From Candidatus Saccharimonadota bacterium (GTDB taxonomy: Bacteria; Patescibacteriota; Gracilibacteria; UBA4473), in the NCBI GenBank assembly GCA_965228485.1, contig OZ245819.1, forward strand, positions 1,110,001 through 1,142,000: DNA of 32,000 nt, written 5' to 3'. The translations under genes were made by a program, and so were the position numbers. Positions 1 through 32,000 of the stretch are shown piece by piece. The notes beneath the pieces are model-generated. The model ran no database searches. It was given only the letters and a program-made list of their open reading frames with translations, and had not been told where the DNA came from. How positions within the stretch are numbered: position 1 is the first letter of the stretch; the number at the start of each line of letters is the position of its first letter.

Positions 1-1200
1 AGAAAGACCGATCCAAAAGATGTTGATCTCGATATTTTTTGGGAAGTTTGGCATTTGACGGAATCAAATTTTCTTCATCCAGAACGTTTCAAAACTCAAG
101 AACAAGTTTATGGTGCTACGAGAGGTTTAGTGGACTCATTAGAAGACCCCTATACGATCTTTTTGACGCCAAATGAGACTGAAGAATTTGATGAATCAAT
201 GTCGGGAGAGTTTCAAGGAATTGGAGCAGAAATTGATAAACGAGATGGACAAATTATTGTTGTCAGTCCGCTCAAAGGTTCTCCAGCAGAATCAGCGGGA
301 CTTAAAACTGGGGATATTATTTTTGAAGTTAATGGAGATCCAACCCATGGTTGGTCTATTACTGAAGCCATCACCAATATTCGTGGACCAAAAGGAGAGA
401 AGGTTGTTCTGACTGTTATTCGCGAAGATGAAAGAAAGCCTGTGGAGATTACTATTGTTCGAGATAGTATTGTTCTCCCAACTTTGGAATGGGAAATAAA
501 AGATGATGTGGCAGTGATTTCTGTGTACCAGTTTGGAAATAATGTAGTGAAAGATTTTAAAAAAGCGGTAGAAGAGATTGTTCTAGAAGCTCCAGAGGGG
601 GTAGTCATTGATTTGAGAGGTAATGGAGGAGGACTCCTTGACGCGAGTATCAAAATTATTTCTGAGTTTTTAGAAAATGAAGTAGTCGTTAAAACCAGTG
701 GAAGAAGATTTGGAGATAGTGGTGATTTGATGAGTGGACGAGATGGAGTATTCTTGGATATGCCATTAGTGGTGATTGTTAATAGAGGATCAGCGAGTGC
801 TTCAGAAATATTTGCTGGAGCGATGCAGGATTATCGTCGAGGGGTGGTAGTCGGAGAAAAAACTTTTGGTAAAGGTTCAGTTCAAAACTTGGTGCCTTTG
901 TCTGATGGTTCTAGTTTAAAAGTGACGGTGGCTGAATGGTTAACGCCTAAAGGTCGATCTATTCAGGATAATGGAATTACTCCAGATGTGATTGTTGAGC
1001 CAAGTGATGAGCCAGAAATTGATCTTATTTTGGATAAAGCTTTGTCTTTGTTTGGATCTGATGAAATGAATGAAATTTTATCTCAGCCAGCGCCTCCTAT
1101 TGAAGCAGAAGAGTCAGATGTATCACAAAAACTTGATTCTGCCCCTCAAGTTGATAATAGTGAGAATCAGCTTGATGAATCAGATGAAATTGCAGAATAG
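1..1200 (+). CDS. ctpA: C-terminal processing (tail-specific) peptidase, S41 family with PDZ domain; 5' end cut by the window edge
   Basis: Frame 1 is open from base 1 (RKTDPKDVDLDIFWEVWHLTESNF...), so the track Met at 55 is internal. It has a PDZ-like segment (GIGAEI...GSPAESAGLKTGDIIFEVNG), S41-type motifs (DLRGNGGG, GSASASEIFAGA, TFGKGSVQ) and an acidic low-complexity C-terminal tail. Confidence 0.9.
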   Translation, partial: RKTDPKDVDLDIFWEVWHLTESNFLHPERFKTQEQVYGATRGLVDSLEDPYTIFLTPNETEEFDESMSGEFQGIGAEIDKRDGQIIVVSPLKGSPAESAGLKTGDIIFEVNGDPTHGWSITEAITNIRGPKGEKVVLTVIREDERKPVEITIVRDSIVLPTLEWEIKDDVAVISVYQFGNNVVKDFKKAVEEIVLEAPEGVVIDLRGNGGGLLDASIKIISEFLENEVVVKTSGRRFGDSGDLMSGRDGVFLDMPLVVIVNRGSASASEIFAGAMQDYRRGVVVGEKTFGKGSVQNLVPLSDGSSLKVTVAEWLTPKGRSIQDNGITPDVIVEPSDEPEIDLILDKALSLFGSDEMNEILSQPAPPIEAEESDVSQKLDSAPQVDNSENQLDESDEIAE

Positions 1201-2497
1201 AGTTTATGGAATTGTTTTTGGGATATTGTTGTCGCTTGTTGTGACGGAAGTTTCTGCAGCTCCGCGTGTTATGCGATTGGTTTTTGATGATCGAATTGTA
1301 ACCGTTAATTTTCAGGCTAATCCAGATCTTTTGGAGCAAACTCCTCAGCATTTTATAAAGATTGGATCGCAGTTAGTTCCAGCAGATTTTGATGAGAATT
1401 TGCCTTTGGCTTCCACTATTTGGCCTATTGAGACAGAATTTATAACAACGGTTTCAGAAGATAACCTGCGTGAATACTTTGATACTACTTCACTTTTGGG
1501 AGGTGGGGCAAAAGATCCGATTGAAATTACGATTAATGAAAATGATATTATTCGGATTAGTGGTCGTCCACGAATGGGAACTTTTGAGGTTGATTTTCCC
1601 CAGTTGGTCTTGCTTATGAATGCGGCTATTGCTGAAGAGCAAAATTATGTTCGAGTTCCGTCTCACAAAGTTTTTAATCCTGTGGTTGTTGATCAAGATT
1701 TGAAAGAGAGAGGAATTAAGGAAATAATTGCTATTGGGCGATCAAATTTTACGGGTTCGTCTCGAGCTCGTATTCAGAATATTATGGCTGGGGCGAGAAA
1801 ATTTAATGGTTTAATTGTTTCTAGGGGAAGAAACTTTTCTTTTAATCATACCCTTAAGTCTGTGAAAGAACGGGATGGTTTTGTAAAAGAGTTAGTAATT
1901 AAGGGAAATACAACAGAAAAAGAACTTGGAGGTGGTGTTTGTCAGGTCTCGACCACCGTTTATAGAGCGGCGTTTGAGGCAGGGCTTCCAATTTTGGATC
2001 GAAGAGCTCATTCCTATGCAGTGCCTTACTATAAACCTCATGGTTATGATGCGACTATTTACTTGGGAGGGCAGGATTTTCGATTTAAAAATGATACTCC
2101 TGGAGATATCCTAGTGCAGTCCTTTGTACAGGGAGAAGATTTATTTTTTGTTTTATATGGGACTCGAGATGAGCGTAAAGTTGCTTTTGAAGGTCCTTTT
2201 ATTTCTGATTATCGTCCAGCACCAGAACCAGAGATATATGAAACTACAGAGCTATCCCCTGGAGAGGTTGTGGAAGCTAGTCCTGCTCATGATGGATTTA
2301 GAACAGAATGGGTCCGAAGGGTTATCAAAGAGGGAGAGCTTTCTGAGGAAAATTTTGTTTCCACTTATAGGCCTTGGGCGGCTAAAATTCTTAAAGGAGT
2401 TTCACCAGAAGAATTAGCTGAAAAAGCTATAAAATTGCCTCTGCCTTTAGATGAAGCAGAGCCTATAAATATCGAAGTAGAAGTTGGTCTGAATTAA
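1184..2497 (+). CDS. VanW-family secreted protein
   Basis: It carries the VanW-domain signature GGGVCQVSTTVYRAAFEAGLPILDRRAHSYAVPYY. The ATG at 1184 gives a signal-peptide-like N-terminus (MKLQNRVYGIVFGILLSLVVTEVSAAP) and a 17-nt overlap with the ctp stop. The track start at 1070 lies inside ctp. Confidence 0.85.
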   Translation: MKLQNRVYGIVFGILLSLVVTEVSAAPRVMRLVFDDRIVTVNFQANPDLLEQTPQHFIKIGSQLVPADFDENLPLASTIWPIETEFITTVSEDNLREYFDTTSLLGGGAKDPIEITINENDIIRISGRPRMGTFEVDFPQLVLLMNAAIAEEQNYVRVPSHKVFNPVVVDQDLKERGIKEIIAIGRSNFTGSSRARIQNIMAGARKFNGLIVSRGRNFSFNHTLKSVKERDGFVKELVIKGNTTEKELGGGVCQVSTTVYRAAFEAGLPILDRRAHSYAVPYYKPHGYDATIYLGGQDFRFKNDTPGDILVQSFVQGEDLFFVLYGTRDERKVAFEGPFISDYRPAPEPEIYETTELSPGEVVEASPAHDGFRTEWVRRVIKEGELSEENFVSTYRPWAAKILKGVSPEELAEKAIKLPLPLDEAEPINIEVEVGLN

Positions 2498-2558
2498 AAT
2501 CACTATAAAGTTGGTCTCAGATTGATTTTTTTTTGATATTTAACGACAATAGCTCAGC

Positions 2559-5099
2559 ATGGATTTAAAATTTCTCCTGCAAGCTATAAAACAAAAAACA
2601 AATAGAAAAATAATCTGGTCAGTATTTTTTCTGTTAGGTCTTTTTTTTGCTGATTATACGATTTTGGCTCAAGAGGCTGATCAAGCCCTATTAGAAGAAA
2701 TCTCCGTAGTTGAAGAGGTTCAAAACAATGAAGATTTAGCGCCAATAACTCCGGAAGAGGTTACCGTTGTTCCTACTCAAACGGTTCAGCCATTGCAGAT
2801 TATTGTTAATGATCCAGAACCAGGGTTACCTTTTTCAGGAGAAATATTGTCGAGACGATATTTCGAGGCAGAAAAAGTTGTACTTCAACTTTTTGATGAT
2901 GACGGTTTTATTGTTTGGGAAGGTGAAATTCCTCTGGGAGAAGAGGAGGTGCGGGTTATTCCTTACTATTTTGTAGATGTAGAGGCTAGAGGTGAGTTGC
3001 GTTTGGTTGTTAAGGCAGAAGGTTCGGATGATGAAACATTGGCCATGGGAGAGCGCCCTGTGGAGTTTCCTTACGGAACAGAAACCACAAAGATAACGGA
3101 TGTCAGTTTGGTTTTAGAAGAAGATAACACCTCTATGGTTTTTATAAATTTGGAGGCAGGAGCTTTTCATGAAGCTTTTGTGCCTCATATAAAAATTTAT
3201 AAAGAAAAACGATTGAGCGAGAATCTTTATTATGAATACGATGATTTGCCGGTTAAAGTTTCTCCTCAGGAGCGAAAAAAAATTGGCTTTAAGGTCGATA
3301 AGTTTCTTCCCACGGGATTGTATGTTTTTGATATAGGGCTCAAGGAATTTCGAACAAAAGCTCCAGTGCCAGGGTATTTTCAGAGAACTATTTTTAGCCC
3401 AGGAGACTATATTCGTTTGACTCGAAGTAGTGTTTTTCATTCCGAAAAGACGCCAGAATATATTAATTTGAATTTGCAGGGAGTTGCTTTTTTTGAAGTA
3501 AATCAGCCATTGAAAGCCACGGTTGCTGTCGTGGATAAAAAAGACTTAGTCATAGAAAAAAAGGCAGATATTGAGTTGGAGAATGGTTACTTTAACCATA
3601 CTTTGCAATTTTCTTTAGCCGATATTAGATCAGATTTTACAGGGAAAATAGACCTCCGTTCAGAAAAAGGTGAAGCCTTGGCGAGTAAAGATTTTAACTT
3701 TTCAGATATTGAAGTAGAGGTTTTTGAGAACTTTAAAAACTTACCACCAGTGCAGAAACCAAAGGAGGAAGATACAAATCCCCCTGCTCCAGAAGTAACA
3801 AGCGTTGTAGAATCATCGTCTTCTCAAGACTGGATACAGATATTAAAATCAAATCAACTTTATATTTATGCTGGAGGAGGGATCTTATTGGTTATTATTT
3901 TGTTGATTGTGGTACTTTCTCGTCGTCATAATTTATGGCTGATAACCGCAGGAGCTTCTGTAGCGATGCCTGTTATTTCCTGGGGAATTGCAATTCCTTT
4001 TTATCCGACGGTTGAATGGATACAGCCAAATACTACGGCATTATCAGCTTATAACCCGGATTCAGAGTCTGGTTTTGAAATTATGAGAGTTGAAGGACGA
4101 GTTTATAATGGTTTGACTGGAGAAAGTTTTTTTAAAACGGATATTATTAAGGAATGGCGGATTAATTTTGTTGATTCTCAGGGGAAACTTTTTCAGTTTA
4201 GTCTTGAAGAGGATTTCTTAGCTGATGGACTTAATTTTGAAAAGAGTGTTCGAACCGGGTTTTATCGTTTCTACCTAGATCTAAGCAAAATCGAAGGAGC
4301 TTTTCCTTTAGGGGAAGAATCTCCATTTGTTTTTTCTGAGGGGAATTGGAGGACTCAACTTTTATTTAAATTTTATGATGCAGAAGCCTCTGTGAATACT
4401 TGGTACGCTACGGATTTTAGTGAAGACCTAAGTCGATTTGTTATTGATCGAACAGCTCCTCAGGTTTCGCTTAGAATGCTTGGAAAAGATGGTGAACCGA
4501 TTCCTAATGGAACTTTTACTAACCAGCCTGTAGAAGTGGAAGTTTCTTGTCAGGATACAGGATCTACTTGTCTTTGGGAAAAGAAAAAATTTCCAATTTT
4601 TGGTAATTTTTGTGCTGATGGAACGAAGTGTGATAACACAGCGGCCCGTGAAATTGTTGTTTGTGATTTAGCTCAAAACTGTGAGTCTCATGAGATTAGT
4701 ATCGATTACTATGATCCAATTCCACCAAAACTAGATTTCTTTCAGCTTGGTGGAGAGGGAGTACAAAGGGTGGAATCTGCCTATGAAATGATGCTCCGTT
4801 ATCAGGATCCAAGGAAGACGGTGGAGATTGATGATAATTTATTTTTGCCTCATGTTTGTGCCGCAGAATCGAGTGGATTCTTTTTGGATAAAGCAGAAAA
4901 TCGATGTTATCCAAAACGTTATCCTTGTGTTTTTAAAGATAAAGGTATTTTTGTACGAGGAGAAAATACTGGACATGGTTGTGCTCAGTCTTGTCCGATT
5001 GGGTTTGAGTTCAAGAATGGAAGTTGTCAGGTTCCTTGTAATAATCAGAGTTTTTTATCTGGGGAGATGTGTTTTCCTTTGATTTTTTCAAACAATTAA
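2559..5099 (+). CDS. Large uncharacterised envelope protein 'A1'. It has an N-terminal signal/anchor, an A-type ectodomain, a hydrophobic hairpin and a Cys-rich C-terminal domain.
   Basis: This is an 846-aa ORF. Hydrophobic segments are IIWSVFFLLGLFFADYTILA near the N-terminus, then LYIYAGGGILLVIILLIVVLS-RRHN-LWLITAGASVAMPVISWGIAI mid-protein. The first ~440 aa resemble the 409-aa ORF at 28992-30221. The last ~210 aa contain many Cys. Confidence 0.8.
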   Translation: MDLKFLLQAIKQKTNRKIIWSVFFLLGLFFADYTILAQEADQALLEEISVVEEVQNNEDLAPITPEEVTVVPTQTVQPLQIIVNDPEPGLPFSGEILSRRYFEAEKVVLQLFDDDGFIVWEGEIPLGEEEVRVIPYYFVDVEARGELRLVVKAEGSDDETLAMGERPVEFPYGTETTKITDVSLVLEEDNTSMVFINLEAGAFHEAFVPHIKIYKEKRLSENLYYEYDDLPVKVSPQERKKIGFKVDKFLPTGLYVFDIGLKEFRTKAPVPGYFQRTIFSPGDYIRLTRSSVFHSEKTPEYINLNLQGVAFFEVNQPLKATVAVVDKKDLVIEKKADIELENGYFNHTLQFSLADIRSDFTGKIDLRSEKGEALASKDFNFSDIEVEVFENFKNLPPVQKPKEEDTNPPAPEVTSVVESSSSQDWIQILKSNQLYIYAGGGILLVIILLIVVLSRRHNLWLITAGASVAMPVISWGIAIPFYPTVEWIQPNTTALSAYNPDSESGFEIMRVEGRVYNGLTGESFFKTDIIKEWRINFVDSQGKLFQFSLEEDFLADGLNFEKSVRTGFYRFYLDLSKIEGAFPLGEESPFVFSEGNWRTQLLFKFYDAEASVNTWYATDFSEDLSRFVIDRTAPQVSLRMLGKDGEPIPNGTFTNQPVEVEVSCQDTGSTCLWEKKKFPIFGNFCADGTKCDNTAAREIVVCDLAQNCESHEISIDYYDPIPPKLDFFQLGGEGVQRVESAYEMMLRYQDPRKTVEIDDNLFLPHVCAAESSGFFLDKAENRCYPKRYPCVFKDKGIFVRGENTGHGCAQSCPIGFEFKNGSCQVPCNNQSFLSGEMCFPLIFSNN

Positions 5100-7288
5100 T
5101 GATGTGGCGAATACTTAGCTTACTATTAGTACTAATCAGCAATGGAGCGATGGCTCTATCGGTTCCAAGTTCTGGAATTGACTGGGAAAAATCAAACATT
5201 GCTATCGAGGCTTTTGAGTCACCATTTATTGAAAATCAGGCATTGTTTCGTTGTTTTGGTAAACAGTTGGAAAATCTGCCAATAGAAATTCCTCTAAAAG
5301 ATATTGGTTTTGGCTCTAATAGCCCGGGACCTACGACACTAAAACAGCAGCTAGAGGCTCATGAATGTTTTCAGGCAGCGGGGACTTATCAGTTGAATTT
5401 TACGCTCTTCGATTTGGCTGGGAACCATAATAGCAAGTCTCAAATCCTCGTATTAGAACCAGGGGCAGTAGAGGTAAAAAATACTCGTATTGATGTTGAT
5501 AATGTTCAGCAGTATCGAACAGGTGAAAGTGATTTTATTAGAAAACTTACCAGCGATTGTGCAACGGAAAATCTAGTTGCAAATGGGTTGGATACTTGTA
5601 ATTTGAGAGTAAGTTTTCATGATGAGTTTGGTAATCGTGTGACGAAAGATTACTTGAAATCTATAGAGATGGGATTTCCTGGATTAGATTCTAGGATTAA
5701 AAAAATTAGAATTGTCAGTAAGACTGATAACCCTTTTCATCAGGGAGTTCGTTTTGAGGACGGGAAAGTTACCAAAGTATTTTCAGGAAAAAATGCAAAA
5801 TTGGATCATGCATATGATTTTGGAATTAGAAGCTGGGCTCCCACATTAAATATTGGAAATGGAGGGAGTTTTCCGTTTTTACAGGTTACTTCTGTGAAGC
5901 TTCCACTTCGTTTGCAAATGGATGTGGTTGAAGTAGGGAGTGAAACGATTAAGACCGTTGATACTGAGTTTGAACTTCGATTTCGACCTTGGGTAAACTT
6001 GGTGATTGATCCAGAGTGGTCTTTGGAACGGCATTTTTACGCTTCGCTTCAAAGTTGGTCTCCACTAAGTATTGTTCCAAGATTTACTTCTGGAGTTTTA
6101 CAGCCAGATCGAGTGGCCATTTCTTTTCGGGGGGTGGGAAAAGAAGGGATAGAAGTTTTATTAAAGGATAAAACGACTTCTCCAAGTGAAAGTTATCAAG
6201 TTTCTCTTGATAAGGGCGCAGAAAAGCCTGTCGGTTTACAATTTTTAGTAAAGTCTTTACAGAGTGATTTGAAGGCTATTTTCCAACTATTTGGAAATGT
6301 GGCGTATGTCTTTAGGGATCCTATCTATGGTCCTAAATTGATACAGTATCCAATGACTATTATGACGGGAGAAACGATAGACATGCCTGTACTTGCTGAA
6401 TGGAGAACTTTACAAGTTGGGGCGGATGTTGAAGGAAAAGTCTTAACAGACTCTCGTATCATCAATGATCCTTCAACCATTTTCTTTTCACAGAGTCAGG
6501 CAGATATGCGTGAAGAATTGGTTCGAAATACTTATCGTTTGGTTCGTGGAATTGAGCCAAAGGATACCGAAGCTATTAATATTGATACAGATCTTAATAC
6601 TGGAGTTTACTATGTGGCGAATCGAAACGTAAAATTGACTTCTAATGAAAAAGTTGGAGATATGATTTTTGGTGGCGGAAGACGGACTATTGTTATTGAA
6701 AATGGGAATCTACTGATTGATCGAAATCTCCGTTATGAATCAGATGAAGATTCATTGGGGATTATTTTGATCAGTAAAGAAGCAAATTCTCGCACCACTG
6801 GTAATGTGTTTATAAATAATGAAATTAAGTATTTTGTGGGAACTTATTTTCTTGACGGGAGTCTCATGAGTACCCTTGAAACTGACCCTATGAGACTTTC
6901 GGTTACCGAATCTATTCCAAAAAGATCTGAAACAAATAATGATAACCCGAATGCTCCGCTCGGATATCAGCTGGTATTGGATGGGACTATTATTTCTCGA
7001 AATACTTGGGGAGGCGCTTCTTCTACTCCAATTAGAGATCCATGGGATAAGGAAGTTGATTTCGAGACAGCCGCTCGATATGACCTAGACTTTATTCGTC
7101 GTTATCAGCCAACCAGAGATACAGATAATGAGATTGTTCCGGATGAGTACAATGATTACTGTGTTAAAGTTGAGGATCAGTGTGATGAAAATCCTCATGC
7201 CTTTATTATCCGTCCAGATGGGAGAGTGAAGCATAATACGCCTCCAGGATTCTCTCATGTTTCGAGTTTATCTTTAACGTCAGAATAA
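5099..7288 (+). CDS. Large uncharacterised secreted protein 'B1' (adhesin-like) with a conserved ~290-aa C-terminal 'B' domain
   Basis: The ATG at 5099 overlaps the A1 stop (TAATG) and gives a signal peptide MMWRILSLLLVLISNGAMALS. A middle segment looks like a bacterial Ig-like repeat (NGLDTCNLRVSFHDEFGNRVTKDY). The C-terminal ~293 aa are clearly homologous to the ORF at 30832-32000 (-). Confidence 0.8.
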   Translation: MMWRILSLLLVLISNGAMALSVPSSGIDWEKSNIAIEAFESPFIENQALFRCFGKQLENLPIEIPLKDIGFGSNSPGPTTLKQQLEAHECFQAAGTYQLNFTLFDLAGNHNSKSQILVLEPGAVEVKNTRIDVDNVQQYRTGESDFIRKLTSDCATENLVANGLDTCNLRVSFHDEFGNRVTKDYLKSIEMGFPGLDSRIKKIRIVSKTDNPFHQGVRFEDGKVTKVFSGKNAKLDHAYDFGIRSWAPTLNIGNGGSFPFLQVTSVKLPLRLQMDVVEVGSETIKTVDTEFELRFRPWVNLVIDPEWSLERHFYASLQSWSPLSIVPRFTSGVLQPDRVAISFRGVGKEGIEVLLKDKTTSPSESYQVSLDKGAEKPVGLQFLVKSLQSDLKAIFQLFGNVAYVFRDPIYGPKLIQYPMTIMTGETIDMPVLAEWRTLQVGADVEGKVLTDSRIINDPSTIFFSQSQADMREELVRNTYRLVRGIEPKDTEAINIDTDLNTGVYYVANRNVKLTSNEKVGDMIFGGGRRTIVIENGNLLIDRNLRYESDEDSLGIILISKEANSRTTGNVFINNEIKYFVGTYFLDGSLMSTLETDPMRLSVTESIPKRSETNNDNPNAPLGYQLVLDGTIISRNTWGGASSTPIRDPWDKEVDFETAARYDLDFIRRYQPTRDTDNEIVPDEYNDYCVKVEDQCDENPHAFIIRPDGRVKHNTPPGFSHVSSLSLTSE

Positions 7289-7320
7289 CTTTCGTAATTA
7301 TATAGCTAAGTCGTTATAAT

Positions 7321-8331
7321 GTGCGTATGTGGTGGATTTATGGAGGAATAGGTTTTTTGTCAGGAATAATAGCGACTCTTGCCGCGGTAAAATTTTTTCC
7401 TCAATGGGGACTCTTGGATTTTCCGGAGAGATATGGGCTTAAACGAGATAAAATACCTTATCCAGGGGGGATAAGTTTACTGGTTTTTATTTGGGGATTA
7501 TTACTTATAGATTGGTCTTTTTGGGTTGTCGTACTTCCCGCAACAATTATTGGTTTAGTTTCCTTTATCGATGATCGAAATCCTATTTCTGCCAAATGGC
7601 GTTTGGGATTACAGATTTGGATGGCTATTTTTGTTTGGATTATGGGAGTCAGGATTTATTATGTTACGAATCCGTTTGCCGATACTAATTTTGAAATAAC
7701 CAATATTTACCCACATTTTGCTTTATTTTTAACCGTTGTTTGGATTGTTTCTATTCAGAATGCTTCAAACTGGTTTGATGGTTTAAAAGGCCTTTCTTTA
7801 GGCATTTCTGGTATTGGTTTTTTGACGCTTGGATTACTTGGGGTTTTGCGACCAGAACTCCTCTTTGATGTTCAGCATACAACGCTGACTTTGGCCAATT
7901 TTTATTTGGGAGGCTTGGTGTTTGGGGCTTTTGTTTGGTATTGGAGAGGGAAAATCCTTTTGGGAGATTCTGGTTCACAAGTATTGGGCTTCCTTTTAGC
8001 GGTTATGGCAATTTTTTCAGGAGCTAAAATTGCTACTACTTTACTTGTTTTGAGTTTGCCGATATTAGATTTCTTTTGGGTGATTTTTAGGAGAATTGTT
8101 ATTGATAAAAAATCTCCTCTAAAGGGAGATAAACGACACTTCCATCACCTACTTTCTCAACAGTTTGGAGAGAGGCTAGCAGTATTAGTTTGTTTAATTT
8201 TTTCCTTGTTTTTTGGAGCAATAGCTCTTTTCTTTAGTGGGGAGATTAAACTCTACTGTTTTCTATTTTTAGCAATTATTTTTGTGATTATTAACTTTTG
8301 GCTTTACCAAAAAATACGATTACAAAAATAG
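7321..8331 (+). CDS. Polyprenyl-phosphate N-acetylhexosamine-1-phosphate transferase (glycosyltransferase family 4, WecA/TagO-like rather than MraY)
   Basis: This is a multi-pass membrane protein. It has the motif NASNWFDGLKGLSLG (NxxNxxDGxDGL type) and the WecA-type motif GDKRHFHHLL. A perfect TATAAT at 7315-7320 sits just before the ATG at 7327, so the true start may be a leaderless ATG at 7327 rather than the GTG at 7321. Confidence 0.8.
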   Translation: MRMWWIYGGIGFLSGIIATLAAVKFFPQWGLLDFPERYGLKRDKIPYPGGISLLVFIWGLLLIDWSFWVVVLPATIIGLVSFIDDRNPISAKWRLGLQIWMAIFVWIMGVRIYYVTNPFADTNFEITNIYPHFALFLTVVWIVSIQNASNWFDGLKGLSLGISGIGFLTLGLLGVLRPELLFDVQHTTLTLANFYLGGLVFGAFVWYWRGKILLGDSGSQVLGFLLAVMAIFSGAKIATTLLVLSLPILDFFWVIFRRIVIDKKSPLKGDKRHFHHLLSQQFGERLAVLVCLIFSLFFGAIALFFSGEIKLYCFLFLAIIFVIINFWLYQKIRLQK

Positions 8332-8345
8332 TGACAGATTGGATT
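8332..8345. repeat. Left arm of a perfect 14-bp inverted repeat (TGACAGATTGGATT) bounding the GC-rich nhaA cassette
   Basis: This arm is the exact reverse complement of 10013-10026 (AATCCAATCTGTCA). It starts one base after the wecA-like stop codon (TAG at 8329-8331). Confidence 0.9.
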
Positions 8346-8594
8346 GAACCTCAGCCCATCGACTCACCTCCAGGAGCAGTACCGTGAAAGGAGGATTTTG
8401 TCGATGGGTGAGGCGAACTCTAGTACTGGGGAGTCTAGAGTTCTATCCTAGCACGGGGGCTTGTGCTAGGAATAAGAAACAGGGCTGGACTTTAGAGGCG
8501 CCAGGAGTCCTTTTGCTCAGGCCGCGTACGCCCTGAGCGAGGAAGTCCGCTTCCGTGTCGGGGGATTTTAGGTCCCGACAGGGAGGAAGACTTC
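8346..8594. other. GC-rich, hairpin-dense noncoding segment: candidate structured RNA or 3' UTR of unknown class
   Basis: The segment lies between convergent stop codons. It has stops in all frames and no ORF of track length. One line (8521-8580) counts 39/60 G+C. It forms seven consecutive stem-loops: 8349-8413 (5+9 bp outer plus CCTCC/GGAGG inner), 8415-8443 (9 bp), 8447-8470 (8 bp), 8487-8510 (5 bp), 8515-8538 (7 bp), 8541-8554 (5 bp with UCCG loop) and 8556-8580 (7 bp). Confidence 0.4.
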
Positions 8595-9839
8595 TTATGG
8601 GAGGTTGATCCTTTCTACCCGGCAGATTTTTCCGGCAACCAATGAGATCGGAACTCCAGCGAAACTGAAGACCGCGCCCATTTTTCCGGCTGCCATTACC
8701 AGTGCTTTTCCCTTGAATGCCACGTCTGCGACAAATAAGGCAACGGTAAATCCGATACCGGCGACACATCCTACTACGAATAGGTCGATTGTGCGCATTC
8801 CCTGAGGTAGACCAAAGGCTTTTTCTCCGAGCCACCCCATAAACAAAATACCCAGGGGTTTGCCAACAAGGAGTCCCAGCAAAACGAGCCAGGTAGCTTC
8901 GCCAATCGAAGCAAAGACCACTCCAGCATTTGCCAGTGCAAAGAAGAATAGCACGATTTCCACGACCCCACCGAGACGGTGCTCGAAGGCGTTGAGGGTG
9001 TCATCGAGAGACTTCTCCTCACGGGCGAAGAGACCCAGGTCAGATTCTGCATGAGGCATCGTTGGGATGATAGGAAGCAGTCCTAGCGCTGGATGAATGC
9101 CAGCGAACTGGAACCCCAACCAGCTGATGGAGCCACCAATCAGTAAGTATGGCCAAAAATTCAGCATTTTCAGTCCTCGGTTGAGGATGAAGTAGTTGAA
9201 GATCATAGCCGCTACTGGAAGGAGCATGTAGCCGATTTGGATTTCTCCTTGTGGATAGAAGACTGCCAGGATGATCAATCCAGCTGCATCATCAGCGATG
9301 GCCAACAGCAGTAAGAAGGCCACAGCTGGGTGATCCTTCCCAAATACCCAGCGGCCTACGAGATAGCTGAACGCGATGTCAGTCGCCGTCGGGATAGCCC
9401 AGCCATTCCCAACCTCTTCCAGAACACCCCAGAAGGTGGCCATCACGATGTAAACAGCGATAGGCCCGATCATGCCACCAGCGGTAGCAATGAGTGGGGT
9501 TGCTGCCTTTTTGCCACGGAGGCTTCCGCCTTTAAGCGCAACGGCTTCCCAGACTTCCTTTCCCGCAATCGCGAAAAACAGCGACATCAGGATATCGTTG
9601 ATCAGGAAGTGAACAGTCAGTTCTCGGTGTCCATGGTGGAGATGCCCGACCCAGTCGTTGGTCAGGATAATGTGGTGGGTGAAAGCGTAGTAGCTCTCAT
9701 AATTTTTATTGGCCCACCACATGGCCAAAAGGGCTCCCAGAATCAGGAGTAAGGAGTTTTCGCGGACGAAGGCCCACACTCCTCTCTTTGCTTGAGTTTC
9801 TGCCGACATGACAATTTTCCTGTCTTTGCCTCTCTTCAT
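8595..9839 (-). CDS. nhaA: Na+/H+ antiporter NhaA
   Basis: This is a 414-aa polytopic membrane protein with the NhaA hallmark LLLLAIADDAAGLIILAVFYP, which corresponds to the paired Asp of E. coli NhaA. Its G+C is far higher than its neighbours (33/60 and 35/60 in two counted lines). Confidence 0.92.
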   Translation of the reverse strand: MKRGKDRKIVMSAETQAKRGVWAFVRENSLLLILGALLAMWWANKNYESYYAFTHHIILTNDWVGHLHHGHRELTVHFLINDILMSLFFAIAGKEVWEAVALKGGSLRGKKAATPLIATAGGMIGPIAVYIVMATFWGVLEEVGNGWAIPTATDIAFSYLVGRWVFGKDHPAVAFLLLLAIADDAAGLIILAVFYPQGEIQIGYMLLPVAAMIFNYFILNRGLKMLNFWPYLLIGGSISWLGFQFAGIHPALGLLPIIPTMPHAESDLGLFAREEKSLDDTLNAFEHRLGGVVEIVLFFFALANAGVVFASIGEATWLVLLGLLVGKPLGILFMGWLGEKAFGLPQGMRTIDLFVVGCVAGIGFTVALFVADVAFKGKALVMAAGKMGAVFSFAGVPISLVAGKICRVERINLP

Positions 9840-9930
9840 TAGTCAGTCGAGAGGACTTTTTGGTTAAAAGGATAGGCTCTTGCGGATGCCTACAGTTACT
9901 CCGGTCAATGAAACGACCCTTAACTTTTTA

Positions 9931-9993
9931 CTTAAAAAGAGGTCCGCAAGGCCCTCGTCTAGATTTATAAAATCTAACTCGAGAGCCTCGCGG
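9931..9993 (-). promoter_or_regulatory. Long imperfect hairpin followed by a U-tract in the nhaA 5' leader (attenuator- or terminator-like)
   Basis: The minus strand reads CCGCGAGGCUCUCG-AG-U-UAGAUUU-UAU-AAAUCUA-GA-CGAGGGCCUUGCGG, then ACCUCUUUUUAAG. Two G:U pairs exist only on the minus strand and would be C/A mismatches on the plus strand, which fits the nhaA transcript orientation. The hairpin lies ~95 nt upstream of the nhaA ATG. Confidence 0.4.
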
Positions 9994-10012
9994 GGTATTT
10001 CTTATTTTTTAT

Positions 10013-10026
10013 AATCCAATCTGTCA
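10013..10026. repeat. Right arm of the perfect 14-bp inverted repeat (AATCCAATCTGTCA)
   Basis: This arm is the exact reverse complement of 8332-8345. G+C falls back to the host level just outside it. Confidence 0.9.
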
Positions 10027-10135
10027 AAGAACCGAACTTAACCTTTGTGGTTAAAGTTACGAAAAAAGACGTTTAAAATGCTGGCTTACCGCCAAAAATG
10101 TTTTGGTAGCGCAACACTTATAAAACATCGCACGA

Positions 10136-10164
10136 ACGATATTTTTAGATCATAAAATTGTCAA
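10136..10164 (-). promoter_or_regulatory. Putative sigma70-type promoter reading toward nhaA
   Basis: The minus strand has TTGACA (10164-10159), a 17-nt spacer and TATCGT (10141-10136). A second overlapping TTGACA lies at 10171-10166. This is a sequence match only. Confidence 0.25.
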
Positions 10165-10216
10165 GTGTCAAATAAGGATTTTTTACTGAATATAGTAACT
10201 CATACTTATCAAGATT

Positions 10217-11443
10217 TTAAAGTTGAGAGACGAGTGTTTTAAAATGTCGTCCTTTTGTTTCATAGTTTGGGTATTGATCGAAGCTTTTTCCAGCTGGGGA
10301 AAGGAGACAAACTTTTCCAGAAGGAGTAAGACTGAGTGCTTTTGAAACAGCTTCTTCTAAGTTATTGGTAATAACGAAATCTCTTTTTGGAAAAGTCTCT
10401 TTGATTTTTTTTGCTACAGGTGACTCCGTTAGGATAGTGGTTGTTTCTGGAGAAACCGTGTCTAATGTTTCAAAGAGTATATCAAAACTACCGCCTCCAT
10501 CAGTCCCCCCCAAAATTAACGTTCCGAGCTTTTTATTAAAAAATTTTATAGCCGCGATTACGGCTTCCGGATTTGTAGCAATAGCATCGTTAAAAAATGA
10601 TATCCCTTGTTTTGTATTGACGAACTCTAGACGGTGTTCTGGGAGTTGGAGTGTTTCAAGGCTTTCTAAAAAGTCTTGGTGAGTAAATTTCTTACCAATA
10701 ATTTCTGTTACTGCTGGGATAATCCCTAAATTACTTCGGAAATGTTCGGCCATAAAAATATGGTTTTCGAGGATTGCTTCGGTTGAGAGCGATTGAGTTT
10801 CTTGGATTTTTGCTTTTGTAGGAAAAGTATCGATGGTTGACTTTCCTAGAGGGGTGGTAATGCAATAGTCTTCAGTGTTTTGATGTCCCCAGAGTTGGCT
10901 TTTGGCACGACCATAATTCTGGAGTGTTTTGTGCCGATCTAAGTGATCGGGAAACAATCCAAGAAAGACGGCAATATGAGGAGATTTTTGGAGTATTTCT
11001 AGTTGATAACTAGACATTTCTAAAACGATATAGTCGTATTTTTTGGCCTTGAAGTCATTAAAAATTTCGAGTATTGGGTGTCCAATATTACCAGCGCAAA
11101 CAACGTTTAATCCAATGTGATTTAACCAGTTTGTTAGAGCTAGAGTAGTGGTTGTTTTCCCTTTTGATCCTGTAATTCCAATAACTTTTTTTCGTTCTTC
11201 TTCGGCAAGATTATTTAGAAACCAATTTATTTGATTCGTGACTTTGAACTGATGTTCTTTTGGGAGGGAATGGGGATCAATCCCGGGAGTACAGAAAATC
11301 AAATCATACTTATCCCACTCAGGTTCTGTGGGATGTGTTTTTTGATCAAAAATACTAATTTTGATCTCTGGATAAGCGTTCTGGAAGAATTTTTCGGTAG
11401 ATTTTCCTTCTCTTCCGTAGCCGTAAATAAGAATACTATTCAT
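10217..11443 (-). CDS. murD: Mur ligase of the MurD type (UDP-N-acetylmuramoyl-L-alanine--glutamate ligase)
   Basis: It has a MurD-like N-terminal Rossmann segment (ILIYGYGREGKST), the P-loop VIGITGSKGKTTTT and the C-terminal motif LLSPAGKSFDQYPNYETKGRHF. Confidence 0.85.
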   Translation of the reverse strand: MNSILIYGYGREGKSTEKFFQNAYPEIKISIFDQKTHPTEPEWDKYDLIFCTPGIDPHSLPKEHQFKVTNQINWFLNNLAEEERKKVIGITGSKGKTTTTLALTNWLNHIGLNVVCAGNIGHPILEIFNDFKAKKYDYIVLEMSSYQLEILQKSPHIAVFLGLFPDHLDRHKTLQNYGRAKSQLWGHQNTEDYCITTPLGKSTIDTFPTKAKIQETQSLSTEAILENHIFMAEHFRSNLGIIPAVTEIIGKKFTHQDFLESLETLQLPEHRLEFVNTKQGISFFNDAIATNPEAVIAAIKFFNKKLGTLILGGTDGGGSFDILFETLDTVSPETTTILTESPVAKKIKETFPKRDFVITNNLEEAVSKALSLTPSGKVCLLSPAGKSFDQYPNYETKGRHFKTLVSQL

Positions 11444-12773
11444 TAGTGATTGTTGTTATCACTGTTTTGAGTCGAGTCCAGATGTTACTTGGAATTTGAT
11501 GAGAATTCAATGTTTGGTAGTTGAAATTTTGTTCTGGGACTAAGTCATCTCGAATGGACTTTACTTCTGGAAAGTTCTTTTCAGCCAAAATCATTGATTG
11601 TCTTACTTCGTTGATAGTTCCGACACATTCAAAAGGTTTACTTTCTGTTTTTCCGAGTAGTTGATCAAAGGTTTCTTTAAGTTCTGTTTTTTCAAATAAA
11701 TTTTCGCCAAAGATTTGAGTGAGTTCTTCACGCTCAATAAATGGGGCAAGAATGGTAAATACAAACGCGCATTTTGGACACTCTCCACACCAGAAAAATT
11801 CTTTTTTATCACCGGTAAGGTGAAAATTTCGATTACAGGAACTGAAAGCGTTTTTGTACTTTTCCCAGCCTAATTTACTAAATATCTCAGCAATAAAGAG
11901 TTCGTCTAATGGTCTTAGGGCTGAAAAGTAATGTAGGCTAGGATGAATGAATTCTTCTATGTAGTGCTGCAGTTGTCTCTCGAAATCAAACGATTTTGAA
12001 TATTGATGGTTTATATCTAAATCTTGATAGTGTGTAGTGGCTTCGTTCGCTGAATTCTCATTTGAGAAAGCGATGTATTTTTTTCCTGTTAGTAGAGCTG
12101 TACAGATTGATAAAAATCCCCAGATAGCCGAAATAGGGATATGTCCGTTGTAAGCACCTTCCTTATTAAGTTCTAAAAGTGATTTATCGATATGCCTTTT
12201 GATCGTTATATGTTCATGATCTGGATTATCTTTCCGTATGATTTCTAATGTTTTTTCGAGTCCTGGGTAAGATCCAACGGTCCAGGTACAAAAGGGGATT
12301 TTAGCTTTTTTTAGTAATTCAATAGTGGTGAGAGAGTCTTTTCCTCCTCCAAGAGGCACAATAACCTCTGGTTTTAAAGATGAAGTTTTTGGTGTATTTG
12401 GAGAAGCATTATAAGGAAATTCGGGACGAATAATTGGAATCTGATTCTGATAAGAAAATTCTCCTAATCCGTGAGTATAAGTAGTGTTAAAGAATTCACT
12501 CTGTGCTTTTCCAAAACCTTGTAGATATTCTTCTGGAAGATTTATTTTTTTAGGAATCAAGGCTTTGTAGTAGGAGATTCCAGCCATTAGCCAGAGGCCT
12601 TCAAAAGCTTTGTTTAGGGCTTCTCGGTCGATCGTTGAAATGAACTCAAAGTCAAATTCAAAAGTCTCTGTGAAGTGATATTTATTATCAATAGCATATT
12701 CACAAGACAGGATTTTTTTTGAAGGATCCCAATTGAAATTTTCAAAGCTAAATATTTCGGCTCTATGGGGCAT
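11436..12773 (-). CDS. PP-loop ATP-pyrophosphatase-like protein coupled to murD; possibly a MurL-type UDP-MurNAc-L-Ala-L-Glu epimerase
   Basis: This 445-aa ORF has a PP-loop-like motif (VPLGGGKDSLTT) about 140 aa from the N-terminus and a Cys cluster (WCGECPKCAF). Its stop overlaps the murD start by 8 nt (ATGAATAG). The functional call is inference from context and size, not from a recognised signature. Confidence 0.55.
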   Translation of the reverse strand: MPHRAEIFSFENFNWDPSKKILSCEYAIDNKYHFTETFEFDFEFISTIDREALNKAFEGLWLMAGISYYKALIPKKINLPEEYLQGFGKAQSEFFNTTYTHGLGEFSYQNQIPIIRPEFPYNASPNTPKTSSLKPEVIVPLGGGKDSLTTIELLKKAKIPFCTWTVGSYPGLEKTLEIIRKDNPDHEHITIKRHIDKSLLELNKEGAYNGHIPISAIWGFLSICTALLTGKKYIAFSNENSANEATTHYQDLDINHQYSKSFDFERQLQHYIEEFIHPSLHYFSALRPLDELFIAEIFSKLGWEKYKNAFSSCNRNFHLTGDKKEFFWCGECPKCAFVFTILAPFIEREELTQIFGENLFEKTELKETFDQLLGKTESKPFECVGTINEVRQSMILAEKNFPEVKSIRDDLVPEQNFNYQTLNSHQIPSNIWTRLKTVITTITNE

Positions 12774-12836
12774 TTCTCAGCGATTCTATCGAAATAAGCT
12801 TAATTTACTAGTGATAAATGATTATTATGTTTTTCG

Positions 12837-13112
12837 ATGAAATTAGTGGAGGCTCTTAAGCGTGATTTATTACAACATTTTGATGAGGTTTTAGTCTTTG
12901 ATGAACGAGGCGATGGACATTTTATCGAGTTGATTTGTATTAGCGCACAATTCGAAGCCAAAAATTTGGTGGAGCGTTCTCGGATTATTTTTCGTTGTCT
13001 TACTGATTACAGTAATAAAGTACACGCCTGGTCGGTAAAAGGATTTACGGCTGAAGAATGGAAAATTGAATCGGCTAATTTTACACCACAAAAATATAAA
13101 CATTATCGATAA
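12837..13112 (+). CDS. BolA-family protein
   Basis: This is a 91-aa ORF with a BolA-like pattern (GDGHFIELICISAQFEAKNLVERSRIIF...VHAWSVKGFTAEEW). It sits immediately upstream of a monothiol glutaredoxin, the classic BolA partner. Confidence 0.8.
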   Translation: MKLVEALKRDLLQHFDEVLVFDERGDGHFIELICISAQFEAKNLVERSRIIFRCLTDYSNKVHAWSVKGFTAEEWKIESANFTPQKYKHYR

Positions 13113-13115
13113 GTT

Positions 13116-13430
13116 ATGACTGAAAAATTCTCGCATTCAGAAATTCAAAAAATCATTGATACTCACAATGTTGTGATTTTTGGGAAGGGAGAAAAAGGAC
13201 AACCTGTTTGTGGCTTTACGGCTCGAGTTCAAATAATCTTTGAAGACCTTGGAGCTGATTATGAAATGATAAATATTCTTTCAGATCCAAATTTAAGAGC
13301 AGAAATGAAAGTTTTTTCTGATTGGCCGACTTTCCCTCAAGTTTATATTGATGGTCAGTTTATTGGTGGTTGCGATATTGTTGAAGAAATGCACCGAACT
13401 GGGAAATTTGAGCTCAGTGAAGAAGAATAG
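13116..13430 (+). CDS. grxD: Monothiol glutaredoxin (Grx4/GrxD family) with a CGFT active-site variant
   Basis: The sequence reads VVIFGKGEKGQPVCGFTARV...WPTFPQVYIDGQFIGGCDIV, which is typical of the Grx4 family. The usual CGFS is CGFT here. Confidence 0.9.
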   Translation: MTEKFSHSEIQKIIDTHNVVIFGKGEKGQPVCGFTARVQIIFEDLGADYEMINILSDPNLRAEMKVFSDWPTFPQVYIDGQFIGGCDIVEEMHRTGKFELSEEE

Positions 13431-13444
13431 AATCCTAAAATTTT

Positions 13445-13621
13445 TTAAAAATCGTCGTCTTCGGAGAAGAGTTTGATTTTTACAGGATCCTCTTGAAGGA
13501 TTAAAATTTCAGCACCACACAGCGGACATTCTAAGACTTCATCTTCCATGATGTCTTGTTGGTCTATTTCAAATCGTCCTCGACAATCAGGACAAAAGAT
13601 TTGTGCTAGAGTTTTTATCAT
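13445..13621 (-). CDS. Small zinc-ribbon protein, LysW-like (58 aa; below the ORF-track length cutoff)
   Basis: My own translation is MIKTLAQIFCPDCRGRFEIDQQDIMEDEVLECPLCGAEILILQEDPVKIKLFSEDDDF. It has CPxC...CPxCGAE spacing and an acidic tail that resemble LysW-type carrier proteins. The reading frame runs from the ATG at 13621 to the TAA at 13447-13445. Confidence 0.5.
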   Translation of the reverse strand: MIKTLAQIFCPDCRGRFEIDQQDIMEDEVLECPLCGAEILILQEDPVKIKLFSEDDDF

Positions 13622-13713
13622 GTGTGGGTTTTTTTGAGAAAGCTCTCGAGACTTTTTTAGCGTTTTTTACTTCAATTGCAAATTTTCCGAAGTTCGATCA
13701 CTTGCATAAAAGT

Positions 13714-14316
13714 TTATCTCGTGGTCTTTGGTTTGATTACCATAATGCCATCATCTTCATCAAGTGGATAGATTGTATGATTCCAATCTGGGGTGTTACT
13801 CATAAAGTTCCAGAAATCTTCCATTTTGTACTTAAACTTCAGGACGTCGTCTACTACTATGACACCATTTTTGGCGAGTTTTGGACCCACAAGATGGAAG
13901 AAATCTAGCGTGCTTTTTTTGATTCCATCAATAAAGATGAAGTCAAAAGAACCAGATAATCTGGGAATAATTTCCTGTGCTCGACCAAAGTGCATCTCAA
14001 TGTTTTTTAACCCAGATTTTTTAACATTCTCTTGAGCTATCGCAAAACTCGGCGTGGAGTGGTCAAGGGTAGTAAGTTTTCCATTATTTTTCTGGAGAGC
14101 ATCGGCGATCCAAATAGTTGAATAGGCGTGTGCACAACCAATTTCTAACCCTTTTGAGAGTTTGTTTTCTTGAATGAGTGTGTGTAAAAAATTACCAACC
14201 TCCTTTGAGATACTTGGAACATTTCCTGCAAGGTCTTGAGTCTTGAACTGTTCTAGTAAGGCCAATAATTTTGTGTCCATCAGATTAGTTACTAATGGTT
14301 TCTTTAGTTTTTTCAA
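13714..14316 (-). CDS. Class I SAM-dependent O-methyltransferase (family 3, caffeoyl-CoA-OMT/YrrM-like)
   Basis: Motifs are LEIGCAHAYSTIWIA, GKLTTLD, FDFIFIDG and NGVIVVDDVL. The internal Met at 14280 (MDTKLL...) would remove the 32-nt overlap with the upstream gene and may be the true start. Confidence 0.8.
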   Translation of the reverse strand: MKKLKKPLVTNLMDTKLLALLEQFKTQDLAGNVPSISKEVGNFLHTLIQENKLSKGLEIGCAHAYSTIWIADALQKNNGKLTTLDHSTPSFAIAQENVKKSGLKNIEMHFGRAQEIIPRLSGSFDFIFIDGIKKSTLDFFHLVGPKLAKNGVIVVDDVLKFKYKMEDFWNFMSNTPDWNHTIYPLDEDDGIMVIKPKTTR

Positions 14317-15184
14317 TTCCTGTTATGAGATTTTCTTCCATGATTTTTTTCGCTTCGGCTAGAATGTCTTTAGTCGTTCTAGCATCTATATCTATGATAT
14401 CTCGGAAATAGTGGATTGGTGCTTGGTACACTGGGGTTTGACTAAGGGGGTTTGTCATTTGCTCGTAAGTATGGGGGAATGCTCCGTGGAGGCAGGCCGT
14501 TTTTACAACGAGTTGAGACGGAATATCGGGGCTTTTTTGTATAAAATCAATACTAGGAGCAATAAGAGTGTTTTGGAACTTTAGAAGTGTTCCGTTTCTA
14601 TTTTCTCGAGTTCCTTCAATAAAAGTCATCACCTTTTCGCCATCAATTATTCTTTGTCTTGTTTCTTCTCCAGTGGTTTTAGTGGCTGCTCTCATTGCTT
14701 GTGCTTGAGCCCTTGTTGGGGTGCCTTTTCGTGGGATTTTAGGCCGATCAACAATAATTGGGTTTAAGGCCTGAACGCCTTTTCCAATTCCAAAAGGGAG
14801 GTTTGCTAAACTATTCTTCAGGACAATGGCGACTTGCCCTGCGATTTCTTCTGCATATCGGGCATAGGCAGAATTTGCTTCAAGTCCGTGAGGATGATTA
14901 GAAATATCGAGCCTTGCCATGTTGGCAGCCTCTTCTGTTTCATCAAATCCATGAAGGTGGACCTCGATTCCTAGGGACTCAAGCCAATCTTCATGTTCTA
15001 ATGCCAGGACTCTCGCTTTTAACCGTGCGGCTTCTGGACTTTTACAGGATCGTACGGCACTTACTTTTCGGGCTGAGTCTAGTGTTAATCTGTAAGGGAG
15101 GGATTTTGTGACCACACGTCCTTGTGCTTCACAAATACAATGAATTTCTTCAAAACCATTTCCAATTCTTTCCGCGTTTTTCAT
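14285..15184 (-). CDS. Acyltransferase of the PlsC/LPLAT superfamily (1-acylglycerol-3-phosphate acyltransferase-like)
   Basis: It has the motif I-like SNHPHGLE (NHxxxxD/E type) and the motif III-like FIEGTRENRNG (FPEGTR type). There is no obvious N-terminal TM helix. G+C is elevated (28/60, 29/60 and 28/60 in three counted lines). Confidence 0.65.
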   Translation of the reverse strand: MKNAERIGNGFEEIHCICEAQGRVVTKSLPYRLTLDSARKVSAVRSCKSPEAARLKARVLALEHEDWLESLGIEVHLHGFDETEEAANMARLDISNHPHGLEANSAYARYAEEIAGQVAIVLKNSLANLPFGIGKGVQALNPIIVDRPKIPRKGTPTRAQAQAMRAATKTTGEETRQRIIDGEKVMTFIEGTRENRNGTLLKFQNTLIAPSIDFIQKSPDIPSQLVVKTACLHGAFPHTYEQMTNPLSQTPVYQAPIHYFRDIIDIDARTTKDILAEAKKIMEENLITGIEKTKETISN

Positions 15185-15189
15185 ATTGT

Positions 15190-15831
15190 TTAAGTATTGC
15201 TTGAGAGCTTAATGGCACCACTTATTTTTGCTATTATTTGCTCTATGCGTTCAAATCCTTTTTGATGTTCTCCAATTAATTGGCTGTGTTCTTCTGATAA
15301 TTTATCTCTTTTTACTTTATCTTTTTCCGTATGTATTTTTTTGCGTATGCGTTTAGTCTTTTGGTAGATATAGAATAGTTCGCCTAATTCCCCATGCCTA
15401 AGCATCCAAATAGCTGGAGCAGCCCTTCCAACATGAGGGATAGCTTCAATTAATGAAAATAAAACTTTGTTAGGAAGGCTAATCTTATTAGCTAGATATA
15501 GAGCCATAATAGCTCTAAAAGTTTTTATACCAGCGATAAAGGCTATTGTTTCTATAACAAGACTTTGAGGGTCATTTTGAATTTGATCAATATCATCGAA
15601 AGAAATATAAGCAGCAATTGGTATAACTACAGCTAAGTAAATTGCCTCTAGCTTCAGTGCTAGTTTTATGAGTTTTTGTATATCTTGATTTTGTAGTTGT
15701 TCAGCGACTTGTTCATATTGTTCTTCAGTAATATGCTCTTTGTCTCGTAAGTCTGTTATAAAGAGGAAAAAATCATTGTCTTGAAGTTCTTCTCTTACTG
15801 TTTCTGGCAGTTGTAGTTTATCTTGTTCCAC
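15190..15831 (-). CDS. Hypothetical membrane protein
   Basis: This 213-aa ORF has an acidic N-terminus, hydrophobic segments (AIYLAVVIPIAAYISF, IAFIAGIKTFRAIMALYLA) and a basic, coiled-coil-like C-terminus. I recognise no family. Confidence 0.6.
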   Translation of the reverse strand: MEQDKLQLPETVREELQDNDFFLFITDLRDKEHITEEQYEQVAEQLQNQDIQKLIKLALKLEAIYLAVVIPIAAYISFDDIDQIQNDPQSLVIETIAFIAGIKTFRAIMALYLANKISLPNKVLFSLIEAIPHVGRAAPAIWMLRHGELGELFYIYQKTKRIRKKIHTEKDKVKRDKLSEEHSQLIGEHQKGFERIEQIIAKISGAIKLSSNT

Positions 15832-15856
15832 TGTTGGGATTTATAGTTCTTTCATG

Positions 15857-18418
15857 TTATTTTTCAATGTTTTTTATTTTATACAATATTTCTAGAGCTT
15901 CTTTTGGAGAAAGATCATCTGGATTAACGGTTTCAACAAATTTCTCAATTTCAGATTCTTTTTCAATTTCAATGATGGTTTCTTTTGGTGTCAGAGCAAA
16001 AAGATTTGGTTTTCCAGAAAGGAGGTTCTCAGACTCTAGTCGAGATAGAACATTTCGAGCTTCTTTGATTACGGTCTCTGGAATACCCGCCAACTTTGCC
16101 ACTTCAATTCCAAAGCTATCAGCAATTCCTCCTGGTTTAATCTGTCTTAAGAAGACAATTCCATTTTTGTTCTGAGAAACTGAAACGTGGAAATTTTGAG
16201 CGGCTTTTAATTCTTCGACTAGGTCGATAAGTTCGTGATAATGCGTAGCAAATAAGGTTTGAGCTTTTATCTTATCGTGTAGATGCTCAGTAATGGCCCA
16301 AGCGAGAGAGATTCCATCAAAAGTAGAAGTTCCTCTTCCGATTTCGTCTAAGATAATAAAACTTTGTTCGGTAGATTGATGAAGTATCGTGGCAGTTTCA
16401 GTCATTTCTACAAAGAATGTAGATTTTCCAGCCGCTAAGTTGTCGCTGGCTCCTACTCGAGTGAAAATCCGATCTACAATACTCCACTCAGCTTCACTTG
16501 CAGGAACAAAACTTCCAATTTGCCCAAGGAATATGATTAGAGCGTTTTGTCTAAGAAAGGTTGATTTTCCGGCCATATTTGGTCCAGAAATAAGGTGAAA
16601 ACGAGATTGTTTTGCCGACATTTTTAGATCATTGGCAATGAAGTTCGTATGATCTTGTGCTTCTACAACGGGATGTCGGCCAGCCTTAATATTTAGAACA
16701 GAATCAGTTTCTTCAATTTTTGGACGATTCCAGCGATAGGTTTGGGCGGTTCGACTAAATGTGCACAGAGCATCAACTTGACCAACGAGCCAAGCAGATT
16801 CTTGAAGATTCGGGATATGGGACATAAACTGATCTCTGAGTTTTAGAAATAATTCATGTTCTAAGGTGAAAGATTCGCTTTCTGCACTCAGTGTTTTTTG
16901 TTCATATTCACTTAACCGTTCGGTAGTGAATCGTTCAGCATTTACGAGTGTTTGACGTCGAATCCAGTCTTCTGGAGCTTTTTCCGCTTGGGCTTTTGAT
17001 ACCTCTAGGCAGAATCCAAAATTTTTGGAATATTTAATTCTTACATTCTGTAATCCCGTTTCGATCTTTATTTCTTCTAGGAAATTTTCTAGCCAGATTT
17101 TAGAATCTTTCTGGAGGATTCGAAGTTCGTCTAGTCGATCATTATAGCCTGTTTGGATCATGCCTCCTTGAGTGATTTCTAGAGGAGGGAGATCAACTAG
17201 TGCCTGATCTAAAATTTCAAACAGAGGAGAGAGTGCTTCTAGCGCTTCTAGCTTTTTATTGAATGTTGGATTATCAAAAATTTTGATAGATTGCTTGAAC
17301 AAAGGAAAAACACTCAGAGCCTGTCTTATGTAGGCTAAATCTCGAGCGTTTCCACGATTATTTGCAAGTCGTCCAATAAGTCTTTCTATGTCAGGTATTT
17401 GTTCTAACTGACTTATAATTTCTTGTTGAATACTTGGGGTTGTGGTTAGTTTTTCAACAATTTCAAGTCTTTCATTAATCTGTGTGACGTTCAAAAGCGG
17501 ACGTAGACACCATTGCCGTAAACGTCGTCCTCCCATTGCTGTTTTGGGTTTTTCAAAAACAGAAAACAAAGTGTTATGTGGGTTGCTTGGATCGTTCCCA
17601 TGAAAGATTTCTAAGTGATTAAATGTCTGTGTATCAAGCACCATGTATCTTCCTGGGTGATAATAATTAATACTGTTGAGGTTACCAAGTTCCGAACTTT
17701 GGGTTTCTTGGCAGTATTCCAAAATAGCGCTACTAGCAATTAGTACCGCATTAAGTTTATCAATTCCACTTATCGATAGGTGGTTTGGTGAGAAGTGATT
17801 ATCTAAATTTGCTTTTGCTTTTTTGTTAGAAGTAAAAGACCTTGGGGTGAGGAGTGTTTTTGGCAATTTTTTGGTAAAATCTTCGTCTTGAAATAGAGTG
17901 TTACTACATAAAATTTCTTTTGGATTTATCTTGTAAATTTCATCAAAAAAAGAAATTTCGTTATTCAATAAACAGGCGCGAAACTCTCCTGTAGAAAGGT
18001 CTATATAGGCCAGAGCGTAACTATTCTTTTTCACCTCAATATCGATGGCAGCAAGATAGTTGTTTTGGTCAGTGTCTAAATTTCCACTTTCGAGTGTTGT
18101 TCCTGGAGTGATTACTCGTTCGACTTGTCGTATAATTTTTTTGTCTTCAGTTTCGAATTGCTCTGCGATAGCGACTTTGTAACCATTCTCTATTAAGGTT
18201 TCTAAGTATTCAGCATGGGCATGATAGGGAAATCCGCACATGGGCATTTCATTGTCTGTTCCTTTGTGTCTGGCAGTTAAGGTGATACCCAAAACTTTAG
18301 AACCAATGAGAGCATCTTCATAAAAAAGTTCATAGAAATCTCCTAATCTAAAGAACAGGATGCTGTCTGGGTTTTGTGCTTTTAAATCGCGATATTGTCG
18401 CTGAACAGGAGTAGACAT
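15857..18418 (-). CDS. mutS: DNA mismatch repair protein MutS
   Basis: It has the canonical N-terminus MSTPVQRQYRDLKAQNPDSILFFRLGDFYELF, the Walker A motif SGPNMAGKST and the downstream motifs ILDEIGRGTSTFDG and FATHYHEL. The ATG at 18418 is preceded by AAAGGAAGA. The track start at 18457 adds 13 atypical residues. Confidence 0.95.
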   Translation of the reverse strand: MSTPVQRQYRDLKAQNPDSILFFRLGDFYELFYEDALIGSKVLGITLTARHKGTDNEMPMCGFPYHAHAEYLETLIENGYKVAIAEQFETEDKKIIRQVERVITPGTTLESGNLDTDQNNYLAAIDIEVKKNSYALAYIDLSTGEFRACLLNNEISFFDEIYKINPKEILCSNTLFQDEDFTKKLPKTLLTPRSFTSNKKAKANLDNHFSPNHLSISGIDKLNAVLIASSAILEYCQETQSSELGNLNSINYYHPGRYMVLDTQTFNHLEIFHGNDPSNPHNTLFSVFEKPKTAMGGRRLRQWCLRPLLNVTQINERLEIVEKLTTTPSIQQEIISQLEQIPDIERLIGRLANNRGNARDLAYIRQALSVFPLFKQSIKIFDNPTFNKKLEALEALSPLFEILDQALVDLPPLEITQGGMIQTGYNDRLDELRILQKDSKIWLENFLEEIKIETGLQNVRIKYSKNFGFCLEVSKAQAEKAPEDWIRRQTLVNAERFTTERLSEYEQKTLSAESESFTLEHELFLKLRDQFMSHIPNLQESAWLVGQVDALCTFSRTAQTYRWNRPKIEETDSVLNIKAGRHPVVEAQDHTNFIANDLKMSAKQSRFHLISGPNMAGKSTFLRQNALIIFLGQIGSFVPASEAEWSIVDRIFTRVGASDNLAAGKSTFFVEMTETATILHQSTEQSFIILDEIGRGTSTFDGISLAWAITEHLHDKIKAQTLFATHYHELIDLVEELKAAQNFHVSVSQNKNGIVFLRQIKPGGIADSFGIEVAKLAGIPETVIKEARNVLSRLESENLLSGKPNLFALTPKETIIEIEKESEIEKFVETVNPDDLSPKEALEILYKIKNIEK

Positions 18419-18480
18419 TCTTCCTTTGAAATGTGCTAAAAAATGGTTTTTTTGCAACCTTTTCTTTATATTTCCTGAGA

Positions 18481-19698
18481 ATGAGAACTTTCTTTTGGAT
18501 TTGTTTATTGACTATGTTGCTGGGATTACTTTTTAGAATCCCATTTGGCGGTGGTGGAATATTGTTGTCAGATATTTTGCTTCCCATCTTTGCTGGATGT
18601 TACTGTATTCAAAAGTGGTTTATTGATCGAAATTGGCCTTTGACTTCGTTTTTTCTACCCGCTTTAAGCTTTGTGCTTTTTTGTATTTTGACTTGGATAT
18701 GGGGGGCTTGGGGTTTAGATATAAAAGCTAAAATTTTATCCTTTTCTTATATTATTCGATTTTTCTCGATTTTAATTTTGGGAATTTTTGTCTTTGATAA
18801 TTTTAAACGAGATAACTCTTTTCTTTACCAGCTTTTTGGGATTGTTGGGATTATTGTTTTGGGAGGATTCATTCAGTTTTACTTCGTACCAGATATTTCA
18901 AAATGGTCGACAGTTGGCGGATTTGATCCTCACATGGGGAGATTGCTTGGGACTTGGATGGATCCGAACTTTGTTGCAGGACTTCTTGGATTCTTTCTTC
19001 CTGTTATGGTTGGGGCTTGGTACAAAGAATCACAGCTGAAAATGAAAGTTATATTAGGATTGCTTATTCTAGCTTGTTTGTATGCTGGATTTTTAACTTT
19101 CTCACGAAGTGGGTACCTCAGTATTGCGGGGGGACTCTTTTTCTTTTTCTTGCTCCGAGACCCCAAGATTATTCTTTTAGGAATCCTCGTAATGACGGCT
19201 GGATTACTCACGAATGAACGTGCGCAAAAACGAGTTGGGGAGTTGTCTGGGACTATGGCGGCGGTTATTTTTCGAGACACGGATGAGGTTGATCCAACGG
19301 CTAAGCTTAGAGTGCAGAGTTGGCGAAGAAGTTATGAGTTATGGCAAAAGTATCCTGTTTTGGGTATTGGATATAATACTTATCGTTTTAGAGCGGCAGA
19401 AGAGGGGGTTGTGGATGAGAAGTTTTTTTCTTCTGGAGGATCAGATTCAACGTTGTTGACAATTCTAGTTACGACTGGAATTGGTGGGGTATTGCTCTTT
19501 TGTTGGTTTTATTTTGGAGTTTGGTGGCGAAATTTTATGCGTTATTGGCATACAAAGAATCCAATTTTTCTTGGTTTTGTTGGTGGATGGTCGGCTATTT
19601 TGGTTCACAGTGTTTTTGTGAATTCTTTACTGTTTCCACTTATTTTTATGCCAATGATAGCCCTTATTGGTTGGTTAGAATCTGAGGCTCAGCAATAA
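18481..19698 (+). CDS. O-antigen ligase/polymerase-like (Wzy_C family) polytopic membrane protein
   Basis: It has about 10 hydrophobic segments, the motif FLTFSRSGYLSIAGG and a large loop between late TM segments. The ATG at 18481 (MRTFFWICLL) is preferred over 18433, which would place the start only 14 nt from the divergent mutS start at 18418. Confidence 0.7.
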   Translation: MRTFFWICLLTMLLGLLFRIPFGGGGILLSDILLPIFAGCYCIQKWFIDRNWPLTSFFLPALSFVLFCILTWIWGAWGLDIKAKILSFSYIIRFFSILILGIFVFDNFKRDNSFLYQLFGIVGIIVLGGFIQFYFVPDISKWSTVGGFDPHMGRLLGTWMDPNFVAGLLGFFLPVMVGAWYKESQLKMKVILGLLILACLYAGFLTFSRSGYLSIAGGLFFFFLLRDPKIILLGILVMTAGLLTNERAQKRVGELSGTMAAVIFRDTDEVDPTAKLRVQSWRRSYELWQKYPVLGIGYNTYRFRAAEEGVVDEKFFSSGGSDSTLLTILVTTGIGGVLLFCWFYFGVWWRNFMRYWHTKNPIFLGFVGGWSAILVHSVFVNSLLFPLIFMPMIALIGWLESEAQQ

Positions 19699-19736
19699 AT
19701 GTACTTTTTTGTGTATCTTGGTTACTATTTAGATCG

Positions 19737-21530
19737 ATGATGAGGATTCTTGGCTTTGTATTTATAACGGTCGGAATTTTTGGACTCAGCCACTATCTGA
19801 TTAATCAGAAATTGCCTGAGTGGGAATCTCGTACAATAGCGGTTATAAATGAAGCTCGAGAAGCGGAACTGGATGTTCAGGCTTGGGATCGGGTTGTCGC
19901 AAAAGCCGATCAAGAATTGCCTTGGTTTTATCCTTTTTCAAAGGTAAAAAAGGTCGTTAGGGAAGCTCGAACAATGGTCTATCGTACACATAATTTTGCG
20001 GATACGGTGAATATTGGATTTTCATTTGAAGATCGGGCGATTAATTCAGAAGGTCTTTTTGATCTCTTTACTTTTATGTCGGATCAATCAGCTTCTTTGG
20101 ATTCTATTATTGATGACATTCATAGCTTACCGTTATCTTTTTTGGATGAAGAAAAGAAAGTTTATGTACTTTCGGAATTGGCCTGGCTAGAATACTTAGA
20201 TCAGCAGCTTAAAGATGCTCAGACCTTTGAAAAAATTTTTAAGAAATTTGTGAAGGATGAAGAAAGAGTTTTAGTGCTTTTACAGAATCAAAATGAACCT
20301 CGTTCTACGGGAGGATTTGTTGGAAGCTTAGTACTTTTCGATTTTAAGAAAGATATTATTAATTGGCGATTTCTTGATATTTACGAACTCGATCGTTTAG
20401 TCCCGCCAGAAGCACAGACTCCAGCACCACCATTTTTTCACGGCTTATCTAAAACTATTTCACTTAGAGATGCTAACTTTTGGCCAGATTTTAGAACTAC
20501 CGCATCTGAATATAGATATTTTTTTGATGTTGTTGGAGAAGAGCCTCCTAAAACAATCGTGGCTATAAATCTTAACACGATCAAAGAGGTTGTAAATTTA
20601 GTAGGACCTATACAATTGGAAAAATGGGATTTGGAGTTAGATTCATATAACTTTGATGTGGTGCTACAGTTTCTTGTAGAGTCAAAAATTACTGGAAGAT
20701 TTGCGGTAAAGGAGCCTGTTGAGATATTTGCGGCTAAGCTCTTTAGTCCAGAAGCTTTATCTTCTTTGTCCTGGGAGGCTTTGAGCACTTTTGATGTTGA
20801 TGGATTTTTGTCTCAGAAAAATATTCTAGCCCATTCTCAGAATGTCTCTTTACAAAAGTTATTTGAAAAGTGGCGAATTGATGGTCAGTTGCGTCAGAAA
20901 AAAGAAGCGAATAACTTTTTGCATTTTGATTTTATATCGATTGGAGCGAATAAGTCTGAGAAATTTATGTGGACTAAGCTGATTCATGATAGCGAAATTC
21001 TTCCATCAGGGACGGTTAATAATACGCTTAAAATTCGAAGAACTCATGCGTTACGGCCAGGAGAGCTAAATGATTTACTTGGGACTAATAAAATGAGTCA
21101 AAATGTTCGGGAGTTAATTGATGAAACGCTTTGGTGGAAATTAGGAGCGGGGCAAAATAGAACGGTTTTAAGAGTTTGGGTACCACGAGAAGCTCGTTTA
21201 TTATCACAAAATAATCCTAGTGGAGTTATTCGAGAAATGGTCATTGCTGGTCATGATGATTTTAAAGTTTTAGAAATTCCTATGAATGTTCTTCCGAGTG
21301 AAACTTTGGATATTTCTTTAGTTTATGAGACTCGTATTGAAAGAGGTTCTTCGGCTTGGCGTCCTTATTTCTTGGAATTAATAGGGACTCCTGGAAAAGA
21401 TAAAACAGAGTTTTTATCTACTATTTCGACTCCTCAAAATAGTCAGTTTACCGCTGAAACCCAGAATATTGGGCTTCCTGTTTCTTTGATTGATCAGGAT
21501 TTTAGAACCGTTGTTGAATTTAAAAAGTAG
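19737..21530 (+). CDS. Membrane-anchored protein resembling the DUF4012 family
   Basis: It has an N-terminal TM segment (ILGFVFITVGIFGLSHYLI) and the motif LLQNQNEPRSTGGFVGSLVLFDF, which I recall as the DUF4012 signature (QN..E.R.TGGF.GS). The family call is from memory only. Confidence 0.55.
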   Translation: MMRILGFVFITVGIFGLSHYLINQKLPEWESRTIAVINEAREAELDVQAWDRVVAKADQELPWFYPFSKVKKVVREARTMVYRTHNFADTVNIGFSFEDRAINSEGLFDLFTFMSDQSASLDSIIDDIHSLPLSFLDEEKKVYVLSELAWLEYLDQQLKDAQTFEKIFKKFVKDEERVLVLLQNQNEPRSTGGFVGSLVLFDFKKDIINWRFLDIYELDRLVPPEAQTPAPPFFHGLSKTISLRDANFWPDFRTTASEYRYFFDVVGEEPPKTIVAINLNTIKEVVNLVGPIQLEKWDLELDSYNFDVVLQFLVESKITGRFAVKEPVEIFAAKLFSPEALSSLSWEALSTFDVDGFLSQKNILAHSQNVSLQKLFEKWRIDGQLRQKKEANNFLHFDFISIGANKSEKFMWTKLIHDSEILPSGTVNNTLKIRRTHALRPGELNDLLGTNKMSQNVRELIDETLWWKLGAGQNRTVLRVWVPREARLLSQNNPSGVIREMVIAGHDDFKVLEIPMNVLPSETLDISLVYETRIERGSSAWRPYFLELIGTPGKDKTEFLSTISTPQNSQFTAETQNIGLPVSLIDQDFRTVVEFKK

Positions 21531-21577
21531 GCATCTTTTTTTACTTTTTATTCTAAAAACTTAAATTCTGAATAACT

Positions 21578-22540
21578 ATGTTGGAATGGATTGCATTGGC
21601 GTTGCTCTCAAATGATTCAGGTGGATTTTTGCGTTTGAATGTTGAGAGTGTACAAAAAACTTCTCAGGTTATAGAACGTTTTGACCCTGCAGACTTACCG
21701 AAACAGAAGGTAGAAAAATTGAGTCCACAATTTTTGAATGATCCGTTTTTGGCTGTTTTTGCTCAAGATCTAGATTCTGGGAAGGTGCTTTTTGATCAGC
21801 GTGCGGATAAGGCTCAACCAATTGCTAGTTTGACGAAAATTATGACATTCTTGGTAATTTTTGAAAACCATGATTTGGATGAGGTAGTAGAAGTGCCTTT
21901 GGAAGCGACTCAGGGTGATGGAGCAAATATTGGTTTATATGCTTATGAGCGACTAACGGTTGAGACTTTATTAAAGGCTATTTTAATTCCTTCTGCTAAT
22001 GATGCGGCAGTAGCTTTGGCTATTTTTGATAGTGGGAGTGAAGAGGCTTTTGTTGAAAAAATGAATCAAAAAGCCCGAGCTTTGGGACTTGGTTCTGCTC
22101 AATTTTATAATTCTACAGGGCTTGATATCTATGAACAGGTTTTGGAATGTGATCAAATTGCAGCCGTTGATGCCTGTGAGAAGGCTTCTGAACGAGAATA
22201 TGGGAATGTTATGTCGGCGGAGGATATTGCTTTAATGACGAGAGTGGCTCTGAATAATGATTTTTTTAAGGCAACGGTTCAGTTGAAAGAATTTGAAGGT
22301 GCGTCGGTTGATGAAAAATTCTTTCATTCCAAGAAGTCTACGAATCAACTTTTGGGAACATTCGTGAACTCTAAAGGAGTTAAAACGGGATATACGCTTT
22401 TGGCAGGGCAGTGTTTAGTGAATCTATCAGAAGACAATGCTGGGAGAGAAATTTTAACTGTTGTACTTGGATCTTCGAATCGATTTGAAGAAACGAAGCG
22501 GCTCATGGACTGGATTTGGTCGAGTTTTGTATGGAAATAA
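21578..22540 (+). CDS. D-alanyl-D-alanine carboxypeptidase (peptidase S11, PBP5/DacA-like)
   Basis: All three PBP motifs are present: SxxK (ASLTK), SxN (PSANDAA) and KTG (VKTGYT). Confidence 0.85.
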   Translation: MLEWIALALLSNDSGGFLRLNVESVQKTSQVIERFDPADLPKQKVEKLSPQFLNDPFLAVFAQDLDSGKVLFDQRADKAQPIASLTKIMTFLVIFENHDLDEVVEVPLEATQGDGANIGLYAYERLTVETLLKAILIPSANDAAVALAIFDSGSEEAFVEKMNQKARALGLGSAQFYNSTGLDIYEQVLECDQIAAVDACEKASEREYGNVMSAEDIALMTRVALNNDFFKATVQLKEFEGASVDEKFFHSKKSTNQLLGTFVNSKGVKTGYTLLAGQCLVNLSEDNAGREILTVVLGSSNRFEETKRLMDWIWSSFVWK

Positions 22541-22546
22541 TGGGAC

Positions 22547-22575
22547 TTGGAAAATATTTCTAGATATGCTATAAT
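22547..22575 (+). promoter_or_regulatory. Sigma70-type promoter with an extended -10, upstream of the small VirB2-like gene pair
   Basis: The sequence is TTGGAA (22547-22552), a 17-nt spacer that ends in the extended -10 TGc (22567-22569), and TATAAT (22570-22575). It lies ~20 nt upstream of the ATG at 22596. Confidence 0.45.
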
Positions 22576-22595
22576 GGACGGAAATAAAAATAAAT

Positions 22596-23030
22596 ATGAG
22601 ATCATTCTTGCTTGGTTTAGTTGTTTTCTTCGCTAGTTTTCTAGCGGCTGGTTCTGTTTTTGCTACTTCCGGATCAGGGGGCGGTTCTGGCGGTGGCGAA
22701 GTACCTCCAGCTATTACTAACTTTGTAATGCCAACTAATACCTTTAGTATGGGAGGTTTATGTGTTGGGAATTCTTGTGGACTAGAACTTGGAACCGGAA
22801 GTTCCAATGATGTTATTTGGAGAGGTATTCGAGTTCTAGCCAGTGTGGCTGGGACGGTAGCAATTCTCCTTTATATTGTTGGAGCCTTTTTTCTTATTGC
22901 TTCTCAGGGGGATGAAAATCAACTTAACAAAGGGAAAACTATTGTTATCTATACCAGTCTAGGATTGGTGTTTGTATTTGGAGCTTATATCATTGTTCAA
23001 TTCCTTCTGGCTTTAATATTTACGGCTTAA
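22596..23030 (+). CDS. Small secreted two-TM protein with VirB2/TrbC-like (type IV secretion pilin-like) architecture
   Basis: It has a signal peptide (MRSFLLGLVVFFASFLAAGSVFA), a Gly/Ser linker, TM1 (VLASVAGTVAILLYIVGAFFLIA), a short charged loop (SQGDENQLNKGK) and TM2 (IVIYTSLGLVFVFGAYIIVQFLLALIF). Confidence 0.5.
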   Translation: MRSFLLGLVVFFASFLAAGSVFATSGSGGGSGGGEVPPAITNFVMPTNTFSMGGLCVGNSCGLELGTGSSNDVIWRGIRVLASVAGTVAILLYIVGAFFLIASQGDENQLNKGKTIVIYTSLGLVFVFGAYIIVQFLLALIFTA

Positions 23031-23432
23031 ATGAAAAAACTATTATTCTTGGCTTTGGTGTTAGTAAGTGTAATGCACATTCCTTCTGCAGAGGCCTATG
23101 TGTTGAAACTTCAAGAACCCGTTGGAAGTATGTCAGTTGTGGCTGGGCCTAATGGTTTTAGCTTGATCTCAAATTATATTGCTGGAGTTTACCGATATAT
23201 GGCGAGTATTGTTGGGATTATTTGTGTACTTTATATCGTTTTTTCCGGGATTCAGATTATTCTTGGGGGAGCTAATAGTGAGTTAGTAAGCCAGGCAAAA
23301 ACAAGAATTTTGCAGTCTATTCTTAGTCTAGTATTACTTCTTGGAACCGCTCTACTACTAAAAACGGTAAATCCTTACTTCTTTGGAGGTGGAGGTTCTG
23401 GCATTCTGGGAATGATTTTGGGAGGACTCTAA
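23031..23432 (+). CDS. Second small secreted two-TM protein, VirB2/TrbC-like paralog
   Basis: The start codon directly abuts the previous stop (TAAATG). It has a signal peptide (MKKLLFLALVLVSVMHIPSAEA), TM1 (ASIVGIICVLYIVFSGIQIILGG), a loop (ANSELVSQAKTR), TM2 (ILQSILSLVLLLGTALLL) and a Gly-rich tail. Confidence 0.5.
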   Translation: MKKLLFLALVLVSVMHIPSAEAYVLKLQEPVGSMSVVAGPNGFSLISNYIAGVYRYMASIVGIICVLYIVFSGIQIILGGANSELVSQAKTRILQSILSLVLLLGTALLLKTVNPYFFGGGGSGILGMILGGL

Positions 23433-24646
23433 AATAGGTCTTCACCACTAGGCGTATTGAAGCTTTCATCTTTTTGGTTAAAAGCTATTTCGCCGTTCAG
23501 CCAAACAGTTTCGATGCTACCGTTAATAGGTCTATCCTGAAATGGAGTCCATCGACATTTGGAAAAGAAGTTTTCATAATTTACATTTCCAGACCAGAGA
23601 GGGTCCACAAGTACTAGATCAGCGTCATAGTCTTCTTTTATAAGTCCTTTTTGATGTTGAACTTTGAATATTTTATAAATGTTTAAACTAGTCATAGCTG
23701 CAAACTTTTTGAGATCATATTCTTTTGAGACAAATTCGGTGTAGACTAGGTGGAATAGTGTTTCAATTCCAGGAATCCCATAGTATATCTGATCAGATTC
23801 TTTTTCTTCTCTCGTATGAGGGGCATGGTCAGTTGCAAAACAATCAATAGTGCCATCAATTACCCCTTCCCACATAGCTTTTAGGTCATCGTGAGTGGCC
23901 AGTTCTGGCTTCATGCAACAAAAAGCTCCATGCCGCTCGCGGTCTTCATGAGTCATGAATAGATGGTGTGGACAGACTTCCATTGAAATTTTTTTTCTGA
24001 GATTTTCGTCTTTTTTTAATTTTCTTACGAGTTCAACTTCAGATCTAAGGCTGGCATGGCAAAGATGCAGTTCGCAAGGAGCCTTTTCTTCCAGCCATAT
24101 TTCGACTGCTCGATGAAAGGTTGCCCCTTCGGCGTGAAGGGCTACTTTTTTTCCAATATTGAAAATCTCTCTCCAACGTGATTCTTCATCCATTTTCAGG
24201 TTACCTGTTGTGGTATTTAGGTAGAGTTTTGTTCCAGGAACACCTGTGACGGCTTCAATTTCTGTCTGGTTTGTAGGGCCAGCTCCAAAATAAAACCCAT
24301 AGTGAGCGTGAGATTTTCGTGCGGCAATAGCTTTCTTAGCGGCTAATAATTCTCTTGTAAAAGTTGGTGGATTTGTATTTGGCATTTCAAAATATCCAGT
24401 GACTCCAGCTGAGATAGCCGCTTTCGATCCACTCTCGATATCTTCTTTGTATTCAAATCCTGGTTCTCGAAAATGAACATGAGGATCAATTAGTCCAGGA
24501 AAGAGAATTTTGCCCTTTCCATTAATAACTTCATAATTAATATTTTTAGATGGTGAAAATTTTATTTTCCCAGATTCTAAAAACACATCTTTGATCTCAT
24601 CGGTGTGAGCATCAATGATTCGGACTTGTGAAATATGGTAGTTCAT
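23429..24646 (-). CDS. pyrC: Dihydroorotase
   Basis: It has the metal-binding motif GLIDPHVHFREPG, the downstream motifs ALHAEG and FATDHAPH, and lies adjacent to pyrB. Confidence 0.9.
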   Translation of the reverse strand: MNYHISQVRIIDAHTDEIKDVFLESGKIKFSPSKNINYEVINGKGKILFPGLIDPHVHFREPGFEYKEDIESGSKAAISAGVTGYFEMPNTNPPTFTRELLAAKKAIAARKSHAHYGFYFGAGPTNQTEIEAVTGVPGTKLYLNTTTGNLKMDEESRWREIFNIGKKVALHAEGATFHRAVEIWLEEKAPCELHLCHASLRSEVELVRKLKKDENLRKKISMEVCPHHLFMTHEDRERHGAFCCMKPELATHDDLKAMWEGVIDGTIDCFATDHAPHTREEKESDQIYYGIPGIETLFHLVYTEFVSKEYDLKKFAAMTSLNIYKIFKVQHQKGLIKEDYDADLVLVDPLWSGNVNYENFFSKCRWTPFQDRPINGSIETVWLNGEIAFNQKDESFNTPSGEDLF

Positions 24647-24654
24647 AGTGTTAT

Positions 24655-25557
24655 TTAGATTAGACCCAGCGATTTAGCAATAAGGGCCATTCGAATTGGG
24701 ACACCGTTTTTAGCCTGTTCAAAGTAAGCGGCCTGAGGTAACTCGTCAACTTCTTGAGCGATTTCGTTTACTCTTGGTAATGGGTGCATGAGGATTGCAT
24801 TTGGTTTCATTTGAGAAACTTTGGCAACGTCAAAATGAAACGCATTTTTATGTTTTTCATAGACTTCTGGTGCGAGTCGTTCTTTTTGGATTCTGGTGTC
24901 ATAAATCACATCTGATGTGGTCAAAATTTCTGTATTGAGTTCAAAATGTTTTTTATCGGTTTCAGGATTAAAATATTCGTCTGGGATTTGAATTTCTTCT
25001 GGAGCTACAAAGTTGAATTTTACATTTGGAAAATTTCGCAGCAATTTTGAGCAAGAATGAACGGTTCGTGCACAGATTAATTCTCCTACAAATGAGATAG
25101 TGAGTTCTTCCTTTCCAAGATTAAAGCGTTTAAAAATAGTGTAAGCGTCTAGCAGTCCTTGTGTTGGATGTTCTGCTGATCCATCCCCTCCGTTAATCAC
25201 TGCAATCCCTGAATAGTCAGCCATAATTTTGGCCTCTCCAGGGGTTTTTGATCTTATCGCAATAATATCAGCGTAGCCTCCAATGATTCGCGCGGTGTCT
25301 TCTAGGACTTCTCCTTTTGTGATAGAAGAAAAGTTTACATCCGTTTCAGAGATTATAGAACCTCCAAGTCGGAGCATGGCCGTTTCAAAGCTGAGGCGTG
25401 TTCGAGTTGAAGGTTCGTAAAAGAGTGTAGCGAGGATTTTTCCCCGCGCTAAATCAGACCCTCCTTTGGCTATAATTTCTTCCATTTTTTGAGCGTCAGC
25501 AAAAACCGTCAGTAGTGATTTTTTATCAAACTGTTGAGCCGATATTACGTGTTTCAT
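24655..25557 (-). CDS. pyrB: Aspartate carbamoyltransferase catalytic subunit
   Basis: It has the signature motifs PSTRTRLSFE, HPTQ and MHPLPR. Confidence 0.95.
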   Translation of the reverse strand: MKHVISAQQFDKKSLLTVFADAQKMEEIIAKGGSDLARGKILATLFYEPSTRTRLSFETAMLRLGGSIISETDVNFSSITKGEVLEDTARIIGGYADIIAIRSKTPGEAKIMADYSGIAVINGGDGSAEHPTQGLLDAYTIFKRFNLGKEELTISFVGELICARTVHSCSKLLRNFPNVKFNFVAPEEIQIPDEYFNPETDKKHFELNTEILTTSDVIYDTRIQKERLAPEVYEKHKNAFHFDVAKVSQMKPNAILMHPLPRVNEIAQEVDELPQAAYFEQAKNGVPIRMALIAKSLGLI

Positions 25558-25620
25558 CGAGCGTATTCTATCTACGTAATTTCCAAGATCAATATCGGTC
25601 TGTATTTTTTTGATCTGAAT

Positions 25621-25648
25621 TTGACAAAAGTCCTTATCTTAGTAGATT
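25621..25648 (+). promoter_or_regulatory. Putative promoter for rplU
   Basis: The sequence is TTGACA (25621-25626), a 16-nt spacer and TAGATT (25643-25648). A small leader hairpin (TCTTGC-ATA-GCAAGA) follows. This is a sequence match only. Confidence 0.3.
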
Positions 25649-25727
25649 CTGGGCACTTTACTATACGATCGGGAAAAAAGATCTTGCATAGCAAGACTCC
25701 GACGGATGTTTCTTAACCCATTTAAGC

Positions 25728-26168
25728 ATGATTGCTATTGTAAAAGTTGGTGGACACCAAGCGATTGTCCAACCAGGAGAACAGATCGAAGTTGATCGAA
25801 TTAACACGGAAGCAGGAAAGTCAGTTGAGCTAGAGGCGCTTCTTATTTCTGAAGAGGACGGGAAAAATTGTCAAATTGGTGCTCCAGTTCTTGATACGAA
25901 AATTAAAGCAAAAGTTATCGAGCATACTCGAGGCGATAAAATCCGAGTGTACAAAATGAAACCTCGAAAACGATATCGACGAACCAAAGGGCATCGTCAA
26001 GACTACACGGTTATTGAAATCGAAAAATTTGATGGAACGCCTAAAACTGCGGCGACTAAAAAAACAACCGCAAAAAAAGAAGATAAGGCTGAACCTAAGA
26101 AAACAGCGGCTAAAAAGCCAACTGCTAAAAAGGCACCTGCAAAAAAAGTTGCTAAAAAAGACGCTTAG
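25728..26168 (+). CDS. rplU: 50S ribosomal protein L21 with a Lys/Ala-rich C-terminal extension
   Basis: The N-terminal ~100 aa are typical L21 (MIAIVKVGGHQAIVQPGEQIEVDRI...KIRVYKMKPRKRYRRTKGHRQDYTVIEI). The last ~45 aa are AKK/KKxxAKK repeats. Confidence 0.9.
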   Translation: MIAIVKVGGHQAIVQPGEQIEVDRINTEAGKSVELEALLISEEDGKNCQIGAPVLDTKIKAKVIEHTRGDKIRVYKMKPRKRYRRTKGHRQDYTVIEIEKFDGTPKTAATKKTTAKKEDKAEPKKTAAKKPTAKKAPAKKVAKKDA

Positions 26169-26207
26169 GCGTAAAAGTATTAGTACAATTTTAAAACTGT
26201 TATATTT

Positions 26208-26741
26208 ATGGACCAACAAAACCCTCAGAATCCACAAGGTCAAATGCCACAGCAACCCGTTTCCGGGGGGGATATGCCTGCACAAACTGGACAACCTGCG
26301 GGAGGGAACTCTCAAGGGCAAGTTCCAGCACAAAGTGCTGCACCTCAAGTACCTATGGATCCTAATGCGAGACCAGGACAGCTATCTCAGAGGACTGGTC
26401 ATATGTTCAGTATTCCGCCACATCCAAATACTCAGTTTGATGAAGCACAGTTCTTAGCTTTATTGGAGGGATCTATTTCCCTAACTATGGAGGAAAAGCA
26501 ACGGGTAATTGATGCTATTCCTCGCTTGTCTATTGAACAAATTAATGAGCTTATTTCTATCTTTGAAGAAGAGAGACAGAAATTCTCAGAACTGGAAAAA
26601 GAATTTGCTGATGATGTAGCAAAATTAAAGGCTGAACGAGAAAAAGAAATTGCTATGACCGAATCTAAACAAGAAGAAGAAAGTGAAGCTGAAGCAGATG
26701 CGGCAGCGGCTGAAGCTCTGAAAAAACAAATGGGGCTTTAG
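26208..26741 (+). CDS. Hypothetical protein with a Gln/Pro/Gly-rich N-terminus and an acidic coiled-coil C-terminus
   Basis: This 177-aa ORF sits where rpmA (L27) often follows rplU, but it shows no L27 motifs. The central segment is LTMEEKQRVIDAIPRLSIEQINELISIFEEERQKF. Confidence 0.6.
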   Translation: MDQQNPQNPQGQMPQQPVSGGDMPAQTGQPAGGNSQGQVPAQSAAPQVPMDPNARPGQLSQRTGHMFSIPPHPNTQFDEAQFLALLEGSISLTMEEKQRVIDAIPRLSIEQINELISIFEEERQKFSELEKEFADDVAKLKAEREKEIAMTESKQEEESEAEADAAAAEALKKQMGL

Positions 26742-26760
26742 TTTCTAATAAAAATTTATT

Positions 26761-26791
26761 AAAAAAAGAAGCTAAGAGGCTTCTTTTTTTT
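26761..26791 (+). terminator. Rho-independent terminator (bidirectional in form) after the 26208-26741 gene
   Basis: The stem is AGAAGC-TAAGAG-GCTTCT. It is preceded by an A-run and followed by a T-run, and lies 20 nt after the stop codon. Confidence 0.6.
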
Positions 26792-26808
26792 GTCTTAAAT
26801 TTTTTAAA

Positions 26809-26841
26809 TAAAAAAAGACCACCTTATGGTGATCTTTTTTT
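26809..26841 (-). terminator. Rho-independent terminator after rplL (bidirectional in form)
   Basis: The stem is AGACCACC-TTAT-GGTGATCT with one C/A mismatch. It is flanked by A- and T-runs and lies 20 nt downstream of the rplL stop on the minus strand. Confidence 0.55.
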
Positions 26842-26860
26842 GAAAAGCATTATTTCAAGA

Positions 26861-27265
26861 TTAAACAAGCTCAACAGTAGCTCCAGCTTCTTCAAATTTC
26901 TTTTTCATTTCTTCAGCTTCGTCTGGTTTTACTCCTTCTTTGATTGTTCCTCCGTTATCAGCAAGTGCTTTTGCTTCTCCTAGACCTAGTCCAGTGATTT
27001 CTCGAACAACTTTAATTACAGCAATTTTTTGAGCTCCAGCGTCTTTTAGTTCAACGTTGTAGCTTGATTTTTCTTCTGCAGCTTCTTCTCCTCCAGCGGC
27101 TGGAGCAGCGGCAACAGCTACAGGGGCAGCAGCGCTGATTCCGTATTTTTCTTCAAAGTATTTAGCTACGTTGTTAGCTTCGATAACAGTTAGTTTTTCG
27201 ATAGCATCAACGACAGCTTGCTCGTTTTTTCCGAGCTCAACAGTAACAGTAGTTTCTTCTGACAT
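26861..27265 (-). CDS. rplL: 50S ribosomal protein L7/L12
   Basis: It has the typical N-terminal dimerisation region, an Ala-rich hinge ([22 protein letters not shown]) and the C-terminal domain motif [24 protein letters not shown]. Confidence 0.95.
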
Positions 27266-27289
27266 GATGATTGGTAGTTAAATAATAAA

Positions 27290-27841
27290 TTATGAAGCAG
27301 AAGCGAATTTTTCCGCTTCTTTGAGAGACATAGTAATTCCTCGTAGACCATGAGTAAGGGCTGAATGAATCCCTTGAGGTCCGTGTCGAAGAGTGGCGAT
27401 GATTTTTGCCAGAGACTCTTCTTTTGATGGAGTTTCTGCTAGTACAGCAGCTGCTTGAGGATCAAGTAGTTTTCCTTCAAATACGGCTCCAGCAAAATCG
27501 AATTTAGAAACTTTCGTTTCTTTATCGGTGAACTCTTTTTTGAGTTTTTTAATTGCTGCAGCAGGTGCAATTTCATCGCTTTCAGAAACGATAACTGCAA
27601 CGGCTCCGTCTAGATCATCTGAATTAAATTCGGCTACCCCAGTTTCTTTTGCTGCAAGAGCAATAAGAGTTTTCTTGATAACCGTGTAAGACATTCCTTG
27701 TTCTCTCAGACTTCGTCGAGTGCTCTGAACTTCCATAACGGTTGGTCCATCGAATCGAACAAAGGCAATTCCACTCGCATTCTCAAATTTTTCTTTCAGA
27801 GCGGCGAGTTGGTCATTCTTTTTGGCTTTTGAAGTTGCCAT
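27290..27841 (-). CDS. rplJ: 50S ribosomal protein L10
   Basis: It sits immediately upstream of rplL. The L10-like sequence includes FVRFDGPTVMEVQSTRRSLREQGMSYTVIKKTL. Confidence 0.9.
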   Translation of the reverse strand: MATSKAKKNDQLAALKEKFENASGIAFVRFDGPTVMEVQSTRRSLREQGMSYTVIKKTLIALAAKETGVAEFNSDDLDGAVAVIVSESDEIAPAAAIKKLKKEFTDKETKVSKFDFAGAVFEGKLLDPQAAAVLAETPSKEESLAKIIATLRHGPQGIHSALTHGLRGITMSLKEAEKFASAS

Positions 27842-28051
27842 AGTTTTATTTGGTTAATGTCTTTGGCTGATATAAAAACAGCCTTTGGCTTGAGCAAAGA
27901 CCTACGGAGTGAAACGACCTAAAGGTTTTTAATTCCAGGCTCTAGAGCACGATGCTCTGAGCGCTAAAGATTGGAATCAATCGTTCCTCTTTCCACCTCG
28001 GTGGGTCTTAAATTGCCCACGGTCTTTGATGAAGCTCGCTCAATCTAAGGA
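27842..28051 (-). promoter_or_regulatory. Possible structured rplJ leader (L10-leader-like autoregulatory region); unverified
   Basis: A 210-nt gap lies between the NUDIX stop and the rplJ start. It contains a 9-bp bulged hairpin at 27939-27962 (GCUC-U-AGAGC/GCUCU-GAGC) and several shorter stems. I did not check any consensus. Confidence 0.25.
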
Positions 28052-28600
28052 TTACGGACGTTTTGTCAAAAAATTTTCCAAGAACATAATTCCTCCTAAA
28101 GTGGCGGCGGTACTTTTGCTTTCAGGATCAAGAAGGAGCATTTTTAATGCTTCTAAGTTTTTAACGGTAAAAGTTTCAATTTGTTCGGCATCTTCAAGTT
28201 CTGGTTCGTGAGTCTTTTCCGCATTCTCAGCTAAAAAATAGTGATACTGCATGCGACTTCCAGTTGGGTTGCTGTATATTTTCCCCAGAGGATGAAATAC
28301 TGGTGCTGTGAATCCAGTTTCCTCCAGGAGCTCTCTTTTTGCGGCTTCTCTAGGCTCTTCTCCTTTATCTATCATCCCCGCAGAAAATTCCGTAACAACT
28401 TGTCCACTGCCGTGTTTATAATTTTTTTGTAGAAGAATTTCACCATTCTTTAAAATAGGAATGATGATAACCGCTCCTTCATTTAAGTTTACAAACCATT
28501 CAGCCGTATTTCCGTTGGGAAGTTCAACAATTTGTTTTTCAATAGGGCAGAAAGGACTCTCAATTAAAGTTTTACGAGAGAGAATTTTAAAGGGCTTCAT
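28052..28600 (-). CDS. NUDIX hydrolase (ADP-ribose pyrophosphatase-like)
   Basis: It has the Nudix box GMIDKGEEPREAAKRELLEETGF. The ATG at 28600 overlaps the upstream stop (ATGA). The track start at 28684 lies inside the TspO gene. Confidence 0.85.
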   Translation of the reverse strand: MKPFKILSRKTLIESPFCPIEKQIVELPNGNTAEWFVNLNEGAVIIIPILKNGEILLQKNYKHGSGQVVTEFSAGMIDKGEEPREAAKRELLEETGFTAPVFHPLGKIYSNPTGSRMQYHYFLAENAEKTHEPELEDAEQIETFTVKNLEALKMLLLDPESKSTAATLGGIMFLENFLTKRP

Positions 28601-28992
28601 CCGTTTAACAGTGTGATAGTTAGCTGTAGGTAGGTGGCAAAAGTTACCCAGAGTAAATAGGGAATTTGTGCATATGTAACCCATTTTCTATAAGGCCAGA
28701 TAGCCTTCATTGCCCAGATCAAAGTGCCCCACACAATAAGAATGTCAGAGAAAGCTAACCAATTGTTCTGAATTCCAAACTGTATTGGCATAAATGCAAA
28801 ATTACTTACAAGGTTTAGAATGAAAGGAAGTGCTACTTTTTGAGGAATTTCTTTATTCCAGACAAGCCAAAAGACATAGCTGAAACTTATAAAAATAATG
28901 GTATATAAGAGACTCCAAACAGGCCCAAAAACATAGGCTGGAGGAGCCCAATCAGGTTTGATATATTCACTATAGGTTTGATAGTCTTCCAT
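28597..28992 (-). CDS. tspO: TspO/MBR-family (tryptophan-rich sensory protein) membrane protein
   Basis: The N-terminal motif is KPDWAPPAYVFGPVWSLLYTII. The protein is Trp-rich and multi-TM, at 131 aa. Its start overlaps the upstream stop by 1 nt (TAATG). Confidence 0.75.
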   Translation of the reverse strand: MEDYQTYSEYIKPDWAPPAYVFGPVWSLLYTIIFISFSYVFWLVWNKEIPQKVALPFILNLVSNFAFMPIQFGIQNNWLAFSDILIVWGTLIWAMKAIWPYRKWVTYAQIPYLLWVTFATYLQLTITLLNG

Positions 28993-30221
28993 TAGAATCG
29001 TTTGTTTTTCTTAAATAAAAGGTAGGCCAAAATAAAGAAAATACTGATGAAGAATAGCTGAACAATGTCTATTAGTGGAAGTTTTGGATGGATTTGAAAT
29101 TTATGACTGTTGAGCAGTTTGTTGATTAGGCTCTTTATATAATCAATTTTTTGTTTCTTATCGTAGAATGGGTTTTTTACATTAAAGTTTTTTGTACTGA
29201 TAATTTCATTTTTATCCATGAATTCTAATCGAATCTCATAACTTTTTTGATTTACTGGTAGAGAGAGGGTCTCGTCTACCTGCCATTGATTTTGTTCTAA
29301 TGTGATTTCTTGACCACTTAGATAAAGATCTTTTAAACGAAAGACCATAGCAGGATTATTTAAGTTTGTACTTCCTCCTGCATGAATATTTAGTTTTATT
29401 TCTTTTTCAAATAAGATTTTTGTATTGAGATATCGAAAGTTCACAAAATCCCCAGGAATAAAGAAGTCCCAGTGTTTAATCCCTGATCGCGCATTGCTCA
29501 ATCCATCGATTATTTGTGCGGCAAGAATATAGTTTCCGGCGGTGCCTGGTTTTTCAAACTCAAAGCTTTTTACTGAACGGCCAACATCAATGTTTTTGAG
29601 GTTAATAAAGTGTTCATGTATGAGATTTTCTGGAGCTAAATAATCTTGGAATAGGGAGATTTTTAGGGTTGATTCGGGGATAGCTTCTTGAGCTGTAATT
29701 TTTAGGTCTAAGTTGAGAGAATTTTCGTCAATTACAAAGGCTGAATTGTTTTCTAGAGTCACAGATAAGAGATTGTATTCACTGTCTATTTCAACCGTTG
29801 ATTCGGTGGAAGCCAGAAGTTTTCGAGTATTATCCATCACCTCTGCTTTTAATTTTAGCCTTCCTGAAAGGTGTTTGAATGACTCTCGAGAGAAATTGAA
29901 ATGTTGAATATTTTTACTGGGGTTCTTCCAGCTAAGAACTGACTGCCAAACAATATTTTCAGATTGGTTTGAAAGGGTAAAATAAATCTTTTTATCGGTA
30001 ATAATTTCACTAGGTAAAACGACTTCTCCGTTAAGCCCTTTTTTCCCCTCGAAGGAGTTTGGATTGATTTTTATTTGGGCCAGGTTAACGGCAGAAGTTT
30101 TTATAAGTTGAACATTTACGGCCGGCTCAAAATTTGCCTTCACTGTTCCTGCGTAAAAAAAGAGAAGTAGAGAGGAGGCTAAGCAAATATTTTTGAGCTG
30201 TTTGTAGAGGGAACAATTCAT
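28992..30221 (-). CDS. Uncharacterised secreted, C-terminally anchored protein 'A2' (paralog of the N-terminal half of A1)
   Basis: It has a signal peptide (ICLASSLLLFFYAGTVKA) and a C-terminal anchor (IVQLFFISIFFILAYLLFKKNKRF). Several motifs are shared with A1: IVW, SGRLKLKAEVMDNTRKLLA vs RGELRLVVKAEGSDDETLA, PENLIHEH vs SENLYYEY, and FIPGDFVNF vs FSPGDYIRL. Confidence 0.7.
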   Translation of the reverse strand: MNCSLYKQLKNICLASSLLLFFYAGTVKANFEPAVNVQLIKTSAVNLAQIKINPNSFEGKKGLNGEVVLPSEIITDKKIYFTLSNQSENIVWQSVLSWKNPSKNIQHFNFSRESFKHLSGRLKLKAEVMDNTRKLLASTESTVEIDSEYNLLSVTLENNSAFVIDENSLNLDLKITAQEAIPESTLKISLFQDYLAPENLIHEHFINLKNIDVGRSVKSFEFEKPGTAGNYILAAQIIDGLSNARSGIKHWDFFIPGDFVNFRYLNTKILFEKEIKLNIHAGGSTNLNNPAMVFRLKDLYLSGQEITLEQNQWQVDETLSLPVNQKSYEIRLEFMDKNEIISTKNFNVKNPFYDKKQKIDYIKSLINKLLNSHKFQIHPKLPLIDIVQLFFISIFFILAYLLFKKNKRF

Positions 30222-30268
30222 TTTTTATAATTGTATCTGTTTATTTGGTTTTTCCGAAATAAAAAGTT

Positions 30269-30829
30269 CTACCAGTTTCCGATAACGGTAATGTTTTTCC
30301 CTCGATTAAAGTTTTTATCTCGTCTCCAACTAGCTAATCTTGGGTGCGAAAAAGTACAACGTTCATCAAAGGAAGCTCTTGGGAGTAGGCTTGAAAGGCA
30401 TTTTTTGAATTCAAAATAGATAATTTTAGTTTCCTGATCATGAGTGAAAAAAGAGTTTCCAAACTTTTCATATATTGCTTCATAACACTGATTCTTTTGT
30501 ATTTTAAAACGAGGATAAATAGGGCCAATCCATATTTCGTGGTTTTCAGATATGAATATTTCGACCATATTTTCAATGATTCCATTTACACATCCTCGCC
30601 ACCCAGCATGAATAATTCCAAATTTTTTTTCAGATTTGAATATAATAGGAGCACAGTCTGCGGTTGTGACACCTAGGCAAAAATTAGTATTTCGAGCCCA
30701 GAGACCATCACAGTTTTCAATGTTTTCTTTTCCTGTTTTTATTTCAACAATATTGGCGCTATGTGTTTGATCTGGGATGAGGGTGTTTTTAGGAATTTCT
30801 TGTCCTGGTGCAAATACTTGGTAGCGCAT
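30269..30829 (-). CDS. pgeF: Peptidoglycan editing factor PgeF / YfiH (DUF152, laccase-domain) family; short form
   Basis: Family motifs are present: DQTHSANIV, TTADCAPIIF and GIIHAGWRGCVNGIIE. It is only 186 aa, so it appears to lack the usual N-terminal ~50 aa. Confidence 0.8.
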   Translation of the reverse strand: MRYQVFAPGQEIPKNTLIPDQTHSANIVEIKTGKENIENCDGLWARNTNFCLGVTTADCAPIIFKSEKKFGIIHAGWRGCVNGIIENMVEIFISENHEIWIGPIYPRFKIQKNQCYEAIYEKFGNSFFTHDQETKIIYFEFKKCLSSLLPRASFDERCTFSHPRLASWRRDKNFNRGKNITVIGNW

Positions 30830-30831
30830 TT

Positions 30832-32000
30832 TTATTGGAGAGAAGTTTTTGTCGTAATATTAAATACAGGTAGAGGAATTTGATCGTTTAGATTGTTAGT
30901 CCTAATGACTAGGGCATGTTGATTTGCGTCGCAAATACTGCTTATTTTGGCACAATGATTGTTGCTATTGTCTGGTATAGGGTGACCTCCTGAGTAAGGT
31001 GTTCCATAGCGTCTTAGATAATTAAGATCATATTTTTGTGCTTCGGTTAGAGTAACATCTTCTTGCCAAGGGTTTTGAGGTGGAGTATCAGCGGCTCCTC
31101 CAATTGTATTTTTTGTGAAGAGCATACCATTGAAAATTAATTGTTTTCCTAGAGGGGCGCTCGGATTATCGAGATTGGACTGATTTCTATTAGTAATAAC
31201 TTCATTAACATTCAATAGTGTCGGATCTGTTTCTAGGGTACTGAGAAGACTTCCATCTGCATATACTGTGGCGTTCATGTGTTGGACTTCTCCATGTATA
31301 AATAGATTTCCAGTTCTTCGATCAGTAGTATTTGAATTGATCAATATAATTCCAAAGTGGTGGTTGGTGTTATTATCTGGGTATAAGATATCTCTATCTA
31401 TTAATAAGTTTCCGTTTTCAATAATCAGTGTTTTAGCGCCTTCATCAAACCTTATAGCATCGGGGAAACTTCCTGTTCCAGTTAAGCGAACGTTCGTGTT
31501 TTTGAAATATACGAGGTCTTCATTGGTGAAGCCTGTGTCTATATTGAATTCTGTACTGGTTCGTGCGGCTTTGCCTCGAATAAGTTTGTACACATTTCTC
31601 ATAATATCTTCCCGCAGGTCTGATCCAGATAGATTTGTCAGTACGGAAAGATTATTACTTTGTTGTTTGATATTAAATGGTCCATAAGCCTTTCCTTCAA
31701 TGTCAGCCCCAATAGCTACCATTGATATTTGGGTGAAAGGGTCTCCGTAGATATTGGTTAAGCTCTGTCCAACAAAGGCTGGGTCAGTACCAATATAAGT
31801 TCCAAGATTTCCTGCAGGATGACTAATGTTATAGAGCGTAGAGTTGTGGTTTATATTTAAATTTATAGTAGAACTAATACTTACTTTTTCTGATGGGTTA
31901 TAACTGTGTTGATTGCTGGTGGTTACAAAATTTTCAGTGTGATTATCACTGGTGACTCCATTTGAGTTTATATCAAATCCTTGTGGAAGGTTATCAATGT
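30832..32000 (-). CDS. Uncharacterised secreted protein 'B2' (paralog of B1); 5' end runs off the window
   Basis: I translated the minus-strand frame by hand from 31723 to 32000 and found no stop, so the track Met at 31722 is internal. The region 30832-31722 aligns with the C-terminal ~293 aa of B1. Confidence 0.8.
   Translation of the reverse strand, partial: IDNLPQGFDINSNGVTSDNHTENFVTTSNQHSYNPSEKVSISSTINLNINHNSTLYNISHPAGNLGTYIGTDPAFVGQSLTNIYGDPFTQISMVAIGADIEGKAYGPFNIKQQSNNLSVLTNLSGSDLREDIMRNVYKLIRGKAARTSTEFNIDTGFTNEDLVYFKNTNVRLTGTGSFPDAIRFDEGAKTLIIENGNLLIDRDILYPDNNTNHHFGIILINSNTTDRRTGNLFIHGEVQHMNATVYADGSLLSTLETDPTLLNVNEVITNRNQSNLDNPSAPLGKQLIFNGMLFTKNTIGGAADTPPQNPWQEDVTLTEAQKYDLNYLRRYGTPYSGGHPIPDNSNNHCAKISSICDANQHALVIRTNNLNDQIPLPVFNITTKTSLQ

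Follow-up and report, generated by a model that had tools for sequence, protein, structure and literature searches.

The window analysed here is a stretch of 32,000 nucleotides in which two protein families, termed A and B, are each encoded twice. The first pair of genes, A1 and B1, lies on the plus strand between a VanW-domain gene and a glycosyltransferase gene, and the second, B2 and A2, on the minus strand at the far end. The signal peptides and membrane topology given for both families were read from hydropathy and inspection.

55-1200, plus strand: S41/PDZ C-terminal processing protease, upstream of the pair (Pfam)
1070-2497, plus strand: VanW-domain protein, upstream of the pair (Pfam)
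2559-5099, plus strand: A1 gene, open reading frame of 846 aa, founding member of the A family within the window
2559-2669, plus strand: putative A1 signal peptide, aa 1-37
2670-3860, plus strand: A1 ectodomain I, beta-rich, about 370 aa, with a Pro/Glu-rich linker (alignment with A2 and orthologs)
3861-3923, plus strand: predicted A1 transmembrane (TM) helix 1, aa 435-455, followed by the basic loop SRRHN (hydropathy maximum 2.77)
3939-4001, plus strand: second hydrophobic segment of A1, aa 461-481 (hydropathy)
4002-5096, plus strand: predicted A1 ectodomain II, aa 482-846, with 14 Cys at aa 664-838 (4548-5072)
5097-5101, plus strand: TAATG stop/start overlap of A1 and B1
5099-7288, plus strand: B1 gene, B family, open reading frame of 729 aa
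5099-5155, plus strand: putative B1 signal peptide, MMWRILSLLLVLISNGAMA, with LS after the predicted cleavage point (hydropathy; similar signal peptides start the homologs)
5174-6364, plus strand: B1 stalk, aa 26-422, about four beta-sandwich (Ig-like) domains (AlphaFold2, mean pLDDT 80)
5546-5668, plus strand: Big_1-like segment of B1, about aa 150-190 (B-family profile against FdeC, 4e9l)
6410-7285, plus strand: B1 C-terminal domain, aa 438-729, about 290 aa (AlphaFold2, pLDDT 88, pTM 0.87)
7321-8331, plus strand: glycosyltransferase family 4 (GT4) protein, WecA/TagO-like, downstream of the pair (below NCBIfam cut-offs)
28992-30221, minus strand: A2, 409 aa, short A paralog with predicted signal peptide, ectodomain I, C-terminal TM helix and KKNKRF tail
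30269-30829, minus strand: YfiH/Cu-oxidase_4-like gene between B2 and A2 (Pfam PF02578, E=1.5e-25)
30832-32000, minus strand: B2, final 388 codons in the window (full protein 755 aa, P0005)

The overlap of the first two genes was confirmed together with their 846-aa and 729-aa reading frames. The A1 stop codon TAA (5097-5099) ends on the base that opens the B1 start codon. The B1 frame opens at 5069/5099 and runs to 7288, the in-frame ATG at 5099 giving the 729-aa product, an exact copy of which is already present in public collections. At these lengths the two proteins are large rather than giant, as they had been called. The long reading frames of the window are intact under translation table 11 and an alternative genetic code was rejected; the lone TGA stop among 28 tallied genes belongs to a TspO gene whose product aligns with its profile as far as position 143 of 145. 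A phage or mobile origin was rejected; searches returned no PHROGs match, no tblastn match in 50,697 phage records and no significant BFVD match.

Both proteins begin with signal-like sequences, in line with the original prediction. That of A1 combines a basic n-region with a hydrophobic core and, judging from its hydropathy and appearance, would be cleaved between ILA and QE; the corresponding segments of A orthologs end in LALAQ, GNAQ, TLAQ or AHAQ. The beta-rich ectodomain I that follows is the portion in common with A2 and the most divergent part of the family (19-34% identity with orthologs). TM helix 1 is kept in all nine A homologs compared, as is the succession of a basic loop, a second hydrophobic stretch and an AxA-like end (WGIA before I in A1; LLA, AVYA, AVDA, SASA, VFA or ASA in the homologs). 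This second segment could be either the return helix of a TM hairpin or an internal signal peptide, and in the latter case A1 may be cleaved there. Ectodomain II is better conserved (28-35% identity). It holds 10-14 Cys within the final 200 aa of all nine homologs, and the 14 Cys of A1, all of them restricted to this predicted outside part, include 12 that are invariant in a four-sequence alignment and seven in a nine-sequence alignment. A DUF4215 repeat above threshold was not found in the Cys-rich part of A; A1 has none and a single homolog out of nine reaches E=0.014. A1 contains one LPx[TSA]G match, at aa 90.

A and B are two unrelated families, as originally described, and neither has a recognised domain. 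A1 has no match in Pfam, NCBIfam, PHROGs or PDB sequences, and a word-indexed homology search with A1 or with a four-sequence A profile returned only A1 itself. B1 has no Pfam match at E<=0.1 and the B family none in NCBIfam, PHROGs or PDB sequences; the word-indexed search gave no match for B1, whose cluster representative is a 50-aa fragment.

The paralogy of the two loci is clear for B. B1 aligns with the partial open reading frame at 30832-31998 on the minus strand with 37% identity over 354 aa (E=5e-70), and the relationship extends to the full-length protein, since B2 also shares the N-terminal architecture of B1. For A, the proposed match to the N-terminal half stands, though pairwise similarity is low (22% identity over 335 aa, E=2e-4). 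A profile built from four orthologs aligns its positions 35-381 with A2 (E=4e-20), and the paralogy of A1 and A2 is therefore real, though distant. A2 ends just past the position of TM helix 1 and covers only the N-terminal half of A1. The recurrence of the pair within the window was thus correct as to the presence of both paralogs and not as to their arrangement. In minus-strand order the second locus reads B2, the Cu-oxidase_4/YfiH-like gene and A2, within one tightly packed same-strand gene run; it is not a translationally coupled pair, its order is reversed relative to A1/B1 and its A protein is half-length.

B1 starts with MMWRILSLLLVLISNGAMALSVPSSG, apparently a Sec-type signal with similar starts in the homologs, and passes directly from this short peptide into beta-sandwich domains. 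Hydropathy reveals no further hydrophobic segment, so B would have no membrane anchor of its own. B1 lacks an LPx[TSA]G motif and its end (...PPGFSHVSSLSLTSE) carries no hydrophobic segment, which argues against a sortase-anchored LPXTG protein. The N-terminal half of B1 is also matched by 87 of 150 family representatives. In Foldseek searches the predicted stalk matched only strings of Ig-like domains, namely ice-binding adhesin repeats, CfaB/Saf pilins, complement MG domains and SbsB/EA1. The Ig-like segment noted originally in B is borne out by a match of the B-family profile to the Big_1 adhesin FdeC (4e9l, E=3.7e-5 over about 70 positions) and by sub-threshold Pfam Big_1 matches in seven of 30 B homologs (best E=4.1e-5). 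The segment thus appears Ig-like and related to Big_1, outside the Big_1 family proper.

This string of bacterial Ig-like domains likens B to the invasin/intimin/FdeC adhesins. In contrast to these, however, B1 has no Pfam Big_1 domain, its homologs reaching that family only below the gathering score, and it has neither an N-terminal outer-membrane beta-barrel nor a C-type-lectin-like tip. Its conserved terminal domain is a different fold that matches neither the invasin nor the intimin tip.

That C-terminal domain is modelled as a capping helix, about four to five beta-solenoid rungs and a small subdomain with two conserved Cys and a PPPGF end. It was found in 848 clusters (E<=1e-3). Of 100 complete matches, proteins of 600-3200 aa, 99 carry it at the very C-terminal end. 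The N-terminal parts of its carriers vary (Ig-like, PKD, DUF4215, TPR; the long B-family member P0010 carries DUF4215 at E=1.8e-11), and genomes contain several copies each, the metagenome-assembled genome CAYFJZ01 at least three. Its fixed extreme position on varied proteins is what one typically sees in a common module for retention or sorting. Several Arg, Asp, Asn, Tyr and Gln residues are invariant. Foldseek searches of PDB and BFVD yielded no significant neighbour for the C-terminal domain; a search of PDB sequences gave no match either. The domain is widespread and has no known structural relative.

Two readings of B take their cue from its non-significant neighbours. The best PDB match is ComZ of Thermus thermophilus (6qvi), a pilin with a beta-solenoid domain, and CPR bacteria depend on type IV pili (PMC11452946, PMC8080830). 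That B is a pilus-associated tip or competence protein like ComZ nevertheless appears extremely unlikely: the match has E=0.47 and a Foldseek probability of 0.21, the signal peptide of B looks like an ordinary Sec type and not like a prepilin leader with its hydrophobic alpha-1 helix, the prepilin motif (G followed by F/M...E) is absent from the N-termini of B1 and its homologs, and no pilus genes adjoin A and B at any locus read. The neighbours other than ComZ all belong to the parallel beta-helix enzymes (PL6 alginate lyases, pectate lyases, YbhC, a phage pectinesterase), and the domain could be a glycan-cleaving enzyme, for instance a pectate-lyase-like beta-helix, which the stalk would present to host or prey cells so as to attack their envelope. 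The strong conservation of polar residues would agree with this, as would the predatory habit of the related Absconditabacteria (PMC8080830). The enzyme reading is still very unlikely. Every such match has E>=0.24 and TM<=0.17, the solenoid has far fewer rungs than those enzymes, no sequence match to Pfam or PDB enzyme families, from which catalytic sites might have been carried over, and no evident catalytic signature was found, and the invariable C-terminal location is more typical of an anchoring module. What the domain would have in common with ComZ and the lyases is a beta-solenoid-like core.

The pairing of A and B was followed locus by locus in other genomes, as had been suggested. The related genomes belong to Gracilibacteria/Peribacteria/Altimarinota CPR bacteria and measure about 1.3 Mb, in keeping with the small-genome bacterium originally supposed. 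In 11 loci (the window, L001/L019, L004, L009, L018, L021, L022, L023, L025, L026 and L028) the B form of about 700-790 aa has an A homolog as its direct upstream neighbour, with gaps of -11 to +36 nt; in L024 and L027, A is about 3 kb away from B. Of 15 informative loci, 13 have A no more than 3 kb from B. In L003 and L020 the open reading frame upstream of B is not A by profile, though at most 660 nt are available there. The junctions of eight other adjacent pairs are comparable: some read ATGA or TGATG, some overlap by 8-11 nt and others leave 5-17 nt between the genes. The A orthologs upstream of B at other loci are full-length, with 23-33% identity to A1. In L025 the A gene might have been taken for a natural split; such a split would have favoured the internal signal peptide. 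A reading of all frames placed TM helix 1 in a third frame between two homopolymer runs, and the gene is therefore a frameshifted or mis-assembled fused gene that lends no support to a split.

The proposal of a conserved two-component module is therefore upheld as far as adjacency goes, and qualified by the far wider distribution of the B family. No A was found with the longer Peribacteria B homologs, which shows that B does not strictly depend on A. Moreover, since the C-terminal domain family extends beyond A, the ligand of that domain cannot be A alone. At two Peribacteria loci (three genes), a protein of about 550 aa with a signal peptide and a C-terminal TM helix stands nearby upstream of the B homolog; it was rejected as a distant A relative, with an hhalign probability of 0.5% and only its topology in common.

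The breadth of the B family, the housekeeping gene separating B2 from A2 and the collinearity of L001 with the window across about 20 kb could suggest that A and B are functionally independent exported proteins, adjacent through shared gene-order ancestry and the operon compaction of small genomes. This explanation is quite improbable. The flanks of the pair vary among loci (GT4, CTP synthase, RRF, ValRS or M17 peptidase) and the pairing persists where both change, which makes it more than inherited collinearity. It also persists between A proteins of as little as 21-25% identity, the junctions are tight in all adjacent pairs, and few informative loci lack a nearby A. Side-by-side occurrence in about a dozen related genomes indicates that A and B are probably one surface assembly. 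The divergence of both is about double that of the neighbouring genes (23-37% against 51-67% identity), and their distal parts vary most.

The surroundings of the pair suggest another reading, in which A and B serve the structure or biogenesis of the envelope: B would form an S-layer-like coat or sheath whose C-terminal domain binds a secondary cell-wall glycopolymer, and A would tether or organise B at the membrane. The order of S41 protease and VanW genes recurs in L001, L004, L009, L018 and L021, GT4 follows B in eight loci, and the block from protease through VanW, A and B to the WecA/TagO-like enzyme is kept in five to eight. MurD and MurL genes are nearby. Like the S-layer proteins SbsB and EA1, which combine SLH and Ig-like domains and are among the stalk matches, B is predicted to be exported and to consist of several Ig-like domains plus a single conserved module at one end; as in S-layer systems, its gene adjoins that of a polymer-initiating enzyme. 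Invariant polar residues are as expected of a ligand-binding site, and the domain is common to many paralogs per genome. On the other hand, no SLH or known wall-binding domain was found in A1, B1, A2, B2 or 30 B homologs (Pfam, NCBIfam), the S-layer matches are generic Ig-string matches, and L023-L027 lose the GT4 neighbour and keep the A-B pairing. Twofold divergence suits exposed interaction proteins better than a core lattice, although S-layer proteins too evolve fast. An envelope role is possible but doubtful, even if the neighbouring genes (S41 protease, VanW, WecA-like GT4, MurD, MurL, YfiH) fit envelope building as well as adhesion.

The explanation preferred here, with moderate confidence, is that A1/B1 encode a co-expressed cell-surface module specific to Gracilibacteria-class CPR bacteria, with attachment or recognition as its likeliest role. 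The overlapping stop and start codons would ensure matched synthesis of the two proteins. Exported by the Sec pathway, B would be a long stalk built of about four Ig-like domains with the beta-solenoid-like domain at its end; this domain would hold it at the envelope, through contact with A, a general envelope component or both. A would be the membrane-embedded partner, with a cleavable signal peptide, ectodomain I outside, a TM helix and a short basic loop, and its second hydrophobic segment, whether hairpin helix or internal signal peptide, would place the Cys-rich ectodomain II outside as well. If that segment is cleaved, A would give rise to a tail-anchored piece resembling A2 and a free Cys-rich piece. 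The fast-evolving distal parts, ectodomain I of A and the N-terminal domains of B, would face outward to a host cell or substrate. An adhesin role is plausible from this architecture, the rate of evolution and the lifestyle. Against the module stands A2, which lacks ectodomain II, so that B2 would have no ectodomain II partner at its locus.

Published accounts of the same clade describe elaborate or fibrous cell surfaces, along with large extracellular proteins that are in part Cys-rich and are believed to serve attachment (Peribacteria/Peregrinibacteria, Anantharaman et al. 2016, PMC4736985; Vampirococcus, PMC8080830). A and B resemble those proteins in their signal peptides, predicted extracellular location, Cys-rich regions, absence of functional annotation and proposed attachment role; the Cys-rich regions reported there are weakly similar to a Myxococcus Cys-rich repeat, and here DUF4215 occurs in P0010. 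A1 and B1 are, in contrast, mid-sized beside proteins of 1200-4000 aa. The papers treat their proteins only generically, and the passages searched define neither the A family nor the C-terminal domain of B nor the conserved A-to-B pair.

A bolder version of the surface module would make it a new attachment or predation apparatus of the Gracilibacteria class, the C-terminal domain of B a new fold docking a whole family of variable stalks to the envelope and A a single precursor cut at its conserved internal signal peptide. It is unlikely as a whole. If its cleavage reading of A were true, the operon would yield three surface polypeptides: a tail-anchored piece of the A2 form, a secreted, disulfide-rich piece and B.

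CPR bacteria are believed to lead an attached life on other cells, and to our knowledge almost nothing is known of their surface molecules outside Saccharibacteria. The present analysis defines two unannotated families, an A-to-B pair kept in about a dozen divergent genomes and a widespread C-terminal domain. The payoff is likely to be moderate, as function is deduced indirectly and lineage-specific surface proteins of such kind are numerous. Overall, A and B are concrete candidates for the host-contact or envelope-assembly machinery of these bacteria.

The two copies of the gene pair, A1/B1 and A2/B2, named after two unrelated families of predicted exported proteins (A and B), are arranged in the window as follows.

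2559..5099, plus strand: A1 ORF, 846 aa
5069/5099..7288, plus strand: B1 ORF, 729 aa from the ATG at 5099
28992..30221, minus strand: A2, 409 aa
30269..30829, minus strand: YfiH/Cu-oxidase_4-like gene, between B2 and A2
30832-31998, minus strand: B2, partial ORF

The original prediction described A1/B1 as a coupled pair of giant surface proteins that recurs as a paralogous pair. Its sequence claims hold, with qualifications on size, on gene order at the second locus and on the extent of A2. The TAATG overlap is borne out, the last A of the A1 stop TAA (5097-5099) being the first base of the in-frame B1 ATG at 5099, and public collections hold the exact 729-aa B1 product. The signal-like N-termini claimed for both proteins were found by hydropathy, as were two more hydrophobic segments in A1 (~aa 435-455 and 461-481), whose 14 Cys all lie within aa 664-838. 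Both proteins are large rather than giant. The claimed likeness of B1 to the partial B2 ORF was recovered at 37% identity over 354 aa (E=5e-70), and the complete B2 protein (P0005, 755 aa) has the B1 N-terminal motifs too. That of the N-terminal half of A1 to A2 is weak pairwise (22% identity, E=2e-4) and clear with a profile of A1 and three orthologs (E=4e-20, positions 35-381); A2 represents the first half of A1 only and stops just past one TM helix and a KKNKRF tail. The second copy is no coupled pair: B2, the YfiH/Cu-oxidase_4-like gene and A2 follow one another, closely packed on the minus strand, with B2 and A2 neither adjacent nor coupled.

The pairing was surveyed by running an A profile against all ORFs of the fetched loci from related genomes. 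A lies immediately upstream of a ~700-790-aa B on the same strand in the window, L001 (=L019), L004, L009, L018, L021, L022, L023 and L028, and likewise in L025 and L026, both of which have an enlarged second half of A (1457 aa with Laminin_G_3/DUF7483 in L025). A and B overlap by up to 11 nt or are separated by up to 36 nt, with ATGA and TGATG overlaps among the junctions. In L024 and L027, A is non-adjacent, ~3 kb from B on the opposite strand. The profile detected no A in L003 and L020, where the upstream sequence present is at most 660 nt and the partial ORF upstream of B is something else (Cys-rich in L020), nor beside the long Peribacteria B homologs (L002, L005-L008, L010-L012). The genes 3' of B vary (GT4, CTP synthase, RRF, ValRS, M17 peptidase), and A is preceded by a gene for VanW or for an unrelated membrane protein of ~760 aa. 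The pair thus outlasts breaks in synteny, with A-A identity down to 21-25%, which agrees with the prediction that the adjacency is not coincidental; that it was merely inherited appears improbable.

The ~760-aa membrane protein directly upstream of A (L009 3883..6165, L028 595..2886; 42% identical to each other) has no Pfam match. The window lacks it, and in some lineages it may belong to the A-B module as an accessory component. Nearby upstream of long Peribacteria B homologs is an unannotated ~550-aa family with a signal peptide and C-terminal TM, the topology of A2 (L005 2652..4418; L006 1227..2897 and 6827..8473). It immediately precedes both B copies in L006 and is separated by a 343-aa ORF in L005; hhalign found it unrelated to A. 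The reading frame of the L025 A homolog, from a Logan assembly, is shifted twice at A/T homopolymer runs, exactly where the TM helix region lies (521..720), so that the gene resembles a split one; a natural split of A was ruled out, and the broken gene is either an assembly error or a pseudogene.

The source contig measures 1,295,315 bp, and the MAGs that supplied the related loci bear the labels Candidatus Altimarinota, Gracilibacteria and Peribacteria, all within the Gracilibacteria-class branch of the CPR/Patescibacteria. Translation table 11 suits the window: across 28 tallied genes, TGA serves as stop codon only once, in a TspO gene whose profile is matched to position 143 of 145. Upstream of A1 are genes for an S41/PDZ protease and a VanW protein, downstream of B1 a WecA-like GT4, and further on MurD and MurL. 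These wall genes and the WecA-like enzyme speak for an envelope-structural or wall-polymer-bound role of A and B, which we consider unlikely, albeit first by weight among the alternatives, followed by an enzymatic B, inherited adjacency and a ComZ-like B.

Other features of the neighbourhood were recorded. The VanW ORF as listed (1070 start) shares its first 131 nt with the protease gene (1070..1200); translation probably begins further in, at a Met at ~1175, just ahead of a hydrophobic segment. MurD and, after it, a MurL-type UDP-MurNAc-L-Ala-L-Glu epimerase (NCBIfam E=2.8e-104, under the equivalog cut-off) are encoded at 10217..12773 (minus), a pair also present in L020 that suggests an L-Glu-then-epimerise route to the peptidoglycan stem peptide. 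An NhaA-type Na+/H+ antiporter gene (8595..9839, minus; Pfam E=2e-58) sits in a stretch of GC 0.48 vs ~0.38 in the remaining window and is possibly a recent horizontal acquisition. Two adjoining genes (22596..23030 and 23031..23432, plus) encode small proteins of 144 and 133 aa that each begin with a signal-like sequence and contain hydrophobic helices. Both match Pfam T4SS_pilin, the first at E=1.7e-5, narrowly missing the gathering score, and the second at E=6.1e-7, exceeding it; the second has a further weak match to a Mbov_0395-family conjugal pilin-like model. They look like a tandem pair of VirB2/TrbC-like pilins. The window ORFs scanned, a part of all, included no other T4SS genes. A 597-aa DUF4012 membrane protein (19737..21530, plus) adjoins a Wzy_C/O-antigen-ligase-like gene, and the gene for a 177-aa Pro/Gln-rich protein without family match (26208..26741, plus) is flanked by those for ribosomal proteins L21 and L7/L12. 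In the closest relative genome (OZ246423.1), the syntenic block is closely preceded by a gene for a 1908-aa protein (L019 1..1437, minus) with a C1q domain, an unusual domain for a bacterium.

The original prediction recognised neither domain. For A, Pfam, NCBIfam, PHROGs and PDB gave nothing meaningful, even with a nine-sequence profile. All nine A homologs share one plan, from N- to C-terminus:

signal peptide, ending in an AxA|Q-like site
ectodomain I, ~370 aa
Pro/Glu-rich linker, variable
strongly hydrophobic helix
short Arg/Lys-rich loop
second hydrophobic stretch with AxA-like end (WGIA, LLA, AVYA, AVDA, SASA, VFA, ASA)
conserved F-P-x-V-E-W motif
ectodomain II, 10-14 Cys in the last 200 residues

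The positive-inside rule and the Cys distribution indicate that both ectodomains should lie outside the cell. Because the layout of the second hydrophobic stretch is that of a signal peptide, cleavage at this point may divide A into a free, Cys-rich fragment and an N-terminal fragment anchored by its tail. A2, whose sequence stops right past the first helix and a basic tail, resembles this N-terminal fragment made as a protein of its own.

Neither B1, B2 nor their homologs have an above-threshold match in Pfam, NCBIfam or PHROGs. Searching with a profile of the B1/B2 C-terminal region gave 848 clusters (50% identity) at E<=1e-3, of which 82 reach E<=1e-30. This domain ends within 8 residues of the C-terminus in 99 of 100 complete matches, on carriers of ~600 to 3259 aa (median 755). 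The B1 N-terminal 410 aa are matched by 87 of the best 150 family members, so the full-length ~700-790-aa form is common; longer members carry other modules, e.g. DUF4215 Cys-rich repeats, TPR and PKD. There are at least three copies in MAG CAYFJZ01 and two in CAZQFO01, CAYFOO01 and this window, and B-related proteins also occur in alternatively coded (table 25) Gracilibacteria loci.

The AlphaFold2 model of B1 (30-sequence alignment, mean pLDDT 80) comprises a signal helix, four beta-sandwich domains to ~aa 420 and a C-terminal domain with pLDDT >90. Its Foldseek matches in the PDB are strings of Ig-like domains only (ice-binding adhesin repeats, CfaB/Saf pilins, complement MG domains, integrin legs, S-layer proteins SbsB and EA1), and the B-family profile matches the Big_1 domain of adhesin FdeC (4e9l, E=3.7e-5), all in support of the Ig-like segment predicted in B1. 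Modelled alone (23 sequences), the C-terminal domain (pLDDT 88, pTM 0.87) consists of a capping helix, short strands stacked in ~4-5 rungs, and a small subdomain with a PPPGF end and two conserved Cys; we interpret it as a short beta-solenoid that represents an undescribed family. It had no match among PDB sequences or, by tblastn, phage records, and no significant Foldseek match in BFVD (best a phage pectinesterase, E=0.24) or the PDB. The best PDB hit is ComZ (6qvi, E=0.47), and beta-helix lyases follow (E>3). That B is a ComZ-like pilus protein is highly improbable, and an enzymatic beta-helix domain in B is improbable.

Identity of window proteins to orthologs in five syntenic loci

S41 protease: 61-67%
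VanW: 52-64%
GT4: 55-62%
A1 (whole): 23-33%
A ectodomain I: 19-34%
A ectodomain II: 28-35%
B1 (whole): 30-37%
B N-terminal half: 25-30%
B C-terminal domain: 37-50%

Within A and B, ectodomain I and the B N-terminal half vary most, and conservation is highest in ectodomain II and the B C-terminal domain, a pattern that would fit distal parts that are exposed and evolve fast, with a proximal core under stronger constraint.

The best-supported reading, to which we give about an even chance, is that A and B form a co-expressed, lineage-specific surface module. B would be a secreted Ig-like stalk with no anchor of its own, its conserved C-terminal solenoid would serve retention or docking, and A would be the membrane-embedded partner with two outside domains. 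The module is similar in plan to multi-Ig adhesins and anchored S-layer proteins, and none of the family tests run (Big_1 threshold, SLH, LPXTG, prepilin leader, DUF4215, phage homology) placed it. Passages on the clade mention large, Cys-rich, unannotated extracellular proteins generically (PMC4736985, PMC8080830), and the sections of the literature searched contain no named family and no account of the A-B gene pair. We rate A-B as paired exported surface proteins of a known type, built from two undescribed families. Judging by architecture, fast evolution and the clade lifestyle described in passages of PMC4736985, PMC8080830 and PMC11452946, their most likely role would be attachment or recognition, adhesion specifically being less probable than the module itself.

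Follow-up and report, generated by a model that had tools for sequence, protein, structure and literature searches.

A foreign nhaA gene between the arms of a perfect 14-bp inverted repeat, in the aldolase slot of a marine Patescibacteria-type genome

Results and discussion

Organization of the nhaA locus

The window (the whole 32-kb stretch of DNA that was analysed, part of a 1.295-Mb genome) carries a single nhaA gene between a glycosyltransferase family 4 (GT4) gene and murD. The gene lies in structured non-coding DNA, which is itself bordered by the two arms of an inverted repeat. The features of this region are:

7321-8331, plus strand: GT4 gene (wecA/MraY-like), left neighbour, intact
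8332-8345: left arm of the repeat, TGACAGATTGGATT, with 5/14 GC and host-like composition
8346-8594, minus strand: 3' flank of nhaA, non-coding, GC 0.57, with five strong hairpins
8542-8594, 8515-8538, 8446-8471, 8415-8443 and 8348-8414, minus strand: the 3'-flank hairpins, none followed by a U-tract
8595-9809, minus strand: nhaA, Na+/H+ antiporter gene, 404 aa plus stop, intact (Pfam PF06965)
9810-9995, minus strand: 5' flank of nhaA, of intermediate GC (0.41-0.45)
9944-9993, nhaA sense: GC-rich two-tier hairpin followed by ACCUCUUUUUAAG, terminator-like (fold z = -4.2)
9996-10012: AT-rich linker of 17 nt (6% GC) that separates the right arm from the GC-rich hairpin
10013-10026: right arm, AATCCAATCTGTCA, the exact reverse complement of TGACAGATTGGATT
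10027-10216, minus strand: spacer from the right arm to the murD stop, host-like and AT-rich (GC 0.32)
10164..10136, toward nhaA: promoter-like site TTGACA-17-TATCGT found by promoter scan
10217-11443, minus strand: murD, right neighbour (TIGR01087, 259 bits, above cut-off)
11436-12773: MurL-like epimerase gene upstream of murD (MurL model, E = 2.5e-104)

The nhaA product matches PF06965 over residues 28-391 (E = 2.2e-58, 198 bits for a cut-off of 23.5) and the NCBIfam NhaA models below their curated cut-offs. The mechanical open reading frame reaches an ATG at 9839; the probable start is the ATG at 9809, which is preceded by AGGAAA and aligned with the start of the homologue P0002. The 404-aa protein contains ATD at 142, DD at 173-174 and GKP at 316, which we take to be the equivalents of the ion-binding and pH-sensor residues D133, D163/D164 and K300 of E. 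coli. Apart from this one real ORF the block consists of structured non-coding flanks. Domain searches of the larger ORFs (apparent genes) tested across the window turned up no transposase, integrase or recombinase. Pfam and domain searches thus bear out the original prediction of a single-ORF block with structured flanks and neither transposase nor integrase.

A block of foreign composition

The nhaA gene is clearly foreign to its surroundings. GC content is 0.52-0.55 inside the block versus 0.35-0.39 outside, the GC3 of nhaA is 0.58 versus 0.21-0.37 in 21 host genes, and by tetranucleotide usage 8332-10026 lies at a distance of 0.525, which exceeds the background of 0.226 +/- 0.029 (maximum 0.336) by more than 10 SD. 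The predicted jump in G+C was therefore recovered by windowed GC, GC3 and tetranucleotides alike, each deviating from the host with the window as background. The proposal that the arms delimit the jump needs one qualification. The left maximum-likelihood change point in GC (8345-8348) coincides with the inner edge of the left arm, but the right one (9805-9812) falls at the start of nhaA, about 200 nt inside the right arm.

Both strands of the 3' flank fold strongly (minus strand -111.9 kcal/mol, z = -6.7; plus strand -123.4 kcal/mol, z = -6.4). Rfam returned nothing credible for the region at E <= 10 or for the whole window at gathering thresholds, and no tRNA genes were found. An nhaA-I or other riboswitch was discarded, as neither the region nor the window has an Rfam match of that kind. 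The plus strand of the 3' flank contains 11 GGA versus 5.9 expected (P = 0.017); a CsrB/Rsm-like reading of this flank was rejected since the excess is too weak and no Rfam family matches. The stems of hairpin H5 have two matches in metagenomes, both within unrelated coding sequences and thus attributable to chance.

Relatives of the antiporter

The closest NhaA proteins share 69-70% identity with that of the window; they are P0002, encoded at another locus by a marine Patescibacterium, and P0003. They are followed by sequences of marine Rhodobacterales at about 60% identity, which are the nearest named relatives, and Alphaproteobacteria were among the matches listed in a profile scan of genome contigs with the NhaA alignment. 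The host MurD has only Patescibacteria-type relatives, with at most 45% identity. As judged from these sequence matches, the affinities of the cargo (Alphaproteobacteria) are incongruent with those of the host (Patescibacteria). The search for a donor lineage gave relatives for the protein but not for its surroundings: blastn and nhmmer found no homologues of the flanks at 83 nhaA loci (80 alphaproteobacterial ones and L001-L003), no flank-type sequences or repeats were seen at the other nhaA loci examined, and plasmids and phages gave no flank match, only the nhaA coding part being matched (66-68%) in three alphaproteobacterial plasmids.

An aldolase gene in the slot of the relatives

The original prediction placed the insertion between two adjacent convergent host genes, which does not agree with the gene order of the relatives. 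In all four syntenic relatives, which are distant (MurD at most 45% identical), murD is followed by a class I fructose-bisphosphate aldolase gene (297 aa) in the same orientation as nhaA, then by the GT4 gene on the opposite strand, and the surrounding synteny is that of the window. The GT4 product is 58% identical to its orthologues in two of the relatives (L004 and L005). Since the slot contains an aldolase gene in these genomes, the site between the convergent genes was not empty. The 3' end of the aldolase gene abuts or overlaps the GT4 stop in the relatives, and the left arm lies where the last aldolase codons overlap that stop. No relative has nhaA with host-like composition at this locus (aldolase in 4/4), and no repeat or hairpin was found around the aldolase gene in any of the four.

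The window contains neither an aldolase gene nor a detectable remnant of one, and an aldolase (P0326, 297 aa) is attributed to the same 1.295-Mb genome, away from the slot, as its contig has the same length (1,295,315 bp). These data establish that about 1.65 kb of foreign DNA with an intact nhaA gene occupies a conserved slot of a marine Patescibacteria-type genome. The aldolase in the relatives' slot, the aldolase elsewhere in the genome and the asymmetric GC change points are the new observations made here.

Sequence comparison suggests, as a weak lead, that the arm regions may be derived from the aldolase ends. The C-terminal motif test gave P = 0.013 at k = 6, the sole significant control; the remnant controls gave P = 0.20 on the N-terminal side and 0.32 on the C-terminal side at k = 8, frameshift-aware alignment gave P = 0.11-0.18, and nhmmer found no match. 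The motifs L*KIRNTP at 10014 and GSIQSV at 8350, which were picked after being seen, resemble the aldolase ends, and the region of the linker (9996-10012) is slightly similar to aldolase codons 8-15, without significance. The promoter profile of the relatives' aldolase genes has a weak match at 10125-10091 (nhmmer E = 2.3, second-best in the window).

The inverted repeat

The predicted coordinates of the repeat and its perfection were confirmed: the arms are complementary at 14/14 positions, are separated by 1667 nt, and the left one begins 1 nt past the TAG stop (8329-8331) of the GT4 gene. No extension of the repeat past 14 bp was seen, and the 14-mer has no other copy within the 32-kb window. 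The right arm does not lie strictly at the junction, the first clearly foreign sequence being 17-20 nt away.

By itself, a perfect 14-bp inverted repeat is no rarity in such an AT-rich window. Two were observed within 3 kb spacing, the second at 2144/2585, versus a mean of 0.58 in composition-preserving shuffles of the window, 34% of which had at least one. These figures would suit a chance match in AT-rich DNA. Yet we estimate from the shuffle rate that a pair of this kind would enclose the foreign block by chance with a probability of roughly 1e-5, for a left arm no more than a few nt away from the GC change point and a right arm inside the 400-nt gap on the murD side. For an assembly chimera, two joins 1.7 kb apart would have to fall within a single intergenic slot while host synteny stays perfect on either side, in a contig 1.295 Mb long. 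Chance and chimera, taken together, are very improbable. In a scan of viral contigs, scattered single matches to the 14-mer were among the matches listed, so that it is too unspecific for scans of collections.

Another possibility is that the block is a non-autonomous passenger element, either a mobile insertion cassette or a MITE with cargo, whose arms would be terminal inverted repeats (TIRs) served by a transposase in trans. Such an element would have inserted into the aldolase gene or next to it, after which this gene and one copy of the target duplication would have been lost in an adjacent deletion. The repeat is perfect and exactly terminal to the block, there is a single-gene cargo and no transposase, and the arms have TG...CA ends, as do many IS3-type and Mu-type elements. 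Both the absent duplication and the absent aldolase would follow from an adjacent deletion driven by transposition, and single-gene mobile insertion cassettes without transposase are documented (PMC5444012, PMC4337579). However, no direct repeat of at least 2 bp abuts the arms (left flank ...AAAAATAG, right flank AAGAACCG..., that is TAG versus AAG), the repeat stops at 14 bp without a second copy in the window, and a left end 1 nt past the GT4 stop needs chance or selection. The right GC change also lies 200 nt inside its arm, which is adjoined by the AT-rich linker of host-like composition, and the other nhaA loci examined have no like flanks or repeats. Of the element that was originally proposed, the perfect terminal repeat stands, but a target duplication, a cognate transposase and further copies in the 32 kb are lacking, and we consider this explanation unlikely.

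The original prediction also envisaged that foreign DNA had entered the loop of a former host terminator hairpin. A stem remaining from the loss of the aldolase could likewise have been such a hairpin. The arms are host-like in composition, would form a stem of -20 kcal/mol, and the left arm is followed on the minus strand by CUAUUUUUGU, a U-tract. Since the aldolase is gone from the slot yet present elsewhere in the genome, an "empty" intermediate state is conceivable. Against this, all four relatives lack a hairpin or an empty site, the aldolase end overlapping the GT4 end, and the clear host terminators in the window look different, being short hairpins with A/T flanks. The empty-site pattern was also absent from the metagenome collection, a search whose power is low given the lack of known close relatives. 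The scenario would moreover take three steps in succession, namely loss, formation of the hairpin and insertion. The insertion into a former terminator is disfavored by the relatives, and a split hairpin of either kind appears quite improbable.

Alternatively, the repeat could have been kept for a function. It might act at the RNA level as a helix that closes read-through nhaA transcripts by bringing their 5' and 3' ends together, which would stabilize them or terminate transcription at the next U-tract. Or it might be the crossover site of an inverton, switching nhaA from the murD-side transcription unit to that on the GT4 side and back; a segment between two convergent units could be transcribed in either orientation. 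The 14/14 match and the U-tract after the left arm on the minus strand would fit such a role, as would the arm pairing probability of about 1.0 in a modelled RNA of 1820 nt. Nevertheless, the terminator-like hairpin at 9944-9993 and its U-tract stand between the right arm and nhaA, so that an nhaA mRNA started at its own promoter would lack the right arm. The predicted pairing of both arms on one nhaA transcript is thus thermodynamically sound in the modelled RNA but would not apply to the own-promoter mRNA. A terminator with a 1.67-kb loop would be kinetically implausible, no recombinase domain was found in the window, and the locus is represented by a single assembly and has no homologous counterpart. 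A retained function is accordingly given very little credence here.

Proposed history of the locus

We infer the following on how the block was integrated, where the repeat came from and how nhaA is expressed. The nhaA block would have been transferred horizontally from an unsampled, more GC-rich donor, with an NhaA closest to the proteins of marine Rhodobacterales and of two other small genomes, and would have been fixed by illegitimate recombination independent of a transposase. Displacement of the aldolase would have been tolerable because an aldolase gene is present elsewhere in the genome. The 14-bp repeat, which lies in host-like DNA at both junction zones, most probably arose as a by-product of integration or repair, in the form of a short templated inverted copy, and would not be the ends of a mobile element; it is by exclusion of the other origins that a templated junction scar is proposed. 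The entry of foreign DNA into the aldolase slot by illegitimate recombination, with the repeat as a junction by-product, is the explanation we tentatively prefer, with a confidence somewhat short of even. A perfect 14/14 repeat in exactly terminal position has the look of a TIR, and this was counted against the junction scar.

The cell would gain a predicted Na+(Li+)/H+ antiporter. The gene is probably transcribed from co-imported sequences or by read-through from the murL-murD side; both arms would be present on read-through RNAs only, and such RNAs could close a 1.67-kb loop.

A more far-reaching interpretation is that the arms mark a transposase-free swapping of whole genes in a fixed slot of ultra-small (CPR) genomes, in which the resident aldolase gene would have given way to the incoming nhaA. 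The arms would then have served as recognition ends for an enzyme of another locus, or would have been left by a capture reaction that works through hairpins. We regard this interpretation as highly doubtful; if true, it would represent a cassette-exchange mechanism new for CPR bacteria. Should the repeat recur at other foreign genes of this genome, it would indicate an undescribed mechanism of capture or exchange, and should it not recur, a one-off recombination scar.

Whatever the origin of the repeat, the locus is a clean example of gene transfer, with its nearest named relatives in marine Rhodobacterales, by which a genome-reduced Patescibacterium gained an ion-homeostasis gene; such an antiporter would be of use where the habitat is saline or alkaline. 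Which bacteria live alongside the host may be hinted at by the donor signal. The locus also suggests that a streamlined genome can put a housekeeping slot to new use without losing the displaced gene, which persists at another place.

Comparison with known systems

The block resembles an integron gene cassette in its single ORF, its structured, imperfectly palindromic 3' region and the absence of a mobility gene of its own. This identification was rejected, since no attC core pair (RYYYAAC...GTTRRRY) was seen by eye in the flanks and there is neither an integrase nor a neighbouring cassette. Inspection by eye revealed no Xer/dif-like sites either. Invertons of the Hin/Gin type are similarly segments between transcription units with short inverted repeats at their bounds, but here no recombinase was found nearby and the segment has a foreign composition.

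IS1397 and ISKpn1 insert into the loops of REP/BIME elements, and group IIC introns adjoin terminator stems. As in these systems, the insert is bracketed by, or lies beside, what could be the arms of a host stem-loop. They differ in having their own transposase or reverse transcriptase and repeated families of hairpins, whereas no enzyme gene and no sign of a prior hairpin are seen here.

MIC231 of Bacillus cereus is reportedly a mobile insertion cassette. Others are the qnrS2 cassette of Aeromonas plasmids (PMC5444012) and the Xanthomonas cassettes (PMC4337579). The nhaA block shares with these cassettes one or few passenger genes, the lack of a transposase and inverted repeats at both ends. 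Their ends, however, match an IS/Tn family and are usually longer, and they show target duplications and recurrence in the genome, none of which was seen here.

Finally, the locus differs from a typical genomic islet in occupying the exact place of a housekeeping gene and not a tRNA or intergenic hotspot, and in having a perfect inverted-repeat border with neither integrase nor direct repeats. It has in common with islets its atypical GC, GC3 and tetranucleotides, an incongruent cargo, the absence from the corresponding site of relatives and an adaptive transporter as cargo, and is best described as an ordinary gene transfer with an unusual border.

Composition and content of the block

The G+C content rises from 0.35-0.39 outside to 0.52-0.545 inside a block located between the GT4 (wecA/MraY-like) gene and murD, in agreement with the sharp jump originally noted. 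The region is made up of the following elements:

7321-8331 (plus strand), GT4
8332-8345, left arm of the inverted repeat, TGACAGATTGGATT
8346-8594, nhaA 3' flank, past the stop, 57% GC
8595-9809 (minus strand), nhaA
9812-10012, nhaA 5' flank, GC 0.41
9812-9995, the same flank minus the AT linker, GC 0.45
9944-9993, two-tier GC-rich hairpin upstream of nhaA, with ACCUCUUUUUAAG next in the nhaA sense
9996-10012, AT-rich linker adjoining the right arm, GC 0.06
10013-10026, right arm, exact reverse complement of the left arm
10027-10216, host spacer outside the right arm, GC 0.32
10217-11443 (minus strand), murD

The borders were placed by a two-change-point likelihood fit of GC. The left change point (8345-8348) coincides precisely with the left arm's inner edge, but the right one (9805-9812) corresponds to the nhaA start and not to the right arm. 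All three kinds of composition check (windowed GC, GC3 and tetranucleotides) deviate from the rest of the window: nhaA has a GC3 of 0.58 versus 0.21-0.37 in 21 host genes, and 8332-10026 lies at a tetranucleotide distance of 0.525 from the remainder of the window, compared with 0.226 +/- 0.029 (maximum 0.336) for equal-sized background windows.

Only one credible gene, nhaA (Pfam PF06965, E = 2e-58), lies between the arms. Its mechanical ORF begins at 9839, but the ATG at 9809 (404 aa) is preferred on the basis of alignment to the nearest homologues and of an AGGAAA located seven bases ahead of it. The protein carries the ATD, DD and GKP motifs and should provide Na+(Li+)/H+ antiport. Whichever strand is folded, the 3' flank forms five strong hairpins (z = -6.7 and -6.4), none of them followed by a U-tract, and the hairpin at 9944-9993 with its ACCUCUUUUUAAG is predicted to be terminator-like. 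No match to Rfam families, including the known nhaA-associated riboswitch, and no tRNA were found in the block, nor were transposase, integrase or recombinase domains in the tested larger ORFs (apparent genes) of the window. The description of the interval as a single ORF with structured noncoding flanks and no transposase or integrase stands.

A promoter-like TTGACA-17-TATCGT (10164-10136, promoter scan) faces nhaA from the host spacer. The imported hairpin at 9944-9993 separates it from the gene, and nhaA may therefore rely on its own 130-nt leader sequences. In thermodynamic folding of a hypothetical RNA running from ~10129 to beyond 8332, the arms pair with a probability of ~1.0 (duplex of -20 kcal/mol), so they could indeed pair on one nhaA transcript. 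That the repeat is functional is considered very improbable.

Some additional observations concern the noncoding flanks. The plus strand of 8346-8594 has 11 GGA triplets versus 5.9 expected (P = 0.017) and, within this hairpin-rich flank, a strong Shine-Dalgarno-like AAAGGAGGA (8387-8395) that precedes an ORF of 15 codons; the flank matched none of the Csr/Rsm-type families of Rfam. In the leader, 9874-9886 (CCGCAAGAGCC, nhaA sense) could pair with 9943-9955, the 3' arm of the terminator-like hairpin, a possible alternative structure that would displace the hairpin's own 5' arm.

The block occupies an aldolase slot

The four closest syntenic relatives (loci L004, L005, L208 and L209 of other genomes) have MurD proteins 43-45% identical to that of the window, and their GT4 is 58% identical in L004 and L005. 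They also share with the window a pair of large proteins encoded upstream of GT4, followed by murL, bolA, grx, a Zn-ribbon gene, a methyltransferase, mutS, wzy and DUF4012. In all four, murD is followed by a gene for a 297-aa class I fructose-bisphosphate aldolase and then by GT4 on the opposite strand, an arrangement at odds with an insertion between adjacent convergent host genes. The aldolase 3' end abuts the GT4 stop or overlaps it by up to 35 nt; the convergent overlaps of 4 to 35 nt (L005 8204-8238, L208 4059-4062, L209 4507-4510) leave no room for a shared terminator. The aldolase composition is host-like in both relatives profiled (L004 and L005), and no inverted repeat surrounds the gene in any of the four. 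In the window, the aldolase is absent from the slot, without any remnant detected by tblastn or a DNA profile of the gene, and nhaA has its orientation; the locus is thus a re-used gene slot and not a simple gap.

An aldolase protein (P0326; 297 aa, above the NCBIfam cut-off, 71% identical to the relative's aldolase used as query) is encoded on a contig of exactly 1,295,315 bp, as are the NhaA and MurD of the window. An intact class I fructose-bisphosphate aldolase therefore persists in the same genome outside the window, although the ancestral slot now holds nhaA.

Two other loci deserve mention. At 10217-12773 (minus strand), murD forms a pair with a MurL-like epimerase gene, whose match to the NCBIfam MurL model (E = 2.5e-104) does not reach the curated cut-off, and JGI names several homologues of this MurD L-glutamate ligases; the pair may represent the MurD2/MurL pathway that supplies D-Glu for peptidoglycan. 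At 14285-15831 (minus strand), in the interval separating the methyltransferase gene from mutS, an acyltransferase-like gene lies in a mild GC bump (0.42-0.44) alongside a 213-aa ORF. This position is a second variable slot, since L004 has nothing there and the genes of L005 differ.

Origin of nhaA

The closest relatives of NhaA are the homologues P0002 and P0003 (69-70% identity), followed, among the matches listed, by a large set from marine Rhodobacterales and other Alphaproteobacteria (53-62%). The named relatives of MurD are Patescibacteria (~33-35%), the closest others reaching only 45%. P0002 comes from a marine Patescibacterium of ~0.8 Mb, where nhaA occupies another locus (nusA-nhaA-ppa) flanked by ordinary local terminators. 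The nhaA flanks of the window have no detectable homologues in the nhaA loci compared, in plasmids or in phages. The immediate donor thus lies outside the sampled lineages. The signal suggests a moderately GC-rich source with kinship to marine Alphaproteobacteria, other Patescibacteria being possible intermediaries. What is shown is that the aldolase slot of this Patescibacteria-type genome holds an intact nhaA which, like its non-coding flanks, is foreign. In locus L001 (6001-7200; marine Patescibacterium, ~45% GC), a 70%-identical nhaA at a different locus has a GC of 0.51-0.57, above its neighbours, which suggests separate acquisitions, or that this nhaA lineage has moved between small genomes.

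The inverted repeat and the formation of the block

The repeat finder recovered the arms originally noted (14 nt, 100% complementary, 1667 nt apart), the left one starting 1 base past the TAG stop of the wecA-like gene. No further copy of the 14-mer (<=2 mismatches) exists across the 32-kb window. Perfect inverted pairs of 14 bp or more whose members are at most 3 kb apart occur twice in the window; its block shuffles average 0.58, with at least one in 34% of them. The second pair (2144-2157/2585-2598), spanning the 3' part of a VanW-like gene and the start of an 846-aa ORF, is for that reason probably due to chance. Taken alone, a 14-bp inverted repeat is not unusual here and is the signature of nothing particular. 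Nevertheless, only a few nt separate the left arm from the left GC change point, and the right arm is in the 400-nt nhaA-murD gap, a placement around the foreign block whose coincidence is estimated from the shuffle rate at ~1e-5. It follows that repeat and block are connected, and chance or artefact has little credibility.

Both arms have a host-like GC of 36%, although 14 nt are too short to decide between host and foreign DNA. At the position of the left arm, the relatives have the end of the aldolase coding sequence overlapping the GT4 stop. Translated in the frame of the aldolase, 8350-8333 gives GSIQSV, which ranks first among the window's six-frame matches to xSI[QE]xI, the C-terminal motif of the relatives, and 10014-9991 reads L*KIRNTP (rank 9 of 63,954 against aldolase residues 8-15), both motifs having been picked post hoc, once the matches were seen. 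Against random regions, the best terminal motif gave P = 0.20 on the N-terminal side and P = 0.013 (k = 6) or 0.32 (k = 8) on the C-terminal side; frameshift-aware alignment gave 0.18/0.11 (N-/C-terminal) and nucleotide alignment 0.23/0.26 (5'/3'). The second-best match of the window to the relatives' aldolase promoter profile (10125-10091, E = 2.3) is inside the host spacer. A derivation of the arms from host DNA would be a lead, not a result.

Several scenarios may explain the repeat. Foreign DNA could have entered the loop of a former terminator hairpin, as a U-tract behind the left arm on the minus strand would suggest. Yet relatives have a gene and no hairpin at the site, clear host terminators (e.g. 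26761-26790 and 21521-21550) have another style, with short stems flanked by A/T, and the metagenome collection gave no hit for the empty-site pattern (a low-power test), which makes this scenario rather improbable. The host's usual style is also seen at 26761-26841, where overlapping A-run/T-run hairpins clustered between a 177-aa ORF and the L7/L12 gene look like a bidirectional terminator region. The preferred scenario, integration through illegitimate recombination, which would have left the repeat as a junction by-product, is tentatively given a little less than an even chance.

The block is a horizontally acquired single-gene islet of a known kind with an unusual inverted-repeat border. 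The remaining scenario, a passenger cassette with terminal inverted repeats mobilised in trans, is unlikely: there is no target duplication (TAG/AAG), the repeat stops at 14 bp without extension, 32 kb hold no second copy and an AT-rich linker lies just inside the right arm. What stands of it is the likeness to mobile insertion cassettes (PMC5444012, PMC4337579), which the block resembles in its perfect terminal repeats, its single cargo gene and its lack of a transposase.

Follow-up and report, generated by a model that had tools for sequence, protein, structure and literature searches.

The integron attC site is one imperfect hairpin of 57–141 nt. The REP/BIME elements of enterobacteria and the Rhodobacter puf intercistronic hairpins are stabilizers of mRNA 3' ends, and tRNA and tmRNA genes flank genomic islands. 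Mobile insertion cassettes have no transposase, are flanked by inverted repeats and carry passenger genes. An example is the qnrS2 cassette of the Aeromonas plasmid pAC3, which also holds a structured MITE-like non-coding piece (PMC5444012).

The element described here lies in a 32-kb stretch of DNA (32,000 nt, referred to as the window in this text). It is a conserved non-coding module of approximately 263 nt (8332–8594) that occupies the entire gap between two convergent stop codons. It begins one base beyond the TAG of GT4, a glycosyltransferase gene, and reaches as far as the nhaA stop codon on the opposite strand. The earlier note on this DNA had described a run of seven stem-loops at 8346–8594, placed between convergent stop codons. 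The position is right (GT4 TAG at 8329–8331 on the + strand, nhaA TAA at 8595–8597 on the − strand) and so is the run itself, but the conserved unit begins earlier, at 8332. The features of the locus are as follows:

7321..8331, + strand: GT4, a wecA/mraY-type glycosyltransferase gene (host flank), stop codon TAG
8332..8345, + strand: left arm of an inverted repeat, TGACAGATTGGATT, perfect over 14 nt; these are the first 14 nt of the module
8346..8594, unstranded: hairpin run, the body of the module; 56.6% GC, 48% of the bases in perfect stems; homologous to positions 1858–2088 of contig L039 (see below)
8349..8413, unstranded: H1, a nested hairpin with outer stem 8349–8353/8409–8413 (5 bp), bulged G8354 and middle stem 8355–8363/8400–8408 (9 bp)
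8367–8371/8390–8394: inner stem of H1, CCTCC/GGAGG, beyond an internal loop
8415..8443, unstranded: H2, a 9-bp hairpin (8415–8423/8435–8443)
8447..8470, unstranded: H3, an 8-bp hairpin (8447–8454/8463–8470)
8471..8514, unstranded: A-rich linker, then the H4 region; H4 as first read is GGACT/AGTCC (8487–8491/8506–8510)
8515..8538, unstranded: H5, a 7-bp hairpin (8515–8521/8532–8538) with an inner GC/GC pair
8541–8545/8550–8554: stem of H6
8556–8562/8574–8580: stem of H7
8540..8596, unstranded: terminal compound hairpin, either H6 plus H7 or one arm pair of about 19 bp (8542–8562/8574–8594)
8595..9839, − strand: nhaA, a Na+/H+ antiporter gene (GC-rich foreign cargo), stop codon TAA at 8595–8597
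9840..10012, − strand: upstream region of nhaA, with a strong hairpin containing G.U pairs and then U5 at about 9942–10000
10013..10026, − strand: right arm of the inverted repeat, AATCCAATCTGTCA on the + strand
10217..11443, − strand: gene for a MurD-like ligase (host flank)

Like mobile insertion cassettes, this locus combines one passenger gene with a structured non-coding segment between what may be short terminal inverted repeats, has no transposase and is of foreign composition. Unlike them, it has no target-site duplication, the collections searched gave no autonomous relative and no extra copies, its 14-nt repeat is of chance-level length, and its structured part consists of 250 nt of dissimilar hairpins that are conserved beside different cargo at one chromosomal site. 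With integron cassettes it shares a variable ORF followed by a conserved, structure-dependent non-coding element that is common to different cargo. In contrast to attC, the module comprises seven hairpins over about 250 nt. An integron attC site was rejected: the RYYYAAC and GTTRRRY cores are absent from both strands of 8300–8660, and there is neither an integrase nor an array. The module lacks a defining feature of mobile insertion cassettes, and likewise one of integron cassettes.

Two further likenesses concern transcript ends. As in REP/BIME elements and the puf hairpins, a stop codon is followed at once by stable GC-rich stacks that have no U tracts and could hold up 3' exonucleases; in the module this is so for both stop codons. 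A REP/BIME assignment was discarded, since REPs are high-copy palindromes that resemble each other, whereas the hairpins of the module are all different and single-copy in the window and in related loci. Bidirectional intrinsic terminators also sit between convergent stop codons and form their structure equally on both strands. The module differs from them by the lack of flanking A/U tracts, which the host terminators at 26741–26850 (single short hairpins flanked by A and T tracts) do have. For an IS110/IS1111 bridge or seek RNA, no DEDD recombinase gene is present in the window; short split guides are possible.

The stem pairs of 8346–8594 were tallied base by base over nine stem segments. 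Every stem listed in the earlier note was found at its coordinates, giving 60 Watson-Crick pairs with no G.U pair and no mismatch. The seven hairpins have no sequence in common and are not copies of one another, again as described before. The alternative 8-bp pairing between 8540–8547 and 8589–8596 does exist, but it is made up of seven Watson-Crick pairs and one G.U pair. RNA folding of 8340–8600 yielded −123.4 kcal/mol on the + strand (z = −6.0) and −111.9 kcal/mol on the − strand (z = −7.8), and on either strand 0 of 200 shuffled sequences folded as well. With DNA parameters, the − strand reached z = −7.35. Among the 120-nt windows of the 32-kb window, the hairpin run is the top structure outlier of the + strand after regression on GC content. 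The GC content is about 38% for the window and 50–57% for 8346–9840. The run had been called the most GC-rich stretch, which is true at fine scale only: the block has 56.6% GC, versus 52–56% in 250-nt windows of nhaA.

A second copy of the module was found on L039, a 2.7-kb ENA contig that carries the nearest sampled relative of the host GT4 protein (P0122, 70% identity). Directly after the TAG stop codon of GT4 on L039, the sequence aligns end to end with 8332–8594 of the window. Both copies open with TAG-TGACAG, close with ...GGAAGACTTC and terminate in ...GGGAGGAAGACTTC, and similarity drops off sharply at either edge. The two modules agree in 87% of the alignment columns, a share that rises to 94% over the 115 nt at the 3' end. 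The adjacent GT4 genes are 68% identical at the DNA level and only 34% identical at four-fold degenerate sites, so that these sites must be regarded as saturated. The module contains a near-invariant core of 80 nt.

On L039, the module does not adjoin nhaA, but a different GC-rich membrane-protein gene on the opposite strand. The product of this gene has a weak match to DUF1646 and no match in NCBIfam. The cargo genes of both genomes have 52–56% GC versus 36–41% in the hosts. The base of the terminal compound hairpin adjoins the cargo stop codon, and the junction with the cargo gene falls on one and the same base of this hairpin in the window and L039, although the cargo is not the same. Two copies of the module are thus known (window and L039), and they share a single locus. 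The L039 element runs past its contig, so that its right end was not recovered, and the closest MurD-like homologs are only 45% identical.

The earlier note had proposed to judge the hairpins by whether homologs carry compensatory changes. One homolog, L039, is now available, and compensatory changes are present in it. When the minimum-free-energy structure of the window, derived without L039, was tested on L039, four pairs had changed on both sides; all four were kept paired and none was broken. An RNAalifold consensus of the two-sequence alignment contains six compensatory pairs on either strand, and the corresponding count was zero in every control with slid partners. At the divergence of approximately 16.5% between the two copies, about 0.65 kept double changes are expected by chance. 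The chance probability is about 0.004 for at least four of them and about 6e-5 for at least six.

In L039, the outer stem of H1 is remodelled and includes one compensatory pair, but neither its inner stem nor the GAAAGGAGGATTTTGTCGAT stretch has changed. H2 is a shorter hairpin (GAGCC GAAG GGCTC) owing to a symmetrical 15-nt deletion and H3 has lost 8 nt symmetrically, yet both are still perfect. The base of H2 shows a compensatory A-U to G-C change, H3 shows compensatory changes from C-G to U-A and from A-U to G-C, and H5 has one compensatory A-U to G-C exchange. The stem first taken for H4, GGACT/AGTCC (8487–8491/8506–8510), is broken in L039 and had to be dropped as a conserved feature. The conserved stem of this region is instead CTGG/CCAG (8485–8488/8501–8504) around an invariant GGCGCC. 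H6, H7 and their linkers form the most conserved part, where only loop bases differ from L039. Base pairing appears to have been kept by selection; the evidence for this is real but thin (n = 2 sequences). The compensatory changes tell us that the hairpins are preserved, but they do not distinguish between a function as RNA and one as DNA.

The description of the run as an unclassified structured RNA can be upheld for the structure, which is strong and unclassified. The term RNA, however, is not established, given the absence of G.U pairs, the folding on both strands and as DNA, and the lack of a promoter-like site in or beside the module. The stems fold equally well on both strands and under RNA and DNA energy models. 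An RNA that is read from one strand normally shows some G.U pairs. Stems of Watson-Crick pairs alone would be expected of a structure that has to form on both strands or as DNA. On the + strand, the peripheral helices gain several G.U pairs, and folding of the alignment gave −90.2 kcal/mol for the + strand versus −86.7 kcal/mol for the − strand. This gain of G.U pairs is not decisive.

We also compared the module with known RNA families. No family reached its gathering threshold across the window (Rfam 15), and ARAGORN found no tRNA or tmRNA there, which agrees with the failure to place the region by eye in the earlier note. At E-values up to 10, both copies gave weak Rfam hits only. The best of them, to PK-BYV, covers H3 and its A-rich tail and was rejected: it scores 19.6 bits for the window copy and 28.2 bits for the L039 copy versus a threshold of 50, and the pseudoknot that it implies is not conserved. 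An RNase P assignment was also discarded. The sequence GAGGAAGUCCG is similar to the CR-I motif of RNase P, but its pairing is local, within H6, and an RNase P RNA would not fit into the region.

As had been noted before, the module has no coding potential: none of its reading frames is conserved, and taking TGA as a Gly codon does not change this. A degraded gene or small ORF was considered, and the longest frame (63 codons) was searched against 1.84 billion proteins with profile-free HMMER; it retrieved only repeat proteins that share the word FCRWV. A potential start codon in H1, an SD-like GAAAGGAGG followed by ATG at 8404–8406, was discarded because the ATG is ATC in L039. A GTG-started ORF in the module fared no better, with 50 aa in the window versus 17 aa in L039. 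The hairpins are not simple terminators either, in line with the earlier reading: none of H1–H7 precedes at least five U residues, and H4 is followed by UUUU only. A terminator scan flags one artefactual 6-bp stem inside H7. Since the hairpins of the module have no proper U tract, classical termination is unlikely.

The window is syntenic over about 20 kb with the L004 chromosome (labelled Candidatus Altimarinota; Gracilibacteria, Patescibacteria group), which has neither nhaA nor the hairpins. In L004 and two other relatives (L045, L047), a convergent class I aldolase gene touches GT4 or overlaps with it, with no spacer and no module in between, and the genes for the MurD-like ligase and MurL come next. 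L044 has an AT-rich spacer with one simple terminator at the GT4 site. The module is absent from the GT4 loci of all other relatives that were inspected (L004, L005–L007 and L044–L047). As L004, L045 and L047 have an aldolase gene at this site, the lineage to which the window and L039 belong must have exchanged it for the module and a foreign gene. A search for aldolase remnants at the module/nhaA site was negative.

The cargo of the window has its closest relatives elsewhere. Among 5.8 billion sequences searched, the closest NhaA proteins are only 69% identical. These homologs (L001–L003) are found in other small-genome, CPR-like contexts, and their genes end in simple terminators. At 62% identity (L009, L010), an epimerase gene follows directly. 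Rhodobacteraceae NhaA proteins come next, with about 60% identity. These affinities, together with the lack of nhaA in L004, indicate that nhaA is an imported gene. The idea that the module is part of nhaA does not hold, since NhaA homologs at 62–69% identity come without it and L039 has it beside different cargo. A 3' element of nhaA was rejected on the same grounds, with simple terminators in L001–L003 and the epimerase gene in L009 and L010 in its place.

A 14/14 inverted repeat with the termini TG...CA encloses the module and nhaA together with the 173 nt that lie upstream of the gene, and has only these two copies in the window. nhaA is the sole gene between the arms and no transposase lies between them; in the large ORFs of the whole 32-kb window, no transposase, recombinase or integrase was found. 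In L039, 12 of the 14 left-arm bases are conserved at the same position, the variant end being TGACAGGTTAGATT. About 1.4 perfect 14-nt inverted repeats within 5 kb are expected by chance per window of the same composition, and two others are present in this one. Taken alone, the repeat is not statistically secure; what speaks for it is that its left arm falls exactly on the first bases of the module. It lends some support to the suggestion of the earlier note that the run may be a recombination site belonging to the cassette. No target-site duplication is present: the left flank (...AAAAATAG) and the right flank (AAGAACCG...) share no direct repeat. The right-side GC boundary is not sharp. On the − strand, the hairpin with U5 that lies upstream of nhaA, just inside the right arm, looks like a terminator. 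Taken together, the sequence hints at a transposase-less cassette at 8332–10026 that is possibly bounded by the 14-nt inverted repeats.

Searches for further copies covered several collections. BLASTN against plasmids and phages gave no match. Pattern scans of IMG/VR with the H1 arms, H2–H3 and four conserved cores returned nothing or unrelated coding DNA. The 14-mer repeat has more than 120 chance matches in IMG/VR, and inward-facing pairs are not above expectation. In JGI metagenomes, the left repeat arm plus 7 nt retrieved nothing and a 21-nt core retrieved four unrelated coding matches only. A covariance model of the 3' core detected no further copy in 194 kb of related loci, and there is none elsewhere in the 32-kb window.

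Our preferred reading, which we hold tentatively and at somewhat less than even confidence, is that a small, exchangeable cassette for foreign genes lies between GT4 and the MurD-like gene and that the module, which folds on both strands, is its fixed non-coding 3' end-piece. We infer that the module acts at the level of transcripts and that the cassette is mobile. With purely Watson-Crick stems, transcripts entering from either gene would fold into the same stable stack of hairpins. This stack could block the 3'-to-5' decay of both mRNAs and could keep the transcription of each gene from entering the other one antisense. The most likely role of the module would be to cap the 3' ends of the two convergent transcripts and to insulate them from each other. 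The invariant 3' core with the terminal hairpin might serve as junction, homology or recognition sequence when the cargo is replaced.

Several observations speak against such an end-piece. Only two copies are available, from one locus. There is no target-site duplication, no transposase or recombinase in the window and no further copy in 194 kb of related loci, 14-nt inverted repeats are of chance-level frequency, and the hairpins lack the U tract of a classical terminator. Relatives (L045, L047, L004) tolerate abutting or overlapping convergent genes without an insulator. The near-invariance of the 80-nt core suggests sequence-specific recognition over generic hairpins.

Other explanations have to be weighed against these data. 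The module could be a recombination or transposition end that works at the DNA level, through extruded or single-stranded structures or as protein-binding palindromes, with the enzyme encoded elsewhere. A recombinase or transposase would then recognize the hairpins and the 14-nt repeats and move or swap the cargo, and effects on transcripts would be incidental. Exclusively Watson-Crick stems that fold as well with DNA parameters would fit this, as would the TG...CA inverted repeat whose left arm lies exactly at the module start, the different cargo genes joined at the same base of the terminal hairpin, the nearly invariant 3' core and a composition foreign to the host. However, there is no enzyme gene nearby, no target-site duplication and no attC core site, the 14-nt repeats occur at chance frequency, no other copies were found in the searched collections, and transposon ends normally measure 20–40 bp, not 260 bp. 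We consider a DNA end possible, if rather doubtful. It is unlikely that the module is instead an independent structured ncRNA gene of the Gracilibacteria lineage, read from one strand and trans-acting or cis-regulatory, that happens to lie beside an insertion-prone site, as tRNA and tmRNA genes do. Conservation of sequence and structure well above neutral expectation, with compensatory pairs, argues for such a gene. So do the GC-rich composition in an AT-rich genome, which structured RNAs often show, and the peripheral G.U gains and slightly better alignment fold of the + strand. Yet it would have neither a promoter-like site nor a terminator of its own nor an Rfam match, and 0 of 60 core pairs are G.U, which is unusual for a single-strand RNA. 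Moreover, L004, L044, L045 and L047 do not have it at the corresponding locus, and a housekeeping RNA would have no need for its first 14 nt to recur in inverted form on the far side of the cargo.

Functionless palindromes from the intergenic DNA of a donor (REP/BIME-like, or perfected by template switching) would look similar in two lineages if they had been transferred between them recently. The foreign GC content equal to that of the cargo, the perfect stems typical of young palindromes and the mere two copies agree with this. Against it, the copies are about 16% diverged, four to six pairs have changed on both sides with none of those broken, and two symmetrical deletions have left perfect hairpins. 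In addition, the module is kept while the cargo differs, streamlined genomes have retained a 263-nt spacer at a site where the genes of their relatives overlap, the hairpins are unrelated to one another and no repeat family is found in the window. Lack of function thus seems improbable to us. Finally, the module might be a guide-type RNA (IS110/IS1111 bridge or seek RNA, or omega RNA) in a derivative whose recombinase has been replaced by cargo and is served in trans. Such RNAs come to mind because an element framed by short inverted repeats has a multi-hairpin non-coding region of about 250 nt beside one of its ends, and because the insertion site is the same in two genomes. With no recombinase in the window, no Rfam match, strand-symmetric stems and complementarity of at least 7 nt to flanks and ends that is not above chance (one 9-nt end match is within chance, too), this is very hard to believe.

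A broader proposal concerns what an exchangeable cassette with a fixed end-piece might belong to. The module could be the anchor of a new cassette-exchange system of Gracilibacteria, in which a site of approximately 260 nt with multiple hairpins, as folded DNA or RNA, would allow a putative recombinase to swap single foreign genes. We regard this as a long shot. The genes exchanged here would be cation-transporter-type membrane proteins, and the site would be a functional counterpart of attC/attI, to which it is structurally unrelated.

The module is a real, conserved and unclassified structured element in a candidate phylum, with two copies at hand. Tiny-genome bacteria of the candidate phyla are thought to adapt largely by gaining single genes. 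The insertion, expression and insulation of such genes are poorly understood. In the present case, a GC-rich 263-nt module has been kept by two lineages, beside different imported genes, where relatives have overlapping genes. The covariance model (R1, 3' core) and the two-sequence alignment provide a handle for searching complete genomes. If the module is an RNA, it would represent a new structured family. If it proves to be the end-piece of a cassette or a site of exchange, gene acquisition in Patescibacteria would have a new and easily searchable marker.

Within the hairpin module (8332-8594), a conserved non-coding run between the stop codons of the host glycosyltransferase gene GT4 and the foreign antiporter gene nhaA, we could distinguish two short segments in the first hairpin, H1. 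In its inner stem (8365-8371 / 8386-8395), UCACCUCC pairs with GAAAGGAGGA. The latter is a perfect extended Shine-Dalgarno sequence, and the former matches the anti-Shine-Dalgarno tail of 16S rRNA exactly. Both are unchanged between the window and L039, the 2.7-kb contig of the nearest sampled relative. The two copies of the module also share a sub-threshold match to Rfam RF01100, the beet yellows virus 3' pseudoknot (19.6 bits at 8445-8487 in the window and 28.2 bits at 1946-1981 in L039, against a threshold of 50). It spans hairpin H3 and an A-rich linker, and the loop-tail pairing it implies is not kept between the copies. The match probably arose by chance in both.

Upstream of nhaA, a further structure was found:

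Within 9873-10000, minus strand: GC-rich 14-bp hairpin that includes two G.U pairs, encloses an AU hairpin and has a U5 run behind it; 5' of nhaA.

This hairpin with its U5 run looks terminator-like on the minus strand. Its 3' arm (9942-9958) has an alternative pairing partner in 9873-9889. The sequence upstream of nhaA showed no clear sigma-70 promoter for this gene.

At the site that the module and nhaA occupy in the window, more distant relatives without the module carry a class I fructose-bisphosphate aldolase gene between GT4 and the gene for a MurD-like ligase:

L045, 5974-6867: aldolase gene
L047, 4042-4935: aldolase gene
L004, 10978-11871: aldolase gene

No aldolase gene was found in the window, neither as a remnant at 8332-10216 nor as a copy elsewhere in the 32 kb. 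The MurD-like block of L004 is inverted relative to that of the window.

Other features of the window were recorded alongside:

2144-2157 / 2585-2598: perfect inverted repeat
19505-19519 / 24283-24297: perfect inverted repeat
26741-26850: pair of classical bidirectional terminators, each a short hairpin with A and T tracts on either side, separating an unknown gene from the L7/L12-L10 ribosomal protein genes

The two repeats, which come in addition to the 14-nt one that brackets the module and nhaA, have arms of 14-15 nt spaced 0.4-4.8 kb apart and agree with the roughly 1.4 per window expected by chance. On both strands, the terminator region stands out as a strong outlier in structure. Several large open reading frames of 388-848 aa (2553-5099, 5069-7288, 28992-30224 and 30832-31998) contain no Pfam domains; conservation of the first two extends to L004 and other Gracilibacteria loci.

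The credible genes of the whole window, about 25 in number, end in TAA (16) or TAG (9) and never in TGA. The sole TGA stop terminates an antisense open reading frame that is likely spurious. Nor is TGA found in frame inside any of these genes: each in-frame TGA sits 5' of a likely start codon. TGA has the look of an avoided or unassigned codon, not of one read as Gly (as code 25 would lead one to expect) or as stop. In L039, the predicted stop of the cargo gene is a TGA (2087-2089) that spans the cargo/module junction (GTT|GAAGTC). If the L039 host does not decode TGA as stop, translation of the cargo protein would continue through 57 codons of the hairpin module up to a TAA.

The nearest relatives of the NhaA protein, at 69% identity, are encoded on other small-genome, CPR-like contigs (L001, L002 and L003), where nhaA exceeds its surroundings in GC content just as it does in the window (8595-9839). 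Next closest are NhaA proteins of Rhodobacteraceae, at about 60% identity. Taken together, these relationships suggest that nhaA is an alphaproteobacterial gene that is spreading among Patescibacteria.
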